Origin: an archaeon UBA583
Lineage (GTDB): Archaea > Nanobdellota > Nanobdellia > Woesearchaeales > UBA583
DNA length: 64,000 bases
Direction of reading: 5' to 3'
Assembly: GCA_002506365.1 (NCBI GenBank)
Contig: DAXK01000024.1
Coordinates: forward strand, 30,944-94,943
Part shown: one piece after another, positions 1-64,000 of the stretch
Numbering within the stretch: position 1 is the first letter of the stretch
Layout of the letters: each line of letters opens with the position of its first letter
Translations under genes and position numbers: made by a program
Notes under the pieces: model-generated
The model's database searches: none
The model's input: the letters and a program-made list of their open reading frames with translations, nothing else
Told to the model about the DNA's origin: nothing

Positions 1-599
1 AAATCTAAACTTAAAATTAAATTTCTAAAAGAAGGTTCAGTTAAATCTAAAAATTGTGCATCAATCTTTTTAACATCATAAACTGGTAAAACTCTAAACT
101 CAACTGGAAAAAATTCAACTAAACCATTTGAATCATAAACAATAATATCTGAAGAAAATTTTTTATTAAATAAATTATTAGAATCTACTGAATCAGATAA
201 ATATAAACTCTTTGAAATCTTAAGTTTCTCCCCAGGTAAAATTCTATACTTCTCAACAGAACTAGAATTAAACTCACTAAAAAAAGAAAAAATTTCATCA
301 TAAGAAACATTAATAGTCATCTCATCTAATCCAACATTTTCAACTACCAAACTAAACATAGTATTTGAATTATTATAAATTCCAACATAACTATTTGACC
401 CATCAAAATTAATTTTATACACTAAAGAAGAATTCCCACAATCAATATAACAATTTAAAGAATTCTCTCCACTTGAACAAAAATTATCTCCACAAAAAAG
501 ATTTTCCTTAAAACCATCTTGTGCTGAAAAACCAACAAATGTAAAACTTAAAACTAATACAAAAAATAAAATAAATTTATTTAAAAAATTAAAATTCAT
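1..599 (-). CDS. Secreted protein, N-terminal part only (continues past the left edge): signal peptide, four-Cys module, beta-rich domain
   Basis: ATG at 597-599 on the minus strand lies 1 nt after the stop of 601..5634. My translation is MNFNFLNKFILFFVLVLSFTFVGFSAQDGFKENLFCGDNFCSSGENSLNCYIDCGN.... It is absent from the ORF track because it is open at the window edge. The Cys module matches those in the 1677-aa protein. Confidence 0.6.
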   Translation of the reverse strand, partial: MNFNFLNKFILFFVLVLSFTFVGFSAQDGFKENLFCGDNFCSSGENSLNCYIDCGNSSLVYKINFDGSNSYVGIYNNSNTMFSLVVENVGLDEMTINVSYDEIFSFFSEFNSSSVEKYRILPGEKLKISKSLYLSDSVDSNNLFNKKFSSDIIVYDSNGLVEFFPVEFRVLPVYDVKKIDAQFLDLTEPSFRNLILSLD

Positions 600-600
600 T

Positions 601-1776
601 TTAATTTTTCCCTCCATGTTTATTCATAAAATCCTTTAAATTCTCAATATACACTTCAACCATTCTAAATCTTCCTTCCTTTAATTTATTCTTAGCTAAC
701 TTTAAATCCATTCTAACATCTTCAACATTAGTCCCTCTAGCCTCTAAAGCATCAATAAACCCTGAAACTTGTTTTAAATAATTTGAATAATTCATATACT
801 TAACCAATAACTCATCAGATAACTTATGAGGATTATGAACAGGTGGTTTAATATCTACAAACCAAGGTCTTCCCTCATTATAATGAGGATTTTGAAATAA
901 CCCAGTCCCAATACTCATCCTAGTAATTCTCTCAGCATAAATTTCTCCATATTTAGATTTAGCCTTTGCAATATCAGACATACTCTTAGTATTTAATTGA
1001 ATCTCAGTTAAAACATTTCCTTGTAAAGCTTCCTTAAAATCCGCACTTACTTGTGAAACCATCAATACTCCAATTCCCCACTTTCTAAATTCTCTCGCTG
1101 CTTTCTCTAAAGCTAAATATCCCCCTGAACCTCCATACTTTTCTAACATCCTATGGATTTCATCAAACACTAAAAGCATCTTTAACCTATTAGCTTCTCC
1201 CCACTTCATTTGGAAAATTGTATCAACAATATTTGAAACAGCAATATCATACTCACCAGCTTTCAAATTATTTAAATTAAAAATTGTAACTTCACCTGGA
1301 TTCATATAATCCTTAAAATCTAAATCAAACTTAGGAGTATCAACATTATAAATAATTCCCTTATATGATTTAACATCATCCTCAGACATTCCAAACTTTT
1401 TAAAATACTTTAAAATATTTTCATCCTTATTACTACCTAAAAATCCAGTCCACTGCGCAGTTGGATCAAAAATTACTACAGGAATATTTTTATCTAAAAC
1501 TCCCTCAACAAATACTGAAGAAGTAACAGACTTACCTGAACCAGTAGAACCTGCAACCAAACCATGAGTTAAAAAATCATTAACATCAAAATAAGCTGGT
1601 TTATTAGTCCCACCAATCTTTCCAATTAAAACAGTTGAATCTCCATTAACAGGTAACTTTTTCAAATCAGGAATAATATATTTGGATTTTTTAAATAAAT
1701 TATCTCTATAATTTTTATAAAATCTATATCCAACATATACAACAATAGGAACAATAATAATTAATAATAATAAAAT
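601..1776 (-). other. TM helix (nt 1726-1776) plus cytoplasmic P-loop ATPase domain of FtsK/HerA/VirB4 type
   Basis: Walker A HGLVAGSTGSGKSV is at nt 1528-1551 and Walker B MLLVFDEIHR at nt 1159-1176. GIGVLMVSQ follows, then a C-terminal coiled-coil tail. The motif pattern matches DUF87/HerA-like ATPases as I recall them. Confidence 0.75.
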
Positions 1777-4700
1777 TTTTCTATCTGTTGTCCAAAAACT
1801 TACAGCATACTTAAAATTTTCTGAAATTTCAATTGTCTCAGACCCAACAGTCATAAAAACTGAAAACTTATACTCACCAATAGGTAAACTTGAATTTGCA
1901 AAATTACTAAACCCTAAAATCTTTTCATAATTTTTTCCATTCTCAACTAATAAACTTTCCTTTTTTTCTAAATAAATTGAATCATTTAAATTTGCACTAT
2001 CCCCAATACTTGAAATTACATACATAACCTCAGCATTAAATTTATCTGAATCCTTATTATCCACATCAAAATTAAACTCAAAATAATCTGAAGTAAAAAC
2101 ACTATCCTCAAGCTCTAAATTAATATCAATAGTTGACCTATTAATAATATTAATTGCTAAAGGTAATTGCTTTAACCCTCCTTTCTCTGAATACACTAAA
2201 ACATTTCCAGAAACTAAACCTAAATCAGAATCAGCTGGAATCTCAACTTTAAAATTTAATTGATTTTGAGTTCCAGGAACCAAAGTTAATTCTGTTTCCT
2301 CAAAAGTAATATATTCTTGTAAATTATTTGTAACACCAAATCTAAAAGTTTTCTCCTCCTCTAATTTTGAAATTAAATAATAAATAACATCCTTACTAGT
2401 TCCAACTTTAATATTTGGACTTAAATAATTTGTATAATGACCAAAAGGAAACTCTAAACAATCCTCAGCACAGTTTCTTAAATCCTCACCATTATCACAA
2501 ATAAAATTTCCACAAGTTAAATATAAAAAAGCTTGAGGACTACAATCCTCTGAACAACTTTGAGGATTCTCCCCAGTATTAACATCACAAATATTATCTC
2601 CACAACTTCCCTTAATATCAAATAAATCTTCAATAACTCCACCAGCACCACCAGCACCAGAAGCTGTAGCACCTGAACCTCCAGCCCCAGATGATGAACT
2701 ACTTGAAGAACTACTTCCTGAACTTGAACTTCCACCAGATGAACCTCCTGAACTTCCACCAGAACTTCCTCCTCCTGAAGAAGAACCTCCTGAACTTCCC
2801 CCATTAGAACCTCCAGAATTATCTTCATTCTCATTTCCTTGACCAGAATTTCCAGTATCACTATCACTAGCTAACTTTTGAGTTGTTAAAATATATGAAC
2901 TCATATTTTTAGTTGAAAAATATGCTAAAAAATTTTCTTCATCAATCTTAACCGGTCTTAAATCAACCCAATCACTAGCATTACAATCATTAGGATTAAA
3001 CTCACTACACTTTTTAAATAATAACTCACCTGGATTAAAAACCTGTGAATTTTCTAAAGATTTATCTAAAAACTTTTTATAATTAATTTTAATTTCAGCT
3101 TCACTAAAACTTGTTTTATTAGCATCAACTGAAAAAGTAAGTAAACTTGTATTTACAGGTAAATCAACTAAAACATCATTAAAATCTGTAACAACAACTG
3201 GATTTGAAACCGTATTTGTATTATTAATTAAATCAAAAGTTGAATCCTTAAATAAAATATTAACTTGATTAACATTTGAAACATCTTCTCTATCAGTAAT
3301 CTCAAAATCAACATTTAAATTAATTTTTCTATTTGAACTTTTAATATTTTGAGAATTATTATTATAATCCACAGTCACACTATCAAAAATTACCTCATTT
3401 GAATCTGGAGAAAATGAAGTTAAATTTAATTTCACATAAGGATTAGTATTATTAATTTTTAAAACAATCTCTGGAAAAGTATCTAAATAATTTGACTTTA
3501 AACCCCTATTAGAACTACTATCATTTGCAAAAGCAACTAAAATATATTCCTTATTTAAATTAAAATTATTTAAATCAAAACTATACTTATTTAACCCTAA
3601 ATCAGATGAAACTAAACTTGAAAATTCAGAAACATACTTCGCATTAAAACTTGACCTAAAAGATAAACTCTTATTTAAATCATTATTTTTAATAACAAAA
3701 GATACATCTTTCCCATTTAAAGATTCATAATTATAATAATTTCTAAAATTATCCAAACTTAACTTATAATCATAATCAACAACAATATTTTTAAATTCAA
3801 ATTGTCCTGGACTATTAGTAATTACTCTAACTGGAACTCTACAAGTATCCTCAATAATTGAATGCTCACTTAAAATTCCTAAACCATAAAGCATTGAATA
3901 ATCTAAACTATAAATGTCAAAAATATAATTAAACCTCCACTTATCAACCTCACAAGTTTTAAATCCTTTATTTAACTTTGAAATAAACTTAACATTTGAA
4001 AAAGTTTTACCAACAGTTAAATTTGAAACATTATCAATTAAAACTGAAGTATTTAAACCAACACTAATATTATAATTAATATTTTCATCAAAATCAATAA
4101 TTTCTAAATAATTACTAGTTAAAGTTTTCTTTGACTTTTGATACTCATCTAAAACATCAACTCTAAAATTTTTAGGTAAATAACTTCCAAGTTCACTAAA
4201 CCTTTTCAATTCCAAAAAAGAAGTAACTAAATCTTGATAAAAAACAATTTCCCCACCAGCTAAAGTAACTACAACAATATCCCTATTTAAACTATCTGTA
4301 TAAGTCTCAACTCCTTTAGGTCTTAAACCAGAAATTGAATCTAAATTATTAAAATTCCCAGCATCAAAAACTAAAACTCTATTATTCAAATAATCTGAAA
4401 TAAATAACTTTCCAAAATTAAACTCAACATCAATTGGAGACTTTATAAAATCCTCAGACCCAATCGCAAAAATTGATTGTGAAAAAGCTAAACTAGAAAA
4501 ATTCGTCTCAGAATTTGACATTAAAAAAGATACAACCTCCGAATTCCCAGAATCAATAGCAACTAAATTAATATTACCATTATAATCAAAAACCTCTAAA
4601 GAAGTTAAATAAGTAAAACTTAAATCCTCTGCCTTTCCAGTTATTTCATAAACCTCAGTAAAATTTAAATCTAAAACTTTAATAGAAGATGAATCTAAAT

Positions 4701-5634
4701 CAATAACAAAATAATTATCATTAAACTTTTTAATATCTGATAATTTATAATTAAAAGAATCCAAATTAAAAGTTGCTAAATCTTGAGAAAACCTAAAAGT
4801 TTTATTACTTGAAACATCAGTTGCAACAACTTTATTATCATAACTAAATAAACCTGAAACTAACTCAAACTCATTTGGAAAACTCCCGATAGAAAATGTT
4901 TTCAAATCTAAATTACTTAAATCAGAAACATCAACTCTATACAACCTTTTATCTAAACTCTCATAAAAATAAATTGAACCATTTAAATAAACTACATCTA
5001 AAATAGAACTAAACTTTTGAGAACCTATTTTTGGAACTAAATCAAAACTTAAATCTGACACAACTGAATTTTTAGGTAACTCAATATAAAAAACATCAGA
5101 ACTTAACCCATTTTTATTAAAATCAAAAGAATTTAAATTTTTATTATTATAATTAAAAGTATTAACCAAACCTAAATTATCTCTAGAAAAAATTACTCTA
5201 TCATTTAATAAAACATCAGCAGAACTACTCTCCCCAGAAAAAATTACATCTAAACTTCCATCAATTAAATAAGAATTACTTGGAACCGCATCAACAATAC
5301 TAACATTAGTATTAGCTGGTAAAGTTAAAGAAAAATTTTCTCCACCACCTAAAATATTAGAATTTAAAACTTTATCAAAATCATAAACTAATCCATAAAC
5401 AGAATCAATTGATGATAAGTCATCAACCATAAATTCTACATTATAAGAATCATTATTAATTCTAACCTTTGAAAAATTCTTAAAATTAGGAGAATAAACA
5501 TCCTTAAAACTAATTGAATCATTTGACTCAACTTCCACATAACCTCTATACTCAACACAATTTCCTATCCCAATAAATAAAATAAATAAAATAAAAATTA
5601 AATTAAATTTTCCTCCAATACTTGACTTATTCAT
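601..5634 (-). CDS. Giant type-I membrane protein: signal peptide, NHL-like beta-propeller ectodomain, G/S linker, two four-Cys modules, beta-sandwich, one TM helix, cytoplasmic FtsK/HerA-superfamily ATPase
   Basis: ORF track gives 1677 aa with an ATG start. N-terminal hydrophobic signal is FNLIFILFILFIGIGNC. NHL-type repeats are present (e.g. GKLFISDYLNNRVLVFD). The TM helix is ILLLLIIIVPIVVYVGY (aa 1287-1303). Walker A is GSTGSGKS and Walker B is LLVFDEIH. Confidence 0.9.
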   Translation of the reverse strand: MNKSSIGGKFNLIFILFILFIGIGNCVEYRGYVEVESNDSISFKDVYSPNFKNFSKVRINNDSYNVEFMVDDLSSIDSVYGLVYDFDKVLNSNILGGGENFSLTLPANTNVSIVDAVPSNSYLIDGSLDVIFSGESSSADVLLNDRVIFSRDNLGLVNTFNYNNKNLNSFDFNKNGLSSDVFYIELPKNSVVSDLSFDLVPKIGSQKFSSILDVVYLNGSIYFYESLDKRLYRVDVSDLSNLDLKTFSIGSFPNEFELVSGLFSYDNKVVATDVSSNKTFRFSQDLATFNLDSFNYKLSDIKKFNDNYFVIDLDSSSIKVLDLNFTEVYEITGKAEDLSFTYLTSLEVFDYNGNINLVAIDSGNSEVVSFLMSNSETNFSSLAFSQSIFAIGSEDFIKSPIDVEFNFGKLFISDYLNNRVLVFDAGNFNNLDSISGLRPKGVETYTDSLNRDIVVVTLAGGEIVFYQDLVTSFLELKRFSELGSYLPKNFRVDVLDEYQKSKKTLTSNYLEIIDFDENINYNISVGLNTSVLIDNVSNLTVGKTFSNVKFISKLNKGFKTCEVDKWRFNYIFDIYSLDYSMLYGLGILSEHSIIEDTCRVPVRVITNSPGQFEFKNIVVDYDYKLSLDNFRNYYNYESLNGKDVSFVIKNNDLNKSLSFRSSFNAKYVSEFSSLVSSDLGLNKYSFDLNNFNLNKEYILVAFANDSSSNRGLKSNYLDTFPEIVLKINNTNPYVKLNLTSFSPDSNEVIFDSVTVDYNNNSQNIKSSNRKINLNVDFEITDREDVSNVNQVNILFKDSTFDLINNTNTVSNPVVVTDFNDVLVDLPVNTSLLTFSVDANKTSFSEAEIKINYKKFLDKSLENSQVFNPGELLFKKCSEFNPNDCNASDWVDLRPVKIDEENFLAYFSTKNMSSYILTTQKLASDSDTGNSGQGNENEDNSGGSNGGSSGGSSSGGGSSGGSSGGSSGGSSSSGSSSSSSSSSGAGGSGATASGAGGAGGVIEDLFDIKGSCGDNICDVNTGENPQSCSEDCSPQAFLYLTCGNFICDNGEDLRNCAEDCLEFPFGHYTNYLSPNIKVGTSKDVIYYLISKLEEEKTFRFGVTNNLQEYITFEETELTLVPGTQNQLNFKVEIPADSDLGLVSGNVLVYSEKGGLKQLPLAINIINRSTIDINLELEDSVFTSDYFEFNFDVDNKDSDKFNAEVMYVISSIGDSANLNDSIYLEKKESLLVENGKNYEKILGFSNFANSSLPIGEYKFSVFMTVGSETIEISENFKYAVSFWTTDRKILLLLIIIVPIVVYVGYRFYKNYRDNLFKKSKYIIPDLKKLPVNGDSTVLIGKIGGTNKPAYFDVNDFLTHGLVAGSTGSGKSVTSSVFVEGVLDKNIPVVIFDPTAQWTGFLGSNKDENILKYFKKFGMSEDDVKSYKGIIYNVDTPKFDLDFKDYMNPGEVTIFNLNNLKAGEYDIAVSNIVDTIFQMKWGEANRLKMLLVFDEIHRMLEKYGGSGGYLALEKAAREFRKWGIGVLMVSQVSADFKEALQGNVLTEIQLNTKSMSDIAKAKSKYGEIYAERITRMSIGTGLFQNPHYNEGRPWFVDIKPPVHNPHKLSDELLVKYMNYSNYLKQVSGFIDALEARGTNVEDVRMDLKLAKNKLKEGRFRMVEVYIENLKDFMNKHGGKN
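2455..2610 (-). other. Two tandem four-Cys modules, C-G-[DN]-x-[IF]-C-x(2-4)-G-E-[ND]-x(2,3)-C-x2-D-C
   Basis: Translated as SCGDNICDVNTGENPQSCSEDC and TCGNFICDNGEDLRNCAEDC. A third copy, CGDNFCSSGENSLNCYIDC, is in the downstream ORF at about nt 437-499. Confidence 0.6.
2641..2868 (-). repeat. Low-complexity Gly/Ser-rich linker encoded by imperfect short tandem DNA repeats
   Basis: Encodes SDSDTGNSGQGNENEDNSGGSNGGSSGGSSSGGGSSGGSSGGSSGGSSSSGSSSSSSSSSGAGGSGATASGAGGAGG. The DNA shows reiterated ccagaacttcc/cctgaacttcc-like units. Confidence 0.8.
4230..5000 (-). other. NHL-like beta-propeller repeat region of the 1677-aa protein
   Basis: About six repeats of hydrophobic-x-D-x2-N/S-x-R/K-hydrophobic-x-hydrophobic-F/D type: SIYFYESLDKRLYRVD, VVATDVSSNKTFRF, YFVIDLDSSSIKVLD, LVAIDSGNSEVVSF, LFISDYLNNRVLVFD, VVVTLAGGEIVFY. 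Confidence 0.5.
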
Positions 5635-8600
5635 TTTGACTACCTCCTAAATTTACTCTCATTATTAAATCCTCTAACATATTTGACTTCACAAAAGGCA
5701 TCATACAACCAATGTTTAATCCATCTCCAACTCTCCCATAATAATCAGTTTCACAAACCTCATTAGCTACTTTAAACTCATAACCAAACTTATCAAACTC
5801 ACCATCATAACTCGCACTTGAATTAAACTCAACATTTGAATTTATTTCATAAACATTCGCTCCTAAAACATCAACCAATTTACTTGAACTTGTTGGATTA
5901 ATAACATTAATATTAACATCCACTAAAGTTAACTTAATTGGAACACTAATTGATTCACCAGACACAATATCAGTCACTAATAAAAATTCTTCTAATTGAG
6001 CTTTAACAATGTTTGTAGTATCAAAAGATACAATAAACTCAGATACTTTTGTATCCTCATCCATTTCAACAATTGTTGAATTTTTACCCTCAAAATTAAT
6101 TAAATTATTATTTGAACTACTAATATTAAATGTTCTACTTGAAGAAATTAAGTTATATAACTTAACAGTTTCCAATTCACCCTTAGCACCATTAGCTGAA
6201 ACATAATCACCCTCAATTAAATCCAATTCAAAACTTAAAACTGAACCAGCACTAGCAGCAGCTCCAGCAGCATCAGAAGCCCCTCCAGCACTCTCACCTG
6301 CATCAGCAGAAGAACCTGAATTAATTAATTTAATTATTTTCTCCTTTGAACTATTTTTAACTACATAATTAGCAACATCTGAAATTTCACAACTAAATCT
6401 AAAATCTCCATATTCATAAGGATGGAAATTTAAACTAGCCAAAGCATTTTCAGTTAAAACAGATTTAAATAACTCAAATCTATCAACATAAAAAGCACCC
6501 TCAACTGGATCTTGTCCAACATTTTCAAAACTTAAAACTAACTTATCTAAATTTGAATTACAAATTGAATTAAACTGACTTAAATTAATATCTGGATAAG
6601 ATAACTTACCTTTTACTTCTCCTAAATCAAAATTAACTAAACAATTAGTTTCATCTAAAATACTTACAGTCAAATTCAAAGTTAAATTATTTGGATTATT
6701 AACAACAAACCCTAAACTAGCAAAACTTGAAACATCATTTAAATTTGGACTATTCCACTCTAAATCCATAACACCATTAGTTGCAACACCAGAAACATTT
6801 AATCCTAAACTTCTATCACCATCCTCATTAAATTCACTTGAAGATAAACTATTAACATTAGCACTAGATCTAAATCCAATTGAATCCTCTCCAACAAAAT
6901 TTTCTAAATTACCAAACACTTCAGGATTACTTGAAAATTGACTACCTAAAATAATAGCTTCCCCAATCTCTAAAGTTTCCTCGGTAATTGTTTGTTCTAA
7001 AACAACTTTTGATAATTTTATACTAGCTCCAGCCCCACCATTAAATACAATATAAACATTTTTAATTTGTTTATTTGAACCAATAAATGCTGAATTTGAT
7101 AAAGAACTTTCTCCAGAAAATACTGTCTCAAATCCACTAGGAGTTTGAATTAATAAATCCCAAGTAGTTCCACCAGATAACTCATTAAACTCAACACTTA
7201 CAGTATCTAAATTATTAAAACCTAAATCCTCAACTGGAGAACTTGTTTCATAAACTGAAATATTTGTTTTAGTATCAAACCCTACAAATAACTCACTAAA
7301 TTGAGCAGTAACATTAGTTGCATCTTCACTATTCCAACTATAAATAACTCCATCAACATTCACAACAGACCCTAAAACATACTTAGGTAAAACTGCTGGT
7401 TTATGCATATAAAATTTAGTATCAAACTTTTCAGTTGGATTTGCTACAGTTTTATAAGATTCATAAACTTCACAAACTAAAGGCATATTAAATTGATTAG
7501 ACAATTCACCTGAAATTGTTGAAGGTGTATTCCACTTAGGTTCAACATATACTTTAACAGTTGCTAAATCACTAAAACTCTTATTATAATAATTTTGCTT
7601 TGAAACAAACGCAGATACATTATGAACTCCCGCTTCTAAATTAATACTTGGATTCCATAAAATCTTACAAGTTCCTAAAACATCAGTTTGACAAGTTCCT
7701 AAATCAGTAACTCCATTTAATTTAAACATCACATTTGAATTATTAACATTTAAACCAGTCGCACTATCAGTAACTAAAACACTAACATTACTTTGTGTAA
7801 TATCTAATATATCTAAAGACTCTCTAAATAAAATATCATTCTCAACTGTTAAACTCCCAATTAAAGTATCTCTAACAACAACAACATTTCTTTGAGCAAT
7901 AACTTCATCAGGACCAATTTGAATCTTAGCTGTTAAATTATAATTACCTAAAACAGTATTATCAATATTCCAATTAAAAGCTCTACTTGAACTTAAAACC
8001 TTTGAACCAGCTGAACTCTCTAAAGACCAAGTTGTATTATAAGATAATGAATTAGTAATATCAGACCCATCAATATCAGTTACTTCAAAATCAAAATTAT
8101 AATTATCTTGATAAATTAAAATATTATCTAATGGACTTAAAATCTTTAAACCATATCCACCTAAAATTTGAATTTCACTTGAAGTATTTCCACTATTATA
8201 ATAACTCTTACCTGCTAAAACTGAAACATTATAAATTCCAGCAGTTAAAACATCAGGATTCCAATTAATCTCACAAGTTCCTAAATTATCAGTATAACAA
8301 CTTCCAATTTGATCTAAAGTATTAAACTCAGTTGCATTAGTTGTAAAATTCACTTGTGAATTAATTACAGGATACCCATAAAAATCCTTTAAATTTACTG
8401 TAACATTTACATTATTACAAGCAATTGAATCATATAAATACAAACTACCTAAACAAGTAGCAGGATAATCATAACTAATAGTTGGAATAATATTTCCAAT
8501 TAAAGTTACATTTCTAACAGCTTGAGCTCCAGCTTTTACAAAATTTGAATCATCATCTTTTGGACGACAAATTAAACTATAATCTCCTGGACTATAAGTT

Positions 8601-11600
8601 GTAAAATTCCAAATATATTGTAAACTCCCTGGAACATTAGGTCCAGATAAATTATAAGTATTATTAGATAATAAAATACTCTCACCTAAATTTGAATCTA
8701 AAACTAATTCAGCTGGGTAATTTTGAATTAAACTATTAACATTTAAAGAATCAAAATATTTACAATGAAAATCAATAGCCCCTTGAGTTGCTAATAATGA
8801 AGTTACAACATTAGAAGATTTATCAATCACATTATTTAATGGAACAGTTTGAACAAAATCTGAATCTGCTTTTCCAAAAATTGAAATATTTGTAAATACA
8901 AAACTTCTACAAGTATCATCTAAACATTCAGTTGAATCAACTTTTAGATATCCATTATAATTTCCTCTAGCTGTAGCTGAAAACATATCCATTGAAAATG
9001 TCTTAGACTCAGAAACTGCTAAAGATGAATAACTAGCAGGAGTAAAAGAAATTGTAAAATCACTATTATCTAAACCTTGCTTTAAAGTTCCATTATAAAT
9101 TGAAATATCAACATTATCTAACTTATCATTACCATAATTTTGAATATTAACTAAACCAATATTTTGAGGATTAAAACCAACATTTAAATCAAATTTTTCT
9201 AATTCATTTGAAATAATTCTAACTCTATTAGTTGGATCAATATTAACTGTAAAAGTATCTGACACAAATCCATTACTTGAATCCACATTCTTCCAATTAC
9301 TTAAAACAAAAAATAACTTATTTCCATTTCCAACATTTTCATCTAATGTAACTCTAACTGTAGTTAAACAAAAATTCCCAGTTAAAATAGTTCCACAATT
9401 AACAATTGAATTTGTAGCATCAACCTTTAAACCATCACCACTAAAAATTAATTGTGAATTTTTCATTCTAGCTAAACCATCATTATCCAATTTAACTTGT
9501 AAATCAAAACTATAATCCTCTCCAACATAAATCGGATCAGCATTAGATACTTGAGGACTTAAAGTTAAACTTCCACTAGTTGTTCCAACCGCATTAAATA
9601 CATTTGTAAATGTTTGAGTTTGATTTTTATTTCCAATATTTGTAGCAACAACTTCAACTGAATGAAATCCAGCAACTCTAGGAGTAAAAGTATAACTATC
9701 AAAACTATCTGGTGAAGTAAAACCTCCTTGAGGGAAATTATAAACAAAAGTATTTCCATCAGGTTCAGCAATATTAAAAGTTAAATCTCTTAAAGTAACA
9801 GGAGTTGCTGTAATATTTGAAGTAATTACAACTGATTGTTCAGCAACTTCCAATAAAGCAACATCTGATGTAACTGAATTAATAACTGGAGGTGAATTTG
9901 AAATAAAAAATGTGAAATCATCTGTTCCAACATTTCCAACTAAATCTTGAGCAACAACTTCAAAAACAGTAGTTCCCTCAGTCCCTCCAAAATAAGTAGG
10001 TAATTTATCAGTTAATTCAAATCTATTAATTCCACCATTATATACTAAATCTTCTCTTAAATTAGTATCAACTCCAATTCCTGAAACTGGTCTAATATAT
10101 ACTCTAGATAAATTATTAACTCCGTTATTCTCATCAACCCAAGATGACCAACTCATATTCTTTAATGGACTAACTCCTGGAAATCCTCCAGTAACTGGTG
10201 AAGAGGGTTCAGCATTAGTAATTCCAAAACTTCTAATAATTGGAGCAGCATTATCTAAAACAAAATCATAACTCTTTACAGCCTTATTCCCTGCTCTATC
10301 AGTTAACTCAACTAAAATAAATTTATTACCTGAAACTCCAGCCCCCTCACTCATTGAATAAGTAGTTCCACAAGTATTTCCAGAAACTGCAACAGATACA
10401 ATTTCATCATCTCCACCATCTAATACACCATTATCACTATAAAAAACTTTACAAATATCATATAAAGGTTCTCCAGCAGTTAATGAAAATGTTTGTGAAT
10501 CCCCTGATTTAATTAAAGAACCAGAAAAAGATTCTCCAGTAATTACAGGATTTAAATTATCAACATTTAAACTTACAGTCTTACTATTTAAATTATCTAA
10601 AGTATCTTTAGCTTGAACTGTAAAAATATAAGTCCCATCAGAAATTCCAGTTGTATCAATTGTACATGAATAAGCATCAGCACCCTCACTAACCATATCA
10701 TAAGTAGTTCCATCAACAATACAATCATAAGTTGTATCAACTCCCTCATCAGCAGCATCATTAATAGTTGCAAATAATTTCATATTCCCTGAGATATAAT
10801 TTCCATCAATCCCTGAAGTATAAGCTCTCCCATCACTATTTGAAACTTTATAAATATTAATAGTAGGAGCATTATTATCAATTTTAAAATTTCTAACTAA
10901 AGATTTTTGATTTCCTGAATTATCAGTTGCTTTAACAGTTACAGAATGATCCCCATCTGAATATCCAGTTGTAATTACATCAAATTCACAATTTCTAGTT
11001 AAACCTGAACCAGAACAAATCATCAAAGTTTCAACTTCAGAATCAACTTTAGCTTTTGCATTTGCAAAATTTGCTTCAGTAATAGTTGCTAAAACTTTAT
11101 GAGTATTCTCCGTAACTAATCCATCAGCAGGATCACTAATTACAACAACAGGTAATGTATTATCAATTTTTAAATCAATAGACTGACTTCCAACTTTACC
11201 AGACTTATCAGTAGCTGAAACTGTTAAAGTTTTAGTTCCATCTCCACCAACACAAGGTTTTGTTGTATCAAAAGACTTTGAAAATTGATTTGCTGAAATA
11301 TATGTCATAGTTTCAGTACAACTTCCAATAGTAAAACTAACTAAACTATTATCTCTATTTACATCAACAACATTAGCTTTAACTGAAATTGAACCTTTAA
11401 CATATTGATCATTTACTAAAGTTGTAATAGTTACAACTGGTAAAGTTGTATCCAAATAAAAATCAAAATTCTTTGAAGTTGGATTATCTAAACTATCCTT
11501 AGCTGTAATAGTTACTGTATTTTTTCCTTCAACAAAACCACTCGCATCAATTGCAGCTGAAACTCCACAACTTTGTCCAGATGCAACACACTGATTTACA

Positions 11601-14600
11601 GATTGGGAAATAACTTCCTTTATAGTTAAATCAACATTTGAACTCACAGTCCCAGTAATATCTGCTGTATCTCCAGTCCCACTTAAATAAGTTTTACTTT
11701 GTGTTAAACTATTTAACACAACCCCAGTTTTAATAACCTTTAAATTAACTGTTGTAAATCCACGATTTCCAGCTTCATCCCAAGCTTCAAAAGTAATAGC
11801 ATAAGTTCCATCACCTAATGAATTTGTATTTTTCACCATATCTAATTTTGAAAAAGTTCCAGCATTTACTCCATTAGTCCCAGAATCATAAATATTACCT
11901 AATCCTGAACCTGTAACACGAACTCTATCAATTTGATTATCATCAGATACATCAATTTGAAAATTTGTATTTGGACTACAAGCAGTTCCATAAGTTAAAG
12001 GTAAACCTGCACAACCTGAATCAACAGTAGCAGTATTAATTGTAGGTTCTGTATCATCTACAAAAATACTAAATGTTTTATCATCTTTATATAAAGATTG
12101 ATCACGAATTCTTAAATTAAAAGTATTTGTTCCAGAACTTCCTGGAACTACAACACTAGCTGACCAATTACCCTCACTATCTTTTGAAAAAGATTTATCA
12201 TAAGCTGTATCTTCAGAATACCTTATATCTTTCATATCATTTAATCCATCAACTCCAATAGTTAAAGGATTTAAATTAACAAATACATTAGCATTAGCTC
12301 CAGGTTTATAATATGGTTTTTCAACTGTAATTGTTTGAACTTTTGGTCCAACATCATCAATATAAACTGTAACAGATTTTTCAAAAAATGATCCTTGAGA
12401 AACTAAACTCTCATCTTGAATTTTAACTTTAAAAGTATAAGCATTAACACCATTTGATTTAGTCATTGCTGAAAATCTAACACACTTACTATCAGCAGCT
12501 GCAATTAAACTACCTTCAGAAGGAGTAGGTCCTGGAAAACTCCCTGTAATTGGACTTTGTTCAATTCTATAACTTTGTAAATCATCACTTCCCTTTGAAG
12601 TTGAAAATCCAATATATACATCTCCGGCATTCGCACTCTTAACCCAAGTTACTGGTTGAGAACAACTTGAATCAGAATAGGCCCCAACACTTAAAGTTGG
12701 AAAAGTATAATTTTCAGGTAAATCTCCCCACCCAGTTCCTAAAGTTTCAGACATTAAAACATTTCTAGTAGCAGGACCAGAAACAACTAATCTATTACCA
12801 TTTCCAATATTTAATAAATTATCAACATCACAAGTAAAATCATAACTATTTCCATAATCAGATACAACTGGAGTTATATATTTTTCAATAATTCCTGTTG
12901 AATCCCCATTTTGAGTAATTGTTGGATTAATTGTATTACACCCATCACAACTTAATTTTGTTGGAGCATAAGGAACAGCTGTCCCATGGAAAGTTCTAAC
13001 TCTACAAACAAATTTCATTTTACCTGAGTTCTCACCAATATCAATTGGAGCAATAATTGCTGCTTCAGGTGTAATCATATCAACATTAACTGGGTAATCA
13101 AAATAAATATTATTTTCATCAATAAATGTTCTCTCCTTCCAAAAATAATTACAAGTATGAACTGGTCCTAACTCATAACTTGAATAAGTATCTAAAGTTT
13201 CATAAAAATCCCCATATGATTTTGTAAAAATTTTCCAATTATCATTAATTCTATAATCATTTACAACATAATTATTAATTGAATAAATATTCATTGTTTT
13301 TGCAAAAGTATTATCTGAACCTCCTGAAACTGTCCCCAAATAAACACCATAACAATTTTCTGAAGCATCTCTAATTAAATAATCTACAGATACACTTGAA
13401 CTATCTAATCTAGTTCCAAACTCATCATAGACATGAGTATTAAAATTATTATTTTGATTAACAACTAATCTTGCATTTTCAGCTGGAATTGTTAAAGTGG
13501 AATTTAAAATTCCCCAAATTTCAAAATCAGCATTATAAACTTCAGAAGTCCAACCAGTTTGACCTGGAACTGCTGCGCTAATTACAACATTATATTCTCC
13601 AACAGGTAAATTGTCTGGATTCCATTCTAAATTACAATTCTTTAAATGATAATTATCGATTGAATCTCTTGGATTTGTTAAACCTAAATTACTTTTATTA
13701 GGATCTTGAATACAAGAAACTGTATCAATTAAATTCCCATTTGAAGTTCTATAAATACTCATTGAAACATTAGCTCCATCAACTAAAATTTGTTGACCTT
13801 CCTTTGAAGTTCCAACAGCACCAATTGTTGCAAACTCAACTCCCGCATATAATTTTTCAGGTCCATATAATGGATAAATTGATTTTCTATAAACTGTATA
13901 ATTATTCATATTATGTGGGTAAATAATATTTCCAATTGAAGATTTAGTTAAATCATATTCCCGGTTTCCAAAAATAACATTTCCAATAATTGATAAATCA
14001 TCAGGTAAATTTAATTCTTTAAATTGATAAGTTGAATTATCAGCTTCAATTTTATAATTTGGATTTTCAAAATCATAAATTCTACAATAAACTTCTTGAG
14101 CTCCAGTATTTAAAGTATTTGAATTAATATTTAAAACTGCTAAACCATTTGAATCAGTTGAAACATTAAACCTATTTCCTCCAACATCAAACTCAGTTTG
14201 ATAAAAAGATAAATCAGAAACTCCGCTAACTGAAACTCTACAACTAATTTGATTCACAGCATTAGGAGTTAAATAACTTGGAACAATTAAATCTGTAATC
14301 TTTGCAGTATTTACAATTGTAATATTTTCAATAACATTTCCAAATCTATAATAAGTAGAATCATTTAAATTAACTACAACACTTGATGAACCCCTCATAA
14401 TTGAACTTGGAATATATGATACATTAAACCCGTCTCCAAATATTAAATCAACCCCTCTTGAAGAATCAACATAACTCCAAATTGGATTTGCAATAGAAGA
14501 TTCAAAATTATTACAAGAATCACTAAACTCTAAACTTAATTGGTTTTCATTTCCATAAAATACATCATCTGCTTGACCTGTTGTATACAATGGACTAATT

Positions 14601-17600
14601 CTTGGACTAATTTGAGCATTACTAAAATCATCATAAAAAACCACATCATTTTGTGAAACATTTTCAAATACTGGTAAAGTTGGATTTAAATTTCCTGATA
14701 AAATAACTCCCACTTTAAACTCACCAACATTATAATCACATGTAGGTTTTAAAGCACTAAAACATTGACCATTTGAATTTGTTAAAGAATCCTCATAAAT
14801 CGTTCTTTGCCCTAAACTATTTTCAACAAACCAATCACACCTATACCCAGACCAAGTTCCAGTATATTCTGAAGATGCAATAGCTAAACCATTTCCAGTG
14901 GTAATTTGAGCTGAAATACTTTCTAAAGAATTATTATGTCTAGAATACTCATCCTCTGTTGTAATTTGAATATTTAATACATCATCAACACTTAATAAAA
15001 CAGAAGTATTAACAACCGCATACATTAAAGAATCAACACTAGCTTGTAAATCAATTGAACCAAATACGTCAGCTGGAATAATCCAATTATCATTTTGTTT
15101 AGTTGAAATAACTGAAAAATCTCCAGTATCCGTTTCTAAATATTTCCAGAAAACATCACCATTATTAACATTTACAGAATTTCCACAAGAATCTAAAATT
15201 CCTAAATCAAAAACTAAATTATCTCCTGTATCATAAGCAATTGAATTAACTGGTGAATCAATAGATAAAGTAATATTATCTTTTAAGAATACTGAATCAG
15301 TTAAATTAGTATCTACAAAATACTTATTAGTATTATAATTAGTTAAATAAATTTCATAATTAATTTGACCTAAAGCAATTGAACACACATTTAAATTTGG
15401 AATATTTTTGATAAAACTTGTAAAAGTACACTTCCCATTTGAATCAGAAGTAACTGTTTTAGTTTCACCTAAAATTTCCAAATTACAATAAACTCCTTGT
15501 TCAGTAATAATATTATTCTCACTATTTGTTAAACTTACAACTAAATCCTCATTTGAAGTTCTAAAAATTGTAGCACCTAAATTAGCACTTGCAAGTAAAT
15601 CAGATTTAAAAGTTTGATTTAAAACTTCAGACTGAAAATCATCAAACCCTTTTGATGAAACAACAACATAATAATAATAAGTATCTGGATTATAAAAACT
15701 AGGTAATTGTAAACTACATGTTGAATTTCCAACATTTGATAAAGTATTTCCTAACAAACTAGGATTATTTCCAACTGAATCAGTTTGATAATAATTACAA
15801 ATAATATCTCCTAAATTTGGAGCATCTAAAGTCCCATTTTCATAAACATTAATTACTAAATCTCTAGATAAACCAGTATCAACTTTCACAATATCTAATT
15901 GTCTATTTAAAACTTCAAAAGTTCCTTGTTCAATAATTTTATCTCCTAAATAATTTTTAGAAACTCTCTCAAAATCTTTAACAATAATTTTATAATTAAC
16001 AATTCCAACATAATTATTTCCTAATTGAAAATTAACTTCTCTATTAACTCCAACACCAGGAGTTGTTGAAATATTTTCAACTGATAAATTTACCCACTTA
16101 CTTTGTTTTAAACTATAAACTTGAAAAATTACTTGAACATCATCACCCTCTAAATCTAAAACTGAATAATTTAATTTTTGATTTCTATTTCTCTCAAAAG
16201 AATATGAATCAAAAGTTACATTTGAAACACTAGGTCTATCATTAATTAAACCAAAAGTTCCATAAGAAATTTCTTCCCCATTATCTAATTGTTCAATAAC
16301 AAAATTAATTTCACTTACATTTTCATTAACAATTTGTGAACACGCATAATAATTTTTACCATTTAAATTAAACTTTGTATAAAAATCAGTTAATACTTTT
16401 TCAGATCCTTTCACAAAATCATCTAAATAACAATTATTAATTGGACTTAAACTAACATTTGAGATAGACAAATTATTTTCATCCTTAACTAAAAAATTAA
16501 TGCTTGAATAAGAATTATCAGATAAATCAATTGAATTAATTTTACTCACAACATAATTAATACTTGAAGTTGAATAACTTGAATTTAAACTAATTTTTTT
16601 ATTTAAATAATTTCCAAGTAAATTTGAATCTAAAGTGCTTGAACTCTCAATCACTGGAACTACTTTATCATTATATAAAAAATAATCCTTATCACGATTA
16701 ATAGAATAAAATAATCCAAAATCACATCCATTTGAAAACCCTTCTTTATCTAAATCTTGAAAACTTGAACTATCACAAGAATTTACAATTAAACTATTTT
16801 TATCATAAACTTCAATTCCTCCAACAACATAACCTGGTAAATTTGAAAACTTTTTAATTTTTAAAGGAGCAAAATCATTATTATAATTAATCTGAACCCC
16901 ATCAGCAAAATAACTTTGCCCAGCAAATAAATTTGATTTAAAATTAAAGTTATCAACTAAAACTTCACTAACTAATTCATCTGAATCTAAACTAAAAATC
17001 ATTGTTAAATCAGCTAAAAATTCTGGATTAAAATTTGAAGTTACAAATTTTAATGGAACAAAAATATCCATAATTCCAGAAAAGACTTCAGAACTCATAA
17101 AACTATTAACACTACCATTTAAATTCGGTAAAGTTATTTTATTCACAAAATCATCTACATAATTATAACTTGATACTCCATCAACTAATATTTCAATTCC
17201 ATCAATTGCAGATAAAGATAATTTAGTTACATCATAACCTGAACTTGCTAAAATAACTCCAGTAGTTGTCTTATCAACTTCAAAATTATTAAAATATTTA
17301 TCAATTGTTAAAACTCTTTTTTGTGAAAAAGTATTATCAAAAATTACAAACTTAGAAACTCCAGAATCTTTTGTAACCACAATAATTTCATCTCTTAAAT
17401 CTCCTAAAACATCAAGTTTTAAAACATCAACTAAAACACCATCCGCGTTTAATAAATTTCCAGTCTTAAAAACATTCAAATTATAATCATAAACTACATA
17501 ATTTAAATTAGAATTAATCACAAATAATTTATCAGTAACTTCAAATTTAGGTTTATTAAATCCTGTAAAAGAATCAATTAAATTCCCTTCACTTGAATAT

Positions 17601-20600
17601 ACAAATAACTCATTTTCATTTGAAACAAAAATTTCTTTCCCAATATCTGTTGTTAAATCATTTGAAACTAAATATCTATATGAAAACCCACTAATTGATT
17701 TCTCAAATAATTCATTTCCTAAAGAATCATAAGCTACTAAATTTCCTAAACTTGAAATTCCAACATACTCATCACCAACTAATTGTTCAAAATTATAATA
17801 TGAAAAATCAACTTCTCCTGACAATAAACTTAAAACTCCAGCAGTATCTGAAAAACTATTTCCAGACTTTGAACTAACTAAACCTAAATTAAACTGATTA
17901 TCTTGATCACAATTAAAACAACTAAAAGAAACATTCTTAGCTTGATTACAAGAAATAGGAACTGACACCTCACTAAAATCATAACTATTTGTAACCTTTA
18001 CATCTAAAATTAAACCACCATTTGTTGTTAAATTTCCTAAAGCTAAATTATCTGAACTTGTTAAAGTTTTAGCAAAAAATATATTTGCATTCTCAGAACA
18101 TAAATCACATTTAATATTTAACTTATCAGGAATTTGATTACAACTAACACTCACATCTAAACTACTATTATCTTCAAGATTAGTTCCTAATACATTAAAA
18201 TACGGACTCGAAGAAATTGAATTTGAATTATAATTAATTACTCCTTGTGAAACATTAAAAACTGGAACAGTATAATAATTATTTCCATCACAATTTGGAC
18301 AATTAAAATTATAACTCTTAGAAGATAAATCCTCACAAGAAACAGGAACTGAAACTTTATCAAAATTATAACTTGTATAAGTTTCATAAGAAACTTCCGC
18401 TGTAATATTTCCAACAACTCTTACACTATTTTGAGTATCACAACTAGCGCAACTTAAAGTTAAATCATTATTCTCTAAAGCATTACAACTAACTTTTCCA
18501 GTTACAACTTGATAATCTAAAGATTCTTTAGTATAAACTTCAAATAAAGGATTTAAATTATTTGTTGAATAATACTCTTTAGTTGAATTTCCATATTCAA
18601 TAAATGAATTTAAATCATACTTAGATTGATTTTGTAAACCTAACTCAAAATAATTACTATTATCACAACCTGAACAAGAAATTGAAACTTGAGGTTTAGT
18701 TTCCAACAATGAACAAGGAACATCAAACTCAACTGGACTAGCAGTTGGACTACAAGCTGAAACAGTATTTGAATCAATATTAAAAGTATTTGAACTAAAA
18801 AATACTTCTAAATTATTTGAACCAACTCCATTATAACAAGTATCCAATTTAACTTTACAAGTTTTAAACTTAGAAACATCACCAATAAATAAATTTGTAT
18901 CAAAAACAAAATTATCTGATAAACTAACTTCATTATTTTTACCAATTAAAACTGAATCAGATTTATCAAAACTATCTTGAGCTGTATACTCAATAAAATT
19001 CTTTTTACTAACAGTTGCTAATGAAACTAAATCTGAATCAGTAACTACATCAAAACTTAAATCTAATCCAGACATATCTCCAACTCCTACAACTCCAACT
19101 GAAACTTCACAAATTTCAGCATTAGTATTAGATAGATTATTTGAAATTACTTGAGTAGCAGAATCTAAATCAAAATAATTTATAACATTTAAAACATCAA
19201 AATTTTTATAGCTTTGGTATCCAGAACTTAAAATTGAATTAGTATCTAATTTAACTGAACTTGATCCAACATCTAAAAATAAATCATTTTTAACTCCAAC
19301 AGATGAAACTCCAAAATCAACATAACAAGCATCCCCGGACACACTAAAAGGAACATCAATTGTTAATTGAGAACTTGAAGTAATATCTAAAACAGACTTA
19401 GGAACTTCATTTGCAAAAGTTTTCTCATCAAAATTAGTAATTAATTTTAAATTAGATAAATCCATTGAAACTGTTGAATTATCCTTTAATTTAAATGTAA
19501 TATCATTCCCTAAAACTCCTAAATTATTAACTCCCGCCTTAAAACTTAAATCGCAAGTTTCCCCATTTAAATTTTTATAAGTTAAATCAGTTGATAATAA
19601 TTTATTTTTTAAAGATAAAAAACTATCAGGAGTTACTCCAGACTCAATATCATAATTTGAATCAAAAATAATTGAAGAATCAATTTGATAGTTATTACCA
19701 TCAATTGAAACATTAACATCAGGATTTCCTAATTTTGTTGATTTAAAAAACACATTACAACTATTCCCAACACCAATACCTAAAGAAGATAAATTTACAA
19801 AAATTTCTGAACTAGTATTTAAACTTAAAACTAAATCAGTTAAATCTGATTTTAAAACATTTGAATATCTTGTATAAGAACTAAAACTATCAAAAACATC
19901 ATACAAAATTAACTCATCATTTGAAATTTTACTAACACTTGAAAAATCATTAGTCCAAACACCTAAAGAATCCCCATAAATTAAAACATTACTCCTACCT
20001 CCAAACTCTCCAAAACTTAAAAAATTAATTTCATTGATAAACTCAGAACTCCACAAAACATTACTCAAATTATCTGAACTTAAAACTTTCAATTTATTAT
20101 TTGAAAAAACTGCAAAATTATTTTGATAAATTCCAGAATTTAAAAATAATAAATTATCAACATTAATTGAATATTTTTCTGACTCAATTGAATTTTTCTC
20201 AAAAGATAAAACAGACTCAGAATTTAAAACTACTTTACTTCCATTAACAAAAGCTGGAACTCTAAATAAATATTCTCCAGAATTATTAACTAACAAATAA
20301 GACTCATTATTTTCACAACCAACAACACCCAGTCCATAAAGACTACAACTCTCAATTAAAATTGAACCAGCTAAATCAAAATCTCCGGCTAATTTGTAAT
20401 CAATATATTTCAAACTAACAGTTTGAATTAAAGTATTTGATGAATCAAAAAAATTAATAGATGTATTTTCAAATAAATTTAAATTTTTATTTTCTAAAAT
20501 AACTTTCCACCTTTTTTTATAATAATCATCTGCAACTGTATAAGTTTGTCCTAAAACAGCTAAATTTTCTAAACTCCAAATTGGATCATTAGAACTTAGA

Positions 20601-20812
20601 TCTTTTGTTGAACTTATAGAAAGAACTTGTGAATTTAAATTTATAAATTCAAAACTCAATCCCATATCATCATAATCTAAAGTTTCAAAATAAATTGTAA
20701 CCTCACTAGAATTTTCTGATATGAAAACATCTCCAAACTGGAAACTGTAAACATTTGAAATAAACATTAAAAATGTTATGAAATAAATAATTTTGTGAAG
20801 TAATTTTTCCAT
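5627..20812 (-). CDS. Giant secreted surface/adhesin-like protein (about 5061 aa from the ATG)
   Basis: One uninterrupted ORF. The track start at 20818 is TTG. An in-frame ATG at 20810-20812 sits about 26 nt from a TATA-like box. N-terminal signal is LLHKIIYFITFLMFISNVYSF. Content includes beta-propeller-like repeats, many Ig/Big-like modules (TDSNGKCTF, TDNLGTCEINW, TDVLGTCKILW), a possible CBM-like module near nt 6470-6900 (..EGAFYVDRFELF) and an A/G/S linker (nt 6241-6310). No C-terminal TM helix is seen. The stop overlaps the next ATG. Confidence 0.9.
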   Translation of the reverse strand: MEKLLHKIIYFITFLMFISNVYSFQFGDVFISENSSEVTIYFETLDYDDMGLSFEFINLNSQVLSISSTKDLSSNDPIWSLENLAVLGQTYTVADDYYKKRWKVILENKNLNLFENTSINFFDSSNTLIQTVSLKYIDYKLAGDFDLAGSILIESCSLYGLGVVGCENNESYLLVNNSGEYLFRVPAFVNGSKVVLNSESVLSFEKNSIESEKYSINVDNLLFLNSGIYQNNFAVFSNNKLKVLSSDNLSNVLWSSEFINEINFLSFGEFGGRSNVLIYGDSLGVWTNDFSSVSKISNDELILYDVFDSFSSYTRYSNVLKSDLTDLVLSLNTSSEIFVNLSSLGIGVGNSCNVFFKSTKLGNPDVNVSIDGNNYQIDSSIIFDSNYDIESGVTPDSFLSLKNKLLSTDLTYKNLNGETCDLSFKAGVNNLGVLGNDITFKLKDNSTVSMDLSNLKLITNFDEKTFANEVPKSVLDITSSSQLTIDVPFSVSGDACYVDFGVSSVGVKNDLFLDVGSSSVKLDTNSILSSGYQSYKNFDVLNVINYFDLDSATQVISNNLSNTNAEICEVSVGVVGVGDMSGLDLSFDVVTDSDLVSLATVSKKNFIEYTAQDSFDKSDSVLIGKNNEVSLSDNFVFDTNLFIGDVSKFKTCKVKLDTCYNGVGSNNLEVFFSSNTFNIDSNTVSACSPTASPVEFDVPCSLLETKPQVSISCSGCDNSNYFELGLQNQSKYDLNSFIEYGNSTKEYYSTNNLNPLFEVYTKESLDYQVVTGKVSCNALENNDLTLSCASCDTQNSVRVVGNITAEVSYETYTSYNFDKVSVPVSCEDLSSKSYNFNCPNCDGNNYYTVPVFNVSQGVINYNSNSISSSPYFNVLGTNLEDNSSLDVSVSCNQIPDKLNIKCDLCSENANIFFAKTLTSSDNLALGNLTTNGGLILDVKVTNSYDFSEVSVPISCNQAKNVSFSCFNCDQDNQFNLGLVSSKSGNSFSDTAGVLSLLSGEVDFSYYNFEQLVGDEYVGISSLGNLVAYDSLGNELFEKSISGFSYRYLVSNDLTTDIGKEIFVSNENELFVYSSEGNLIDSFTGFNKPKFEVTDKLFVINSNLNYVVYDYNLNVFKTGNLLNADGVLVDVLKLDVLGDLRDEIIVVTKDSGVSKFVIFDNTFSQKRVLTIDKYFNNFEVDKTTTGVILASSGYDVTKLSLSAIDGIEILVDGVSSYNYVDDFVNKITLPNLNGSVNSFMSSEVFSGIMDIFVPLKFVTSNFNPEFLADLTMIFSLDSDELVSEVLVDNFNFKSNLFAGQSYFADGVQINYNNDFAPLKIKKFSNLPGYVVGGIEVYDKNSLIVNSCDSSSFQDLDKEGFSNGCDFGLFYSINRDKDYFLYNDKVVPVIESSSTLDSNLLGNYLNKKISLNSSYSTSSINYVVSKINSIDLSDNSYSSINFLVKDENNLSISNVSLSPINNCYLDDFVKGSEKVLTDFYTKFNLNGKNYYACSQIVNENVSEINFVIEQLDNGEEISYGTFGLINDRPSVSNVTFDSYSFERNRNQKLNYSVLDLEGDDVQVIFQVYSLKQSKWVNLSVENISTTPGVGVNREVNFQLGNNYVGIVNYKIIVKDFERVSKNYLGDKIIEQGTFEVLNRQLDIVKVDTGLSRDLVINVYENGTLDAPNLGDIICNYYQTDSVGNNPSLLGNTLSNVGNSTCSLQLPSFYNPDTYYYYVVVSSKGFDDFQSEVLNQTFKSDLLASANLGATIFRTSNEDLVVSLTNSENNIITEQGVYCNLEILGETKTVTSDSNGKCTFTSFIKNIPNLNVCSIALGQINYEIYLTNYNTNKYFVDTNLTDSVFLKDNITLSIDSPVNSIAYDTGDNLVFDLGILDSCGNSVNVNNGDVFWKYLETDTGDFSVISTKQNDNWIIPADVFGSIDLQASVDSLMYAVVNTSVLLSVDDVLNIQITTEDEYSRHNNSLESISAQITTGNGLAIASSEYTGTWSGYRCDWFVENSLGQRTIYEDSLTNSNGQCFSALKPTCDYNVGEFKVGVILSGNLNPTLPVFENVSQNDVVFYDDFSNAQISPRISPLYTTGQADDVFYGNENQLSLEFSDSCNNFESSIANPIWSYVDSSRGVDLIFGDGFNVSYIPSSIMRGSSSVVVNLNDSTYYRFGNVIENITIVNTAKITDLIVPSYLTPNAVNQISCRVSVSGVSDLSFYQTEFDVGGNRFNVSTDSNGLAVLNINSNTLNTGAQEVYCRIYDFENPNYKIEADNSTYQFKELNLPDDLSIIGNVIFGNREYDLTKSSIGNIIYPHNMNNYTVYRKSIYPLYGPEKLYAGVEFATIGAVGTSKEGQQILVDGANVSMSIYRTSNGNLIDTVSCIQDPNKSNLGLTNPRDSIDNYHLKNCNLEWNPDNLPVGEYNVVISAAVPGQTGWTSEVYNADFEIWGILNSTLTIPAENARLVVNQNNNFNTHVYDEFGTRLDSSSVSVDYLIRDASENCYGVYLGTVSGGSDNTFAKTMNIYSINNYVVNDYRINDNWKIFTKSYGDFYETLDTYSSYELGPVHTCNYFWKERTFIDENNIYFDYPVNVDMITPEAAIIAPIDIGENSGKMKFVCRVRTFHGTAVPYAPTKLSCDGCNTINPTITQNGDSTGIIEKYITPVVSDYGNSYDFTCDVDNLLNIGNGNRLVVSGPATRNVLMSETLGTGWGDLPENYTFPTLSVGAYSDSSCSQPVTWVKSANAGDVYIGFSTSKGSDDLQSYRIEQSPITGSFPGPTPSEGSLIAAADSKCVRFSAMTKSNGVNAYTFKVKIQDESLVSQGSFFEKSVTVYIDDVGPKVQTITVEKPYYKPGANANVFVNLNPLTIGVDGLNDMKDIRYSEDTAYDKSFSKDSEGNWSASVVVPGSSGTNTFNLRIRDQSLYKDDKTFSIFVDDTEPTINTATVDSGCAGLPLTYGTACSPNTNFQIDVSDDNQIDRVRVTGSGLGNIYDSGTNGVNAGTFSKLDMVKNTNSLGDGTYAITFEAWDEAGNRGFTTVNLKVIKTGVVLNSLTQSKTYLSGTGDTADITGTVSSNVDLTIKEVISQSVNQCVASGQSCGVSAAIDASGFVEGKNTVTITAKDSLDNPTSKNFDFYLDTTLPVVTITTLVNDQYVKGSISVKANVVDVNRDNSLVSFTIGSCTETMTYISANQFSKSFDTTKPCVGGDGTKTLTVSATDKSGKVGSQSIDLKIDNTLPVVVISDPADGLVTENTHKVLATITEANFANAKAKVDSEVETLMICSGSGLTRNCEFDVITTGYSDGDHSVTVKATDNSGNQKSLVRNFKIDNNAPTINIYKVSNSDGRAYTSGIDGNYISGNMKLFATINDAADEGVDTTYDCIVDGTTYDMVSEGADAYSCTIDTTGISDGTYIFTVQAKDTLDNLNSKTVSLNVDNLNPVITGESFSGSLIKSGDSQTFSLTAGEPLYDICKVFYSDNGVLDGGDDEIVSVAVSGNTCGTTYSMSEGAGVSGNKFILVELTDRAGNKAVKSYDFVLDNAAPIIRSFGITNAEPSSPVTGGFPGVSPLKNMSWSSWVDENNGVNNLSRVYIRPVSGIGVDTNLREDLVYNGGINRFELTDKLPTYFGGTEGTTVFEVVAQDLVGNVGTDDFTFFISNSPPVINSVTSDVALLEVAEQSVVITSNITATPVTLRDLTFNIAEPDGNTFVYNFPQGGFTSPDSFDSYTFTPRVAGFHSVEVVATNIGNKNQTQTFTNVFNAVGTTSGSLTLSPQVSNADPIYVGEDYSFDLQVKLDNDGLARMKNSQLIFSGDGLKVDATNSIVNCGTILTGNFCLTTVRVTLDENVGNGNKLFFVLSNWKNVDSSNGFVSDTFTVNIDPTNRVRIISNELEKFDLNVGFNPQNIGLVNIQNYGNDKLDNVDISIYNGTLKQGLDNSDFTISFTPASYSSLAVSESKTFSMDMFSATARGNYNGYLKVDSTECLDDTCRSFVFTNISIFGKADSDFVQTVPLNNVIDKSSNVVTSLLATQGAIDFHCKYFDSLNVNSLIQNYPAELVLDSNLGESILLSNNTYNLSGPNVPGSLQYIWNFTTYSPGDYSLICRPKDDDSNFVKAGAQAVRNVTLIGNIIPTISYDYPATCLGSLYLYDSIACNNVNVTVNLKDFYGYPVINSQVNFTTNATEFNTLDQIGSCYTDNLGTCEINWNPDVLTAGIYNVSVLAGKSYYNSGNTSSEIQILGGYGLKILSPLDNILIYQDNYNFDFEVTDIDGSDITNSLSYNTTWSLESSAGSKVLSSSRAFNWNIDNTVLGNYNLTAKIQIGPDEVIAQRNVVVVRDTLIGSLTVENDILFRESLDILDITQSNVSVLVTDSATGLNVNNSNVMFKLNGVTDLGTCQTDVLGTCKILWNPSINLEAGVHNVSAFVSKQNYYNKSFSDLATVKVYVEPKWNTPSTISGELSNQFNMPLVCEVYESYKTVANPTEKFDTKFYMHKPAVLPKYVLGSVVNVDGVIYSWNSEDATNVTAQFSELFVGFDTKTNISVYETSSPVEDLGFNNLDTVSVEFNELSGGTTWDLLIQTPSGFETVFSGESSLSNSAFIGSNKQIKNVYIVFNGGAGASIKLSKVVLEQTITEETLEIGEAIILGSQFSSNPEVFGNLENFVGEDSIGFRSSANVNSLSSSEFNEDGDRSLGLNVSGVATNGVMDLEWNSPNLNDVSSFASLGFVVNNPNNLTLNLTVSILDETNCLVNFDLGEVKGKLSYPDINLSQFNSICNSNLDKLVLSFENVGQDPVEGAFYVDRFELFKSVLTENALASLNFHPYEYGDFRFSCEISDVANYVVKNSSKEKIIKLINSGSSADAGESAGGASDAAGAAASAGSVLSFELDLIEGDYVSANGAKGELETVKLYNLISSSRTFNISSSNNNLINFEGKNSTIVEMDEDTKVSEFIVSFDTTNIVKAQLEEFLLVTDIVSGESISVPIKLTLVDVNINVINPTSSSKLVDVLGANVYEINSNVEFNSSASYDGEFDKFGYEFKVANEVCETDYYGRVGDGLNIGCMMPFVKSNMLEDLIMRVNLGGSQNE
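9870..12370 (-). repeat. Tandem array of about eight Ig-like (Big/cadherin-like) domains
   Basis: Eight domain boundaries recur roughly every 95-110 aa: YIDDVGPKV, FVDDTEPTI, YLDTTLPVV, KIDNTLPVV, KIDNNAPTI, NVDNLNPVI, VLDNAAPII, FISNSPPVI. Confidence 0.6.
17880..18730 (-). repeat. Five tandem 60-75-aa repeats, each carrying a C-x(9-12)-C-x2-C triad
   Basis: PCSLLETKPQVSISCSGCDNSNYF; SCNALENNDLTLSCASCDTQNSV; SCEDLSSKSYNFNCPNCDGNNYY; SCNQIPDKLNIKCDLCSENANIF; SCNQAKNVSFSCFNCDQDNQF. Confidence 0.65.
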
Positions 20813-20833
20813 ATACAAATTAATATCATTTTC

Positions 20834-20843
20834 TATTTAAAAA
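20834..20843 (-). promoter_or_regulatory. TATA-like box (TTTTTAAATA on the minus strand) upstream of the giant gene
   Basis: It is centred about 26 nt upstream of the ATG at 20812. The same spacing recurs at most genes in the window. Confidence 0.4.
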
Positions 20844-21115
20844 CATCAACATTAACTCTAGTTAGTGACAAACCAAAAGTCCAAATTTTAAACTAAAAAG
20901 CAGAATTTAAGATAGAATCAAGAATTTTAAATTAAAAAAATAACTATTTGAAAATCAAACTATCCACTAGAATTTTTCCTACCAAATATTGCGAGTGGAA
21001 CTAAATAAAAGTAAACTAAAATTTATTTTAAAATAACAACTCGAAAGTAAAATTAAAATGAAAATCAAATAATCTAAGATAAATATATATTAAAATAAAA
21101 ATGATTTAAAAAATA

Positions 21116-22006
21116 TTAATATTTTTCTAAATTTAAAGGATCTAAAATCCATGATAATAATTTAATTAAATATTCTAAAATATAATAATGAATTACTACA
21201 AAAATTGAACTTACAATAGAGCAAAATAAAATAATAAAACTAATCACAACTGAATAAATTAATTTTAAAATTTTAAAAGAATAATCTTCTTGAAAACTCT
21301 TTGCCAAAACTGCCTTATATGCCTTAACATCAAACAATTTATCATCCTCAGTATCTTTTAAATACCTATTAAAATCATCAAAAAACTCATCAAAATCTTT
21401 ACAATTTACAATTTCATTTTTCTGACAAGATTCAATATATCCAGTGATAAAACCTTGCTCATAAGCATCTAATTTATAAGGAACAATAATAGAACCAGAC
21501 TGCTCATTCATTTTATCAATAATTATTAAATATTCATCAACAAACCCAGAATCATCATAAGCAATAAAAAAAATTGTTGAAAATAAAACTCCCAAAATAA
21601 TTAAAACATAAGAATTTAAAATAATTAATTTATCCAAATTAAAATATCTATCTTGCTTAGAAAAATGATAAAAAATAAACAAACTTATAACAACAAAAAT
21701 TAAATAAAAACTACTTAAAGACAAATACCCTAAAGAAAAAGTTAAAATAGTTGAAATAAATAAAGAAATTATCACAAAAATAACCCCAACTAATTTTGAA
21801 AAATAATTTTTAAAAATAAAATATAAAACAAAATCTATCGATAAAAAAGTAAAGGACAAAATCCCCAAAAATAAAATTTCAAATGAACTAAAAAGACCAA
21901 AAACTTTATCATACAAAAAATCAAATAGTAAATTAAAACTTATAAAAGTTAAAGTTAAAAAAAATATAACTAAACTTGAAAAACCTACGAATTTTTTTGA
22001 AAACAT
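21116..22006 (-). CDS. Polytopic membrane protein, function unknown
   Basis: 296 aa with an ATG start. Several N-terminal hydrophobic helices are followed by an acidic soluble segment and a C-terminal helix. I recognise no motif. Confidence 0.6.
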   Translation of the reverse strand: MFSKKFVGFSSLVIFFLTLTFISFNLLFDFLYDKVFGLFSSFEILFLGILSFTFLSIDFVLYFIFKNYFSKLVGVIFVIISLFISTILTFSLGYLSLSSFYLIFVVISLFIFYHFSKQDRYFNLDKLIILNSYVLIILGVLFSTIFFIAYDDSGFVDEYLIIIDKMNEQSGSIIVPYKLDAYEQGFITGYIESCQKNEIVNCKDFDEFFDDFNRYLKDTEDDKLFDVKAYKAVLAKSFQEDYSFKILKLIYSVVISFIILFCSIVSSIFVVIHYYILEYLIKLLSWILDPLNLEKY

Positions 22007-22126
22007 AAATAAATATTATTTCAAGTTGTTAAATATTTAAACTACTACTTTAAAGTAAATTGAATTATTAAACTAAAATAATTAAAATTATTGAAAATAA
22101 AAATAATTTAAATAAAAATAAATTAC

Positions 22127-22975
22127 TTAACGTTTTTTACAAACCACCTTATTTCTACCTTCATCTTTTGCTTGATATAAAGCTGAATCAGCAAGTTCTT
22201 TTAAAACACTAGTATCCCTATAACTATTAGTATAACTTGATACTCCAAAACTACAAGTAATATTCCTATCAACAAAAAAAGAATCTAATTCATCACCAGA
22301 AGTCTCACCAACTATCAATAAATCTTGTCTATGTGAACTTGATAAATCATGAGCAGTAGTATGATTTAACCCATAGTGCCCAATAACTAATCTATCTTCA
22401 ATACTCTCACGAATTCTATTAGCTACAATACCAGCAGATGCTAAATTTGTTTCAGGAAGTAAAATTGAAAATTCCTCACCACCATACCTAAAAGCTACAT
22501 CCCTTGGCCGTAAATTATCCAAAATAATCTTCCCAAAAAGAGTTAAAGTATCATCACCAACAGAATGACCATAAGTATCATTAACAGCCTTAAAATTATC
22601 TAAATCACACATAATATAACTAAAATCAGATGAAGAACAATTCTGAAAATCAACTGACAAAGAATCCAATTTTCTTTCTAAAAAATCACGCTTTCTTAAA
22701 CAAGTTAATTCATCAACAGATAATTTATTAATCTCATTTAATAAATTGGCAGCTAAATCAAAATCACCATCAGCAATATGTTTATTATAACTAGGAGCAA
22801 ATCCATAAATCATAAAATTTTTAAAAAAATCATTTAATTGGCTAGATCTAGAAGTTCGATTTTTATCTAAATCATTAGGCGTTTTCAAAAAATCAATTAA
22901 ATCAAAAAATTCAGAACCACCTTTAAAACCTAAAGACAATTCAACTAAATTCCCAGACCTATCATATAATTTCAT
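22127..22975 (-). CDS. GGDEF-domain protein (putative diguanylate cyclase) with intact GGEEF active site and RxxD I-site
   Basis: DNFKAVNDTYGHSVGDDTL...LRPRDVAFRYGGEEFSILLPET...SFGVSSY...ADSALYQAKDEGRNKV. GGEEF is at nt 22469-22483. RPRD lies five residues upstream of it. Confidence 0.8.
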   Translation of the reverse strand: MKLYDRSGNLVELSLGFKGGSEFFDLIDFLKTPNDLDKNRTSRSSQLNDFFKNFMIYGFAPSYNKHIADGDFDLAANLLNEINKLSVDELTCLRKRDFLERKLDSLSVDFQNCSSSDFSYIMCDLDNFKAVNDTYGHSVGDDTLTLFGKIILDNLRPRDVAFRYGGEEFSILLPETNLASAGIVANRIRESIEDRLVIGHYGLNHTTAHDLSSSHRQDLLIVGETSGDELDSFFVDRNITCSFGVSSYTNSYRDTSVLKELADSALYQAKDEGRNKVVCKKR

Positions 22976-23070
22976 AAATACTTAAGTTTTTTAGCATATA
23001 TAAAGTTATCTCTTATAAGTAACAAAAAAATAAAGGAAATTATATTTATTTATACAATAAATAATTTAAA

Positions 23071-24753
23071 TTAAATAATATCGACAATATCTTCAACAAT
23101 TAACTCAAAAGCAACTACTGGAACTAATAAACCAAAATTATTCAAAACAACTGGTGATACCTCCCCAATAAATCCAACCGATTTACCACCAACTAAAATT
23201 TCAGCTGAACGACCAGCAATTAAAAACGGAATTTCATCATTAACTTTAATTTCAAAATCAATATTATTTAATTTCATAAATGTATCTAAAACTCCTTTAA
23301 TTTGTGTATAATTTGTTTTTGGATCAGCAATTGCAGAACAAATATGTCTTGTATTTTTAGCCCCAGTTTCACAAGATGAATCCTTTTGAATAGTAAACCC
23401 ATTTTCAAAAACTTTTTGCGGATATTTATTTTTTCTATTAATTAACAAAGATTCCAAAATCTCAGGTAAAATTCTAACTCTCAACATATTTAAACCTTGA
23501 TCCTCCGAATCAATTAATTTTTCAAATTCCTTATCAGGTTCATCAAAATTCATTTTATTAAATTGAGTTTTAGTTGAACTTAACATATAAGAATATAATT
23601 CTAAAAACCCAAAATTAACCATAGTTTGAGACAATCTTTGAGTAAAATCACAAACTTCTAATGTTGAACCAACTGTTGCAATTTCTGGTAAAGCTGGAAC
23701 AATATTATTATACCCATAAGCTCTCGCAATATCATCAGCAATATCAGAATCATGCCAAATATCAGCTCTAAAAGGTGGAATTAAAAAGGTAATTTCATCT
23801 CCTGAAACAGATTCAACTTCAAGCATAACTTTTAACGCTAAATCTTTAATTTCATCACTATCCACATTAATCCCAATTAATTTGTTAATATAATCTAAAG
23901 AAACAGTATCCTTTGAATTATCCAAATTTAATTCATAAACTTCCCCATCTGAATACTCAACAGATACAGCTTCAGCACTACACCCCAATTCTAAAAATGT
24001 AGTAGTTAAAACTTTCAATAAATTATCTAAATAAGTTAAATTAAAACCTGAAATCTCAACAAATAAATCTTTATGATGTAAATCAACCCTACCAGTTTTA
24101 TTTGAATTAATAACAGGAGGTAAACTTAAAACTTCATTATTTAAATCACGAAATACTGGAAAAACTTTGTGTCCAGATAATAAATGAGCAAACTTTTTCC
24201 CAGTCTCATGAGACTCTAAAATTTCATTTGCATTCATTTCACCCTCACCCTCAAGAGGAGCAAATACAATATCCTCAGGTTTCTCACCAGAAAATGTTAC
24301 TGGAAACTTAAATTCATCCATAGGATAAATTCCAATTGAAGCTTTTTTTCTATGACGTCCAAAACTATCATGAATTTTTTCCTGAATTTCAATCATCTCA
24401 TCTAATAACTCTTGAGTCATATTTACATCTCGTAAAATAACACAAACAGTTTTTGGACGAACTGAATCAACAGAAGACTTAACAATAACTTTATTTGTAG
24501 CAGGAGCTAATTTATAATTAGGCAAATTTTTAGAAATTCCCCTATAATATCTAATAGCCCTACCGATACCAACAGTTGATACCATATCCATTTTTTCAGC
24601 AGTAATTTCTACTTTCATCTCAGGATCTTTTTCATCTGAAATTCCCTTCATATCCATACCCATCTCCTTTAAAGTTGTATCAATTTGTTCAACTGATAAT
24701 TCTTCAAGAGCATATTCATTAATTTTTGATTGTTTTGCATATACATAAACCAT
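23071..24753 (-). CDS. pheT: Phenylalanine--tRNA ligase beta subunit, archaeal type
   Basis: 560 aa. Matches include LPPVINSNKTGRV and IPPFRADIWHDSDIADDIARAYGYNNI. It sits directly downstream of pheS. Confidence 0.9.
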   Translation of the reverse strand: MVYVYAKQSKINEYALEELSVEQIDTTLKEMGMDMKGISDEKDPEMKVEITAEKMDMVSTVGIGRAIRYYRGISKNLPNYKLAPATNKVIVKSSVDSVRPKTVCVILRDVNMTQELLDEMIEIQEKIHDSFGRHRKKASIGIYPMDEFKFPVTFSGEKPEDIVFAPLEGEGEMNANEILESHETGKKFAHLLSGHKVFPVFRDLNNEVLSLPPVINSNKTGRVDLHHKDLFVEISGFNLTYLDNLLKVLTTTFLELGCSAEAVSVEYSDGEVYELNLDNSKDTVSLDYINKLIGINVDSDEIKDLALKVMLEVESVSGDEITFLIPPFRADIWHDSDIADDIARAYGYNNIVPALPEIATVGSTLEVCDFTQRLSQTMVNFGFLELYSYMLSSTKTQFNKMNFDEPDKEFEKLIDSEDQGLNMLRVRILPEILESLLINRKNKYPQKVFENGFTIQKDSSCETGAKNTRHICSAIADPKTNYTQIKGVLDTFMKLNNIDFEIKVNDEIPFLIAGRSAEILVGGKSVGFIGEVSPVVLNNFGLLVPVVAFELIVEDIVDII

Positions 24754-24836
24754 TTTTTCACTTGTTAAAAAATGGCACCATTTTCCATTGGAAAATCTGT
24801 GCCTCGTTTTGATGACATTGTCATCACAACGAATTT

Positions 24837-26402
24837 TTACTCATTACCTCCAGTTCTTTTTACAATTTTTCTTGTCATCATTGGCCTATTCTTTAACCAA
24901 TCAAAATCACAAGTTGTCCCAGTAATATCCCTCATTGAAGCTTTCCCAGCAAGTAATGTTGCAACTCTACTTGCACCCATACCCCAAGCAATTACAGTTT
25001 TCCCTCCTAAACCTAATGGTTCTAAAGTTTCTTGTCTAAAAATTCCAGAATTAATTAAAGCATACCACTTATCCATTTTTTCATCATAATAATGTGCTTC
25101 CATTGAAGGTTCAGTATAAGGATTAAAAGTTGGTTTAAATCTAATTTTATCAATACCTAATTTATTATAATAATCACGAACAAATCCCATCAAATGTGCT
25201 AAACTTAAATTATCTCCAATAATAAAACCTTCTGCTTGAAAAAACTCAGCTAAATGAGTTGCATCAATTGCTTCATTACGAAAATTATGAGCAACATAAA
25301 AATACTTCCCATCAACATTCTGACCTCCCTTTAATTTCTCACCTAATTCAGCAAGAGTTCTAAAAGTTGTAGCAGTTGAATGAGTTCTAAGCAATCTCTT
25401 TGAAGTAATATCTTTTGACCATTCCCCCTTAGGAGTATGTGCTTTCTTTAATCCTGATTCATGCATAATTTTAACTTTCTCAACTAATTGAGCAGGAACT
25501 TTCGCTGACCCATCCAAATAAAAAGTATCTTGTTCATCTCTAGCAGGATGATCTTGTGGAATCCACATTGAATCCATATTCCAAAAAGCAGACTCAACCA
25601 TTGGCCCCTCCATCTCAGAAAATCCCATCTCAACAAAAACATTCTTTAAAATTGAATTTGCTTCAAGCATAGGGTGAAATCTTCCAATATTATCATACCC
25701 TGCTGAAACATCAACATCATAATGTCTAAACTCAATATTTTTCAAATTATCAGATTTTAACATCTCAGGTTCTAAAGCTTCCGCCAATTCTAAATCAGAA
25801 TACTTCCCATCAATCTCAGAACATACACTTTGACCAAGATCAGTTAAAGAAAAAGTAAAACCCTTAATGGAAATTTCTTTTAAAAATTTAGGACGCCTTT
25901 TTAATTCATTAAAACTAACTTGTAAATCTTCAGATAAATCCTTAACTAAAATACCATCTTTAAAAGCAGATAAAGGATTTACAAAATCATCAACAAATTG
26001 TTTAGCATTTTCATTAGCAGTAAAAATTTGTTCATCTTCTTTTCTAATTGAAATTAAATTATTTTTCTTTAAAATACCAAGAGCTGAACCAACTAAAGAT
26101 TTATCTAATTTTAACTCAGACATCTTTTTTTCACCATCCAACAATTCATTTAAAAATGTAATTTCAGGTAATTCAGATTTTAAAAATTCCTCACCAAATT
26201 TATCTAAAACAATCTTTTTTTCTTCAAACTTAGAAATAGAAACATATCCTTTTTGTTCAAGTAATTGAACTCCAGTTGTAACTTCTGCAATATTTAACCC
26301 TATTTTTTCACAGATTTGAGAAATATCTCCAATCGAAATTAAAGGTAAAACTTTTCTCTCCAAAGGATGAAGAGAATAAATAATTTTCTTTAAATCAGTC
26401 AT
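24837..26402 (-). CDS. pheS: Phenylalanine--tRNA ligase alpha subunit, archaeal/eukaryal type
   Basis: 521 aa. Matches include HPARDEQDTFY, LLRTHSTATT, FRNEAIDATHLAEFFQAEG and GMGASRV. Confidence 0.9.
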   Translation of the reverse strand: MTDLKKIIYSLHPLERKVLPLISIGDISQICEKIGLNIAEVTTGVQLLEQKGYVSISKFEEKKIVLDKFGEEFLKSELPEITFLNELLDGEKKMSELKLDKSLVGSALGILKKNNLISIRKEDEQIFTANENAKQFVDDFVNPLSAFKDGILVKDLSEDLQVSFNELKRRPKFLKEISIKGFTFSLTDLGQSVCSEIDGKYSDLELAEALEPEMLKSDNLKNIEFRHYDVDVSAGYDNIGRFHPMLEANSILKNVFVEMGFSEMEGPMVESAFWNMDSMWIPQDHPARDEQDTFYLDGSAKVPAQLVEKVKIMHESGLKKAHTPKGEWSKDITSKRLLRTHSTATTFRTLAELGEKLKGGQNVDGKYFYVAHNFRNEAIDATHLAEFFQAEGFIIGDNLSLAHLMGFVRDYYNKLGIDKIRFKPTFNPYTEPSMEAHYYDEKMDKWYALINSGIFRQETLEPLGLGGKTVIAWGMGASRVATLLAGKASMRDITGTTCDFDWLKNRPMMTRKIVKRTGGNE

Positions 26403-26545
26403 AGATAAAATTAAATCTTTTTAGTATATAAATATTACTTTAATTAACCTAAAAAAATAGTAAATTTCAAGTCCAAAATAAAAATAATATTAATCTAAAA
26501 TGATAAATATTTATAAAATAATTTAATTAATAATTAATTAATATA

Positions 26546-26884
26546 ATGGCAATAGCAATGATTACATCATTATTTGAAATTTGGGAAACTGTATTAGCAG
26601 TTTTACTTTTATTAGTAATTAGTACAGGAATTATTTTTGTATACAATCCAGACCTAATCCAAGCTAAAACTTTAAATAATGAATTATCATATATTGCAAG
26701 TATCAAAGGAGACAAAGATTTCCAAATTGTTTTAAATCTAGAAAATGCAGAAGAAATAAAACTTGAAAATAATAAAGATTTAAGTTCTATAAAATTAACA
26801 GTTGGAGAAAAATCAACAACAAAACAATACATTGGAACAGACATTAATATTAAAAAAGAAAATAATCAAATTTTAATTTCATAA
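26546..26884 (+). CDS. Small N-terminally anchored protein, function unknown
   Basis: 112 aa with an N-terminal hydrophobic segment (LFEIWETVLAVLLLLVISTGIIFVY) and a TATA-like box about 33 nt upstream. I prefer it to the overlapping antisense ORF 26527..26844, whose S/F/L-rich composition looks like a shadow frame. Confidence 0.45.
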   Translation: MAIAMITSLFEIWETVLAVLLLLVISTGIIFVYNPDLIQAKTLNNELSYIASIKGDKDFQIVLNLENAEEIKLENNKDLSSIKLTVGEKSTTKQYIGTDINIKKENNQILIS

Positions 26885-26945
26885 AAAACTTGAAAATAAA
26901 ATAAAAATTAAAACAAAATAAAAATTAAAACAAAATAAAATAAAA

Positions 26946-28955
26946 ATGTCAATAAATTATCAAAACCAAGAATTAGTATTAAAACTTTTATACAATTCAA
27001 TTAAAGATAATAATTTATATGAAAAAACTTCAATAAAACATTTTAAAGATGGAAAAAGAGTTTTACAAAAAAATACTAAAAAAATTAACCTAAACACAAA
27101 ACAAATTATCTCAAAATTAAAATTAGAAAATAAAAAAAACTTACTAGTTTTAGACTACCCAATTAATCAATTACTATCATATACAATACTATTAAATGAA
27201 AACACACAACTTTTTTCATTTAGAATAAAAGGTGATTTAGAAACTTATATTGGAACAGAACAAATAAAAGAAATATTTCAAAAAGAAAAATTAATTGAAG
27301 AAATTACAATAGAAAATATTTCTCCACAAGAAATAATTGGTCAAAAATTCCAAGTTAATTTTAAGCAACCAAAAAAAATTCAAGAAATTCAAGAATATAT
27401 ATTATCAACTAAAGAATTTATACCTGACACAATTAATAAAGCACCTGAAAATTTTGACCAAATTCAAAATTTTACACCAACACTAAAAAATACACATTTT
27501 AAACTTGCAGAAAAATTAAATATACCAATCATCCCACAAATTAAAAATGAATTTATAATTAATGAAAACATTAATGTATTCGACATAAATAAAATAATTG
27601 AAATATTAAACCCACTAAAAATAATTGATTCAAAGCATAAAGTTCCAGTGGAAAAATACACGTTAAAAAGAACATACTTAGACGTATCAACAACATACCA
27701 CTTAAAAATTGACACTGATAAATTAATTGAAAAAATAAACTTAGCACAAATTACATCTGAACCAAAAAATAAAATAATTAAAACAATCAAAAATTTAACT
27801 CAAACTGAAATTTCTCAAAACTTTGGAGAATACGAAATTCCACTATGGAAAATTCATAAAAATCAACAATTTATTAAAATTAAAGACTATAAAGAATTTA
27901 GAGAAATAACTGGAATAAATTTTCCAAAAACAAATGATAAAATTGAAGAAATCTATATTCAAGACCAAACTGGAGAAATTGGTTTTTTAAAACATCAATT
28001 TTTAAAAAAAAGATTTCAAAAAACATTAGAAACCTTGCCAGAAAATGAAATAATAGTTTATAGAAAACCACTAGATTTAGCAATAAAAGCATCCATTTGT
28101 GACAATATATCAATATTAATTAAATATCAAAAAGTTTCTGATAAACAAATAAATAAAATTTATGAATACATTAAAACACTAATTGAAATTACAATAATTG
28201 AAACAATTAAATTCAATAAACTACCTCAAAAAACACAAAATAATAATTTTAATTTAAATGAAAAATATTTTTCATCTCTCTCAATAAAATTAGAAAATGA
28301 TTTTAATAAATTTTTAAAACATCCAAAAAAAACACACCTAATCCATAAATTAAATAATGAACTAAAAACATTAAATAAATACATTAAAAAATCAACTATT
28401 AAGCAACAAGAAATTTTTTATTTATGTCAAATAATTTCACAATCACTAAACACATTAAAAATTTTTGACGATGAAAAAACAAATGAATTAAAAAATAGAT
28501 TTAAACAATATTTTAATTTAGAACTATTTAAAATTGAAACAGAAAATAAAAAGGAAATTATAAACCATTCAAAAGAATACAAATTTATTAAACAAATATT
28601 TTTAGCAAATAAATTAATTAAAAAAAATAAAACAAAAAACAAAATAATATTATTAGAAAAAAAAGAATTTGACAAACAATTATTAAATAAAGAAATTAAA
28701 TTTTTAGAAACTGAACCAGAATTCAAAATACACATTAAACCAAACTATAAAATATTAAAAAGTCAATTTAAATATAAATACAAAGAAATTGCAAAACAAA
28801 TACTATTAATTACACCAGGAATAATAAATCCAAAAATAACAATTGGTTCAACTCAAACAAATTTAAAAAAAGAATTTTGTAATATTTGTAAAATATATAC
28901 TAAATATAAAAGTATTTGTGAAAATGAATATTTTATTTTACTAAAAGAAAAATAA
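26946..28955 (+). CDS. Hypothetical K/N/I/Q-rich protein
   Basis: 669-aa uninterrupted ORF with no motif I recognise. The C-terminal sequence CNICKIYTKYKSIC provides a CxxC pair plus one further Cys. Confidence 0.6.
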   Translation: MSINYQNQELVLKLLYNSIKDNNLYEKTSIKHFKDGKRVLQKNTKKINLNTKQIISKLKLENKKNLLVLDYPINQLLSYTILLNENTQLFSFRIKGDLETYIGTEQIKEIFQKEKLIEEITIENISPQEIIGQKFQVNFKQPKKIQEIQEYILSTKEFIPDTINKAPENFDQIQNFTPTLKNTHFKLAEKLNIPIIPQIKNEFIINENINVFDINKIIEILNPLKIIDSKHKVPVEKYTLKRTYLDVSTTYHLKIDTDKLIEKINLAQITSEPKNKIIKTIKNLTQTEISQNFGEYEIPLWKIHKNQQFIKIKDYKEFREITGINFPKTNDKIEEIYIQDQTGEIGFLKHQFLKKRFQKTLETLPENEIIVYRKPLDLAIKASICDNISILIKYQKVSDKQINKIYEYIKTLIEITIIETIKFNKLPQKTQNNNFNLNEKYFSSLSIKLENDFNKFLKHPKKTHLIHKLNNELKTLNKYIKKSTIKQQEIFYLCQIISQSLNTLKIFDDEKTNELKNRFKQYFNLELFKIETENKKEIINHSKEYKFIKQIFLANKLIKKNKTKNKIILLEKKEFDKQLLNKEIKFLETEPEFKIHIKPNYKILKSQFKYKYKEIAKQILLITPGIINPKITIGSTQTNLKKEFCNICKIYTKYKSICENEYFILLKEK

Positions 28956-29001
28956 AAACAAATAAATAAAAAATACAAAAATAAATTTAAAAATAATATA
29001 T

Positions 29002-29568
29002 CTAAAAATAAACAACTAACATCCCACCACCAATTTTGATTAGTTCAGAATCATATTTTTTTAAGATATTTTTAACAAAATCCTCTAATTGTGAATGAGA
29101 AGTTACATTATCAAAAATAACAACACTATTTTTAGTCAATAACTTTCCATCAACCAATAAATCTAAAATATTTTGATACAAACAATGCCCAGCATCCACA
29201 AAAACAAAATCAAACTTCTCAGAAATTCCCTCTAAAAACTTTAAAGCATCAGAATTTACACAAATAAAATTTTTCAAACCAACTTGCTCAAAATTAACTT
29301 TTGCCAATTCATAACGAGTTTTATCAACTTCAACTGTCGTATACTTAGAACTTTCATCCAAATTTAAATTAAGCCACAATCCAGAAAACCCATTTGACGT
29401 TCCAATCTCTAAAACAGATTTTGGTTTTTTAAAATCAACTAAATTTGATAAAAATATCCCTTGTTCGTAAGATATGTTCCAATAGTTACTTGTAGAATTA
29501 ATTTTTTGTTTTTGTAAAAATGCGATTTTGGATAAAATCCTATCGCGAAAAGAATTAGAAATAATCAT
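29002..29568 (-). CDS. Class I SAM-dependent O-methyltransferase (family 3-like)
   Basis: The SAM-binding motif VLEIGTSNGFSGLWL and the acidic FDFVFVDAGH are typical of caffeoyl-CoA-OMT-like methyltransferases. Confidence 0.7.
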   Translation of the reverse strand: MIISNSFRDRILSKIAFLQKQKINSTSNYWNISYEQGIFLSNLVDFKKPKSVLEIGTSNGFSGLWLNLNLDESSKYTTVEVDKTRYELAKVNFEQVGLKNFICVNSDALKFLEGISEKFDFVFVDAGHCLYQNILDLLVDGKLLTKNSVVIFDNVTSHSQLEDFVKNILKKYDSELIKIGGGMLVVYF

Positions 29569-29578
29569 AATTTTAAAA

Positions 29579-29683
29579 TTATCTATTATTTCTTAACTTT
29601 CTCTTTCTTAGTCTCATGATTTTCTTTTGCCACTTCCATCTCATTTGACCCTTCTTCTTCCATCTTCTTGAACTTCTCTTCAT
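29579..29683 (-). CDS. rpl41e: 50S ribosomal protein L41e (34 aa, absent from the ORF track)
   Basis: My codon-by-codon translation is MKRSSRRWKKKGQMRWKWQKKIMRLRKRKLRNNR, ending at TAA. It matches the extremely basic archaeal L41e pattern as I recall it (KRSSRRWKKKG.MRWKW.KK..R.LKR). Confidence 0.75.
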   Translation of the reverse strand: MKRSSRRWKKKGQMRWKWQKKIMRLRKRKLRNNR

Positions 29684-29970
29684 TTTTATTATATAAACCT
29701 CTCAGATTTTTTTGTAATTAATTTTTGAAATTAACTATCATAATTAATAAATCCTAAGTAAATTAAATCCAACTTGCTTTTTAAATGTTTCTAAAGTCAA
29801 AATTAATATAAATAAACAAACAATAGATTCAACCATTATTAACTAAAATAAAAAACTAAAAATAAATTAAAAGATAATTAAACATCCCTTAAAACTAAGT
29901 TTATCCAAATAATTACTAACCACACAATAAGAATAAACCTATATAAACTAAAATAAATAAAATAAAGTAA

Positions 29971-30411
29971 ATGAATTATAAAAAAGGAGCAATCCCAGTA
30001 ATTAAAGTAATAGCTATTATATTCACAGTAGCTATATTTTTAATTTCATGGGTTTTAATCCTTAATATAAGTATTGCTGTTAATGAACAAAAAATTAACT
30101 CCCAACTAGCAATCAAAAAAATAATTGACTCAAACTGTTTCTCAAATGAATATGGAACAATTGAAGAATCAAAATTCAACCAAGATACACTACAATCATG
30201 TTATGGAAAAAATAACATTACAACCATGAAAATTATTTTTAACAAAACTAAATTATATACTAACAAAGAATTATTCACAGAACTTGCAAGTAAATGTTCA
30301 ATCACAAGTACAATTTTTTGCTCAGAAACAAAATATCCAATTATATACAAACAAGAAAATATAAATTCCCACCAAATCAAAGAACTTACAATACAAATTA
30401 TTACTAAATAA
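29971..30411 (+). CDS. Small secreted or membrane-anchored protein, possible class III (prepilin-like) signal
   Basis: N-terminus MNYKKG/AIPVIKVIAIIFTVAIFLISWVLIL has KKG followed by a hydrophobic stretch. A TATA-like box lies about 29 nt upstream. Confidence 0.35.
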   Translation: MNYKKGAIPVIKVIAIIFTVAIFLISWVLILNISIAVNEQKINSQLAIKKIIDSNCFSNEYGTIEESKFNQDTLQSCYGKNNITTMKIIFNKTKLYTNKELFTELASKCSITSTIFCSETKYPIIYKQENINSHQIKELTIQIITK

Positions 30412-30688
30412 ATTAAATAAATTCTAAAATAAAAACATATATTATTTTATATAAAATATCATAAATTACTTTAAAATTCTTAAAAAACAAACAAAATCCA
30501 AGGAAAATGCTATCACTTAGCAATAATAAAGCAAAGTTTTATAAAGGTAGTTAATCAGATTTTAGTATCAATTAAGTAGTTAATTGGTGTATTTAGATTA
30601 CAATGCTAACTAATTAGTGTAATCTTCAAGTCAAAAAACTAAGTAACATTTATAAAAAATACATTATTGTTACTATTATATTAAAAAA

Positions 30689-31489
30689 ATGATTGTAAAA
30701 GAAGAGTTTTTAAACATGTTAAGACAATACTTCAGTCTTAACCTATACGAAGTAAAAATCTGGACAGCTTTATTATCTAGAAAAGTTGCAACAGCCGGTG
30801 AATTATCAGATTTAGCAGTTGTTCCTAGATCCAGAACATATGACGTTTTAGAATCTTTAGAAAAGAAAGGATTCGTAATGGTAAAACTTGGTAAGCCAAT
30901 CAAATATATTGCAATTTCCCCAGCGGATGTAATTGACAGAGTTAAAAAGAGAATTGCTGAAAAATCTGAGGAGAGATTAGATAAGCTTGAAACTTTAAGA
31001 GATTCTGACGTTTTAAAAGATTTAGAACAATTACACGAACAAGGTATTCAATTAGTTGAACCATCAGATTTAAGTGGAGCCTTAAAAGGTAGATACAACT
31101 TGTATAACCACTTAGAAGCAATGGTTAAAGGTGCTGAGTCAGAAGTAATTATTATGACAACTTCAACTGGATTTTTAAGAAAAGTTGAAGCATTAAGAGG
31201 AGTATTTGAAGACTTACAAGAAAGAGGAGTCTCAATTAAAATTGCTTGTCCAAAGACTGAAAAGACTGATGGATTAGCTCAAAGATTAAAAGATATTGCA
31301 GAAGTTAGATTTACTGATGAAATCGAAGCTAGATTCTGTATTATCGATGGTGAAGAAGTTTTATTCATGACTTTACATGACAAAGACATTTATCCAGCTT
31401 ACGATATCGGAGTTTGGGTAAACACACCATTCTTTTCCCAAGCATTACAACAATTATTTGAAATTGCTTGGAGAGATATGAAGAATTAA
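30689..31489 (+). CDS. TrmB-family transcriptional regulator
   Basis: N-terminal wHTH: LNLYEVKIWTALLSRKVATAGELSDLAVVPRSRTYDVLESLEKKGFV. Length 266 aa, with a C-terminal TrmB-type domain. Confidence 0.8.
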   Translation: MIVKEEFLNMLRQYFSLNLYEVKIWTALLSRKVATAGELSDLAVVPRSRTYDVLESLEKKGFVMVKLGKPIKYIAISPADVIDRVKKRIAEKSEERLDKLETLRDSDVLKDLEQLHEQGIQLVEPSDLSGALKGRYNLYNHLEAMVKGAESEVIIMTTSTGFLRKVEALRGVFEDLQERGVSIKIACPKTEKTDGLAQRLKDIAEVRFTDEIEARFCIIDGEEVLFMTLHDKDIYPAYDIGVWVNTPFFSQALQQLFEIAWRDMKN

Positions 31490-31541
31490 TCTTCCTTATT
31501 AATTATAAATTAATAATTACATCATTTTTTGATTAAATTGG

Positions 31542-31559
31542 TTTTGGAAAACTCCAAAA
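31542..31559 (+). terminator. Hairpin (TTTTGGA-aaac-TCCAAAA) downstream of the TrmB-like gene
   Basis: Perfect 7-bp stem 53 nt after the stop codon, followed by T-rich sequence. Confidence 0.3.
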
Positions 31560-31693
31560 TCAAAAATCAATTTTATTTCTACTTAAAAAAATAAATTAAA
31601 ATTAATTAACTACAAAAAATAAAACATAATATAATTCTCAAAATATATAATTTAAACTAAAAATAAAATTATTAAAAAATAATAAATGAAAAT

Positions 31694-32116
31694 CTACTCA
31701 GATTTTCCTTTCAACTTTTGATTCTCATTATGTAAATAATGTAAACTCGCATTTGCTTGTCTTAATTGTTGAGCCATATGTAAAAACTTTGAACTCATAT
31801 CATTTAAAACACCATTAAATTCAGAAATATCAAATTTAAGTGTTTCAGGATCTTCAATTTCAACAGAATTTGGTGTATAATCTACAATAAATCCCATCAA
31901 TTTTTCAACTTTTTCAAACTTTAAAGTAACTTCAATTAAACCTGAATACATAGTTGATTCCTCATCCAACTCAGGAGTAATAATTTCACCATCTAAAAAC
32001 TTCCAATCCTTTGAATCCTTAATTTTTTTAAAAACTAAATCCAAAGCATTTTCTACATTCTCAACTGGTTTTCCAGCAATTTGTAACATAAATCTAGCTG
32101 TAATTTTTTGTGCCAT
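31694..32116 (-). CDS. Hypothetical protein
   Basis: 140-aa ORF with an ATG start and a coiled-coil-like C-terminus. No motif recognised. Confidence 0.5.
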   Translation of the reverse strand: MAQKITARFMLQIAGKPVENVENALDLVFKKIKDSKDWKFLDGEIITPELDEESTMYSGLIEVTLKFEKVEKLMGFIVDYTPNSVEIEDPETLKFDISEFNGVLNDMSSKFLHMAQQLRQANASLHYLHNENQKLKGKSE

Positions 32117-32140
32117 AATTAAATAAAAATTAGTAGGTAT

Positions 32141-32701
32141 TTAAACCTTTTTCTCAACTTTCCTAAGCCAATTTTCCAAAAACTCCTCATCTCTAGACCT
32201 CTTACTATACAAAACTTCAAAATTTTTTAATTTAATTCCACATAAAGAACAAGTTAACTTTAAAATATTCTTTCCAGCATCCCCAACAAACATATAATAA
32301 TACATTGGTCCATCACAAGTTGAAAACACTTGACAAGTCTTCCCTTTCAATAATTGTTTAGCCATCATAGAACCTTTTTCATATTTAAATGCAAATCCAG
32401 AAGTGAAAACTCTATCAATAAAATTTTTCATAATCCCTGGCATCGCATACCACCATTTTGGATACACAAAAACAATATTATCCGCTAACCTAATCTTATC
32501 CTGTAAATCTAAAACTACATCATCCATTGGAAATTTTCTAATATCCTCAAATTTTAAAAAATCCAATTTATACTTTGGATTATATAAATCTAAAATTTCT
32601 GCTTCATCACCTTTATCATGTGCCTTATGTAAAAATGCTTTCGCAATTCTATGTGTATATCCTTTAGTAGATGGATGTGCTGTAATTATTAAATGTCTCA
32701 T
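32141..32701 (-). CDS. Flavodoxin-like fold NAD(P)H-dependent oxidoreductase
   Basis: HLIITAHPSTKGYTHRIA...IVFVYPKWWYAMPGIMKNFIDRVF..GFAFKY is typical of the Flavodoxin_2/NQO-like family. Its ATG overlaps the rpiB stop (TAATG). Confidence 0.7.
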   Translation of the reverse strand: MRHLIITAHPSTKGYTHRIAKAFLHKAHDKGDEAEILDLYNPKYKLDFLKFEDIRKFPMDDVVLDLQDKIRLADNIVFVYPKWWYAMPGIMKNFIDRVFTSGFAFKYEKGSMMAKQLLKGKTCQVFSTCDGPMYYYMFVGDAGKNILKLTCSLCGIKLKNFEVLYSKRSRDEEFLENWLRKVEKKV

Positions 32702-33156
32702 TATTTCAAATCCTCAAAACTCATAACTTTATCAATTCTTTTTTGATGTCTATCTAATCCTGAAAACTCATTTTCAAAAAAAGCATTTAAAATTTCCCTA
32801 TACTTTGTATGATCAAACTCACGCGCACGCAAAGTTAAAACATTAGCATTATTATCTAATCTAGCAAACTTTGCTGAATAAGCATCATAAGAAAAACTCG
32901 CACGAATCCCGGAAAATTTATTAGCTGCAATCGCCATACCAGTTCCACTCCCACAAATTAAAATTCCCAAAGAATTACTCAAATCAGATTGAACTAATTC
33001 ACAAACTTTTTGAGCATAATCTGGATAATCAACAGACTCCTCAGAATCTGGACCCAAATCCTCAAAATTTATTCCCATCTCAACTAATAACTCACAAATA
33101 TCAGCTTTAGCCAAAAAACCTGCATGATCACTTGCGATAAATACTTTTTTATCCAT
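32701..33156 (-). CDS. rpiB: Ribose-5-phosphate isomerase B (RpiB/LacA/LacB family)
   Basis: KVFIASDHAGF...LGILICGSGTGMAIAANKFSGIRA...ARLDNNANVLTL. Confidence 0.85.
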   Translation of the reverse strand: MDKKVFIASDHAGFLAKADICELLVEMGINFEDLGPDSEESVDYPDYAQKVCELVQSDLSNSLGILICGSGTGMAIAANKFSGIRASFSYDAYSAKFARLDNNANVLTLRAREFDHTKYREILNAFFENEFSGLDRHQKRIDKVMSFEDLK

Positions 33157-33257
33157 AGAAAACTTTGAAAATCAAATTATATAAATGTTTGTTAAAATAA
33201 AAAGTAACTATTTCAAAAACAACAAAACCATTTAAATAAATAAAATAAAAATAAAAT

Positions 33258-34040
33258 ATGATACGAAAAAATCATAATTATTTTAAATATAAAAAACAAA
33301 TTAAATTTAAAAAAATAACAAAAATAATTTTTTCAACAATAATTCTAACTACATTAATAACACCAGTATATTCTCAAACTAATATTTCATATGAAATAAA
33401 AGGTTTCTGTAAAAATCAACCAATTGAAATTAACTTTTATAATTCCTCCCAATTTAAAGATAGAAAAAAAATTAAAAAAGAACTCTGTATAGATAGACAA
33501 ACGCCAAAAGAAGATAATTGTCTTGAATTTGATGAAATAAAACTCGAAGCTAAATTATATAATGGGCATAGTGATTACTTTGACCTTACAAAATCATTTT
33601 ACTTATCAGAAAATAAAATTGAATATACTTTTAAAGAATCAAAAGACTATTTATTAGAAATAATTCCATACGATAAAAACATTCCCGAATTTGAAATAAT
33701 TATCCCTATAGAAGAATGTAAAATATATAACGATAAACTAAAACAAATTGAAATAGAAAAAGAATTAGAAAAGAAAGAAAATGAAAAATACAAAGATTTA
33801 AATTTTAAAAATAAATCTGAAATAATTAACAAAAAACCAACTGAAAAAAATTTAACACAACAAGAAAAAATCCTTAAAGAAAACCCAGAATTTATTTTAA
33901 GAAATTTTCAACTAACACAATCAGCAAAATTAAATCCAGGATTAACTAAATTTGACAAAATTAGAATAGTTGGACTTATGTTAATTTTTTTAACAGTATT
34001 ATTTAGACTATATAAAATTAAAAAAGAATTAAAAAAATAA
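33258..34040 (+). CDS. Surface protein with signal peptide, conserved Cys domain and C-terminal TM anchor (paralog of 35586..36824)
   Basis: YEIKGFCKNQPIEINFYNSSQFKDRKKIKKELCIDRQTPKEDNCLEFDE..KLYNG aligns with the 35586 ORF. The C-terminal anchor is IRIVGLMLIFLTVLFRLY. Confidence 0.65.
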   Translation: MIRKNHNYFKYKKQIKFKKITKIIFSTIILTTLITPVYSQTNISYEIKGFCKNQPIEINFYNSSQFKDRKKIKKELCIDRQTPKEDNCLEFDEIKLEAKLYNGHSDYFDLTKSFYLSENKIEYTFKESKDYLLEIIPYDKNIPEFEIIIPIEECKIYNDKLKQIEIEKELEKKENEKYKDLNFKNKSEIINKKPTEKNLTQQEKILKENPEFILRNFQLTQSAKLNPGLTKFDKIRIVGLMLIFLTVLFRLYKIKKELKK

Positions 34041-34054
34041 ATCTCAAGATTTAT

Positions 34055-34534
34055 TTAGAAAGGCAAAAATGGGACTGTTTCAGATAAACCTTGAACAAAC
34101 GGCATTGCGTAAATAAAAACCATATAATAAGATGAAAACCCAATTAAACTTGAAATTAAAATTTTATGCCACCATTTTTCAGAAAATCCAGCTCCAGAAA
34201 CACCCTTAATAGCATGTGAAGCAACCATTTTAACCATCATAAATAAAGTAATAGCAATTGACACAATTAAAGAATTTCCATTTACATCAATCATTAATAA
34301 ATCCTTAACAAAACCTAAATTATCAAAAACTCCCTGACTTAACAACCAAGGAACATTTGTAGCAACTAAAACTCCAAAAATTGAAAATAATAAACCGTGC
34401 CACATATCACCGATAAATTGTTGACCAGAAGTCATATTCTCGTCCTCATACACAAAGTATGCTTCTACAATCCCAATAATAAAACCTACAATTATTGGTA
34501 AAACAATATGAATAGTTAATGTTTCTGTTGCCAT
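34055..34534 (-). CDS. Integral membrane protein (about 4 TM), function unknown
   Basis: 159 aa and hydrophobic throughout. Its start lies 2 nt after the scpA stop, so co-transcription is likely. Confidence 0.55.
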   Translation of the reverse strand: MATETLTIHIVLPIIVGFIIGIVEAYFVYEDENMTSGQQFIGDMWHGLLFSIFGVLVATNVPWLLSQGVFDNLGFVKDLLMIDVNGNSLIVSIAITLFMMVKMVASHAIKGVSGAGFSEKWWHKILISSLIGFSSYYMVFIYAMPFVQGLSETVPFLPF

Positions 34535-34536
34535 TT

Positions 34537-35496
34537 TTAATTATTTTTTTCCTCATCTAAAAACTCACCTAAATCATAAGGTAACTCAACTTTATCCTTA
34601 TGATGAATCTCTATATCATCAAAATGATTCTTTTGCTTTAAATAAACTTTGTCTTGATTGTGTAGATATAACAAAGGCATAAATTTCTCTAAAACCTCCA
34701 AAGTTGAACCAGCATCACCAGTAAATTTTGAAAAATGTATATGTGAATCTGCCTTATCTAACTCCATTAAAATCAAATCATGTAAATTCTCAATAATAGT
34801 TCCTAAATCCATCGGATTCTCCTCATACATTGGACCATCATACCCTAAATCATCCTCAAAATTACTCTCATTTCTTTGTAAAAAAGAACTTTTTCTTTTA
34901 TTACTTTGCTTAAATGTTTTCTCCAATAAATTAATTAAATCAAAAATATTTACTTTTCTCTTTCTAGCAATTGGATTACGAACTTTAATTTCGTAATTTT
35001 CACGTCGTCTTTTTTTTTCTAAATCTTCTAAATGTGAATCTAATTCCTCTAAAGTTTCCCAATCCCCATACATTGGATCATTTTCATCAATTTGAACTTG
35101 AGCAATTTGATCATCAATCCCACGTAAATCTCTCTCAACTAAATACTCTGCCTTAGTCTTTAATAAAAATACAGCAATCGTTAAAAATTTTCCAGTAATA
35201 TCAAAATCCACATTTGACATACTCTTAACAGCTTCCAAATATTTTTTAGTTAAAATTCCCAAATCAATATCCCAAGGATTTAAATTTTCATCATGAATCA
35301 ATTGATATAAAAAATTCTTCCAATCTAAAGAATCCTTATCTGTTGCAATATCATAAATCCTCTCCTCAGGTTTTAAATTTAAATTATTCATATCTTTAAT
35401 ATCTAAATTTTCTTCACTATCAGAATTCTCAGTTTTATTTAAAATATCATTCTCTAAATTCTCCTCAATAGAACTAGAAACTTGGGAATTTTCCAT
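34537..35496 (-). CDS. scpA: Segregation and condensation protein A (kleisin)
   Basis: NPWDIDLGILTKKYLEAVKSM..DFDITGKFLTIAVFLLKTKAEYLV matches the ScpA N-terminal signature. A C-terminal winged-helix-like region is present. Confidence 0.75.
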   Translation of the reverse strand: MENSQVSSSIEENLENDILNKTENSDSEENLDIKDMNNLNLKPEERIYDIATDKDSLDWKNFLYQLIHDENLNPWDIDLGILTKKYLEAVKSMSNVDFDITGKFLTIAVFLLKTKAEYLVERDLRGIDDQIAQVQIDENDPMYGDWETLEELDSHLEDLEKKRRRENYEIKVRNPIARKRKVNIFDLINLLEKTFKQSNKRKSSFLQRNESNFEDDLGYDGPMYEENPMDLGTIIENLHDLILMELDKADSHIHFSKFTGDAGSTLEVLEKFMPLLYLHNQDKVYLKQKNHFDDIEIHHKDKVELPYDLGEFLDEEKNN

Positions 35497-35585
35497 AATA
35501 AAAAATCAAAAAATACCTTTATAAATCTTTGTTCTAAAAAAATAAAATAATTAAACATTATATACCAAATACATATAAATATTAT

Positions 35586-36824
35586 ATGTTAAAAAAATTA
35601 TATTTTAAAATCACATTAATTATTTCAATTATTTTATTCTCTCAAACAACAGTCCTAGCCGCAAATGAAAACGCTACAGACATCATTGTTAAATATGAAG
35701 GATTTTGTGCTAACTACCCAATTAATTTTGTAATGTATAATCAAACTCAATATGATGATGTAAATAAAATTGAAGATAACCTCTGTGAAGATGGTGAAGA
35801 CCCTAAAGAAGATCGTTGTGACGAATGGGAATTATTTTCAGGAAAACTTAAAATATTTAATGGACCAATTGATGGGCTTCCAATATTAAAAGAATTTGAC
35901 CTAAAATCAAAAAGAGAATTTCAAGTAACATTTAGTGAGTTTAATTCATATTTAATCTCATATGAATCAAATGATGAGCAATACAACGACTGGGAAGAAT
36001 TAGTAGAACTAGCTGAATGTAAAAGAGCTGATAAAAATAAAGATAAATATCCTGAAGTTGAAGAAAAAACTGAAAAAGCAAAAACAAATCAAACATTTTT
36101 ATACAATAATAATGAATTTGTAATTGATATTAAAGATACATCAATTGAAAATCAAAATGAAATAACAATTCAAGAAATTCAAAACTCTCAAGTTGAAAAT
36201 TCAATTAAAACAATTGAAATATTAACAACTAACCAACAAACTGAATTCTCCAAAATAATAATTCAAACAAATATTAATTTAGAAAACAAAGAATTTGAAA
36301 TTAAAAAATTTAATGAAAATACAAACTTATGGCAAAATGTAAATTTAAATATTATTGAACAAACTCAAACATCAATTAAATTTGAAATTACATCATTTGG
36401 AAAATACTCAATTTCTCAAAAACAAAAAGAAGTTGTAATTGACAATCAAAACAACATTGAAAATCAAACAAATCAAAATACACAACTAAATGAAAATCAA
36501 AAAAACAAAAATGATGAATTAGTCCCAATCGAATTAGACCTAGGAAAAGCAAAAACACAAAGTCAAATTAACCCAATTTTAATTGGAGGGATTGTAGTAT
36601 TCGTATTAATTATTGTTGGATTTTTATTTATCCCTAAACAAAGAAAAGATACTGATATGAGTGGATACCAAAATAAACCAATTAATAACGAAACATACAG
36701 AAAAACAAAAGAATATGTTCAAAAATACAAAACTCAATACAACCAAGAACAAATTAAAACAAGTTTAATCCAAGGAAAAATTGACAAAGAAATAATTGAT
36801 AAAGTTTTAAAAGAAGAATTTTAA
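35586..36824 (+). CDS. Surface protein with signal peptide, conserved Cys domain, Q/N-rich region and C-terminal TM anchor (paralog of 33258..34040)
   Basis: VKYEGFCANYPINFVMYNQTQYDDVNKIEDNLCEDGEDPKEDRCDEWE..KIFNG. The anchor is ILIGGIVVFVLIIVGFLFI. Confidence 0.65.
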   Translation: MLKKLYFKITLIISIILFSQTTVLAANENATDIIVKYEGFCANYPINFVMYNQTQYDDVNKIEDNLCEDGEDPKEDRCDEWELFSGKLKIFNGPIDGLPILKEFDLKSKREFQVTFSEFNSYLISYESNDEQYNDWEELVELAECKRADKNKDKYPEVEEKTEKAKTNQTFLYNNNEFVIDIKDTSIENQNEITIQEIQNSQVENSIKTIEILTTNQQTEFSKIIIQTNINLENKEFEIKKFNENTNLWQNVNLNIIEQTQTSIKFEITSFGKYSISQKQKEVVIDNQNNIENQTNQNTQLNENQKNKNDELVPIELDLGKAKTQSQINPILIGGIVVFVLIIVGFLFIPKQRKDTDMSGYQNKPINNETYRKTKEYVQKYKTQYNQEQIKTSLIQGKIDKEIIDKVLKEEF

Positions 36825-37068
36825 AAATATTATAATTTAATTTTTTAAAACTAAAATAAATGATTAAATAATTTTAAACTTAACCAACATAAAAATACAC
36901 AAAATAAAAATAATCTTGGATTAAAAGTATTCATAGAAATTACAGTCAAATAAACTGTAAATATAAAAAATAAAATAAATAACTTTTTCTTTTTTTCCAC
37001 TCGAAAATTAAAAAAATTAAAATGAGCTTTTAAACATTAACTATACAAAAATAAATTCAATAAATAAA

Positions 37069-37380
37069 CTAAAATTTATCCCACTTATGAACTGAATTAA
37101 AAGTTAAACTCTCAACCGATGTGCTTGATATATACTCACCCATTTTTTTACACTCCTCAAAATCATTAAATATCTTTCGAGCATTCTCTAAATCTAATAA
37201 TGACTCCCAATGTAATATATCAGCCCTAATATTTTTCTCATTATCCAAACAACTCTCCCAACAAATAAATCCTTTTTGTTTTTTAGCAAATACCTCAACA
37301 ACCTTTTTTTGAACTTCAATAAACTCAATTAACTTAGATTCATCAACTAATTTATACTTTACATATTCAATTACAACCAT
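37069..37380 (-). CDS. Small alpha+beta protein, possibly ABM/Dabb-like (tandem paralog 1)
   Basis: 103 aa. It shares YKL..F..V..F.K.Q.GFI..NEKNI..I..W.S.L with the neighbouring ORF. Confidence 0.4.
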   Translation of the reverse strand: MVVIEYVKYKLVDESKLIEFIEVQKKVVEVFAKKQKGFICWESCLDNEKNIRADILHWESLLDLENARKIFNDFEECKKMGEYISSTSVESLTFNSVHKWDKF

Positions 37381-37448
37381 AATTAAAATAATAAGAAAAT
37401 AAATAATATAAAATAAATGTTTAAAATTGAAACTCTAATAAAAATAAA

Positions 37449-37742
37449 TTAAATAAAGTTTAATTCAGTCATAGTCATACTTGTTAAATCAATATTTCCA
37501 AATTGTTCAGCACAAATATCATTCTCCATAAATTTTTTATGAATATCATCAGTAAACAATTTAGATTTCCATACATGAATTTCATAAAAAATATTTTCTT
37601 TTTCATTATATCCCATATTAATTGAAATAAATCCATCTTGAATTTTATAAAAATCTTTTACAATTAATTCCATAGATTTTTTAAAATATTCCTTGTTAAC
37701 TCCTTCTTTTAATTTATAGCTTAATAAAAAATTATATGTCAT
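37449..37742 (-). CDS. Small alpha+beta protein, possibly ABM/Dabb-like (tandem paralog 2)
   Basis: 97 aa and alignable with 37069..37380. Confidence 0.4.
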   Translation of the reverse strand: MTYNFLLSYKLKEGVNKEYFKKSMELIVKDFYKIQDGFISINMGYNEKENIFYEIHVWKSKLFTDDIHKKFMENDICAEQFGNIDLTSMTMTELNFI

Positions 37743-37817
37743 ATAAAATAAATAAAATAAAAGTATAAATAACTGTGTAATCTAGAAATAAATAAAAAAT
37801 AAGTTTTAAAATTAAAC

Positions 37818-39818
37818 TTATTTAATTAATTTTTGAATTTTAGCTTTTGTTTTAGCATCAGCCTTTTTCCAATCTAAAATCTCAACTAAAACTTCAGCAA
37901 AAGTTTTTACTGGAATAATCTTAATCTTCTTTCTAACTTCATCTGAAATAACTAAATCTTGTAAATTTGAATAAGGAATAATCGCAGTCTTCATACCAGC
38001 AACCACTGCACCCTCAATTTTAGCAGAAACTCCACCAATAGGTAAAACTTCACCTAAAATAGATAAACTCCCCGTTAAAGCAACCTCTTGCTTAATCGGA
38101 ATATTCTTTAAAGCTGAAACAATACTAGTTGCAATCGCAATAGATGCACTATCCCCTTCCACTCCGGAATGAGTTTGAATAAATTGCACAAAAATACTAT
38201 GGTCCTTTGTTAAATCCTCACCAAATACCTTTTGAATAACTGCTGAAACATTAGTAACACTCTCCTTTGCAATTTCCCCTAATTTTCCAGTCGCTGTAAA
38301 AGTAACTCCCTTAGCACCCTTAACAACTGAAGACTCAATTGGCATAACCATACCCGCATAAGGTGGAGTTTGACCAACAACAGCAAGACCATTAATCTTT
38401 CCAACAACAGACCCAGTATTATTAATAATTGAATATTTCTTCTTTACATCAACATACTTTTTAATCATTTGAGATTCAATTGTTAAAACTTTTTCTAAAG
38501 CATCCTTAACATCTTGTTTAGTTGTAACTTTATGATTCATCTCAACTGCAATATCTCCAGCTGCACGAATAATTCCACCTAACTCTCTAAACCTAGCAGT
38601 TAACTTTCCACCCTTATCAGCTCTCTTTTTAGCTTCTTCAATAATAAGTGCGCAAGCTTCAGGACTAAAATGAGGAATCTTTTTATCACCCTTAACTTCT
38701 TGAGCAATTAACTTAATTAAATTTTTTCTATTCTCAACAGTATCATCCATAACCTCATTCATATAAATTTCATAACCATAACCACGAATTCTAGAACGTA
38801 AAGCAGGATGCATATGTTTTAAAGTATCCATATTTCCAGCAGCCACTAAAATAAAATCAGTAGGCACAGGAGTTGACCGAACCATAGCACCAGCAGATCT
38901 TTCAGACCTCCCAGTAATTGGCATTTCTTTTTCTTGCATAGCAGTTAATAACTCTTGTTGCATCTCAGGTTTTAAAGTTGCAATTTCATCAATAAATAAA
39001 ACTCCACCATGAGCCTTATGAATCATTCCACTAACAACTCTTTGATGAGCTGGAGTTCCTAATCCACCACTTTGAAATGGATCATGTAAAACATCTCCTA
39101 ACAAAGCACCCTCGTGAGCACCAGAAGCATCTTCAAAAATATATTTTTTATTTGAATTATCAACAAATAACTTTGGAGTCCCAGCATCAGGATTACCACC
39201 TAGTCCACCAGCCTTTTTAGCTAAACTTGCAGATAAAACTAAAATAAATAATAAAAACCCAATAATAATTACATCAGCAACAATCCATGCAGCATAAACT
39301 ACATCCGGAATTAACCCAGAAGACCATTTCCAATAATGATAATATGAAATTGCTAAACCAATTAAAATAAAAACAATAGTAATTGTTCCTTGACCCTTCC
39401 CCATATTTTTTAAATTTACACTTCGTGAAGCATCAACAATTTTTTGACCATCACCAGCTTTTGTAACTTTAACAATTGGATTATTTTCATCCTTAGGATT
39501 TTGATAAGCTAACATATCAACTGCATTTTTAACAGATAAAATTTCAGCTAAAGCTTTTCCAAGCATAGACTTTCCAGTCCCAGGTTCCCCCAATAATAAA
39601 ACATGTCTTCTTTGAGCAGCTGATTTTTTAATAATCTCTAAAGCATCATCTTGCCCAATAACTTTATTTACAAGTTTTTCATCAACTACAATTTCTGAAG
39701 TATCTTTAAAATTTAAATAATCATTAGATTTATTTGAAACTTTTTTAGTTACTTTCTTAACTGATTTCTCAGTAGATTTCACATCAGAAGTTGTAGAAAC
39801 TTTTTTTTTAATAGCCAT
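37818..39818 (-). CDS. lonB: Archaeal membrane-bound Lon protease (LonB)
   Basis: Walker A LLGEPGTGKS. A two-helix membrane insertion lies inside the AAA+ module (ITIVFILIGLAISYY.., VIIIGFLLFILVLSASL). The protease domain has VEGDSASIAIATSIVSAL and GGVSAKIEGA. Confidence 0.9.
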   Translation of the reverse strand: MAIKKKVSTTSDVKSTEKSVKKVTKKVSNKSNDYLNFKDTSEIVVDEKLVNKVIGQDDALEIIKKSAAQRRHVLLLGEPGTGKSMLGKALAEILSVKNAVDMLAYQNPKDENNPIVKVTKAGDGQKIVDASRSVNLKNMGKGQGTITIVFILIGLAISYYHYWKWSSGLIPDVVYAAWIVADVIIIGFLLFILVLSASLAKKAGGLGGNPDAGTPKLFVDNSNKKYIFEDASGAHEGALLGDVLHDPFQSGGLGTPAHQRVVSGMIHKAHGGVLFIDEIATLKPEMQQELLTAMQEKEMPITGRSERSAGAMVRSTPVPTDFILVAAGNMDTLKHMHPALRSRIRGYGYEIYMNEVMDDTVENRKNLIKLIAQEVKGDKKIPHFSPEACALIIEEAKKRADKGGKLTARFRELGGIIRAAGDIAVEMNHKVTTKQDVKDALEKVLTIESQMIKKYVDVKKKYSIINNTGSVVGKINGLAVVGQTPPYAGMVMPIESSVVKGAKGVTFTATGKLGEIAKESVTNVSAVIQKVFGEDLTKDHSIFVQFIQTHSGVEGDSASIAIATSIVSALKNIPIKQEVALTGSLSILGEVLPIGGVSAKIEGAVVAGMKTAIIPYSNLQDLVISDEVRKKIKIIPVKTFAEVLVEILDWKKADAKTKAKIQKLIK

Positions 39819-40031
39819 ACAAATTTCTAGGAGAATTTACTTTAAAAAGCTTTGTCAAATTTAATTTGACAACGAATTAAAGATTCAATTTTCACAAAAA
39901 TACAATAAAAATAAATTTATTAAATTTATTATAAATAATTAAATATATTCTCACATACTTTGAAAATCAAATAAAAAAATCTAACAAAAATCAAACAAAA
40001 ACTACTTAAACATTAAAACCCATTCCAAATA

Positions 40032-40604
40032 ATGGAATCAATAAAAAAATCCAAACTAGAAATACAAGATTTAATATTAATTAATATTAATCAATTAAAC
40101 CAAACTCAAAAAGAACTATTTGCAAAACAACAAATAATAGAATTTGAAGATGAAGAAATATTAAACAACACAACAATCTGTGAATTTTTAAATGGTAGAA
40201 AATACACATTAAAAGATTCACTAGATTTTATTAATTTAAAAACAGATAGATACATATTTGTAATATATAACACCCAAAATAAATTAATAGGAGTAATAGG
40301 TATTGACTCAATAAATAGATTCAACAACTCTGGAAGTTTAGGATATTGGATTGCTAAAAATCAAAGGGGAAATGGATACATATCTAAATCAGTTAAAATA
40401 TTTATCCAAAGTTGCTTTCAAGATTTAAAAATAAATAAAATCAACTCCTCAGCTTTTGACTATAACATAGGATCAAATAAAGTTTTACAAAAATATGGAT
40501 TTACACAAATCGGAATTAAAAAAGAAAATAGATTTAGAAATAATAAATACTGTGATGAAAATATGTATGAATTATTAAAATCAGAGTGGGAAAAAGAAAA
40601 TTAA
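40032..40604 (+). CDS. GNAT-family N-acetyltransferase (RimJ/RimL-like)
   Basis: GSLGYWIAKNQRGNGYISKSVKIFIQ...SSAFDYNIGSNKVLQKYGFTQIG. Confidence 0.7.
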   Translation: MESIKKSKLEIQDLILININQLNQTQKELFAKQQIIEFEDEEILNNTTICEFLNGRKYTLKDSLDFINLKTDRYIFVIYNTQNKLIGVIGIDSINRFNNSGSLGYWIAKNQRGNGYISKSVKIFIQSCFQDLKINKINSSAFDYNIGSNKVLQKYGFTQIGIKKENRFRNNKYCDENMYELLKSEWEKEN

Positions 40605-40652
40605 AAATAAATAATAAATAAAAATAATAAAGAATTAAAAATAAATCAAAAA

Positions 40653-41369
40653 TTATTTTTTAGATTTTTTAAATCTTTCATAAACTCCAACAGAACCACA
40701 TAAAGCAGATACTGCCAAAGTTACACCAAGACCAGTTTCAACCATATTAACATCTAATCCTAAAGTATCTTCAAAAGCAACCATTGACGCATAACTAATA
40801 TGAACTCCTGTTTGTAACCCAGTTTTAATTTTTCCAAACCAATTAGCCTTTAATTTTTCAGACCTATTTTCATTTAAAATTTTAGTTTCTAAATTATTAT
40901 TTTTTTCATCTAACGTTGATAAATTTGGATTTAAAACAACATCATAAGCTTCATCAAACTGTTTTAAAATATCTCCTCTTTGTTTTTGAGAAATATGGTC
41001 AACCCCAACACTCAAAACAGATCCAACCAACATATATGGATTTGCTAAACTTCCTAAAATTCCAGCTGTTGCCACAAATCCAACATTCTTTACCTTATCA
41101 AATAAAGGATCAAGTTTTGCTCCTTGAACTGAAGATAAATCAAAACTTCTAGCAACAGCCCCATCAGCAACATCACAACCAAAACCTACTCCTAAAAAAA
41201 ATAAACTAGCTGGAGCAGTAACTGGATTTGCTAAACAACCAAAACCAACACCAGATGCTACAGCTCCATAAAAAGAAATCCTATTTGGATGAAACGGAGC
41301 ATCTTGGTCTTTTCTAGTTCCAACATAAGGTCTCATAATTTTTTTCATATAAGTTGTCATTTTATTCAT
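40653..41369 (-). CDS. CDP-alcohol phosphatidyltransferase-family membrane protein
   Basis: Exact family motif D-G-x2-A-R-x8-G-x3-D-x3-D in DVADGAVARSFDLSSVQGAKLDPLFD. Its start overlaps the trmY stop (ATGAATAA). Confidence 0.75.
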   Translation of the reverse strand: MNKMTTYMKKIMRPYVGTRKDQDAPFHPNRISFYGAVASGVGFGCLANPVTAPASLFFLGVGFGCDVADGAVARSFDLSSVQGAKLDPLFDKVKNVGFVATAGILGSLANPYMLVGSVLSVGVDHISQKQRGDILKQFDEAYDVVLNPNLSTLDEKNNNLETKILNENRSEKLKANWFGKIKTGLQTGVHISYASMVAFEDTLGLDVNMVETGLGVTLAVSALCGSVGVYERFKKSKK

Positions 41370-41967
41370 TAACCTCCGCTGGATTTAAATACTCATAACT
41401 ATCAATTTCATAATTAATAATCATAATAGCCTGCGATGTAAAATACATTTGTTCCCCTAAACTCATCCTATTAACAGACTTTTTCAAATACTTTCTCTTT
41501 TGTTTATCAAATCCATCATGGTCCCCTAAAATAAAAACTCCATTTTGAACTTTAGATCCATCTATATTTTTAATATGCGTTCCCGCAAAATCAAGCATAT
41601 AAATATCTTCATTATTGTCTTTAAACTCATCAACTAAATTTTCTAAAGTTTTATCATCAACAAAAACTCCTGGATGTGCCTCAATAGTATTTCCTTTCTT
41701 AAACTTCTTTAAACAAATTTCAATTAATCTCTTCAAATTCTTCTTTGAAATTGTATTATCTGGATGTGCTACAATTTTAATATGTCTAGGCGCATAAGGT
41801 GGTCCCATTAAAATTAAATGTAACTCTACATCCTCCCTATATGTATGTGATGCAAACATTGCAGAAATAATAGAATGTAACAAAATATCAATACGCCCCG
41901 CAGCTTTCAAATCCCCAATTTTTGGTGAAGTGCAAGCATTTTCAGAATATACTACAAATTTTCTCAT
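41362..41967 (-). CDS. trmY: tRNA (pseudouridine54-N1)-methyltransferase-like SPOUT protein
   Basis: MRKFVVYS...LKAAGRIDILLHSIISAMFASHTYREDVELHLILMGPP resembles the archaeal TrmY (DUF358) N-terminus. Confidence 0.6.
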   Translation of the reverse strand: MRKFVVYSENACTSPKIGDLKAAGRIDILLHSIISAMFASHTYREDVELHLILMGPPYAPRHIKIVAHPDNTISKKNLKRLIEICLKKFKKGNTIEAHPGVFVDDKTLENLVDEFKDNNEDIYMLDFAGTHIKNIDGSKVQNGVFILGDHDGFDKQKRKYLKKSVNRMSLGEQMYFTSQAIMIINYEIDSYEYLNPAEVNE

Positions 41968-42074
41968 AAAATAAATTAACTACTAGCTATTTAAATAAAC
42001 TTTCATAAAATTAAGTCACTTTTATAAATTAAAATCCACTAATTAATACTAGAGATACCAAAAAGGTCAAAAAA

Positions 42075-43088
42075 ATGGGAAAAAAACAAAAACAACAAAG
42101 AAAAAATAACGATATGGGAATTCCATTAAAAGAACAAATTAAACCAATTTTCAAAGAAAGATTTCTACAAATGTTAGGAAGTGAACAAGAATATCAAAAA
42201 TTTGAAGATTGTATTTTAACACCACAAAGAAAATCATTTAGAATCAACTCATTAAGAGTTGAAGAACCAAAACAATTAGCGCAACAAATTAAAGATAAAG
42301 GAATTAAAATTAGTGAAGTTCCATGGTGTAAAAACGCTTACTTTACTGAATACGATAAAGAAGCAAGAAGTGACTTAGGAAATTTATACGAACACTTCAC
42401 AGGAAGAATTTATGTTCAAGAAGCAACATCCATGTCCCCACCAGAATTATTAGAAATCCCAGAATCAATTGACAATAATTTTAAAGTTTTAGATATGTGT
42501 TCAAGTCCAGGAAGTAAAACAACACAAATTGCTGACTTAATGAAAGGAGAAGGAATCTTAGTTGCTAACGAATTAGATTTTAAAAGATTAGGACCATTAA
42601 AAATCAACCTTGAGCGAGCAGGATATACAAATATTGTAATCACAAACCAAGATGCAAGTAGAATTCAAGGTGAAGAAATATTTGATAGAATTTGTTGTGA
42701 TGCACCATGTTCAGGAAGTGGAGTAATCAGAAAATCTCCTAAAACAATTAAAACATACAATCCTAAAAAATTACACCAAATTCAAAATTTACAAATCTCA
42801 ATTTTACAAAGAGGATTTGAATTATTAAAAAAAGGAGGAATTATTACATACTCAACTTGTTCAATTGACCCAGAAGAAAATGAATTATGTGTAAAAAGAT
42901 TTTTAGAAGAAAATCCAACAGCGATTTTAGAACAAGCAACATTACCAGGTTTAATTTTAAACAACAAATTAACTAAATTTTACAATACAGAAATTCCTAA
43001 AGAAATTACTGAAAAAACAATTAGAATTTGGCCACAAGATAATGATACAAATGGTTTCTATGTAGCTAAAATTCGAAAGTCTGAGTAA
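42075..43088 (+). CDS. NOL1/NOP2/Sun-family RNA (cytosine-C5)-methyltransferase
   Basis: VLDMCSSPGSKTTQIA, DRICCDAPCSGSGVIRKSP, GGIITYSTCSIDPEENE. Confidence 0.9.
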   Translation: MGKKQKQQRKNNDMGIPLKEQIKPIFKERFLQMLGSEQEYQKFEDCILTPQRKSFRINSLRVEEPKQLAQQIKDKGIKISEVPWCKNAYFTEYDKEARSDLGNLYEHFTGRIYVQEATSMSPPELLEIPESIDNNFKVLDMCSSPGSKTTQIADLMKGEGILVANELDFKRLGPLKINLERAGYTNIVITNQDASRIQGEEIFDRICCDAPCSGSGVIRKSPKTIKTYNPKKLHQIQNLQISILQRGFELLKKGGIITYSTCSIDPEENELCVKRFLEENPTAILEQATLPGLILNNKLTKFYNTEIPKEITEKTIRIWPQDNDTNGFYVAKIRKSE

Positions 43089-43162
43089 AATTACTCAGAC
43101 CTCCACGAACCATTGTGTTCGTGTGAGAGTCAATTTCTAAATCCATTGGATTTAAAATGATA
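43081..43162 (+). repeat. Structured intergenic element, copy 1 (three hairpins)
   Basis: H0 CTGAGTAA-aa-TTACTCAG overlaps the stop codon. ACCTCC follows. H1 is CACGAAC-cattgt-GTTCGTG (43104-43123), then TGAGAGTCAATTTC, then H2 TAAATCCA-t-TGGATTTA (43138-43154), then AAATGAT. Confidence 0.6.
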
Positions 43163-43263
43163 TAATAATTAAAATAAACAAAAAACTTAACAAATAAATT
43201 AATGATTAATTATTAAACTAATTTTTTAAAATAAAAATATAGTTTAATATTTTAACCAATATT

Positions 43264-43470
43264 TTAACCAATATTAGAAAATACATCAGTTACTTCATCT
43301 TTCTGAGACCCAATTTCTCCACCAATCATAACTGAAACAATATAAATTAAAATTATAAATAAAATTACACCAATAATTAATTTTCCCAACTCATCCATCT
43401 CAAGAGCACCTGACTTACTTTTTCTTAAACCATTATAATTTTTTAAAACTTTTAAACTTGTAAATAACAT
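43264..43470 (-). CDS. Small protein with class III (archaeal prepilin-like) signal peptide
   Basis: ..LRKSKSG/ALEMDELGKLIIGVILFIILIYIV fits the QxSxExxxL-type class III motif, with E and L at the right spacing, followed by a hydrophobic helix. A TATA-like box lies about 25 nt upstream. Confidence 0.4.
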   Translation of the reverse strand: MLFTSLKVLKNYNGLRKSKSGALEMDELGKLIIGVILFIILIYIVSVMIGGEIGSQKDEVTDVFSNIG

Positions 43471-43555
43471 AAAAATAAAAATAAAAATAACTTATAAAAA
43501 GATTTGCTGTATAAAATAAAAATAAAATTGAATTTGAATAAAAATATTTAAATTA

Positions 43556-44404
43556 TTAAATAATAAAAACCGAAAATTTACCCTTATTTAATTCCTTCTT
43601 TGCTCCCTCAACTAGATACCCAACAGGACCAATCACAAACTTATTAGCCTTTAAAACTAACTTAGGTTTATTAGACATAACCTTTGTATAAATTTGCATT
43701 GCTGATCCCATATCCATATCTGCTACATCAAATTCATCATCCTTTGAAGTTTCAATAGATGCAATTCTTAACTCACCTAATTCCTTTTTCAAATTCTCAA
43801 TTTCCTTATTTTGTTTCTTCCAATCATTAAAAAACTTTTCAGAAGTTCTAACAATTGAAGATTTATCAACTGAAAATACATCACAACTTTCTTTTAATAA
43901 AACTTCATTAGCATAAATTGCATCAAGCGCAAATTCATTAACAACATATTTTAATCTTACAACTCCATCTTGAATTTTTGAAGTTTCAACAATTTTAATT
44001 AAACCAATACCACCAGTAGACTCCATATGAATTCCTCCACAAGCCTCAATATCAGAATCTTCAACAGAAATAACTCTTAAAGTTTTCATAGGAATTGCTC
44101 CTCCTTGATACAAAGTAAAACCATATTTCTCTTCAGCCTTATCTCTTGATAACTCATCAATTTTAACTTTTTTATTTTCAAAAACTGTTTTATTTGCTAA
44201 TTTTTCAATTTCAAAAATTTCTTCCATTGTTAAATTATTATAATGAGTAATATCTAATGTCCCAAATTCAGGTTTTAAATTTGACCCATTTTGCCAAACA
44301 TGATTCCCCAAAACTTGTCTTGCACAATGATTAACAACATGAGTTGTTGTATGTAATCTTCTTAACTTTTCCCTATTTTCTAAATCAATTTTAATATTTA
44401 CCAT
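43556..44404 (-). CDS. alaX: AlaX-like alanyl-tRNA editing protein (or the C-terminal half of a split AlaRS)
   Basis: Zinc/editing motifs HTTTH (HxxxH) and CGGIH (CxxxH), then a coiled coil and a C-terminal domain. 282 aa. Confidence 0.7.
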   Translation of the reverse strand: MVNIKIDLENREKLRRLHTTTHVVNHCARQVLGNHVWQNGSNLKPEFGTLDITHYNNLTMEEIFEIEKLANKTVFENKKVKIDELSRDKAEEKYGFTLYQGGAIPMKTLRVISVEDSDIEACGGIHMESTGGIGLIKIVETSKIQDGVVRLKYVVNEFALDAIYANEVLLKESCDVFSVDKSSIVRTSEKFFNDWKKQNKEIENLKKELGELRIASIETSKDDEFDVADMDMGSAMQIYTKVMSNKPKLVLKANKFVIGPVGYLVEGAKKELNKGKFSVFII

Positions 44405-44434
44405 TTTTTTATATTTTTTAATTTTTTATATTTT

Positions 44435-44498
44435 AAAATTGACACCATAAACCATTGGTTTATCTGTGTCTCAATTCGATTACACAGTAATTGAATTT
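44435..44498 (+). repeat. Structured intergenic element, copy 4 (core), flanked by 47-bp direct repeats
   Basis: H1 ATAAACC-att-GGTTTAT, then CTGTGTCTCAATTC, then GATTACACAGTAATTGAA. This aligns with copy 2 (AATACACTGTATTGAA). The flanks 44388-44434 and 44499-44544 are near-identical. Confidence 0.55.
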
Positions 44499-44542
44499 AT
44501 TTTAATCTTTACCATTTTTTATATTTTTTAATTATTTTATAT

Positions 44543-44803
44543 TTAATAATTTAATAACATTCCAACTAATAAAAAAAGAACTCCCAAAATAACATAATTT
44601 AAACCATTTGCTAATTCAGGGAAATAAAATCCAAGTAAATCTGCTATTCCAAAAGAAATTAAAAACATTGCTAAAACAACTAAAGCAGAAATTTCTCCAA
44701 ACTTAATTAAATTTTTTTTAATCTTCTCACCAGCATAAGCTTTTGCAGCATCAACAACTTCAGCCTCAACTCTTTCAAAGATTCCCTTTTTTTCCTTAAC
44801 CAT
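44543..44803 (-). CDS. Small membrane protein, function unknown
   Basis: The track start at 44824 is TTG. The in-frame ATG at 44801-44803 (MVKEKKG..) sits about 27 nt from a TATA box. Two C-terminal hydrophobic helices are present. Confidence 0.5.
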   Translation of the reverse strand: MVKEKKGIFERVEAEVVDAAKAYAGEKIKKNLIKFGEISALVVLAMFLISFGIADLLGFYFPELANGLNYVILGVLFLLVGMLLNY

Positions 44804-44825
44804 AAAAAATAAAAAAATAATCAAG

Positions 44826-44835
44826 TATATAAATA
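44826..44835. promoter_or_regulatory. Single AT-palindromic TATA box (TATATAAATA) shared by divergent genes
   Basis: It is centred about 27 nt from the minus-strand ATG at 44803 and about 25 nt from the plus-strand ATG at 44855. The intergenic distance is only 51 bp. Confidence 0.45.
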
Positions 44836-44854
44836 TTATTAAACTCTAATTACT

Positions 44855-45454
44855 ATGACAACTTTAATTGCAACCGGAGCAGAATCAGAAATCCATAAAA
44901 TTAATGATACAACTCTAAAAAAAATCAGACTTGCAAAAACATACAGAATCCCAGAAATCGACTTAAAACTAAGAAAATTTCGTAATAGAAGAGAATTCAA
45001 AATATTACAAAAACTACACACCGAAAATATTTTAGTCCCAGAACCATACAAAATAATTGAAGATAAACGTATTGATGAAATAAGCTTTGAATTTGAATTT
45101 TTAACTGGACAAGTTTTAAAAAACTGTTTAACAAAAGAATTATTATTTAAAGCATTTAACCAAATAATTCAAATGCACAAATTTGAAGTTACACACTCAG
45201 ACCTTACAACATTAAATATGATTTGTCAAAATAATGAAATTTATTTAATTGATTTTGGACTTGGAGAATTTTCAGTAAAACCAGAAGATAGAGCAGTTGA
45301 CTTAAACCTATTTTTCAACTGTATCAAAAACGAGCACCCTGAATTTTATAAATATAAAGATGAATTAAAACAAATTTACTTTAAATTTAACCAAAGAGTA
45401 TTACACAATCTAGAAAAATTAGAACACAGAGGAAGAAATAAAAGTAAGAATTAA
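44855..45454 (+). CDS. bud32: Bud32/PRPK-type atypical kinase (KEOPS subunit)
   Basis: LIATGAESEIHK..., RNRREFKILQKL, HSDLTTLNMI..IYLIDFGLGE....EDRAVDL. Confidence 0.85.
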   Translation: MTTLIATGAESEIHKINDTTLKKIRLAKTYRIPEIDLKLRKFRNRREFKILQKLHTENILVPEPYKIIEDKRIDEISFEFEFLTGQVLKNCLTKELLFKAFNQIIQMHKFEVTHSDLTTLNMICQNNEIYLIDFGLGEFSVKPEDRAVDLNLFFNCIKNEHPEFYKYKDELKQIYFKFNQRVLHNLEKLEHRGRNKSKN

Positions 45455-45533
45455 TCTTTGATTAATTTTACCTCCACTAACCGTTGTGTTAGTGTGATAT
45501 TCAATTTATCAATACACTGTATTGAAAATGATA
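45449..45533 (+). repeat. Structured intergenic element, copy 2
   Basis: H0 AATTAATC-ttt-GATTAATT overlaps the stop codon. TTACCTCC follows. H1 is CACTAAC-cgttgt-GTTAGTG (45475-45494), then TGATATTCAATTTATC, then H2 TCAATAC-act-GTATTGA (45509-45525), then AAATGAT. Confidence 0.6.
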
Positions 45534-45548
45534 AAAATTAATATAAAA

Positions 45549-45935
45549 TTAATTTTCAACCTCATTACAAAGTTCAATTAAAACTCCACAAGGAGATTTA
45601 ATATAACTTACAATTTGACCCCACGGTTTCTTTTCAGGTTTACTTAATTCAACACCACCAAATTTTAAACATTTATTAAATGAATCCTCAACATTATCAC
45701 AAACTAAAGTAATTTCACAACCAATTAAACCCTTAGAACAAAAATTAATATTATCAAACTTAATTGGTAAATTAGAATCCAAACTAAAAGCTAAAACTGT
45801 ATGACCAGTTTCCAATTCCGCATAAGAATTATCTTCAAAAACAAACTTTCTCTTAAAACCAAAACTATTTTCAAAAAACTCAATAGTTCCCATAACATCA
45901 TTAACATAATAAATAGTATAACCAAACTTCACCAT
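45549..45935 (-). CDS. VOC-family (glyoxalase/bleomycin-resistance fold) protein
   Basis: FGYTIYYVNDVMGTIEFFENSFGF...AELETGHTVLAF...PWGQIVSYIKSPCGVLIELC. Confidence 0.75.
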   Translation of the reverse strand: MVKFGYTIYYVNDVMGTIEFFENSFGFKRKFVFEDNSYAELETGHTVLAFSLDSNLPIKFDNINFCSKGLIGCEITLVCDNVEDSFNKCLKFGGVELSKPEKKPWGQIVSYIKSPCGVLIELCNEVEN

Positions 45936-46000
45936 AAAAATACAAATTTAAAAGAAAATAAAAATATATATTACTACTAAAAATAATAAAATGAAAAAAT

Positions 46001-46993
46001 TTATTTAGAAAAAACTAATTTCATAATAATTTTGGCTAAATTCTCTGGATTATGACGAACTAGTTTATTTTCATCAATCAAATTACCCTTAACTAATTTA
46101 ATATTTCTCAAATTATCCTCATCAATCGCTACAGGATGTTTATTTTCTTTTTGATACTCTCCTAATGCAACACTTGCTGGCACATGAGTATTAGAAATCA
46201 CATGAGTAATTGGAGCTTTTAAATACTTTTCAATTTCACGTTTAAAATCTGAAACTACAAACCCATCCGTTTCCCCAGGCTTACTCATAACAGGACTAAT
46301 CAAAACTTTTTTAGCCCTAACATTTGAATTAATAGCTCGTCTAACCTTAGGAAATAATAAATTTGGTAAAATACTTGTATATAAATCACCTGGACCAAAA
46401 ATAATTATATCAGCCTCAACTAAAGCTTTTACTGCTGAAGGATTTGTTTTCCCCTCACTCTTTAAATAAATCTCATCAATTTTTTTATCAGGAGTTGTAT
46501 CAATTACCGCCTCAGAAACTAATTCACGACCATCATCACATTTTGCAATTAAAGTATTTTTCTCTAAACTTACAGGGATTACCTCTCCACGAATCCTTAA
46601 AATTCTACTAGCCTCACGAACCCCACTAGCAAAATCACCAGTTATCTTAGTAAGAGCTGTAATAATTAAATTTCCAAAATTATGATTATCCATTTGATCA
46701 TCAAATCTATACTGAAACAATTCAGCTAAAACTTTTGACTCATCAGACAAAGCAACCATACAATTTCTAATATCACCTGGGGGTAAAACTCCATATTGAG
46801 TAATTAACTTACCAGAACTCCCTCCAGAATCTAAAGTAGTGATAATTGCTTTAATATTTCTTGAAGAATCAGCATATTCTTTCAAACCTGAAAGAAGAGA
46901 AAATAATCCAGTCCCTCCACCAATACAAACAATTTTTTTGTTCTTAAGTGACTTTGGAACTTGTGTGTTTTTAGTAAAAAATCTACTAATCAT
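46001..46993 (-). CDS. YvcK/CofD-family (UPF0052) protein
   Basis: KIVCIGGGTGLFSLLSGLKEY, TTLDSGGSSGKL, PPGDIRNCMVAL. Confidence 0.8.
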   Translation of the reverse strand: MISRFFTKNTQVPKSLKNKKIVCIGGGTGLFSLLSGLKEYADSSRNIKAIITTLDSGGSSGKLITQYGVLPPGDIRNCMVALSDESKVLAELFQYRFDDQMDNHNFGNLIITALTKITGDFASGVREASRILRIRGEVIPVSLEKNTLIAKCDDGRELVSEAVIDTTPDKKIDEIYLKSEGKTNPSAVKALVEADIIIFGPGDLYTSILPNLLFPKVRRAINSNVRAKKVLISPVMSKPGETDGFVVSDFKREIEKYLKAPITHVISNTHVPASVALGEYQKENKHPVAIDEDNLRNIKLVKGNLIDENKLVRHNPENLAKIIMKLVFSK

Positions 46994-47082
46994 TAGAAAA
47001 TTAAATGTTTTAACCTATATAAAGCTAACTAAAAAATAAAATAAAAGTAAAATGAACTCTAAAAAAAAATAATTTAATAAAA

Positions 47083-47823
47083 TTACTTCTTTTTACCAAA
47101 CATATCCACAAACTCAGTTGGAAAGAAAATAAACTTTTGTGATGGATCAGGTGAAATATCATTAATAGTTTGTAAAGTTCTTAACTGCATAGCACCAGGA
47201 GTTACAGCCATAAGTTTAGCAGCAGCAGCTAAATTCTTAGCAGCCTCAACCTCTCCAGAAGACTTAATAATAATTCCTCTTTTTTCTCTCTCAGCCTCAG
47301 CTTCTCTAGCCATAATTCTCTTCATATCTGAAGGTAACTCAACGTGCTTTAACTCAACTCTCTCAACCTTTAATCCCCAAGCATCAGATGCTTTATCAAT
47401 AACTAATCTAATCTTGTCAGAAATTTGATCCCTATTTGCTAATAATTCATCTAATGAAACTTCACCAACAACATCCCTCATTGTAGTTTGAGATAATTGG
47501 CTCATAGCATAATAAAAATCCTCAACATTTAAAATTGACTTCTCAACATCTTGCACAAAATAATAAGTAACTGCATCAACATTCACAGACACATTATCTT
47601 TAGTAATACAATCTTGCTTTGGAACATCAATTGTCTTAACTCTTGTATCAACTTTTTGATAAGTTTGAAAAATTGGAATCACAATATTTAACCCTGGACC
47701 CATAAGTCCAGTATATTTTCCTAAAGTAAACCTTAGTCCTTGTTCATACTCATAAATAATTTTAATTCCTGATAAAACAAAAATTAAAACTAAAATCCCT
47801 AAAATAATAAACATTTCTGCCAT
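47083..47823 (-). CDS. SPFH/band-7 (stomatin/prohibitin-like) membrane protein
   Basis: N-terminal TM helix, then EYEQGLRFTLGKY, ITKDNVSVNVDAVTYY, and a C-terminal REAEAEREKR coiled coil. Confidence 0.9.
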   Translation of the reverse strand: MAEMFIILGILVLIFVLSGIKIIYEYEQGLRFTLGKYTGLMGPGLNIVIPIFQTYQKVDTRVKTIDVPKQDCITKDNVSVNVDAVTYYFVQDVEKSILNVEDFYYAMSQLSQTTMRDVVGEVSLDELLANRDQISDKIRLVIDKASDAWGLKVERVELKHVELPSDMKRIMAREAEAEREKRGIIIKSSGEVEAAKNLAAAAKLMAVTPGAMQLRTLQTINDISPDPSQKFIFFPTEFVDMFGKKK

Positions 47824-47937
47824 AATGAAAACTTAAAAAAATATACTTATAAAATAATGTAATTACTTTGAATAATAAAATTAAAAACTAAATTTTGTTT
47901 AATTAGAATAAATAAAAAATTGTATATTAATTAAAAA

Positions 47938-49011
47938 TTAATAAACACTTGAAATTCCTAAATCATTAGAAATTTTATTTCCAGACTCAATTTTTTCAGT
48001 CTTAGTCTCATGACCTAAAATATGAGGTGATTGAACACCAGTCATAATACTCATAATAGTTACTCTCTTTGCATGTGAGTTATCAACTCTAGCTCCCCAA
48101 ATTACATTCGCATCAGCATGTAATGATTGAGTAATTAATTGACCAGCTCTATCAATTTCTTCTAAAGTCATATCATCCCCACCAGTAATATGGATTAAAG
48201 CACCAGTTGCACCAGCGTAATCAATATCTAATAATGGATTTCCTAAAGCTTCTTCAACAGCCTCATCAACTCTTCTCGCAGTATCAGAAGTTCCCATACC
48301 AACAGTAGCTACTCCACCTGAAGTCATGATAGCCTTTACATCCGCAAAGTCTAAGTTAACTAATGAAGGAGTAGAAATAATTTCAACAATTCCCTTAATC
48401 ATAACAGAAACTAACTCATTAGCAACAGCAAAAGCTTGCTTAACAGGTAAATTTCCAGCAATTTTAACTAATCTATTATTATCAATAACAACCACAGTAT
48501 CAGCATTACCTCTTAATTGTTGTAATCCATACTCAGCTTTATCAATTCTAGCTCTCTCAATACTAAAAGGCATAGTAACAACTCCAATCACAATAGCACC
48601 CATGTCTCTTGCAATCTTTGCAATCATAGCAGCAGCACCAGTTCCAGTACCTCCACCCATACCAGCACAAACAAAAACCATGTCTGAACCTTTAATAGCA
48701 TCCTTAACTTCAGAAATAGATTCCTTAACAGCTTCAGCTCCCTTTTCAGGTCTTCCACCAGCACCTAATCCTCTAGTTACTTCCTTTCCAATTAAAATCT
48801 TCTTATCAGCGTTTTTTAATTTCAAATCTTGTAAGTCTGTATTAATAGCTACAATTTCTGCCCCGTTAATTCCTTTTGAATATAGCCAATCAACCATATT
48901 TTGACCTGAACCACCAACACCGATAACAGTCATTCTTGCTTGACCTACTTCGAATTGATCTAAGTTCTCCTCAGTCATATTTTGTAATGCGTCTTTTACT
49001 AAAAAATCCAT
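47938..49011 (-). CDS. ftsZ: Cell division GTPase FtsZ
   Basis: IGVGGSGQNMV, the tubulin signature GMGGGTGTGAAAMIA, and NLDFADV. Confidence 0.95.
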   Translation of the reverse strand: MDFLVKDALQNMTEENLDQFEVGQARMTVIGVGGSGQNMVDWLYSKGINGAEIVAINTDLQDLKLKNADKKILIGKEVTRGLGAGGRPEKGAEAVKESISEVKDAIKGSDMVFVCAGMGGGTGTGAAAMIAKIARDMGAIVIGVVTMPFSIERARIDKAEYGLQQLRGNADTVVVIDNNRLVKIAGNLPVKQAFAVANELVSVMIKGIVEIISTPSLVNLDFADVKAIMTSGGVATVGMGTSDTARRVDEAVEEALGNPLLDIDYAGATGALIHITGGDDMTLEEIDRAGQLITQSLHADANVIWGARVDNSHAKRVTIMSIMTGVQSPHILGHETKTEKIESGNKISNDLGISSVY

Positions 49012-49033
49012 TTTTTAAATTACCTTTAAAGTT

Positions 49034-49071
49034 AATTTCAAAATTTTTAAAAAAATCAAAAATTTGAAATT
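49034..49071. promoter_or_regulatory. Imperfect 14-15-bp-arm inverted repeat just upstream of ftsZ
   Basis: AATTTCAAAATTTTT-n9-AAAAATTTGAAATT, 23-60 nt upstream of the ftsZ ATG. The arms differ by one indel. Confidence 0.35.
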
Positions 49072-49180
49072 AGAGCTAAAACTTGTTTAGAGTCTTATAA
49101 ATTAAAAATTCAAGTTAATACTATTAAAAACATCGTATTCCCTTATCAGTAAATACTTACTAAAAAGTTACAAAAATAAG

Positions 49181-49199
49181 ATACTCAAAAAATGAGTAT
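49181..49199 (-). terminator. Hairpin plus T-tract downstream of scpB
   Basis: ATACTCA-aaaaa-TGAGTAT, 14 nt after the scpB stop, followed on the minus strand by CTTATTTTTG. Confidence 0.35.
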
Positions 49200-49212
49200 A
49201 AAAAATCACTAA

Positions 49213-50004
49213 TTATAATTTATTTTCTAATTCATCTTTTGAATTATCTTTTTGAGTTAAATCATTAGATGATTGTGTATCAGCTTCATCAATTAATTCT
49301 TCAACTAAATCTTCTTTTAATTCCTTTCCATTCTCTAACTCCTCAATTAAAGTATCTTCTGATTCTTCACTAGAACCATCATCTGAATTTTCATCAAAAT
49401 CCATAACTTGTGGCTTTTCAACTAAATCCTCACCTAACCCAATTTCTAAATTATCATCCTCCTTTGGAATATTCATTGGAACAGGTTCCTCTAAATGAGT
49501 ATCAATATTTTTATTTGCTGCTTTTCTAAAATCATCTTCCTCAATTTTAAAATAATCATAAAACTTCTTTGTAACCTTATAATATTTCCCAATACCCTTT
49601 TTTTGATAAGAAACAAACTTAGCCTTATACAAATAATCAACCTCAGTTTTAACATATTTTCCTAAAATCTCAGATAATCTTGTTTTAGTAATTGGTTGCT
49701 CATACGCAATAACAGATAAAACCTTTAAAACATTCCTAGGAATCTCAGTTCCAGAAATTAATGAAGTTACAACTTGATCATACTCAGAATGTAAAGTCAT
49801 TCTATACTTTCCATCTTCCTCCTCAATTAAAAAAGAAAACCCTTCTTTAAACTTTGGAACCAATTCTTCCATCGCATTTCTAACTAAAATTTCTGAATCA
49901 ATCTCTAAACTATCCATAAGTTCAGAAACGGTAATCCAATCACCATAAGAAAATAAAATTGCCTCAATTCTAGCTTTCACTTCCTCAAAATTTAAATCAT
50001 TCAT
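49213..50004 (-). CDS. scpB: Segregation and condensation protein B
   Basis: RIEAILFSYGDWITVSEL and VLSVIAYEQPITKTRLSEILG match ScpB winged-helix signatures. It has an acidic C-terminal tail. Confidence 0.75.
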   Translation of the reverse strand: MNDLNFEEVKARIEAILFSYGDWITVSELMDSLEIDSEILVRNAMEELVPKFKEGFSFLIEEEDGKYRMTLHSEYDQVVTSLISGTEIPRNVLKVLSVIAYEQPITKTRLSEILGKYVKTEVDYLYKAKFVSYQKKGIGKYYKVTKKFYDYFKIEEDDFRKAANKNIDTHLEEPVPMNIPKEDDNLEIGLGEDLVEKPQVMDFDENSDDGSSEESEDTLIEELENGKELKEDLVEELIDEADTQSSNDLTQKDNSKDELENKL

Positions 50005-50141
50005 ACTAATTAAATCATAAAAACATAATATAAAGTTGTGTTGTATAGCTACGATGACATCAAAATATAATTTATTATAACAATACTTTAAAAATTATAA
50101 AAATTATAAAAAAATAAATTTAAATATTAAAGCTTGAAAAA

Positions 50142-51005
50142 TTACTCTAAAACCTTCAAAAATTGATCTAATTCCATAAGTTCTGATTTTTTTAATAAAT
50201 CTGGACTAATAATCATAATAGCTACTCCATTAAACTTTTGAGTTCTCCCAGCCACATACTTTAAAAATTCTAAAGCAATATAAAATGAATTTAATCTAAA
50301 TAATAAATTACAATCAACCATAATTAATGGACTTGAACTTTGATCTAAAAAATTATCAACAAAAGTAATCAAATTATTTACTTGTAACGGATCCACAATA
50401 TCTGAATTTTCATCTAAAGAATCTTTTAAATAGTTCCCTTGAATATTTTTATCAATTTGGGATAACCAAGCAATCGGAGTTTTAGCTAACTTAAACCTAG
50501 TTCTCACTTCTTTTGGATTATCCTCACTAATTAAAAAACCTTGAAATCCTTGTTTTGTAGCTAAACTAAATTGTTCATACATAAAATGTCTATCCTTTTT
50601 ATAACTTAAATAAGAAGTCCCATTTGCTAAATTAATATCTAAATCTCCAGTAGCACTCCCCTCCTCAACTGGAATAAACTTAATCTTTACAAATTTACCC
50701 TTATAATATCTTAAAATTAAAAATTCTAATAATAACCCATAACTTAAAAATGCTAAACTAAAAAATACTAAAGAATAAATAATTCCTTCAGTAATTGCAA
50801 TTGTTCCCACAATATAATTTTGTGAATAATAAAAAAATCTTAAAAGTTCAGATAAAGAAAGCGAAATCGCAGCTGTCCCAATATATAACCAAGGTTTTCT
50901 ATGTTTTTCAGTATATACTTTTTGCATAATTGCAAAAACTAAATAAATTGCAACAATCGACATAATAAACGATAATAAAGAAACTGCTGAAACATTAAAT
51001 GCCAT
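50142..51005 (-). CDS. Membrane protein with a C-terminal DUF835-like domain
   Basis: The track start at 51014 is TTG. The ATG at 51003-51005 (MAFNVSAV..) has a TATA box about 29 nt upstream. Three or four N-terminal TM helices are present. The C-terminus (PLIMVDCNLLFRLNSF..FLKYVAGRTQKFNGVAIMIISPDLL) resembles archaeal DUF835. Confidence 0.55.
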   Translation of the reverse strand: MAFNVSAVSLLSFIMSIVAIYLVFAIMQKVYTEKHRKPWLYIGTAAISLSLSELLRFFYYSQNYIVGTIAITEGIIYSLVFFSLAFLSYGLLLEFLILRYYKGKFVKIKFIPVEEGSATGDLDINLANGTSYLSYKKDRHFMYEQFSLATKQGFQGFLISEDNPKEVRTRFKLAKTPIAWLSQIDKNIQGNYLKDSLDENSDIVDPLQVNNLITFVDNFLDQSSSPLIMVDCNLLFRLNSFYIALEFLKYVAGRTQKFNGVAIMIISPDLLKKSELMELDQFLKVLE

Positions 51006-51050
51006 AATAAACAAAATATATCAAAATTCCATTATAAATAATTAGTTTAA

Positions 51051-51058
51051 TTTATAAA
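51051..51058 (+). promoter_or_regulatory. TATA box of rps6e
   Basis: TTTATAAA is centred about 25 nt upstream of the ATG at 51080, implying a leaderless transcript. Confidence 0.45.
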
Positions 51059-51079
51059 TAGATATACATTAATATTAGT

Positions 51080-51487
51080 ATGGCTATCAAATTAGTTATG
51101 GGAACAAAATCTGGAAAAACATTCCAAAAGGAATTATCCAGTACAGAAGCTGAGTCTCTTTACGGAAGAGTTCTCGGGGAAGAATTAAACGGTGAAATGT
51201 TTGGTTACTCCGGTGTGAAATTATCCATCTCAGGTGGAAGTGACGCACAAGGATTCCCTATGAGAAAAGATTTAACTGGAACTAATAGAAAATCTTTATT
51301 AATCGCTAAATCCACTGGATTTAAAGGTAAATTAAGAGGAAAAAGATTCGGTGGTCTAAGAATTAAAAGAACTGTTGCTGGTAACACTGTTCATGAAAAA
51401 ACTCACCAATTAAATTTAAAAGTAACTGAAGGAGCTGACAAATTAGAAGCTGCTTTCGCACCTGCTGAAGAACCAGCAGCTGAATAA
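51080..51487 (+). CDS. rps6e: 30S ribosomal protein S6e
   Basis: KLVMGTKSGKTFQKEL...ISGGSDAQGFPMRKDL.GT.RKSLL...GFKGKLRGKRFGGLRIKRTVAGN. Confidence 0.9.
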   Translation: MAIKLVMGTKSGKTFQKELSSTEAESLYGRVLGEELNGEMFGYSGVKLSISGGSDAQGFPMRKDLTGTNRKSLLIAKSTGFKGKLRGKRFGGLRIKRTVAGNTVHEKTHQLNLKVTEGADKLEAAFAPAEEPAAE

Positions 51488-51585
51488 TAATAAATTTATT
51501 TATTATTATTTAACTTTTTAAAACTATATTTCTAAATTAAAAACAAAATAAACTTAAAATTTTTCTATGTTCAAATTAAATATAA

Positions 51586-51867
51586 TTAATCAATATCAGG
51601 ATTAATTTGATAAGGACCTTCAATATCTGGTCTAACACAAATTCCACCACCCTCCTCATATCCCTCAGGTTTTTCACAAATTAATCCTGGTTTGCAAGAA
51701 CTCCCATAACCACAAGGTTCACCAACCCCCAAATATACTACTGGTTGCTCTAAACCTTCCGCTTTAAGTTCATCAACACCAGATAAAGAAATATCAGATT
51801 TTGTAAAAATAAATAAAAATAAAGTAAATAAAATTCCAATTCCAACAATTATTTTCCAAAAACTCAT
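51586..51867 (-). CDS. Small secreted or anchored Cys-rich protein
   Basis: The track start is TTG. The in-frame ATG at 51865-51867 gives MSFWKIIVGIGILFTLFLFIF... The C-terminal part has four Cys (EPCGYGSSCKPGLICEKPEGYEEGGGICV). Confidence 0.5.
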   Translation of the reverse strand: MSFWKIIVGIGILFTLFLFIFTKSDISLSGVDELKAEGLEQPVVYLGVGEPCGYGSSCKPGLICEKPEGYEEGGGICVRPDIEGPYQINPDID

Positions 51868-52129
51868 TTTCAAGATTTAACTATAATTTTAATCCAAATT
51901 TTAAATTTAAATAAATTAAGAGTCACCAAACGATAAATAATAATAATATAATATATTCTAAAAATAAATAAAATCAAATAAAAATATATAAATAGACATA
52001 TGAAAATTTATAAAAATCATATAAACCAATTAAAAATAAAATTAAAATACCATAATTTTTAAGATTATATAAATTATATAACTAAACAAAATTAAATAAT
52101 ATTAAAAATAAAAAAATATTATTTAAATT

Positions 52130-53446
52130 ATGACTCAAAACTTAGCAATTTTATTTTCCGGTGGAAAAGATTCAAATTATGTAACATATTTAGCAAAACA
52201 GACAAATAATAATGTATCTTGCTTAATTACACTAAGTTCTAAAAATCCAAATTCTTACATGTTCCAATCTGTTGGAAATGAAATAATTAAAGTTCAAGCA
52301 AAATCTATGAATATTCCTCTGCTTGAATATCAAACTGAAGGTGAAAAAGAAAAAGAATTAGAAGATTTAAAATCAGCTCTAAAACTTGCAAAAGAGAAAT
52401 ATAATATTGAAGGTGTATGTTCCGGAGCAATTAAATCCGCATACCAATCAAGTAGAATTCAAGACATATGTAAACAATTAGATTTATTTTGCTACAATCC
52501 AATTTGGCAAATAGATGAAGATGAATATATGGACAAATTATTAGAAAATAATTTTGAAATCTCAATATTTGGAATTTTTTCATACCCATTTGAAAAAACA
52601 TTACTTGGAAAAACAATTAATCAAAACCAACTAAACAAATTAAAACAACTTAGATCTGAATTTGAAATATCAATAGCTGGTGAAGGTGGAGAATATGAAA
52701 GTTTTATTTTAGATAGTCCACTATTTTCACAAAAAATCCAAATAAAACAATTCAACTCAAAAATGGATTCTGAAAATTCAGGAATAATCACAAATTGTAA
52801 AGTTGAATTAATTAAAAAAGAAAATCAAAATAAAATAAATAAAGTTTTAACAAATCAAAACAATAAAGATAAAATAAATAATGAAAAAAATGAAGAAATA
52901 TTAGTTATTAATTTAAACAAAAAAGAAAATAAATTATATGAACTTGAATATGTAAAACCAATAACACAAATTATTCAATCTCAAAATAAAACATTTAAAG
53001 TTTTAAATTATATAGATTTAAATGATAAAATAATTACCAAATATAATAAGATAATTTTATCAGGAACACCACTAAAAGAATTTGAATATTTAAAACACTT
53101 AGATAAATTTAACTGGATTAAACAAAAAGAAAATTCAAATAAACACATATTAGGAATTTGTGCAGGTTGTCAAATTATTCAAAAAATATTTGGAGCTAAC
53201 GAAATAAATTTTTCAGAAATTGGACTAAAAAATCCAGAAATATTAATTCAAGATAAAATATTAAATAGAGAATCTCTAAAAGAAATTTATACTCTTCATT
53301 CAAAAAGTTTTCAAATACCTAAAGAATTTGAAATAATTGCAAAAACCTCAATTCCACAAATAATTAAATATAATAATATCTATGGAACTTTATTTCATCC
53401 AGAAGTTAGAAACCACCAAATTATTACAAACTTTTTAAACTTTTAA
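52130..53446 (+). CDS. Fusion protein: MJ0570/Dph6-like PP-loop ATP pyrophosphatase (N-terminal) plus class I glutamine amidotransferase (C-terminal)
   Basis: N-terminal half: LAILFSGGKDSNYV, SYMFQSVG, GVCSGAIKSAYQSSRIQDICKQL, IAGEGGEYESFILDSPLF. C-terminal half: ILGICAGCQII (nucleophile Cys, about nt 53150-53175) and GTLFHPEV (His-Glu, about nt 53393-53407), ending ..ITNFLNF. An N/K-rich linker lies between them. Confidence 0.8.
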   Translation: MTQNLAILFSGGKDSNYVTYLAKQTNNNVSCLITLSSKNPNSYMFQSVGNEIIKVQAKSMNIPLLEYQTEGEKEKELEDLKSALKLAKEKYNIEGVCSGAIKSAYQSSRIQDICKQLDLFCYNPIWQIDEDEYMDKLLENNFEISIFGIFSYPFEKTLLGKTINQNQLNKLKQLRSEFEISIAGEGGEYESFILDSPLFSQKIQIKQFNSKMDSENSGIITNCKVELIKKENQNKINKVLTNQNNKDKINNEKNEEILVINLNKKENKLYELEYVKPITQIIQSQNKTFKVLNYIDLNDKIITKYNKIILSGTPLKEFEYLKHLDKFNWIKQKENSNKHILGICAGCQIIQKIFGANEINFSEIGLKNPEILIQDKILNRESLKEIYTLHSKSFQIPKEFEIIAKTSIPQIIKYNNIYGTLFHPEVRNHQIITNFLNF

Positions 53447-53476
53447 AATCAATTACTTCAAACTATTAAAGAAAAG

Positions 53477-53487
53477 TTTTATAAATA
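53477..53487 (+). promoter_or_regulatory. BRE/TATA of the tfs gene
   Basis: GAAAAG followed by TTTTATAAATA, centred about 25 nt upstream of the ATG at 53507. Confidence 0.45.
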
Positions 53488-53506
53488 TAAAACTTAATAT
53501 TTTACT

Positions 53507-53824
53507 ATGGTAGATTTTTGTAAAAATTGTGGAGCCATCATTATGGGTTCCAAAGGAGATGAAGTAGATTGCCCAAGTTGTGGACAAGCTCAAAAAGCAA
53601 AAACAGAGATGAAATTTTCAGAAAAAGTTGCAAAAGTAGAAGAAAAAGAAATTGTTGACACTAACGAAGCTGCTGAAATTAACCCAATCACTGATGCTGA
53701 ATGCCCAGAATGTAAAAGCCCTAAAGCTTACTATTGGACAAAACAAACAAGAGCTGGTGACGAACCAGAAACACAATTTTTCAAATGTGTTGAATGTGCT
53801 CACCAATGGCGTGATTACAGATAA
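53507..53824 (+). CDS. tfs: Transcription factor S (TFIIS/RpoM-like cleavage factor)
   Basis: N-terminal Zn ribbon CKNCGA..CPSCG. C-terminal Zn ribbon CPECKS..TRAGDEPETQFFKCVECAHQW carries the acidic DE hairpin. Confidence 0.9.
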   Translation: MVDFCKNCGAIIMGSKGDEVDCPSCGQAQKAKTEMKFSEKVAKVEEKEIVDTNEAAEINPITDAECPECKSPKAYYWTKQTRAGDEPETQFFKCVECAHQWRDYR

Positions 53825-53907
53825 ATCTTTGATTTATATGTAATTAATTCGTGAAACATTGTTTCACGTGAATGTCAAATTTTCAAACCATTGATTTGAA
53901 AATGATT
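53821..53907 (+). repeat. Structured intergenic element, copy 3
   Basis: H0 ATAAATC-ttt-GATTTAT overlaps the stop codon. H1 is CGTGAAAC-att-GTTTCACG (53850-53868), then TGAATGTCAAATT, then H2 TTTTCAAA-ccattga-TTTGAAAA, then ATGAT. Confidence 0.6.
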
Positions 53908-54085
53908 TCAGATAATTTTAAAATTTTATAAATAAAAAATTTTAAATTTTTAAAAACTAATATTAAATAAATATAAAAATTAATTCTAAACATCTAAATG
54001 TAAAAAAATAAAAATATAACTTTATAATTATATTATTAATATAACTATAAAAAAAATAAAAAAATAAATTTAATTATTAAAAAAA

Positions 54086-55192
54086 TTACCAAAATTTCCA
54101 AAATGGTTTTTTCTTTTTAGACCTAAACCTTTCAAGTTGTTCGCGTGAAGTTGTAGAATTCACTCTAGGTTTAACTTGATTAAAATCAGGTTCATTAACA
54201 GGTTCAAGTTCTAATGCCATTGAACTTTTTCTAAGCTTTTTATAATCATCAGATTTAACTCCAAATTTATTCATCATAAAGATTTTTAATTCATCAGTAT
54301 CTTTATGCCCTGGACTTAATCTATTAACACTAAAACTATGAACTGGAAGTTTAAATGAACCAGATTTAATTCCATCAACTAAATTATCATAAAATACAAC
54401 TGGATGACCTAAACCAACCAAAGCAGAAATCCCTTTAAACAAAGATTGTTTTCTACCTGTCCTCTCCAAAGTTAAAGATTTCCACTCTCCCATAGGAGGT
54501 AAAATAAAAGTATTTGTAATATGAGGATCAAACCCTACAGCCAAACTAGGAGTTTTTTCATCTGAATTAAATTTTCTTAAAAAACTCATCTCCGACTCAT
54601 TTAAAATTTCATTAAATTTTGAATCATAATTTAAAGAATACAAATTATAATTACTACCTTCTTTTTTCATAACTAAAAAATTCTTAACTACATCAGTATA
54701 AAATTGTTCTTTAGAATAAACTGCTAATTTTTTTAATAAAATTTGTCTTAATTGTTTTAACTCTGTTGATAATCCAATATCAACTTTACACAATTTTAAA
54801 GGTAACTCTAAATTTCCAGACTTTAAAGCTGATTTAAAATCTGATAATTCAATAACTGGAATTTCAGTTTTAATTAAATCAGTTAAACCATAATTAATAG
54901 ACTCTAAACCTTTTGATGATTTTAAACTTAAAGAACTCCAAACTTCACTTGGAGGTAAAACTGAATATTCATCAATTTCTTTTAAATCCTCAATCACTGG
55001 ATGTTTTAAAGTATTAATTTTATCTAAAGCTAATTTCTCTGAAACATTTATATCTAATCCAAAACTATCATCCTTTAATTTTAAACTTAAAAGAGTATAT
55101 CCTGGATACCCTAATCCAGATTCATTACCCTCATTTTTTGAAACAAATAAAAAATGGTTCACAATATTCTCAAAAAATTCTCTCTTATCCAT
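54086..55192 (-). CDS. Hypothetical protein with an internal duplication
   Basis: 368 aa. The two halves share F(F/Y)..(I/V)V(N/K).FL...K.EG, (V/I)LPP..EW.SL(S/T)L and KSG..(E/K)LP. The C-terminus is basic. Confidence 0.55.
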   Translation of the reverse strand: MDKREFFENIVNHFLFVSKNEGNESGLGYPGYTLLSLKLKDDSFGLDINVSEKLALDKINTLKHPVIEDLKEIDEYSVLPPSEVWSSLSLKSSKGLESINYGLTDLIKTEIPVIELSDFKSALKSGNLELPLKLCKVDIGLSTELKQLRQILLKKLAVYSKEQFYTDVVKNFLVMKKEGSNYNLYSLNYDSKFNEILNESEMSFLRKFNSDEKTPSLAVGFDPHITNTFILPPMGEWKSLTLERTGRKQSLFKGISALVGLGHPVVFYDNLVDGIKSGSFKLPVHSFSVNRLSPGHKDTDELKIFMMNKFGVKSDDYKKLRKSSMALELEPVNEPDFNQVKPRVNSTTSREQLERFRSKKKKPFWKFW

Positions 55193-55243
55193 AAATACAT
55201 TTTAAATCCATAATATATAAAGATTATGTATCAATTAATAAAA

Positions 55244-55753
55244 TTACAAACCAATTTCTAATAATGTGTTATCTCCAACAAAAGTAGTTTTTTTAAAATT
55301 TAAACTAAATTTTTCTGAAAAATTTAAACACCCATTTAAACATATATCTAAATATTCTTTTTGAGATTTTAAATTAAAATCATAATCAACTGCATCAAAA
55401 TGTCTCATCCTAAAAAAATATCCTCTTGACTTTGAATTCTCATTATCAAAATCCTCAAACTCTGCACTAATTAATTCAAATTCAGTAAATATTTCAGATA
55501 ATTTATTTAAATCCCCAACACAAATCTTAACTAAAACACCGCAAACCATCTCATCAAGCTCCCCTTTATCAATATTTAAATAAGTGCAATCAAATCCAAA
55601 TTTAGAATTAAATAAATCACAATCTTTAAAATTAAAAACTCTAACAAAACCATGTAATCTTGCTAATTTTTCAAATTCAAAATCTATTTTAAACTTAGAA
55701 AAATATTCTAAATTCATTAAAAAATCATACAAAAATAAATTTACTTTTTTCAT
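55244..55753 (-). CDS. Hypothetical protein (weak resemblance to the AIG2/GGCT-like fold)
   Basis: 169 aa. LFLYDFLM...ARLHGFVRVFN...MVCGVLVKICVGDLNKL loosely fits the GGCT-like pattern. The fit is not secure. Confidence 0.45.
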   Translation of the reverse strand: MKKVNLFLYDFLMNLEYFSKFKIDFEFEKLARLHGFVRVFNFKDCDLFNSKFGFDCTYLNIDKGELDEMVCGVLVKICVGDLNKLSEIFTEFELISAEFEDFDNENSKSRGYFFRMRHFDAVDYDFNLKSQKEYLDICLNGCLNFSEKFSLNFKKTTFVGDNTLLEIGL

Positions 55754-55759
55754 GTAACT

Positions 55760-56149
55760 CTAAATTCTCCGTCCAATAAAATTATTTAACTTTTCAATCA
55801 CATCATCAATATTAGTTCCAACATAATCATCAATTAAATCATCACATAAAATAACAAAAAATGATTCATCATCATTTAAAGCAGACAAATTTAATTCATC
55901 ATCCAAACAATCAGATTTATTGTTATAAAAATCAACAAAAAAAGCTTCACAACTCCCAGTTTTTTTATTATCGAAAGTTATTTGCCAATGAAAATGTTTA
56001 TTTTTTTCCAACGCTTCAAACCCAGTTTTAAATAAATTTTGCACTCCACCGTTTTTTAAACTAGAATTATTTGCCCTTCCAATAATATCATCGATATTAA
56101 TTCTTAATGCTGTAACTTTATCAATTAAACTCTCTTTTCTCCCAAACAT
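55760..56149 (-). CDS. Hypothetical acidic protein
   Basis: 129-aa ORF, first gene of a three-gene co-oriented set with 6-51-nt gaps. Confidence 0.45.
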   Translation of the reverse strand: MFGRKESLIDKVTALRINIDDIIGRANNSSLKNGGVQNLFKTGFEALEKNKHFHWQITFDNKKTGSCEAFFVDFYNNKSDCLDDELNLSALNDDESFFVILCDDLIDDYVGTNIDDVIEKLNNFIGRRI

Positions 56150-56243
56150 ATTAAATAATAAAAATTTCTATATATAAAATTTTACTATAACTTTACCTAA
56201 AACTAAAAATAAATAGAAAATAAAAAGAACAAAAAATAAAAAA

Positions 56244-56372
56244 CTAAATTGAAAGAATTCTTTTTCTCTCAATTCTTCTTTTTTCCAAACAATCACTACA
56301 ATGAGACTTATTTATCTCAATTAAATCTTGTTCTCCGCACATATCACAATATTTAATTTCTCTATCACTCAT
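56244..56372 (-). CDS. Small zinc-ribbon protein (42 aa, absent from the ORF track)
   Basis: My translation is MSDREIKYCDMCGEQDLIEINKSHCSDCLEKRRIERKRILSI, ending at TAG. It has two CxxC pairs. Confidence 0.4.
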   Translation of the reverse strand: MSDREIKYCDMCGEQDLIEINKSHCSDCLEKRRIERKRILSI

Positions 56373-56415
56373 AAGATTAATAAGTTATTTAAACCTTAAA
56401 AACTTAACTTTAATT

Positions 56416-57594
56416 ATGGGAGACTTTAGCAATAAAAAAATCATAAACCACACAAAAAATGCATTTTTTAAACAAGTTAAAGCATATCAAAAAACTCTAA
56501 AACCAACAAAAGAAATTGAAGGATTTGGAAGTGCACCAATTGTTGGAGAAAAAAACTATCCATTTTTACAAATTCACAATTCATCTAATGAAGATAAATC
56601 TAATAATTTTATGAAAGCAAATGAAATTGTAAAAAAAGGTTACAAAGACATATTTGAATTAAAAGCAAAAAACATTCTTGGAAGCACTCAAAACACACAC
56701 ATTAGAAAAACTACAGATAGAATCAATAATGAAATCATAGATATTTATAAATCTAAAAAAGCAATAGAATTTAACTCAACTTTTGAAACCGAGATTAAAT
56801 TTGACAAAGTATTAACAAATAAAATGGCAGGAGTTATGGGTTCAAAAAATGAACTAGAATCATTAAATGCTACTGAAAATACAGCTACATCAAAACAAAT
56901 TGAAAAATACTCTAGCAATGATGCTAAAGCAAAAGAAGCATGTATTAAATTATACGAGCAAGGTAAAAATGAACAACAAATAATTCACCTATTAGCTCTT
57001 GGAGTTTTTGGAGTTAATATAAATAAAAAATTAGTTCCAAGTAGATGGGCAATTACAGCTTATGATAAAATGATTGAATCTCACCTTCACAAACAAATTT
57101 TAAAATACAATCCAATTAATCAATACGAAGTTTACTATTGTCAAAATAAATCTGACACTCATGTAAACATTTTATTACCTGATTATTATATGGGAACTCA
57201 TACAGAAGATTGGTCAAATTCAGGAACAGAGGAGTGGGGAGGACACAATACAGACATATTTAACAATCAAAATAAAATACCAACTCCAGAACCATTGAAT
57301 TCAGGGGGGTATTACGCAACTAAGATTGCGCTTAATGAACACTTACAAAAAAGAAAAAAACAAGCTGCCGCAATTATGATTAGAGTTATTCGAGATTACG
57401 ATGTTCCACTTGGAGTTGTATTTGTTCGTGAATGTGTTAGAGAAAGTTTTCAAAATCAAATATTTAAAACTTCTAGTTTTAAAGAACTAGATAATTTTAT
57501 TAAAACTAAATTCCCAACACACTACAAATACTTCATCAATTCAAATGTATTAAAAGAACAACGTAAACAAACAAAATTAACTCAATTTTATTAA
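56416..57594 (+). CDS. nreA: Nre-family DNA repair protein (NreA-like)
   Basis: FGSAPIVGEKNYPFLQI, LVPSRWAITAYDKMI, SGGYYATKIALNEHL..KKQAAAIMIRVIRDYDVPLGVVFVRECVRE. Confidence 0.65.
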   Translation: MGDFSNKKIINHTKNAFFKQVKAYQKTLKPTKEIEGFGSAPIVGEKNYPFLQIHNSSNEDKSNNFMKANEIVKKGYKDIFELKAKNILGSTQNTHIRKTTDRINNEIIDIYKSKKAIEFNSTFETEIKFDKVLTNKMAGVMGSKNELESLNATENTATSKQIEKYSSNDAKAKEACIKLYEQGKNEQQIIHLLALGVFGVNINKKLVPSRWAITAYDKMIESHLHKQILKYNPINQYEVYYCQNKSDTHVNILLPDYYMGTHTEDWSNSGTEEWGGHNTDIFNNQNKIPTPEPLNSGGYYATKIALNEHLQKRKKQAAAIMIRVIRDYDVPLGVVFVRECVRESFQNQIFKTSSFKELDNFIKTKFPTHYKYFINSNVLKEQRKQTKLTQFY

Positions 57595-57663
57595 AAATTA
57601 GTAAATAAAAATAAATTAGAAAAGTAACTAATATTTAAAAAATCAAAAATTAGTTAATTATTT

Positions 57664-58560
57664 ATGACAACTAGAAATGTATCAGTTTCAGAGCTGATTA
57701 ATTTTAAAATTCACAACTGTGAACTATCTTTAGAATTAACTCAAATATTATATACTGCTATTAAAACATTACCAAATAGCCCAGAATATAAAACACTAGA
57801 AGTTAAAAATATTTTAAAATTCTTAAAAAATATTGACTTATACCTAATTAAAGAAAAAAATCAAAGTGCCGCATACTATAAAGACAATATGATTTATTTT
57901 AATGTTGAAAACATATTAACTGAAATAAAAAATATAAAACCTCATCAAATAAATCCAATTATTCAAACTTCAATTAATCATGAAGTAACACATCTATTTC
58001 AAGACATTAAAACACAATACATTCAAAGATTTAAATTTAGAAGTAATAAATTGAAAAAAAAATTACAACCAACTTTTTTTGGAAAAATATTCCCAATAAA
58101 TAATAATAATTGGAAAAGAGAAGAATTATTTGAATTAATAAATAAAATATACTTAGAAGGTCTCGCTATGTATATTGAATATATTGGAAAAGATGTAGAC
58201 TTAGACCAATTACAATCAAACTGTAAAAAAATAATCCTACAAACTAAAAACAATTATTTAAATTATAATCAAACTAATAAAGTTGAAAACAATAATTTAG
58301 ATAAATATAGTCTAGGACTATTAATGTCAATAATAATATTACAAGATACAAAATTAAATTTATCATTTGAACAATTATCAAATGTTGGATTTAAACAATT
58401 TATAGAATATTATGAAAAATCAGCACAAAACCAAAGTTATGAAATCTTAATTTCATACTCATCTAACAAAGGTATTTTTGATTACCAAAGTTTAATTAAA
58501 TATTGGAAACAAGAAAAAAGAGAACTAAAAAATAAGAATACAAAAAATATATCAAATTAA
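57664..58560 (+). CDS. Putative zinc metallopeptidase (peptidase MA-like)
   Basis: HExxH in SINHEVTHLFQ, plus the downstream YLEGLAMYIEY (EGxAxY third-ligand motif). Confidence 0.4.
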   Translation: MTTRNVSVSELINFKIHNCELSLELTQILYTAIKTLPNSPEYKTLEVKNILKFLKNIDLYLIKEKNQSAAYYKDNMIYFNVENILTEIKNIKPHQINPIIQTSINHEVTHLFQDIKTQYIQRFKFRSNKLKKKLQPTFFGKIFPINNNNWKREELFELINKIYLEGLAMYIEYIGKDVDLDQLQSNCKKIILQTKNNYLNYNQTNKVENNNLDKYSLGLLMSIIILQDTKLNLSFEQLSNVGFKQFIEYYEKSAQNQSYEILISYSSNKGIFDYQSLIKYWKQEKRELKNKNTKNISN

Positions 58561-58605
58561 AAAAAACACTAAAAATATATAAACTAAAAATAATAAAAAT
58601 AAAAT

Positions 58606-59202
58606 ATGCAAGCAGATAGAATTTTTATGTTAGATTTTTTTAAACAATTAAATGAAAAAATAGTTGAAAAATATGGACCAACAATTCAAATTAAATTTTA
58701 CATTTTAGGTGGAACTTTTTTTGTAATGAACAGTTTAAGAAATAATAGTCCTGACATTGACATTTTATGTCCTGAAGGACAATCATATAAAATACTAACT
58801 CAAATTGGAATCCCATTAGCTAAAGAATTTGAAATTAGTTTAGACTTATTATATAAAAATACATTAGACTGTACATTTTTACCAAAAAATTACTCCAGAT
58901 TAGCAAGACCTTACAAAAGAGAAAGAAGTAACCACCCAAATTTGAAAATTTGGACTCTTTCCCCATACCACATCATACTATCCAAACTTGCAAGATACTC
59001 ACCAAAAGATGTAAATGATATTAACTTAATTATGACTAGTGGAAAATTTAAAATTCGTAAAAAAGAATTATTAAAACAAAAAAACCTTTATGATTATTCA
59101 GCTATAAAAAGTAAATTTGAAAATAACTTTAAAGAATTTCTAAACAAATACGAACCAATTTTAAAAAAAAGTTGGTTAGAAGAATTATTAGATAATTCTT
59201 AA
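58606..59202 (+). CDS. Putative minimal nucleotidyltransferase-fold protein
   Basis: YILGGTFFVMNSLRNNSPDIDIL fits the G-[GS]-x(9-13)-D-x-D NTase motif. Confidence 0.4.
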   Translation: MQADRIFMLDFFKQLNEKIVEKYGPTIQIKFYILGGTFFVMNSLRNNSPDIDILCPEGQSYKILTQIGIPLAKEFEISLDLLYKNTLDCTFLPKNYSRLARPYKRERSNHPNLKIWTLSPYHIILSKLARYSPKDVNDINLIMTSGKFKIRKKELLKQKNLYDYSAIKSKFENNFKEFLNKYEPILKKSWLEELLDNS

Positions 59203-59243
59203 AATAAATAAGTGAAAATAAATAAATAAAATTAAAAATAATT

Positions 59244-59732
59244 TTATCTTGTAATAATAACTCTTGGTTTTTTAATTAACTTTCCTCTAAACCTAAAACC
59301 TTTTCTAACTGTCTTTAAAATTAAATTTTGAGCAAGACCATTTGCTGGAGCATAACTTGCAATCTCTGCATCTTGTTCACTATAAAACTTATTCTCTGCT
59401 TGAATTGGTTCAAGTTCTAAATCATGCATTACCTTTAACATACATTTCTCAGTTTGAGTAATACCCATCATAACTTTTTGAGTATCAGGGTCAACAGATT
59501 TAATTTTATAAGTATCTCTTTTAGTTTCCTCAATTTTTTCAAATAAAGTAATTAAATTTCTAGCAGTAGATAACTTAACTTCATGTTCTAAATCATTCAT
59601 CTTTCCACTATGTTGTTCCCTTAAATTCTTATTATCTAATCTCAACTTAGAATACTTATGATATAAAACTTCATATTTTTCACTTGTCGGATTAAGTGCT
59701 CTCTTAATCTTATCTAAAACCATAAATATCAT
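59244..59732 (-). CDS. grpE: GrpE-like nucleotide exchange factor
   Basis: N-terminal coiled coil, then LELEPIQAENKFYSEQDAEIA and VRKGFRFRGKLIKKPRVII, matching the GrpE C-terminal beta-domain pattern. No dnaK or dnaJ is in the window. Confidence 0.5.
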   Translation of the reverse strand: MIFMVLDKIKRALNPTSEKYEVLYHKYSKLRLDNKNLREQHSGKMNDLEHEVKLSTARNLITLFEKIEETKRDTYKIKSVDPDTQKVMMGITQTEKCMLKVMHDLELEPIQAENKFYSEQDAEIASYAPANGLAQNLILKTVRKGFRFRGKLIKKPRVIITR

Positions 59733-59875
59733 ACAACAAACTACATTTATAAATTTTTGTCAAACCTTATCTTAAATTTATCTAAAAGATATTAAAAAGT
59801 TAAAATACAAGTAAAATAATAAACTATTTAAACTACCTTAATCTAATTTTTATTAGATATATATAAAATAAAAAA

Positions 59876-61309
59876 ATGGATTTTTTAGAGATAGCCCAAT
59901 TATTTGAAAAACTAGAAATTACTTCAAAAAGATTAAACAAAATTTTAATTTTAAGAGACTTTTTAGAAAAAGACCAAAAAATCGCAGAATTAATATTTGA
60001 TATAATTTGTGGTAATTTCCAAAGAGAAAATAATAAAAAATCTATTGGAATTTCATTAAAAACACTATTCTCAGTAATTAGTTTTTTATCTCAAAAATCA
60101 GAACTACAAGTTGAAAAAGAATTTAATAAAATCGGAGACATTGGAGAAGTTGCAAGTAAATTAATTTCTCAAGTAAAACAATCATCATTATTAACTCAAA
60201 AATTAACTATTAATCAAATTACACAATCACTTCAAAAGATTTCTCAAACAAATGGAAATAACTCAAATAAAATTAAAAAAGAAATCTTAGGAAACTTATT
60301 TTTAAATGCTACAACAGATTTAGAATATAAATTTTTAGCAAGATTATTAATTGATGATTTAAGAATTGGAGTATCCGAAGGAGTATTAAAAGAAGCATCA
60401 GTAAATTATTTATTTCCAAAGATAATTGGAATTCATAACTCATGTTCAAAATGTTTTTATATTAATTTAAATTCTAAAAATTGTCTAAATTGTAACGATG
60501 TAATTAATCCAGACGCTCAACAAGAAATATTTGAAAATAGATTTAAAATTGTAGAAATTGGAACTCCAAAAGAAATAATTGGTCTTGACAAATTTATTGT
60601 AAATGAACAAAAAGAAATTGAAATCTTAAAATTCGCATTTAGATTAAATCCAAAAACACATATTATTCAAACTCAAGACACAAGATATTTTTACAAAAAA
60701 TTTTTAGAAACTTTTGAAAAAAAATATAATACTTTAAACTCATTTTCAGAAATTATTTCTGATACAAAAAAAGATTTATCATCAATATTAAAAGTAAATA
60801 TTAAATATTTTAGACCAATTAAATCAATGCTTGGAGTAAGATCTAATACTGTAGAAGATAGTTTTGAAGTTTCAGGTATGCCAGCAGTATTAGATTATAA
60901 ATACGATGGATTAAGAGTTCAAATTCATTCTCACAAAGGTGAAATTCAATTATTTTCTCGAAACTTAGATAATATCACAAAACAATTTCCAGAAGTTTTA
61001 GAATTTATTAAATTAAACTTTCCAAAAACTGATTTTGTTTTAGATTCTGAAACAGTAGGATACGATTTTGAAAATCAAAAATTTTTACCATTTCAAATGT
61101 TATCTAAAAGAATTTTATCAAAAAATATTGGAGAAGTAAATCATATTAAAGTAGTAGTAAAAGCATTTGATATATTAAAATTAAACAATGAAACACTTGT
61201 AGATTTTCCATATCAAAAAAGAAGAGATATGTTAGAAGAATTATTTGTAAATACACCAATTAGAGAAAAGATTAAATTTGATTTAGATAAATTAAAACAA
61301 ATAAAATAA
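59876..61309 (+). CDS. lig: ATP-dependent DNA ligase, N-terminal fragment (DBD plus motifs I-IIIa only) with a zinc-ribbon insertion
   Basis: Motif I is LDYKYDGLRVQIH (Lys codon at nt 60899-60901), motif III is FVLDSETVGY, motif IIIa is VKAFDIL. The ORF stops about 45 aa later, before motifs IV-VI and the OB domain. An extra roughly 90 aa with CSKC..CLNC (nt 60440-60493) lies between the DBD and the adenylation domain. Confidence 0.8.
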   Translation: MDFLEIAQLFEKLEITSKRLNKILILRDFLEKDQKIAELIFDIICGNFQRENNKKSIGISLKTLFSVISFLSQKSELQVEKEFNKIGDIGEVASKLISQVKQSSLLTQKLTINQITQSLQKISQTNGNNSNKIKKEILGNLFLNATTDLEYKFLARLLIDDLRIGVSEGVLKEASVNYLFPKIIGIHNSCSKCFYINLNSKNCLNCNDVINPDAQQEIFENRFKIVEIGTPKEIIGLDKFIVNEQKEIEILKFAFRLNPKTHIIQTQDTRYFYKKFLETFEKKYNTLNSFSEIISDTKKDLSSILKVNIKYFRPIKSMLGVRSNTVEDSFEVSGMPAVLDYKYDGLRVQIHSHKGEIQLFSRNLDNITKQFPEVLEFIKLNFPKTDFVLDSETVGYDFENQKFLPFQMLSKRILSKNIGEVNHIKVVVKAFDILKLNNETLVDFPYQKRRDMLEELFVNTPIREKIKFDLDKLKQIK

Positions 61310-61310
61310 A

Positions 61311-61652
61311 ATGGCAAAATTTGAAGGCACATATAGAGAATTTAAAACTCATTGTATGGCAAGTATTACAAATAAAGTCCAATCAATCGCAAAAAAAGAA
61401 AAAGAAAAAAGAAATTATATTTGTGAAAATTGCAATAAAAATATGTCGAAAGATAAATTAAATTATCAGGCAGCCCATTACCCAGATTCCAGAATTAAAA
61501 TAGTCGAAGAAATTTTAGAAAAATATAAACTTAATGATATAATTTTATGTGATTTAAATAAAGTTCAAAAAGAATTTATCGAAATTCATACTCCAATAAC
61601 AAATGTTTGTAAATTTGTTTGTAAAACTTGTCACAAATTGGAATTCAAGTAA
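61311..61652 (+). CDS. Cys-rich protein, possible HNH-type nuclease
   Basis: 113 aa. YICENCNK..NYQAAHYPD...NVCKFVCKTCHKLE gives C-x2-C ... H ... N-x5-C-x2-C-H. It starts 1 nt after the ligase stop. Confidence 0.35.
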   Translation: MAKFEGTYREFKTHCMASITNKVQSIAKKEKEKRNYICENCNKNMSKDKLNYQAAHYPDSRIKIVEEILEKYKLNDIILCDLNKVQKEFIEIHTPITNVCKFVCKTCHKLEFK

Positions 61653-61703
61653 ACTATTCAATTACAAAAAATAATTATATAATTAATATAATTACATATT
61701 TTT

Positions 61704-62477
61704 ATGTTTAAAAAAAACCAAAAACAAACTTTAGTTTTATCCGGAGGAGGAGCATTAGGATTTGCTCACATCGGAATAATCAAAGCTTTAGAAGAAAAAG
61801 AAATCTCATATAACGAAATAATTGGAACTTCAATGGGAGCAATAGTTGGAGCATTTTTATCCATTGGATATACATATAAACAAATTATTGAAATAATTAA
61901 AGAATTAAATTATAGAAAACTTCTAAAAATAAATATATTACACCTCAATTCCTTAATTGACCAAAAAAACATTAGAAAATTTTTAACTGAAAAAATAGGA
62001 GAAATTACATTTAACCAAACACAAATTGAACTAAAAATTATAGCAACAAACCTTGAAACTGGAAAATCAAAAATATTTGATAAAACAACAAATATAAAAA
62101 TTGTTGACGCAATTTGTGCAAGTTTAGCAATTCCAGGAATATTTAAACCATACCCAATTGAAAATCAAATATACATTGATGGATTTCTAAGTTCAAACCT
62201 CCCATTTGAATTTTCAACAAATAAAAAAATATTAGCAATAGATATTAATACAGAAAAATATATCCAAAGTCACAAACATAAATTTGCTCCCCAAATTTTA
62301 GAAAAATCGGTCCACATAATGATACTAAACCAAACTAGAGATAAATTAAAACATAATAAAAATAAACAATTAAAAATAATTGGAATAAATTTAGAAAAAT
62401 TTAAAACATATGACTTCCACAACTGGGAAAAAATATTAAATCAAGGATATAAACAATTTATTGAAAATTATCAATAA
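61704..62477 (+). CDS. Patatin-like phospholipase
   Basis: [22 protein letters not shown] (oxyanion motif), [10 protein letters not shown] (GxSxG) and [11 protein letters not shown] (catalytic Asp motif). Confidence 0.85.
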
Positions 62478-62536
62478 ATTAAAAATAAATTTTAACTAAT
62501 AATAATAAAAAAAAAAATATAAATTATATAATATAA

Positions 62537-63199
62537 CTAAGCTGCCACATTAAATTCTTCAGCAGGTTTTGTATTATTTAAATCTCTAACTTTTTCTAAA
62601 ACTACTTTCATATAATTATACTCAGAAACTAAATTTTCAAATAACTCTGAAAACTTAATATACTCTAAATTAAAACTATTCAAAGAAGAATTTAAATTAC
62701 CTCTATTTGGGTTTAATTTTAAATACACACAATTTTTATATAAAGTTTCACAAACCACAAACTGTTTTCTCATTTGAGCAAAATTATCAACAAAATCACT
62801 AGACAAACCAGAATTTTTAAAAAGTTCCAAATCACTTTTCATCAAATTATTCAAACTAATTACAATTAAATCTAAACAAGTTTTATATCCATAAAATTTT
62901 TCATCAAATGATTTTGTAAAAGTTTTATCCAAATCAACTGTTTTTGACAAACCAAAAAATTTTGAATTATAATAAATCTTCTCCCTCATAAATTTAGAAT
63001 AATCAATCAAAAAACTTACATTTTCTAAAACTGCTAAAAAGTTTTGTAAAAAATCTTTAGAAGTATCATACTTTCTTAATTTAAATTTCTTAATAAACAA
63101 ATCAAACCTAGAATCACCTAAATTTGAATTATTACTATCGCTATTTAATTTTGCTGTTTTCGCAAGTTCATTATTTGCCCACATTTCAGATCTTACCAT
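62537..63199 (-). CDS. Hypothetical protein
   Basis: 220-aa ORF with a TATA-like box about 27 nt upstream. No motif recognised. Confidence 0.5.
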   Translation of the reverse strand: MVRSEMWANNELAKTAKLNSDSNNSNLGDSRFDLFIKKFKLRKYDTSKDFLQNFLAVLENVSFLIDYSKFMREKIYYNSKFFGLSKTVDLDKTFTKSFDEKFYGYKTCLDLIVISLNNLMKSDLELFKNSGLSSDFVDNFAQMRKQFVVCETLYKNCVYLKLNPNRGNLNSSLNSFNLEYIKFSELFENLVSEYNYMKVVLEKVRDLNNTKPAEEFNVAA

Positions 63200-63303
63200 A
63201 ACTACTATAAAAAATTATCATATATAAATTTAAGTTATAAAAAAATAAAATAAAAGAAATATCAATAAATAAAATTGTAATTATATAAATTATATAATTA
63301 AAT

Positions 63304-63612
63304 TCAATCTACAGTAAATAAAACTGAATCATGCTCAACATCCCACAATCCAATCCTAGCACCAGCATCAAGCCAACCATGCGCATAATTTAAACTCGCA
63401 AAAGCATTAATATAATCATTATTATCTCTAAAATGTTGAGCATCACCAAAATAACTCTCAGCCATCAATAAATAATCTTTAGCCATCTTATCCAAATGAG
63501 TTTTATCAGGGCAACATAATTTTAATTTTTTTAAAGCTCTCCCAGTCACATCAAAATACTTATCTAATTTCTCATCAGAAATCAGATTTTGTAAAGGTTT
63601 ATCACTTGTCAT
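63304..63612 (-). CDS. DUF357-family protein
   Basis: AESYFGDAQHFRDNNDYINAFASLNYAHGWLDAGARIGL matches the DUF357 signature as I recall it. Confidence 0.7.
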   Translation of the reverse strand: MTSDKPLQNLISDEKLDKYFDVTGRALKKLKLCCPDKTHLDKMAKDYLLMAESYFGDAQHFRDNNDYINAFASLNYAHGWLDAGARIGLWDVEHDSVLFTVD

Positions 63613-63627
63613 TTTAAATTCTCAAAT

Positions 63628-64000
63628 TTATAATCTAGGAATACTAGCTTCATGACCACAAGCATTACACTTTAAACTAATTCCATTATTAGCAAAAACA
63701 GTATCAGGACTTTGACAATGTGAACACTTCACAAATTGTTCAAAATACTTATTAACTGATTTATTTAAACCTTCAGGTTGAAATCTAGAATGTAAAATTA
63801 AATCTCCTCTATTCCCAACTTCTCCTCTCACTCCTAAATCCTTTAACATAAACTTTGAAAAATGATCTGTTTCTCTTTCAATATGCTTAGCAATCGCTGT
63901 GAAATTTGTAATAATAGTTCTTGACTTAATCAGCTTACCTTTAACAGCAGGCACTTCAAATCTTTCCTTTTTGTATAAAACTTCTGGTAATTCAGCATAA
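63628..64000 (-). CDS. eif2b: Translation initiation factor aIF2 beta subunit (N-terminus beyond the right edge)
   Basis: The frame stays open to nt 64000 (..YAELPEVLYKKERFEVPAVKGK..), and the track start is a GTG artefact. The C-terminal Zn ribbon is CSHCQSPDT....LKCNACGH. Confidence 0.85.
   Translation of the reverse strand, partial: YAELPEVLYKKERFEVPAVKGKLIKSRTIITNFTAIAKHIERETDHFSKFMLKDLGVRGEVGNRGDLILHSRFQPEGLNKSVNKYFEQFVKCSHCQSPDTVFANNGISLKCNACGHEASIPRL

What the first reader, a model, noticed from the sequence alone, without database searches (positions are those of the whole stretch)
43081..53907. Four-copy family of 65-90-nt multi-hairpin intergenic elements with compensatory stem changes
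The copies are at 43081-43162, 44435-44498, 45449-45533 and 53821-53907, all in the same orientation. They share this order:
- hairpin H0, overlapping the stop codon of the upstream plus-strand gene in three copies; two of these read AATCTTTGATT
- (T)ACCTCC in two copies
- hairpin H1 with a 7-8-bp stem and a loop containing (C/A)(A/G)TTG
- G/TGTGA.A..TCAA(T)TT
- hairpin H2
- AAAATGAT in three copies

H1 of copies 1 and 2 differs by a compensated pair (CACGAAC/GTTCGTG versus CACTAAC/GTTAGTG). H2 keeps its structure with different sequences. That pattern argues for selection on a fold, whether RNA or a protein-bound DNA palindrome, rather than chance AT-rich similarity. Candidate roles are a small-RNA family, a 3' UTR stability or termination module, or a miniature mobile element.
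Basis: seen in the sequence. Interest (0 to 1): 0.65.

Follow-up and report, generated by a model that had tools for sequence, protein, structure and literature searches.

The report
Insertional two-hairpin repeat in a DPANN archaeon
A tiny archaeon's genome carries a small family of about 70-base, two-hairpin DNA insertions at gene ends that come and go between close relatives, so they look like a miniature mobile repeat (similar to bacterial REP or MITE elements), not a conserved RNA gene.

Summary
Three copies form a tight family, type A, at 43096-43166, 45467-45537 and 53842-53911.

Three more copies occur in 86-89% protein-identity relatives. Two of these sit at orthologous sites.

Across eight copies the two hairpins keep pairing through compensatory changes. 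87.5% of cells are paired, 16 of 24 pairs change on both sides, and no shuffle of 500 reaches this.

Site occupancy is patchy:
- The Nop2 and Bud32 sites are filled only in this genome.
- The AlaX and TFS sites are filled in some relatives and empty in others.
- One site is filled in a relative and empty here.

No copy was found in relatives at or below about 70-80% identity, and there is no Rfam match.

All six independent sites carry the element on the same strand. Each copy abuts a local foldback hairpin at a gene's stop or start codon. Some copies are flanked by duplicated local sequence of 13 to about 55 bp.

Best reading: a lineage-specific, non-autonomous insertional hairpin element, probably moved through single-stranded DNA. 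No mobilising enzyme was found and the mechanism is unproven.

The parts
43096..43166 (+). Type A copy 1: CCTCC, H1 (CACGAAC/GTTCGTG), linker GTGAGAG, H2 (GUCA.UUU.UAAAUCC-AUU-GGAUUUA.AAA.UGAU). It lies directly after the stop of the Nop2/RsmB-like gene (42075-43088).
   Evidence: Covariance models: 94.2 bits and 82.7 bits. Fold z = -7.1. The site is empty in relatives L055-57, L058, L076, L071, L001, L059 and L083.
43079..43100 (+). H0 of copy 1: foldback GTCTGAGTA-aaat-TACTCAGAC containing the Nop2 stop codon and abutting the left end of the element.
   Evidence: A similar hairpin, TCTGAGTAGAATTATTCAGA, is present without the core in L058.
45467..45537 (+). Type A copy 3, after the Bud32 kinase gene (44855-45454). 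It fills the spacer to the convergent glyoxalase gene (45549-45935, minus strand).
   Evidence: 90.9 bits. The site is empty in L076, L071, L063 and L083.
45445..45469 (+). Left copy of a 25-nt flanking direct repeat of copy 3. It contains H0 (AATTAATC-ttt-GATTAATT) and the Bud32 stop codon. The right copy is at 45532-45556 and contains the glyoxalase stop codon on the other strand.
   Evidence: 20/25 identical, spacing 87. Empirical p about 0.08.
53842..53911 (+). Type A copy 4, after the transcription factor S gene (53507-53824).
   Evidence: 82.4 bits. An orthologous but strongly diverged copy is in L081:1934-2004 (45.2 bits). The site is empty in L082.
53812..53835 (+). Left copy of the flanking direct repeat of copy 4. 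TGATTACAGATAA is the last TFS codons plus the stop, followed by H0 (ATAAATC-ttt-GATTTAT). The right copy, TGATTTCAGATAA..., is at 53903-53926.
   Evidence: 12/13 identical in the core of the repeat; empirical p about 0.015.
44438..44505 (+). It lies between the start of the AlaX-like gene (43556-44404, minus strand) and the end of a 93-aa gene (44543-44824, minus strand).
   Evidence: 26.9 bits with model R1 and 77.3 bits with R2. An orthologous copy is in L076:8636-8703, with 36 consecutive identical nt over H1. The site is empty in L071, L073, L074 and L083.
44383..44440 (+). Left copy of an approximately 55-nt direct repeat flanking the type B copy. It duplicates the AlaX start codon, its first codons and its upstream region. 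The right copy is at 44494-44551.
   Evidence: Empirical p about 3e-4. L076 has an analogous repeat of a different sequence.
24771..24838 (+). It fills the 83-nt spacer between the pheS stop (24837) and the pheT start (24753), both on the minus strand.
   Evidence: 22.4 bits with R1 and 76.4 bits with R2. Sequence; genes.
24750..24775 (+). Foldback CCATTTTTT-cacttgtt-AAAAAATGG, joining the pheT start-codon region to the left edge of the type B copy.

Best explanation
The copies belong to a lineage-specific family of small, non-coding, insertional palindromic elements. Functionally they are an archaeal counterpart of bacterial REP/MITE-type repeats.

The unit is two head-to-tail hairpins, each usually capped by C-ATT-G, joined by a conserved linker (G/C)TG...TCAAT. 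There are two subtypes, A and B. Some A copies also carry a left module, ATCTTTGATT, and a CCTCC box.

Shown here:
- Copies are gained or lost at gene boundaries among close relatives.
- All known sites carry the element on the same strand.
- Every copy sits immediately 3' of a local foldback that spans a neighbouring gene's stop or start codon.
- Several copies are bracketed by duplicated local sequence.
- Hairpin pairing, though not stem sequence, is preserved.

Inferred:
- The element is mobilised in trans as single-stranded nucleic acid whose hairpins and loops are read strand-specifically. I favour an HUH/IS200-like or REP/RAYT-like route acting on one replication strand.
- It prefers sites just past an existing hairpin.
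- Once inserted, it is tolerated or mildly useful. It supplies 3'-end hairpins, and at the Bud32 site also the stop codon, to + strand genes. It also supplies structured spacers between minus-strand genes.
For: Family and fold:
-. On 8 copies, 87.5% of cells are paired against 69% when shuffled and about 35% when the 3' partners are shifted by 1-3 columns (23-44% across the six shifts). 16 of 24 pairs change on both sides.

Patchy occupancy:
- The Nop2 site is filled only in the window genome and is empty in relatives at 95%, 89%, 88% and 86% identity.
- The Bud32 site is filled only in the window genome.
- The AlaX site is filled in the window genome and L076, and empty in L071, L073, L074 and L083.
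- The TFS site is filled in the window genome and L081, and empty in L082.
- The site upstream of a 98-aa gene is filled in L001 and empty in the window.

Lineage restriction:
- No copy in about 320 kb of relatives beyond those listed.
- No hits in JGI metagenomes with a 22-base pattern.
- Only chance hits in viral contigs.

Strand specificity:
- All 6 independent sites are on the same strand of the syntenic region.
- Hairpins of at least 7 bp with a C-AYT-G triloop occur 7 times on + and 0 times on -.
- GC skew does not change sign across the window.

Junctions:
- A foldback of at least 6 bp abuts the left end in 8 of 8 copies. The intergenic null is 0.22 per site, and the combined p is about 0.01.
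- Flanking duplications: copy 2 p about 3e-4, copy 4 p about 0.015, copy 3 p about 0.08.

Turnover:
- At the TFS site the stems in the window genome and L081 are almost entirely different yet still paired, while TFS itself is 85.5% identical in DNA. This fits turnover or replacement of family members better than slow drift.
Against: - No transposase, HUH protein or reverse transcriptase was found in the roughly 76 kb of this genome that could be read.
- There are no terminal inverted repeats, no conserved target tetranucleotide, and no GTAG/CGTC tag.
- IS200/IS605 and REP elements make no target duplications, yet copy 2 has one of about 55 bp. The duplications vary in length, and for copies 1 and 5 they are not significant.
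- Only 5 copies were seen in 64 kb, so genome-wide abundance is unknown.
- The 36-nt perfect identity of type B H1 between the window genome and L076 contrasts with 74% identity at AlaX third codon positions (0.743^36 = 2e-5). That points to purifying selection, i.e. a host function, or to recent homogenisation. A purely selfish, decaying insert does not predict either.
Confidence: 0.58

Rival explanations
1. The elements are primarily cis-acting RNA modules and spread by duplication or recombination, not by transposition. Type A would be a 3'-UTR hairpin cassette that protects or ends the mRNA of + strand genes in convergent pairs. Type B, read on the minus strand, would be a structured spacer or leader. 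Its last hairpin is followed by a U-run and by CCAUUUU, which can pair with the AAAAUGG start region of the downstream gene (pheT, AlaX or the 98-aa gene) and control its translation.
For: - All three type A copies in the window follow the stop codon of a + strand gene in the sense orientation, with the stop codon inside H0.
- All four type B copies lie 20-40 nt upstream of a minus-strand start codon, and a CCATTTT...AAAATGG foldback involves that start.
- Covariation is strong.
- Type B H1 is 100% conserved between the window genome and L076 while neutral sites are 74% identical.
Against: - Types A and B have opposite sense relative to their neighbouring genes but the same chromosomal strand. 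One DNA-strand rule explains this more simply than two RNA roles.
- The orthologous genes in close relatives do without the element.
- No T-run follows type A on the + strand.
- There is no G-U over A-C excess to mark a transcribed strand.
- This reading does not exclude a mobile origin.
Confidence: 0.2
2. The elements are a family of independently transcribed small RNAs of about 65 nt, acting in trans, for example as guides or as protein sponges.
For: - The fold is compact, stable and covarying.
- Loop motifs are conserved (CAUUG).
- TATA-like boxes can be placed about 30 nt upstream of some type B copies on the + strand (sequence reading).
Against: - No Rfam family matches, even at E up to 10.
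- There is no C/D, H/ACA or k-turn signature.
- Type A copies lack a plausible promoter at the right distance.
- Presence or absence varies among close relatives, and nothing is conserved beyond about 86% protein-identity relatives.
- In 25% GC DNA, TATA-like strings are everywhere.
Confidence: 0.07
3. The elements are double-stranded DNA operator sites: nested palindromes bound by a dimeric regulator or chromatin protein.
For: - The 7-3-7 palindromes such as ATAAACC-ATT-GGTTTAT are perfect.
- Type B copies lie in promoter-proximal positions of minus-strand genes.
- The balance of G-U and A-C cells is compatible with a DNA-level constraint.
Against: - Stem sequences differ freely between copies while only the pairing is kept. 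A sequence-specific DNA binder would conserve the half-sites, not the complementarity.
- The conserved part is the asymmetric centre (ATT, never AAT) and the single-stranded linker.
- Type A copies sit between convergent genes, where there is no promoter.
Confidence: 0.07

Closest known systems
Bacterial REP/BIME elements (repetitive extragenic palindromes, mobilised by RAYT tyrosine-HUH transposases)
   Same: - Both are short imperfect palindromes with 5-13 bp stems and short loops.
- Both are extragenic, mostly just downstream of coding regions and between convergent genes.
- Both are organised in families and subfamilies that differ by complementary stem changes.
- Occupancy varies between related strains.
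- Both may be transcribed as 3'-UTR hairpins.
The REP features are taken from PMC3733652.
   Different: - There is no GTAG or CGTC terminal tag. CCTC occurs in only 2 of 8 copies.
- The two hairpins are head-to-tail, an arrangement that is rare or absent among REP dimers (PMC3733652).
- The elements are AT-rich, not GC-rich.
- The host is archaeal (DPANN).
- Some copies have flanking duplications.
- No RAYT was seen in the 76 kb available.
MITEs (miniature inverted-repeat transposable elements, for example the Sulfolobus SM elements or the Neisseria Correia elements)
   Same: - Both are small, non-coding and multi-copy.
- Both show insertion polymorphism between relatives.
- Both can be flanked by direct repeats of target sequence.
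   Different: - There are no terminal inverted repeats. The left end reads ACCTCCAC... or GACACC..., and the right end reads ...GAAAATGAT or ...AATTTA.
- The flanking repeats vary from none detectable to about 55 bp, with no fixed length.
IS200/IS605-family derivatives (PATEs) and single-strand transposition
   Same: - Both have sub-terminal hairpins in the same orientation at both ends.
- Recognition appears to be strand-specific.
- Orientation is uniform along one replichore, as reported for IS608 and ISDra2 (Ton-Hoang et al. 2010, cited from memory).
   Different: - Those elements make no target duplication and insert 3' of a fixed tetra- or pentanucleotide. Neither holds here.
- The size here is about 65-90 nt, against several hundred.
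- No TnpA or TnpB was found nearby.
Mosaic structured repeats such as pneumococcal BOX/RUP and Rickettsia palindromic elements (RPE)
   Same: - Both have a modular build. Here the left module, CCTCC box, H1 and H2 are present in different combinations.
- Both form stable folds.
- Both can overlap the ends of reading frames. The Bud32 stop codon lies in inserted or duplicated sequence.
   Different: - There is no sequence similarity.
- Those families are bacterial.
- RPEs insert in-frame inside genes, which is not seen here.
IS1634/IS1549-type insertion sequences that create long, variable-length direct repeats (cited from memory; a paper search returned the phrase only in Mycoplasma and IS4-family papers, none of which I opened)
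   Same: Target duplications are long and vary in length.
   Different: Those are autonomous DDE elements with inverted terminal repeats. Nothing of the kind is visible here.

Membership tests
REP (GTAG/CGTC palindromic repeats) | Short extragenic imperfect palindrome, multi-copy, mostly downstream of genes | tested here: met
   There are 5 copies in 64 kb, all intergenic, and 3 of them lie directly after stop codons.
REP (GTAG/CGTC palindromic repeats) | Unpaired GTAG or CGTC (TGTC/CCTC) tetranucleotide at one end of the hairpin in most members (PMC3733652) | tested here: not met
   In alignment A5, CCTC precedes H1 in only 2 of 8 copies. The others read AATT, TATC, ACAC or GCAC. There is no GTAG on either strand.
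REP (GTAG/CGTC palindromic repeats) | Dimers mainly head-to-head or tail-to-tail; head-to-tail dimers rare (PMC3733652) | tested here: not met
   H1 and H2 are head-to-tail in 8 of 8 copies. Both loops read C-ATT-G on the same strand.
REP (GTAG/CGTC palindromic repeats) | Cognate RAYT (Y1/HUH transposase) gene flanked by the repeats | tested here: inconclusive
   None was found among the window genes scanned or already annotated. Only about 76 kb of the genome was accessible.
MITE | Terminal inverted repeats matching those of a parent insertion sequence | tested here: not met
   The termini read off searches are not complementary. The only inverted repeats are the internal hairpins.
MITE | Target-site duplication of fixed length | tested here: not met
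   The repeats are about 55, 13-24 and 9-25 nt, and are not significant at two copies.
MITE | Small, non-coding, with presence/absence polymorphism | tested here: met
IS200/IS605-derived element (PATE) | Insertion without target duplication, 3' of a conserved tetra- or pentanucleotide | tested here: not met
   The left flanks differ (TCAGA, TTTTA, AAATT, AAATG). Copy 2 and its L076 ortholog carry long flanking repeats.
IS200/IS605-derived element (PATE) | Hairpins at both ends on one strand, with orientation tied to the replication strand | tested here: inconclusive
   The hairpin layout fits, and 6 of 6 sites are on one strand with GC skew of one sign. The replication direction is not known.
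C/D-box or k-turn (L7Ae-binding) sRNA | C box RUGAUGA and D box CUGA, or tandem sheared G.A pairs next to a 3-nt bulge | tested here: not met
   No such boxes occur in any copy. UCA and UGA pair as Watson-Crick base pairs at the base of H2. There is no Rfam snoRNA or k-turn hit on the elements.
Group II intron 3' fragment (domains V-VI), which inserts after terminator hairpins | 34-nt domain V with the AGC/CGC triad, a 2-nt 3' bulge and a GNRA loop; domain VI with a bulged A | tested here: not met
   No Rfam group II hit at E up to 10. H1 has no triad and has a triloop. The bulges of H2 are on the 5' strand.
tRNA or tRNA-like element | Cloverleaf recognised by ARAGORN | tested here: not met
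   No tRNA or tmRNA was found in the window.
Intrinsic-terminator-like 3' hairpin | Hairpin directly followed by a T-run on the transcribed strand | tested here: not met
   No T-run follows type A on the + strand. The only terminator-like call is H0 of copy 1 read on the minus strand. Type B read on the minus strand has T4-6 after its last hairpin. Archaeal termination rules are not covered by the scan.

The most novel reading that the evidence does not exclude
This would be a previously undescribed archaeal mobile system: a hairpin element of about 70 nt that homes, strand-specifically, to the position just 3' of hairpins at gene starts and stops.

It would move by a route that leaves long, variable duplications of the target. 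Two candidates are an RNA-mediated, target-primed process with 5' truncation, and a replication-fork template-switch process driven by an unknown enzyme.

Its H1 hairpin would be kept by selection because the host now uses it, for example to gate translation of pheT and AlaX or to finish mRNAs.

The duplications at orthologous sites in two genomes match within each genome but differ between genomes. That would then reflect repeated re-insertion at the same site.
Probability: 0.15. Interest if true: 0.75.

Novelty: new variant of a known kind. Interest (0 to 1): 0.45.

Why it matters
Small palindromic repeats of the REP/MITE kind are well studied in bacteria but hardly described in DPANN archaea, whose genomes are tiny and usually thought to be streamlined.

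A structured element that still moves, or recently moved, in such a genome raises several points:
- It rewrites gene ends, supplying stop codons, duplicating promoters and start regions, and splitting the pheS-pheT junction.
- It shows that these genomes are not free of selfish or exapted repeats.
- It gives a handle on replication-strand biology and on mRNA 3'-end formation in organisms that cannot yet be grown alone.
- It is a warning for RNA-gene hunting, because strong covariation here does not identify a conserved RNA gene.

Tried and rejected
- Rfam at gathering thresholds over the whole window, and at E up to 10 over 43050-45600: nothing on the elements.
- ARAGORN: no tRNA.
- k-turn, C/D-box, H/ACA, hammerhead and group II domain V/VI readings were checked against the sequences by eye and rejected, because the defining boxes or bulges are absent.
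- Pattern scans of viral contigs: 43 hits for the type A pattern, all chance by covariance-model score. There were 0 hits for the type B pattern.
- A 22-base type A pattern in JGI metagenomes: 0 hits.
- The Bud32-based metagenome scan gave only relatives at or below 71% identity, without the element.
- The hairpin TAAATCC-act-GGATTTA inside the S6e gene (51307-51323) looked like a copy. It encodes the conserved AKSTGF stretch and scores only 16-18 bits, so it is treated as chance.
- G-U versus A-C counting to call the transcribed strand was uninformative, at 4 against 5.
- The search for a transposase or reverse transcriptase in the window found none (and the precomputed Pfam annotations).
- Extending the contig by about 12 kb gave no further copy.
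- A leader-peptide reading of the duplicated AlaX start (ATG GTA AAG ... TAA, 11 codons) was rejected, because the L076 ortholog has lost that ATG.
- The bacterial promoter/terminator scan added nothing decisive.


Full report
**Setting.** The window is 25% GC, and GC skew has one sign throughout. Most genes are on the minus strand. The gene content is archaeal: transcription factor S, ribosomal protein S6e, Bud32, diphthamide synthase, PheRS alpha and beta, and FtsZ. The nearest public relatives are Nanoarchaeota/Woesearchaeota-type DPANN metagenome-assembled genomes. The same genome occurs in JGI 3300003107, Logan SRR1023996 and ENA ERZ922519.

**Check of the observation.**
- The four stretches are as described.
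- The copies after the Nop2-like gene (core 43096-43166), Bud32 (45467-45537) and TFS (53842-53911) share 83% column identity.
- Each folds into H0, H1 and H2.
GUCA.UUU pairs with AAA.UGAU around a variable 7-bp upper stem. The conserved TCAATTT and AAAATGAT are therefore the two sides of one helix, not k-turn strands.
- R1 also finds a fifth copy at 24771-24838, at 22.4 bits.
- These two, with a copy in relative L001 (25.5 bits), form a subtype, type B. It reads GRCAC-C-stem-ATT-stem-CT-GTGYC, then TC, then a long H2.
- No Rfam family matches and there is no tRNA in the window.

**Related genomes.** I fetched orthologous loci through Nop2, Bud32 and TFS homologues. Occupancy by site is as follows.

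| Site | Filled | Empty |
|---|---|---|
| After Nop2 | Window genome only | Relatives at 95% (L055-57), 89% (L058), 88% (L076, L071, L073), 86% (L001, L059-62), and L083 |
| After Bud32 | Window genome only | L076, L071, L083, L063 |
| Upstream of AlaX | Window genome; L076:8636-8703 (30.8 bits) | L071, L073, L074 (19-nt spacer); L083 |
| After TFS | Window genome; L081:1934-2004 (45.2 bits) | L082 |
| Upstream of a 98-aa gene | L001 | Window (37743-37817) |

- At the Nop2 site, L058 keeps only an H0-like hairpin.
- At the Bud32 site, the C-terminus and stop codon in the window diverge from the relatives exactly where H0 begins.
- A model built from all eight copies (R2) finds no further copy in the window, in 319 kb of relatives, or in L083.
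- The family is therefore low-copy in the sequence available, confined to a narrow lineage, and patchy in occupancy.

**Fold.** I tested the two-hairpin structure on the eight-copy alignment A5; results are.
- 87.5% of cells are paired, against 69% in column shuffles and about 35% when the 3' partners are shifted by 1-3 columns (23-44% across the six shifts).
- 16 of 24 pairs show changes on both sides.
- The covariation score is 0.51 against 0.17, and 0 of 500 shuffles reach it.
- The loops are conserved and asymmetric. In the window, hairpins of at least 7 bp with a C-AYT-G triloop occur 7 times on the + strand and never on the minus strand. One of the seven, inside the S6e gene, is judged to be chance.
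- G-U cells (4) and A-C cells (5) are balanced, so the data do not say which strand, or whether RNA or DNA, folds.

**Junctions.** Three features stand out.

1. *Left-end foldback.* Every copy abuts, at its left end, a foldback of at least 6 bp made of local sequence.
   - The foldback spans the neighbouring gene's stop codon in the window's type A copies (in L081 it starts just after the stop) and the start codon in type B (CCATTTT...AAAATGG).
   - This holds for 8 of 8 copies.
   - The null is 0.22 per site for intergenic positions, and the combined p is about 0.01.
   - At the Nop2 site a similar hairpin exists without the core in L058. This suggests the hairpin is the target, not a part of the element.

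2. *Flanking duplications.* Several copies are flanked by duplicated local sequence.
   - About 55 nt, including the AlaX start codon and upstream region, around copy 2 (p about 3e-4).
   - TGATTWCAGATAA, the last TFS codons plus the stop, around copy 4 (p about 0.015).
   - A 25-nt hairpin holding both convergent stop codons around copy 3 (p about 0.08).
   - Nothing significant at copies 1 and 5.
   - At the AlaX site the duplicated segments are alike within each genome but differ between the window genome and L076. This needs either concerted evolution or repeated insertion at one site.

3. *One strand.* All six independent sites carry the element on the same strand of the syntenic region. 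Type A is sense to its upstream gene and type B is antisense to its neighbours.

**Rates.**
- Between the window genome and L076, the 36 nt that include type B H1 are identical, while AlaX third codon positions are 74% identical (0.743^36 = 2e-5).
- H2 of the same element has changed at 8 positions, with pairing largely kept.
- Between the window genome and L081, the TFS-site element keeps its junctions and linker. Nearly every stem base differs and yet still pairs, while TFS itself is 85.5% identical in DNA.
- The family thus shows both strong local constraint and rapid stem turnover.

**Interpretation.** Five things point to a non-autonomous insertional element of the REP/MITE kind, not a conserved RNA gene:
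- patchy occupancy;
- restriction to a narrow lineage;
- a modular build (left module ATCTTTGATT, CCTCC box, H1, H2);
- position at gene boundaries;
- the local duplications.

Three further things favour recognition of a single-stranded hairpin form and a link to one replication strand, as in IS200/IS605 and REP/RAYT systems:
- strand uniformity irrespective of gene direction;
- asymmetric conserved loops with free stem sequence;
- insertion next to hairpins.

That step is inferred, and several findings speak against it. No HUH enzyme, other transposase or reverse transcriptase was found in the readable 76 kb. There is no terminal tag or fixed target. The long, variable duplications are not what those systems produce.

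A cis-RNA role is compatible with the data and may explain the conserved H1. It could be a 3' hairpin cassette for type A, or a spacer that can pair with the start codon for type B read on the minus strand. It does not by itself explain the common strand or the gains and losses. The trans-sRNA and duplex-operator readings are weaker, for the reasons given under the rival explanations.

**Comparison with known families.** The closest analogues are bacterial REP/BIME elements. Their features, taken from PMC3733652, are short palindromes, a position mostly downstream of genes, subfamilies that differ by complementary stem changes, and variation between strains. The defining GTAG/CGTC tag and the head-to-head dimer habit are not met here, so this is not a member of those families. 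MITE membership fails on terminal inverted repeats and fixed duplications. IS200/IS605-derivative membership fails on the absence of duplications and on the lack of a fixed target. The k-turn/C-D, group II domain V/VI and tRNA readings fail their defining features.

**Verdict.** The best label is a lineage-specific two-hairpin insertional repeat, a new variant of a known kind of element in an unusual host. The mobilising mechanism is unknown, and there are some hints of host use.

Noticed in passing
window 5627-20818 (-) and 601-5634 (-): There are two giant adjacent ORFs of 5063 aa and 1677 aa. The only recorded Pfam hit is a faint Big_13 on the larger one. They take up almost a third of the window in a small-genome archaeon and are probably surface or adhesion proteins.
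   Followed up: no
window 22127-22975 (-); also L080:24228-25034: Proteins with GGDEF diguanylate-cyclase domains are encoded in this DPANN genome. Cyclic-di-GMP signalling is generally regarded as bacterial.
   Followed up: no
window 43089-43263 versus L001:11021-11900 and L059:2270-3160: Between Nop2 and the 68-aa gene, relatives at 86% identity carry two extra genes, a Cupin_2 gene and a 141-aa ORF. L071 and L083 carry other genes there. In the window this interval holds only the type A element, so the site is a hotspot of gene turnover.
   Followed up: partly
window 43246-43269: An exact tandem duplication, AATATTTTAACC x2, overlaps the stop codon and last codons of the 68-aa minus-strand gene.
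   Followed up: no
window 52130-53446 versus L081:211-1529 and L082:3442-4694: Diphthamide synthase and a class-I glutamine amidotransferase are fused into one 438-aa ORF in the window. In two relatives they are separate, adjacent or overlapping genes.
   Followed up: no
window 44494-44530 (minus strand): The duplicated AlaX start region creates an 11-codon pseudo-ORF, ATG GTA AAG ATT AAA ATA AAT TCA ATT ACT GTG TAA, that runs into the element. In L076 the corresponding ATG has been deleted.
   Followed up: partly
window 51483-51510: The S6e gene, the one + strand gene of a convergent pair in the 41000-55500 stretch that lacks the element, ends in its own 12-bp AT-only hairpin, AATAATAATAAA-ttta-TTTATTATTATT, which overlaps the stop codon. 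Stop-codon hairpins may be a general habit of this genome and the natural target of the element.
   Followed up: partly
window 61311-61652 versus L078: A second strain, from Logan ERR13834999, lacks the 113-aa gene between the DNA ligase and patatin genes.
   Followed up: no
whole window: No tRNA gene and no Rfam family at gathering score were found in 64 kb.
   Followed up: no

What the first reader, a model, noticed from the sequence alone, without database searches (positions are those of the whole stretch)
52130..53446. Fusion of a Dph6/MJ0570-type PP-loop ATPase with a class-I glutamine amidotransferase; possible glutamine-dependent diphthamide synthetase
Seen in sequence: one 438-aa ORF. 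The first roughly 215 aa match the MJ0570/Dph6 family (SGGKDS PP-loop, SGAI.S.YQ..R, GEGGEYE). The last roughly 185 aa carry the GATase-1 triad context (GICAGCQ, FHPEV, NFL). An N/K-rich linker joins them.

Established knowledge: diphthine-ammonia ligase amidates diphthine using ATP and ammonia. Archaeal homologs are stand-alone proteins, and eukaryotic Dph6 is fused to different (YjgF-like) domains.

Inference: the fused GATase could supply ammonia by channelling. This would resemble GMP synthase but with the reverse domain order. I am not aware of this architecture being described.
Basis: partly seen in the sequence, partly recalled or inferred. Interest (0 to 1): 0.6.

Follow-up and report, generated by a model that had tools for sequence, protein, structure and literature searches.

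The report
Dph6 fused to its glutaminase partner
This archaeal gene joins the enzyme that finishes the diphthamide modification of translation factor EF-2 to a small glutamine-splitting enzyme, and the same two parts sit side by side as overlapping genes in about a fifth of species in at least two archaeal phyla, so these archaea probably take the last nitrogen from glutamine, not free ammonia.

Summary
Window 52130-53446(+) is one uninterrupted 438-aa ORF with three parts:
- An N-terminal Dph6 domain. It scores 243 bits on TIGR03679 against a cutoff of 197.
- A disordered N/K-rich linker of 26 residues.
- A C-terminal class-I glutamine amidotransferase with Cys344/His423/Glu425.

It is not an assembly artefact. 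Four independent assemblies hold 63-85% identical fused relatives.

It is also not unique. The usual form is a dph6 gene overlapping by 4 nt a dedicated ~180-aa GATase gene. This pair occurs in Methanomicrobiales, Methanotrichaceae, Bathyarchaeia, Thermoplasmatota and Nanoarchaeota/Woesearchaeota. About 18-21% of sampled species in two phyla carry the GATase family, and roughly one carrier in ten has it fused. A genome of the window's own genus still has the split pair.

The GATase is a distinct paralogue, not GMP synthase subunit A. No NCBIfam model claims it, and the triad is kept in 149 of 150 family representatives.

The best reading is a glutamine-hydrolysing diphthamide synthetase. One caveat: some methanogens keep the partner with a degraded triad. 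The searchable literature describes only the AsnB-type fusion (2012), not this one.

The parts
52130..53446 (+). Whole 438-aa ORF (stop codon included): Dph6-linker-GATase fusion
   Evidence: The AF2 model has pLDDT 88.3 and pTM 0.88.
52130..52819 (+). Dph6 (diphthine-ammonia ligase) PP-loop domain, residues 1-230
   Evidence: PF01902 E 1.6e-52. TIGR03679 is above its cutoff. Foldseek matches PF0828 (3rk1) with target TM-score 0.95 and 38% identity. The stand-alone Dph6 of same-genus genome G196 ends exactly at residue 230.
52157..52174 (+). PP-loop SGGKDS (residues 10-15), ATP pyrophosphatase motif
   Evidence: Invariant in 31 fused proteins. Aligned to the PP-loop of PF0828 and PH1257.
52679..52699 (+). 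GEGGEYE (residues 184-190), carrying E185/E188/E190, which correspond to PF0828 E183/E186/E188, the Dph6-subfamily signature
   Evidence: Alignment to 3rjz. The signature residues are listed in PMC3541065. Invariant in A1.
52820..52897 (+). N/K-rich linker, residues 231-256, created by the fusion of two formerly overlapping genes
   Evidence: pLDDT is below 50 for residues 234-253. The region has no counterpart in the split pair of G196. Length and sequence vary among fused relatives.
52898..53443 (+). Class-I glutamine amidotransferase domain, residues 257-438, a member of a Dph6-linked GATase family
   Evidence: PF00117 is above its gathering score. It scores 209 bits on the family profile A2. 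Fold matches to archaeal GuaAA subunits have target TM-scores of 0.71-0.74.
53159..53161 (+). Codon of the nucleophile Cys344 (TGT) in the GICAGCQ elbow
   Evidence: sequence. Cys is invariant in 31 fused proteins and present in 149 of 150 family representatives.
53396..53404 (+). His423-Pro424-Glu425 (CAT CCA GAA), the rest of the catalytic triad
   Evidence: sequence. His and Glu are each present in 150 of 150 family representatives.

Best explanation
The gene encodes a glutamine-hydrolysing diphthamide synthetase, which carries out the last step of diphthamide formation on EF-2.

Proposed mechanism:
1. The N-terminal PP-loop domain (Dph6) uses ATP to adenylate the carboxylate of diphthine on EF-2.
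2. The C-terminal class-I GATase hydrolyses glutamine on Cys344, assisted by His423 and Glu425.
3. The nascent ammonia passes to the adenylated intermediate and gives diphthamide, AMP, PPi and glutamate.

The logic is that of the two-subunit archaeal GMP synthetase, with a GATase subunit and a PP-loop ATP pyrophosphatase, applied to a protein-bound substrate.

The fusion is a recent derivative of a translationally coupled dph6-GATase gene pair, made by loss of the dph6 stop codon and insertion of a low-complexity linker.

Shown here: domain identities, intact catalytic motifs in both halves, strong and widespread genetic linkage, and distinctness from GuaAA. Inferred: glutaminase activity, ammonia transfer and the identity of the acceptor.
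For: 1. Both halves pass curated thresholds and keep their catalytic residues. Eight of the nine Dph6-subfamily signature residues from PMC3541065 are conserved, and A149 is replaced by Ser.

2. This is the only PF01902 gene above threshold in the genome, and Dph2 and Dph5 are present, so it must be the organism's Dph6.

3. Rosetta-stone evidence. The same two modules occur as separate genes with a 4-nt ATGA overlap in about 38 of the 80 best loci. These come from Methanospirillum, Methanomicrobiaceae, Methanotrichaceae, Bathyarchaeia, Thermoplasmatota and Nanoarchaeota. They occur as single ORFs in Methanothrix, Methanomicrobium mobile and two DPANN clades.

4. Linkage in an unbiased sample of census hits. 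dph6 lies directly upstream on the same strand in 20 of 20 Halobacteriota and in 29 of 34 genomes of the window's phylum.

5. The triad is under selection. Among 150 representatives at 50% identity, Cys is present in 149, His in 150 and Glu in 150. All 33 complete sequences sampled from the window's phylum are canonical.

6. It is not GuaAA. M. lacunae and M. mobile each have a true GuaAA (254 and 236 bits) in addition to this paralogue (72 and 40 bits). The window's genome has no GMP_synt_C domain.

7. Two independent AF2 models of fused proteins from different lineages both give pTM 0.88 with only the linker disordered. This points to a defined packing of the two domains.

8. The GATase tree broadly follows taxonomy, with fused forms nested among split ones in several clades. 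A same-genus genome still has the split pair.
Against: There are no biochemical data for any member.

Some methanogens keep the partner with a damaged triad:
- Methanoculleus has Cys replaced by Ser.
- The fused M. mobile protein and a Hadarchaeota MAG have Cys replaced by Gly.
- Two Halobacteriota genomes have His replaced by Tyr, and one has Ser-Ser-Glu.

That is 6 of 19 complete sequences sampled in Halobacteriota. The partner therefore has, at least there, a role that does not need glutamine hydrolysis.

Five high-scoring family members in the window's phylum are not next to dph6.

I could not read model coordinates, so no ammonia tunnel or distance between active sites was examined.

No glutamine synthetase was found in the window's genome, which is 74% complete, so glutamine would have to be imported.
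Confidence: 0.7

Rival explanations
1. The GATase-like domain is mainly a structural or allosteric partner of Dph6, for example in folding, oligomerisation or docking of EF-2. On this reading the amidation still uses free ammonia, and glutamine hydrolysis is dispensable or vestigial.
For: The partner is retained next to or fused to dph6 even where the nucleophile or the His is lost. Examples are Methanoculleus with Ser, fused M. mobile with Gly, a Hadarchaeota MAG with Gly, and two Halobacteriota genomes with Cys-Tyr-Glu. About 80% of species in both phyla manage without the family.
Against: In the window protein and all 31 fused relatives the full triad is invariant. Among the 150 representatives Cys is present in 149, and His and Glu in all 150. 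All 33 complete sequences sampled in the window's phylum are canonical. Conservation of this kind is not expected for a pure scaffold.
Confidence: 0.15
2. The PP-loop half is not, or not only, a diphthine-ammonia ligase. On this reading the pair amidates another carboxylate, either a different protein or a metabolite, as was proposed for the non-Dph6 DUF71 subfamily.
For: DUF71 is not monofunctional (PMC3541065). No activity has been measured for any GATase-linked member.
Against: TIGR03679, an equivalog model, is passed. Eight of nine Dph6 signature residues are kept. This is the only PF01902 gene above threshold in a genome that has Dph2 and Dph5. Linked and unlinked Dph6 domains are interleaved on the Dph6 tree, with 13 label changes on the tree, at least 4 of them forced by well-supported branches. 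The linked ones are therefore not a separate subfamily.
Confidence: 0.07
3. The C-terminal domain is GMP synthase subunit A, or a general-purpose glutaminase, that became attached to Dph6 and actually serves another synthetase.
For: The best profile and fold matches of the C half are to GuaAA. JGI labels many stand-alone members 'GMP synthase (glutamine-hydrolysing)'. In M. lacunae the true guaAA lies only about 3.2 kb from the pair.
Against: Scores are 44-73 bits against cutoffs of 172-198. True GuaAA coexists with this paralogue in M. lacunae and M. mobile. No GMP_synt_C domain was found in the window's genome. In a 0.7-Mb Woesearchaeote it is the only GuaA-like GATase. The linkage is specifically to dph6.
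Confidence: 0.05
4. Assembly or sequencing artefact: a frameshift in the A-rich junction has hidden a stop codon and merged two genes.
For: The junction at 52820-52897 is A-rich and low in complexity. The split form with overlapping genes is the common state, and a same-genus genome has it.
Against: Four relatives from other assemblies (63-85% identity) have the same continuous frame with linkers of different sequence. Fusions recur in Methanothrix and other lineages.
Confidence: 0.01

Closest known systems
Two-subunit archaeal GMP synthetase (GuaAA class-I GATase plus GuaAB PP-loop ATP pyrophosphatase, e.g. Methanocaldococcus jannaschii, Pyrococcus horikoshii)
   Same: It pairs a small class-I GATase of about 185 aa with a PP-loop adenylating enzyme. 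The C half's nearest folds are GuaAA subunits (2a9v, 2d7j, 7d97; target TM-score 0.70-0.74). The expected chemistry is the same: adenylate a carboxyl or oxo group, then attack it with glutamine-derived ammonia.
   Different: The PP-loop partner is Dph6 and the acceptor would be a protein-bound residue on EF-2, not XMP. The GATase is a separate paralogue far below the GuaAA cutoffs, and it coexists with true GuaAA. The domain order in the fusion is PP-loop then GATase, the reverse of one-chain GMP synthetase.
Stand-alone archaeal Dph6 (PF0828 / PH1257 / MJ0570; EC 6.3.1.14, diphthine-ammonia ligase)
   Same: The N half has the same fold (target TM-score 0.95, 35-38% identity), the same PP-loop and the same signature residues. 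It passes the TIGR03679 equivalog model.
   Different: It carries a C-terminal glutaminase domain. The predicted nitrogen donor is glutamine, which would make it an EC 6.3.5-type reaction.
AsnB-DUF71 fusion proteins (Methanohalophilus mahii, Methanosalsum zhilinae, 'Ca. Nanosalinarum'; de Crecy-Lagard et al. 2012, PMC3541065)
   Same: This is also an archaeal Dph6 fused to a glutamine amidotransferase, and the same idea was put forward: that glutamine supplies the ammonia. The architecture is also frequent among this protein's homologues (L059 and L070).
   Different: There the extra part is N-terminal and has two domains, a class-II Ntn GATase and a second AsnB-like PP-loop domain. Here it is a single C-terminal class-I triad GATase with no second PP-loop, so there is no ambiguity about which synthetase it serves.
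Eukaryotic Dph6 (yeast YLR143W) with C-terminal RidA/YjgF domains
   Same: A Dph6 core with C-terminal extra domains that have been suggested to relate to ammonia supply.
   Different: The appended domains are unrelated (RidA fold, no glutaminase triad).
MurT/GatD lipid II amidotransferase
   Same: A small dedicated class-I GATase is encoded in an operon with an ATP-dependent amidoligase that modifies a macromolecule-linked carboxylate. The paper turned up. The comparison itself comes from general knowledge.
   Different: The ligase partner there is Mur-ligase-like, not a PP-loop enzyme, and the system is bacterial. There is no homology beyond the GATase fold.

Membership tests
Dph6 / diphthine-ammonia ligase (TIGR03679, PF01902) | Score above the curated equivalog cutoff | tested here: met
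   TIGR03679 scores 243.4 bits against 197.3. PF01902 scores 178.6 bits against 23.2.
Dph6 / diphthine-ammonia ligase (TIGR03679, PF01902) | PP-loop SGGKDS and the Dph6-subfamily signature residues (PF0828 S44, Y45, E78, Y103, Q104, A149, E183, E186, E188) | tested here: met
   SGGKDS lies at residues 10-15. S42, Y43, E76, Y105, Q106, E185, E188 and E190 are conserved, and A149 corresponds to S151.
Dph6 / diphthine-ammonia ligase (TIGR03679, PF01902) | Fold of PF0828/PH1257 | tested here: met
   Foldseek against 3rk1_B gives E 8e-23, target TM-score 0.95 and rmsd 1.3.
Dph6 / diphthine-ammonia ligase (TIGR03679, PF01902) | Pathway context: Dph2 and Dph5 present, and this is the organism's only Dph6 | tested here: met
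   Dph5 scores 212.8 bits against 114.3. There is a single PF01902 match above the cutoff. The genome is 74% complete.
Dph6 / diphthine-ammonia ligase (TIGR03679, PF01902) | ATP-dependent amidation of diphthine on EF-2 | not testable with these tools
   This needs an enzyme assay.
Class-I (triad) glutamine amidotransferase (PF00117) | Pfam gathering score | tested here: met
   47.2 bits for the whole protein and 50.3 bits for the C half alone, against 22.8.
Class-I (triad) glutamine amidotransferase (PF00117) | Cys-His-Glu triad in the nucleophile elbow G-x-C-x-G and the H-P-E motif | tested here: met
   C344, H423 and E425 are invariant in A1. Among the 150 family representatives Cys is present in 149, His in 150 and Glu in 150.
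Class-I (triad) glutamine amidotransferase (PF00117) | GATase alpha/beta fold | tested here: met
   Target TM-scores of 0.70-0.78 to GuaAA, TrpG and PabA subunits.
Class-I (triad) glutamine amidotransferase (PF00117) | Glutaminase activity coupled to an acceptor domain | not testable with these tools
   This needs an assay.
GMP synthase subunit A (GuaAA; NF001975, TIGR00888) | Score above the curated cutoff | tested here: not met
   44-50 bits against 172-198 for the window's domain. Stand-alone members score 50-73 bits.
GMP synthase subunit A (GuaAA; NF001975, TIGR00888) | A GuaAB / GMP_synt_C partner in the genome, and this being the genome's GuaAA | tested here: not met
   No PF00958 match in the window's genome. 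M. lacunae and M. mobile have a separate true GuaAA.
AsnB-DUF71 fusion (PMC3541065) | N-terminal class-II GATase plus an Asn_synthase PP-loop domain | tested here: not met
   The window protein has no PF13522, PF13537 or PF00733 match. Dph6 starts at residue 1.

The most novel reading that the evidence does not exclude
Archaea possess a widespread, unnamed two-component enzyme: a glutamine-hydrolysing diphthamide synthetase. This would be a new EC 6.3.5-type activity acting on a protein substrate. It consists of Dph6 plus a dedicated class-I glutaminase subunit, which databases currently label 'GMP synthase', 'gamma-glutamyl-GABA hydrolase family' or 'hypothetical'. The pair has fused repeatedly, in Methanothrix, M. 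mobile and at least two DPANN clades including this one. In some Methanomicrobiales the glutaminase has decayed into a pseudoenzyme that is still kept as a Dph6 partner, which implies a second, structural function.
Probability: 0.6. Interest if true: 0.65.

Novelty: new variant of a known kind. Interest (0 to 1): 0.52.

Why it matters
**Open question addressed.** Diphthamide is a conserved modification of EF-2 and the target of diphtheria toxin. Its last step is known only as an ammonia-dependent reaction, and where the ammonia comes from has been an open side question since Dph6 was identified in 2012.

**What would be new.** A dedicated glutaminase partner would define a second, glutamine-dependent form of the enzyme. 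Such a partner is genetically locked to dph6 in about a fifth of species in two large archaeal phyla, and it is present in several others. As far as I know, it would be the first class-I amidotransferase complex whose acceptor is a residue on a folded protein.

**Practical consequences.**
- It corrects a systematic mis-annotation of several hundred protein clusters.
- It offers natural single-chain versions, such as this one, that should be convenient for biochemistry and structure work.
- The lineages with a degraded triad offer a natural experiment on how amidotransferase subunits become pseudoenzymes.

Tried and rejected
1. **Read support.** I relied instead on independent assemblies of relatives.

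2. **Ammonia tunnel and distance between active sites.** Structure prediction returns only summary values, and no coordinates appear in the Python box. Only pLDDT and pTM could be used.

3. **A wrong first reading, corrected.** I first took the full-length matches (query residues 1-438) to be fusions. Translating the loci showed that most are two overlapping genes.

4. **A mapping error, corrected.** A first mapping of triad columns was wrong by a few residues because hmmalign trimmed the sequence ends. I redid it by anchoring on the motifs.

5. **Counting independent fusions.** Parsimony on the GATase tree needs 8 changes between fused and split. Well-supported branches force only one, so multiple origins are likely from taxonomy but not proven statistically.

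6. **GuaAA moonlighting.** Considered and rejected.

7. **Literature.** Searches with several term sets found no paper on a class-I GATase linked to Dph6. They returned only the 2012 AsnB fusion paper. Subscription journals are not covered, so a prior description cannot be excluded.

Full report
**The observation.** The window holds one uninterrupted ORF at 52130..53446(+), 438 aa. Residues 5-216 match PF01902 (Diphthami_syn_2) at E 1.6e-52. Residues 274-429 match PF00117 (class-I GATase) at E 2.7e-12, above the gathering score. The N half passes NCBI's equivalog model for archaeal Dph6, TIGR03679, with 243 bits against a cutoff of 197. The C half resembles GMP synthase subunit A most closely, but at 44-50 bits against cutoffs of 172-198. 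The codons of Cys344, His423 and Glu425 can be read directly in the DNA.

**Not an artefact.** Four proteins from other assemblies are 63-85% identical over the full length and have the same architecture. Their linkers differ in sequence while the frame stays open.

**How common the fusion is.** A search of the 5.8-billion-protein collection gave about 50 clusters of 410-480 aa with PF01902 + PF00117. Some are NCBI records named only 'diphthine--ammonia ligase', from Methanothrix, Woesearchaeota and Nanobdellota. A scan of named species genomes at first seemed to show the fusion everywhere. Translating the loci corrected this:
- Only five of the 80 best loci are single ORFs: three from Methanothrix/Methanotrichaceae, Methanomicrobium mobile, and one Woesearchaeote.
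- About 38 have a dph6 gene of about 226 aa followed by a separate GATase gene of about 180 aa, nearly always overlapping by 4 nt (ATGA). This is the signature of translational coupling.
- These pairs come from Methanospirillum (including the complete genome of M. lacunae), Methanomicrobiaceae, Methanotrichaceae, many Bathyarchaeia, Thermoplasmatota, a Thermococci MAG and Nanoarchaeota/Woesearchaeota.
- The remaining loci carry stand-alone Dph6 or the AsnB-type fusion.

**Census.** I built a profile of 40 Dph6-linked GATases (A2).
- It hits 62 of 301 species genomes in the window's own phylum (41 of 224 genera), and five of these are fused.
- It hits 55 of 301 in the phylum of Methanospirillum, again with five fused.
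- Against 1.84 billion representatives at 50% identity there are 288 clusters at E <= 1e-30. Seven of the best 150 are fused.
- I fetched the upstream DNA of 60 census hits across the whole score range. dph6 lies directly upstream on the same strand in 20 of 20 Halobacteriota and in 29 of 34 assessable true members in the window's phylum. Five are free-standing.

A genome of the window's own genus has the split pair. Its Dph6 (47% identical) ends exactly at window residue 230, and its GATase (46% identical) aligns from about residue 257. Residues 231-256 are therefore the linker made by a recent fusion.

**A distinct GATase family.** No NCBIfam model reaches its cutoff on stand-alone members. 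The best is GuaAA at 50-73 bits against 198. Public names for these members are inconsistent: 'GMP synthase', 'GMP synthase-like glutamine amidotransferase', 'gamma-glutamyl-gamma-aminobutyrate hydrolase family' and 'hypothetical'. M. lacunae and M. mobile each carry a true GuaAA (254 and 236 bits) as well as the Dph6-linked paralogue (72 and 40 bits). A 0.7-Mb Woesearchaeote has only the linked one. The window's genome has no GMP_synt_C domain. That rules out the reading that this is GMP synthase subunit A.

**Conservation.** Cys344, His423 and Glu425 are invariant in 31 fused proteins that are only 31-85% identical. Among 150 family representatives Cys is present in 149, His in 150 and Glu in 150. 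Family-specific positions are also nearly invariant: E273, P277, G312, Y387 and H390.

On the Dph6 side, eight of the nine subfamily signature residues listed in the 2012 paper are kept, and A149 is replaced by Ser. The genome has Dph2 and Dph5 and no second Dph6.

**Structure.** The AF2 model has pLDDT 88.3 and pTM 0.88, with only residues 234-253 disordered. An independent model of a Methanothrix-type fusion also gives pTM 0.88. Values that high for two domains joined by a floppy linker point to a defined packing. I could not inspect coordinates, so nothing can be said about a tunnel. In the PDB, the N half matches PF0828/PH1257 (target TM-score 0.95) and the C half matches GuaAA subunits (about 0.72). 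No solved chain covers both halves.

**A complication.** Some methanogens keep the partner with a damaged triad:
- Methanoculleus has Ser for Cys.
- The fused M. mobile protein and a Hadarchaeota MAG have Gly.
- Two Halobacteriota genomes have Tyr for His, and one has Ser-Ser-Glu.

These make up six of 19 complete sequences sampled in Halobacteriota and none of 33 in the window's phylum. Glutamine hydrolysis is therefore the best reading for this protein. The partner must also contribute something else, because it is retained without the chemistry.

**Mechanism.** The most likely function is a glutamine-hydrolysing diphthamide synthetase. Dph6 adenylates diphthine on EF-2, the GATase releases ammonia from glutamine, and the ammonia attacks the adenylate. 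This follows the logic of two-subunit archaeal GMP synthetase. The domain identities, motifs and genetic linkage are shown here. The activity and the ammonia transfer are inferred. I put this at about 0.7.

**Comparison with what is known.** The 2012 DUF71 paper proposed glutamine as a nitrogen source for Dph6 on the basis of an N-terminal AsnB (class-II GATase plus second PP-loop) fusion. It also discussed RidA fusions in eukaryotes. It does not mention a class-I GATase, and it says physical clustering was generally not seen among dph2, dph5 and DUF71. Further searches found nothing on this pairing.

**Verdict.** The finding is real and its functional reading is reasonable. It is one fused member of a widespread, unrecognised Dph6-glutaminase pairing and not a unique architecture. 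I class it as a new variant of a known kind and of moderate interest.

Noticed in passing
L012, L015, L033 (Methanoculleus nereidis), L057, L047, L007, L006 (Methanomicrobium mobile); census loci L145, L147, L149, L157, L158, L162: Dph6-linked GATase homologues with a degraded triad. The variants are Cys to Ser, Cys to Gly (including the fused M. mobile protein, GIGTGF), His to Tyr, and Ser-Ser-Glu. All are still adjacent to or fused with dph6. They look like pseudo-glutaminases kept as Dph6 partners.
   Followed up: partly
Homologue list (e.g. P0059, P0062, P0094); L059 4531-6681, L070 3026-5158: A second Dph6 architecture of about 500-730 aa has an N-terminal class-II GATase and an Asn_synthase domain. 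This is the AsnB-DUF71 fusion described in 2012. Neither locus has the class-I GATase downstream.
   Followed up: partly
G001 (Methanospirillum lacunae) C1:3666373-3666918 and C1:3670115-3670690: The true guaAA gene lies only about 3.2 kb upstream of the dph6-GATase pair in M. lacunae. This may be coincidence or a trace of the duplication that gave rise to the paralogue.
   Followed up: no
L105, L106, L109, L122, L136: Five high-scoring members of the GATase family (178-228 bits) in the window's phylum are free-standing, with unrelated genes upstream. I did not determine where dph6 lies in those genomes.
   Followed up: partly
L018 4536-5306, L068 6669-7195: In two Woesearchaeota MAGs, about 0.5-0.8 kb of other sequence separates dph6 from its GATase gene instead of the usual 4-nt overlap.
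   Followed up: no
Own genome G000: C41:28211-28582 (L084 1312-2004): A 230-aa GuaA-like class-I GATase (96 bits to GuaAA, below the cutoff) in a genome where no GMP_synt_C domain was found. Its partner is unknown.
   Followed up: no
Own genome G000 (whole): No glutamine synthetase catalytic domain (PF00120) and no GMP synthase C-terminal domain were found. The genome is only 74% complete. If these are truly absent, glutamine must be acquired from outside.
   Followed up: partly
Own genome G000 C1:8087-8991: The Dph2 match comes in two pieces in different frames with stops between them. This fits the two-gene Dph1/2 reported for DPANN archaea (bioRxiv 10.1101/262600).
   Followed up: no
window 1-64000: GC skew is strongly negative over nearly the whole window (about -0.2 to -0.48) at 20-32% G+C, with positive AT skew.
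   Followed up: no
window 53821-53907 (also 43081-43162, 44435-44498, 45449-45533): Another first-stage note (e1-2886485) reports a four-copy family of intergenic hairpin elements. One copy lies just downstream of the TFS-like gene next to this ORF. I did not examine it.
   Followed up: no
window 54086-56149 (-): Three consecutive ORFs of 368, 169 and 129 aa have no Pfam match at E <= 0.001.
   Followed up: no

What the first reader, a model, noticed from the sequence alone, without database searches (positions are those of the whole stretch)
59876..61652. DNA ligase ends after motif IIIa, carries a zinc-ribbon insertion and abuts a Cys-rich HNH-like ORF; split or disrupted gene
Seen in sequence: the ligase ORF has the DNA-binding domain, motif I (KYDGLR), motif III (FVLDSE) and motif IIIa (VKAFDIL). 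It terminates at aa 477, before motifs IV-VI and the OB-fold. No ORF in the window supplies the missing part.

A roughly 90-aa insertion with CSKC...CLNC lies between the DBD and the adenylation domain. One nucleotide after the stop, a 113-aa ORF begins with C-x2-C ... H ... N-x5-C-x2-C-H, which resembles an HNH nuclease.

Inference, two options:
- a gene split like those known in Nanoarchaeum-type genomes, with the C-terminal half encoded elsewhere
- disruption by a homing-endonuclease-type insertion

Either matters, because this may be the cell's only replicative ligase.
Basis: partly seen in the sequence, partly recalled or inferred. Interest (0 to 1): 0.65.

Follow-up and report, generated by a model that had tools for sequence, protein, structure and literature searches.

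The report
Conserved half-length DNA ligase gene
The truncated DNA ligase gene is real, ancient and under selection in a whole clade of tiny DPANN archaea, so it is probably one piece of a two-piece ligase; the missing piece was not found, and the neighbouring nuclease-like gene did not cause the truncation.

Summary
ORF 59876-61309 encodes 477 aa of a Lig1-type ATP-dependent DNA ligase. It has the DNA-binding domain, a ~100-aa zinc-ribbon insertion and adenylation motifs I, III and IIIa. It stops before motifs IV-VI and the OB fold.

This is not an error, a pseudogene or a recent disruption:
- About 95 homologue clusters (41-100% identity) have the same truncated architecture. They include two complete Woesearchaeota chromosomes.
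- A deeper sister group (31-38% identity) breaks at the same loop.
- The catalytic residues are invariant.
- dN/dS is 0.11-0.19.
- The stop lies at the same codon in relatives with different downstream genes.

The 113-aa ORF belongs to an uncurated family of 239 clusters with weak but consistent HNH-type signals. It sits in a hypervariable slot and is absent from close relatives that carry the same truncated ligase. It therefore did not split the gene.

No C-terminal half was found in the window, within ±10 kb in about 28 related loci, or in the visible top hits of database searches.

Best reading (about 0.5): one subunit of a two-piece ligase, with the partner encoded at an unlinked locus. 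Main rival (about 0.3): an autonomous truncated ligase-like protein alongside another ligase.

The parts
59876..61309 (+). ligN: a 477-aa gene for the N-terminal ~2/3 of a Lig1-type ATP-dependent DNA ligase, including its TAA stop
   Evidence: ORF list and sequence. Pfam and NCBIfam domain hits. About 95 truncated homologue clusters. dN/dS 0.11-0.19 with the stop at the same codon in relatives. AF2 model with pLDDT 86 matches archaeal and human Lig1 structures.
59876..60403 (+). DNA-binding domain (aa 1-176). It contains KQSSLL, aligned to the QKSFF segment of P. furiosus ligase.
   Evidence: PF04675 at aa 3-173, E=1.7e-26. Aligns to 2CFM residues 1-176. That QKSFF is a PCNA-binding motif is recalled from the literature, not tested here.
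60404..60703 (+). Insertion of about 100 aa (aa 177-276) with a zinc ribbon: C190, C193, C203, C206 (nt 60443-60493)
   Evidence: No counterpart in 2CFM. The four Cys are at least 90% conserved across 95 sequences. The insertion is also present in full-length relatives P0097, P0099, P0100, P0104 and P0109. AF2 predicts short beta-strands at 182-198 with pLDDT above 90.
60704..61249 (+). Incomplete adenylation (nucleotidyltransferase) domain, aa 277-458. It carries motif I K342 (60899-60901), motif III D390/E392 (61043-61051), motif IIIa F431/D432 (61166-61171) and helix RRDMLEELF.
   Evidence: PF01068 profile positions 2-152 of 204. K342, D344, G345, R347, D390, E392, F431, D432, R449 and R450 are invariant in 95 sequences.
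61250..61309 (+). Poorly conserved C-terminal tail (aa 459-477) and stop codon. This is the break point, just before where motif IV lies in full-length ligases.
   Evidence: The alignment with full-length ligases ends here. Tail length is 0-22 aa in relatives and the stop is TAA or TGA.
61311..61652 (+). ORF113: a small Cys/His protein and divergent member of an uncurated HNH-like family. It is a lineage-specific passenger gene.
   Evidence: 239 representative clusters at E<=1e-3. Invariant H56 and H93; C38, C41, C104, C107 and H108 conserved in at least 96%. HNH_2 hits in 16 of 100 members, and a ZorE-HNH hit at E=7e-4 for ORF113 itself. Absent from relatives' loci.
61310..63303 (.). Lineage-variable slot between ligN and the syntenic anchor. 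It holds ORF113, a patatin gene (61704-62477) and a 220-aa ORF (62537-63199, minus strand).
   Evidence: Most relatives have DUF357 directly after ligN. L215 (92%) has a different small ORF there. L216 (82%) has a 210-aa unrelated ORF followed by patatin. The P0008 contig has patatin only.
63304..63954 (-). DUF357 and aIF2-beta genes: the conserved downstream synteny anchor of ligN
   Evidence: Found next to ligN in nearly all type-1 truncated-clade loci.
56416..59732 (.). Upstream context: NreA-family gene (56416-57594, +), a two-gene insert (57664-59202, +) and GrpE (59244-59732, -)
   Evidence: Pfam Nre_N/Nre_C and DUF6036. Nre-GrpE-ligN order in L006, L011, L215 and L216.

Best explanation
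**Shown.** ligN is a stand-alone, selected gene. It has been conserved through deep divergence in a clade of Woesearchaeota/Nanoarchaeia-type DPANN archaea. It encodes the DNA-binding domain, a zinc-ribbon insertion and the first part of the adenylation domain of a Lig1-type ligase. The active-site lysine (K342) and motifs I, III and IIIa are intact. The protein ends in the loop before motif IV.

**Inferred.** Motifs IV and V complete the AMP pocket, and the OB domain with motif VI is needed for self-adenylylation. This is established ligase enzymology, not tested here. The protein therefore most likely works as the large subunit of a two-piece ligase. A separate polypeptide of about 170-200 aa (motifs IV-VI plus OB), encoded at an unlinked locus, would complete it in trans by fragment complementation. 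Other split genes of Nanoarchaeota work this way.

The adjacent 113-aa HNH-like ORF is an unrelated passenger in a variable slot.
For: - **Conserved truncation.** 96 listed homologues at 41-100% identity are all at most 498 aa and lack PF04679. The nearest full-length ligases are only 30-34% identical.
- **Genomes.** There are 15 GTDB species representatives, including the complete chromosomes CP060218.1 and OZ242164.1. A sister group (L026, L027, L032; 31-38% identity) breaks at the same loop.
- **Catalytic residues.** The motif I, III and IIIa residues are invariant across 95 sequences.
- **Selection.** dN/dS is 0.11-0.19. All four close lineages have exactly 477 codons although their downstream genes differ.
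- **Independent assemblies.** The identical protein is found on 5 contigs.
- **Structure.** The confident AF2 model matches Lig1 structures, with Foldseek E about 1e-19.
- **Permissive site.** A canonical ligase on L214 has an in-frame stop a few residues upstream of this site, giving adjacent 442-aa and 184-aa ORFs. The loop may therefore be a permissive break site.
Against: **The predicted partner was never seen.**
- There is no C-half in the 64-kb window.
- There is none within ±10 kb in about 28 truncated-clade loci.
- Two protein-database searches for short C-terminal ligase proteins returned only canonical fragments in their visible top 120 hits. No hit lay on a contig longer than 73 kb, and none carried a locus tag of a truncated-clade genome.
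- A DNA motif scan of metagenome contigs gave 120 loci. All were full-length ligases, edge fragments or frameshifts.

**Other points.**
- The C-terminal tail of ligN is variable, so it is not an obvious docking element.
- These searches are limited. Divergent C-halves would probably rank below the 120 hits shown. The complete genomes could not be scanned a second time.
Confidence: 0.5

Rival explanations
1. ligN is an autonomous truncated ligase-like protein. No C-terminal partner exists. Another enzyme in the genome (a canonical ATP-dependent ligase, an NAD+ ligase or a small ligase) joins Okazaki fragments. ligN would have a derived role, for example a DNA- or nick-binding factor that may retain PCNA binding, or a nucleotide-binding factor.
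For: - No C-half was detected by any search.
- The family sits on a long branch, only 30-34% identical to the nearest full-length ligases. That is compatible with changed constraints.
- The tail after the last conserved helix is variable or absent, as in P0088 and P0093.
- The DNA-binding domain is the best-conserved part of the protein.
Against: - Strict invariance of the motif I lysine and the motif III/IIIa residues over deep divergence argues for retained nucleotidyl-transfer chemistry. An incomplete pocket cannot perform that chemistry alone, by established ligase enzymology.
- No second ligase was seen. The genomes could not be searched for one, so this is untested rather than negative.
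Confidence: 0.3
2. The ligase gene was disrupted by insertion of an HNH homing-endonuclease-type gene (the 113-aa ORF).
For: - ORF113 starts 1 nt after the ligase stop.
- It belongs to a family with HNH-type motifs and weak HNH HMM hits.
- The slot it occupies varies between strains, which is consistent with mobility.
Against: - Relatives lacking ORF113 carry the same 477-codon gene.
- More distant relatives have DUF357 directly downstream of ligN.
- No ligase-coding remnant lies downstream of ORF113.
- The truncation predates divergence to 31% identity.
Confidence: 0.02
3. The truncation is a sequencing or assembly error, or the gene is a decaying pseudogene.
For: Isolated cases of exactly this kind exist among other ligase loci. 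L111 has a frameshift. L218 is a 3x-coverage long-read contig. L005 has an internal deletion.
Against: - The identical protein appears in 5 independent contigs.
- About 95 clusters share the same architecture.
- dN/dS is 0.11-0.19 with a conserved stop position.
- Both TAA and TGA are used as stops in relatives.
Confidence: 0.02
4. The full ligase is made from this locus by recoding (stop-codon read-through or frameshift) or by protein trans-splicing through a split intein.
For: None specific. The L214 ligase has a single in-frame TAA near the same site.
Against: - The sequence downstream of the stop is unrelated to ligase in every frame and differs between relatives.
- The 19-aa tail is too short and too variable to be an intein N-fragment.
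Confidence: 0.02

Closest known systems
Archaeal/eukaryotic Lig1-type ATP-dependent DNA ligases (e.g. P. furiosus 2CFM, S. solfataricus 2HIV, human LIG1 1X9N)
   Same: - The DNA-binding domain and the adenylation-domain motifs I, III and IIIa are the same.
- Sequence E-values are 1e-48 to 1e-28.
- Foldseek E is about 1e-19 with TM about 0.65.
- The segment aligned to the P. furiosus QKSFF motif is retained as KQSSLL.
   Different: - It lacks the last ~40 aa of the adenylation domain (motifs IV and V) and the whole OB domain (motif VI).
- It carries a ~100-aa zinc-ribbon insertion.
- It falls below the TIGR00574 cut-off.
Split protein-coding genes of Nanoarchaeum equitans and other DPANN (recalled from the literature: reverse gyrase, alanyl-tRNA synthetase and others, encoded as two unlinked ORFs)
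   Same: - A DPANN lineage.
- A conserved ORF that covers only the N-terminal part of a normally single-chain essential enzyme.
- The other part is not adjacent.
   Different: - In the known cases both halves are identified. Here the second half is not found.
- The break lies inside a catalytic domain, between motifs IIIa and IV, not between domains.
- No report of a split DNA ligase was found in the searched literature.
Minimal two-domain ligases (Chlorella virus, T7; recalled)
   Same: They show that ligase modules can be lost or added while activity is kept.
   Different: They keep the complete nucleotidyltransferase and OB domains and lack the DNA-binding domain. ligN has the opposite composition.
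HNH_2 (PF13391) and HNH (PF01844) nucleases, including type IV restriction and defence effectors. This is the comparison for ORF113.
   Same: - The motif order is the same: CxxC ... AH(H)HG ... H ... LCxxCH(xxYD).
- Sub-threshold hits occur in 16 and 7 of 100 family members.
- ORF113 itself hits ZorE-HNH.
- One family member is fused to an SRA domain.
   Different: - No member reaches a curated threshold.
- The spacing between the two invariant His is long (37 aa).
- ORF113 lacks the usual ~120-aa C-terminal domain and the terminal YD.
- The fold could not be modelled; pLDDT was 40.

Membership tests
Lig1-type ATP-dependent DNA ligase (TIGR00574; PF04675 + PF01068 + PF04679) | N-terminal DNA-binding domain | tested here: met
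   PF04675 at aa 3-173, E=1.7e-26. Aligns to 2CFM residues 1-176.
Lig1-type ATP-dependent DNA ligase (TIGR00574; PF04675 + PF01068 + PF04679) | Motif I KxDGxR with the active-site lysine, plus motifs III and IIIa | tested here: met
   K342, D344, G345, R347, D390, E392, F431 and D432 are invariant in 95 sequences.
Lig1-type ATP-dependent DNA ligase (TIGR00574; PF04675 + PF01068 + PF04679) | Motifs IV (EGxxxK) and V (xLKxK), which complete the adenylation domain | tested here: not met
   The PF01068 match stops at profile position 152 of 204. The alignment with full-length ligases ends before EGVMAK.
Lig1-type ATP-dependent DNA ligase (TIGR00574; PF04675 + PF01068 + PF04679) | C-terminal OB-fold domain with motif VI (LRFPR) | tested here: not met
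   No PF04679 hit. A C-half HMM finds nothing in the window or in related loci.
Lig1-type ATP-dependent DNA ligase (TIGR00574; PF04675 + PF01068 + PF04679) | Whole-protein score above the curated cut-off | tested here: not met
   TIGR00574 scores 179.1 bits against a cut-off of 217.8.
Nanoarchaeum-type split gene | The fragment is a conserved ORF under purifying selection with a fixed break point | tested here: met
   
Nanoarchaeum-type split gene | The complementary fragment is encoded as a separate gene in the same genome | tested here: inconclusive
   It was not found in the window, in ±10-kb flanks of about 28 loci, or in the visible top hits.
Gene disrupted by a homing-endonuclease insertion | Relatives lacking the endonuclease have the intact host gene, and host-gene remnants flank the insert | tested here: not met
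   Relatives without ORF113 have the same truncated gene. No remnant lies downstream.
Pseudogene or sequencing artefact | Relaxed selection, variable lesions among relatives, not reproducible between assemblies | tested here: not met
   dN/dS is 0.11-0.19 with the same stop codon position. The identical protein lies on 5 contigs.
HNH / His-Me finger nuclease (ORF113) | Match to a curated HNH model above threshold | tested here: not met
   ORF113 has no Pfam or NCBIfam HNH hit. The best family member hits HNH_2 at E=2e-4, below the gathering score. PADLOC ZorE hits at E=7e-4.
HNH / His-Me finger nuclease (ORF113) | Conserved CxxC ... H ... CxxCH metal and catalytic motif | tested here: met
   H56 and H93 are invariant. 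C38, C41, C104, C107 and H108 are conserved in at least 96% of 100 homologues.
HNH / His-Me finger nuclease (ORF113) | Beta-beta-alpha-metal fold | tested here: inconclusive
   The single-sequence AF2 model has pLDDT 39.8 and is unusable.
Split intein / protein trans-splicing | Intein N-fragment at the C-terminus of the N-piece | tested here: not met
   The tail is 0-22 aa, variable, and has no intein-like block.

The most novel reading that the evidence does not exclude
A Lig1-family protein that has permanently lost motifs IV-VI and the OB fold, yet keeps an invariant active-site lysine. It would work with no homologous C-terminal partner. It could be completed by a non-homologous protein, or it could act as a new kind of nucleotide-binding DNA or nick factor that may retain PCNA binding. 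These DPANN genomes would then replicate with an unconventional ligation system.
Probability: 0.2. Interest if true: 0.85.

Novelty: new variant of a known kind. Interest (0 to 1): 0.6.

Why it matters
DNA ligase is an essential single-chain enzyme. I know of no natural ATP-dependent DNA ligase built from two polypeptides, and four literature searches that combined 'DNA ligase' with split-gene or two-subunit terms returned no report of one.

A clade-wide, selected gene that ends inside the nucleotidyltransferase domain means one of two things. Either the catalytic pocket can be assembled from two unlinked gene products, or these reduced archaea ligate DNA in an unconventional way. The first would inform ligase engineering and the study of gene fission in reduced genomes.

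There is also a practical consequence. These proteins are labelled 'hypothetical protein' or plain 'DNA ligase' in public records. Completeness estimates and metabolic reconstructions of DPANN genomes may therefore miscount the replication machinery.

Tried and rejected
1. **C-half in the window.** tblastn with six full-length ligases and an HMM of 140 C-halves on six-frame ORFs found nothing. A weak hit at 33390-33560 is an unrelated 260-aa ORF with no Pfam hit.
2. **C-half next to ligN in relatives.** None was found in about 28 loci with ±10 kb flanks.
3. **P0211 as a free-standing C-half.** Rejected. The same locus also encodes the DNA-binding domain, so this is an internally deleted ligase.
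4. **Protein-database searches with a C-terminal query and with a 115-aa profile**. They returned many short proteins that start at conserved Met positions. Cluster look-up shows longer 'partial' members, so these are gene-calling variants of contig-edge fragments. P0266 is an edge fragment.
5. **DNA motif scan EGxxxK...LRFPR with AT-rich codons** in viral and metagenome contigs. The hits were full-length ligases, edge fragments, or a frameshift (L111).
6. **L010.** This is a GC-rich bacterial OB remnant and is irrelevant.
7. **The 210-aa ORF after ligN in L216.** It is the size expected for a C-half, but its sequence shows no ligase motifs and no Pfam family is recorded for it.
8. **NreA as a hidden partner.** hhalign probability is 0.2%.
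9. **P0087 as a further split.** It lies on a 3x-coverage long-read contig, so a frameshift is likely.
10. **Single-sequence AF2 of ORF113.** The model was unusable, so no fold search was run.
11. **Weak tblastn hit of ORF113 in L167.** It lies inside an RFC-like gene and is spurious.
Full report
**Observation.**
- The window (25.8% G+C) contains ORF 59876..61309 (+, 477 aa). Its TAA stop is followed by one base and then the ATG of a 113-aa ORF, 61311..61652.
- Pfam finds DNA_ligase_A_N at aa 3-173. It finds DNA_ligase_A_M at aa 318-463, covering only profile positions 2-152 of 204. There is no DNA_ligase_A_C.
- TIGR00574 scores 179 bits, below its 217.8 cut-off, and covers model positions 3-321 of 527.
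- Against P. furiosus ligase (2CFM, 561 aa), residues 1-176 align to 1-176 and residues 277-466 align to 183-371. This gives a ~100-aa insertion at 177-276 carrying C190-x2-C193...C203-x2-C206. About 190 C-terminal residues are missing: the end of the adenylation domain with motifs IV and V, and the OB domain with motif VI.
- Motifs I (K342), III (D390/E392) and IIIa (F431/D432) are present.
- No ligase C-terminal sequence exists elsewhere in the 64 kb, by tblastn and by an HMM of 140 C-halves on all six-frame ORFs.

**Not an error, a pseudogene or a recent event.**
- A protein search returned 96 homologues at 41-100% identity. All are at most 498 aa and all lack PF04679. The nearest full-length ligases are only 30-34% identical.
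- The identical 477-aa protein lies on five independently assembled contigs.
- In an alignment of 95 sequences, K342, D344, G345, R347, R362, D390, E392, F431, D432, R449 and R450 are invariant. The four zinc-ribbon cysteines are at least 90% conserved.
- I compared the window with three relatives at 92%, 82% and 81% protein identity (L215, L216, L011). Pairwise dN/dS is 0.11-0.19 at dS 0.4-0.9. All four genes have exactly 477 codons.
- Stop codons in relatives are ordinary TAA or TGA, followed by unrelated sequence.

**Extent of the family.**
- A scan of one genome per GTDB species found 15 species with this truncated gene at 45-81% identity. Two are complete chromosomes: CP060218.1 (1.54 Mb) and OZ242164.1 (1.20 Mb).
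- Three more distant loci (L026, L027, L032; 31-38% identity) share the clade's signature motifs DYKYDGLR, FSRNLE.LT.QF and SKRIMTK. They lack the zinc ribbon and end in the same loop, just before motif IV. The truncation is therefore ancient.
- Record titles place the organisms in Woesearchaeota, Nanoarchaeia or Nanoarchaeota.
- The zinc-ribbon insertion is not tied to the truncation. Full-length relatives P0097, P0099, P0100, P0104 and P0109 have it too.
- An AF2 model built with the 95-sequence alignment is confident (pLDDT 86, pTM 0.84). It matches archaeal and human Lig1 structures with Foldseek E about 1e-19 and TM about 0.65.
- Synteny in the type-1 clade is (Nre)-GrpE-ligN-[variable]-DUF357-aIF2beta.

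**Search for the missing half.**
- The C-half HMM detects the C-terminal region in essentially every canonical ligase locus fetched. It detects nothing within ±10 kb of ligN in about 28 truncated-clade loci.
- Two database searches for short C-terminal proteins gave only relatives of canonical ligases in the visible top 120. One used the P0097 C-terminus and one used a 50-sequence profile of the motif IV-V region.
- Their recurrent Met starts coincide with conserved Met codons. Cluster look-up shows longer 'partial' members, so these are gene-calling variants of contig-edge fragments.
- No hit sat on a contig longer than 73 kb, and none carried a locus tag of a truncated-clade genome.
- A DNA pattern for EGxxxK-(117-127 aa)-[LIVM]RFPR in AT-rich codons retrieved 120 metagenome loci. 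All were full-length ligases, edge fragments, or one frameshift, L111.
- These negatives are weak. The N-half scores only about 70% of a canonical sequence against family profiles (my estimate). A similarly divergent C-half would probably fall just below the 120 hits shown. The complete genomes could not be scanned again.
- One informative side result is L214. This canonical zinc-ribbon ligase has a single in-frame TAA at ...RRKMLERIVK*EKNKIKL, followed by a TTG start. It yields adjacent 442-aa and 184-aa ORFs broken a few residues upstream of the ligN break. It may be a pseudogene or a nascent split.

**The 113-aa ORF.**
- It is not linked to the truncation. The position just downstream of ligN is hypervariable:
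  - ORF113 in the window and its twin contig L001.
  - A different small hydrophobic ORF in the 92% relative L215.
  - A 210-aa ORF with no ligase motifs in the 82% relative L216.
  - Nothing before patatin in the 79% relative.
  - DUF357 directly after ligN in more distant relatives.
- ORF113 has no significant Pfam, NCBIfam or PHROG hit, but it is not an orphan. An exhaustive search found 239 representative clusters at E<=1e-3. In these the ~105-aa domain is usually the N-terminal part of proteins of 220-260 aa.
- H56 and H93 are invariant. C38, C41, C104, C107 and H108 are conserved in at least 96%. The family motif is CxxC...AH(H)HG...HxP...FLCxxCHxxYD.
- Scanned individually, 16 of 100 members hit Pfam HNH_2 (best E=2e-4) and 7 hit HNH. 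One member has a C-terminal SRA domain. PADLOC and NCBIfam give scattered weak hits, mostly to HNH effectors. These include ZorE for ORF113 itself (E=7e-4), a type IV restriction enzyme, a retron HNH, IscB and Cas9d.
- 'HNH-like' is therefore a reasonable remote-homology call at family level, below every curated threshold.
- ORF113 is a short, divergent member. It lacks the C-terminal domain and the terminal YD. Its fold could not be modelled.

**Mechanism.**
- Shown: ligN is a functional, selected gene whose product has the DNA-binding domain, an intact adenylate-accepting lysine and about two-thirds of the AMP pocket. It cannot by itself contain motifs IV-VI.
- From established ligase enzymology, motifs IV and V line the nucleotide pocket, and the OB domain with motif VI is required for ligase adenylylation.
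- The most economical inference is a two-piece enzyme completed in trans by an unlinked C-terminal gene product, as in other Nanoarchaeota split genes. I put this at about 0.5.
- The main rival, at about 0.3, is an autonomous truncated ligase-like protein coexisting with another ligase.
- Disruption by the HNH-like ORF, sequencing error or pseudogene, and recoding or intein splicing are each at most 0.02, for the reasons above.

**Comparison and novelty.**
- The protein works like, and descends from, Lig1-type ligases. It fails three defining features of the family: motifs IV/V, the OB domain with motif VI, and the curated score.
- It resembles Nanoarchaeum-type split genes, but the second half is unverified. 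The break lies inside a catalytic domain rather than between domains.
- Literature searches found no description of a split, two-subunit or truncated archaeal DNA ligase.
- I rate it a new variant of a known kind, with interest 0.6.
- The decisive step is a profile search of the two complete genomes.

Noticed in passing
window 60404-60703; also P0097, P0099, P0100, P0104, P0109: A ~100-aa insertion with a CxxC-x9-CxxC zinc ribbon lies between the end of the DNA-binding domain and the adenylation domain. It is conserved in the truncated clade and in a subset of full-length Woesearchaeota ligases. It is absent from solved archaeal and human ligase structures.
   Followed up: partly
L214 4579-6480 (ENA ERZ27245994 k141_148773): A canonical zinc-ribbon ligase carries a single in-frame TAA a few residues upstream of the ligN break point. 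This gives adjacent 442-aa and 184-aa ORFs, the second starting at TTG. It could be a nascent split or a pseudogene.
   Followed up: partly
L026 9935-11416, L027 9959-11539, L032 9947-11674: A deeper truncated-ligase group (31-38% identity, 493-575 aa) lacks the zinc ribbon and ends in the same loop. In L027 and L032 it lies next to a gene with an S1-domain-like N-terminus that resembles aIF2-alpha (by eye, not searched). Type-1 ligN lies next to aIF2-beta.
   Followed up: partly
window 61311-61652; P0352-P0500: ORF113 defines an uncurated family of 239 clusters at 50% identity. Members have an N-terminal Cys4/His3 HNH-like domain and variable C-terminal domains of about 120-150 aa, one of them SRA. 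The architecture resembles modification-dependent restriction or defence nucleases.
   Followed up: partly
window 57664-59202: A 298-aa ORF plus a DUF6036 nucleotidyltransferase gene lie between Nre and GrpE. In the 92% relative L215, Nre and GrpE are adjacent. L216 has two different genes there. This is a second strain-variable slot beside ligN.
   Followed up: partly
window 56416-57594: An NreA-family gene lies two to four genes upstream of ligN in several truncated-clade lineages. NreA is a PCNA-binding repair factor of unknown biochemistry (PMC4929162). It shows no profile similarity to the ligase C-half.
   Followed up: partly
window 601-5634 and 5627-20818 (minus strand): Two overlapping giant ORFs of 1677 and 5063 aa occupy about a third of the window. 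They were not analysed.
   Followed up: no
L005 4883-6299 (GCA_964367265.1): A ligase locus where the DNA-binding domain and the C-terminal half are present but the segment with motif I (about 135 aa) is missing. This is an internal deletion or an assembly artefact.
   Followed up: partly
protein database hits P0269-P0349: Dozens of 155-166-aa 'proteins' start at the conserved Met inside motif IV (EGxM|xK) of canonical ligases. Of the four clusters with more than one member, three contain longer members flagged 'partial' and one contains a longer 338-aa member. They are gene-calling artefacts that could be mistaken for split C-halves.
   Followed up: yes
window 1-64000: ARAGORN found no tRNA gene, and no Rfam family reached its gathering score, in 64 kb.
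   Followed up: yes
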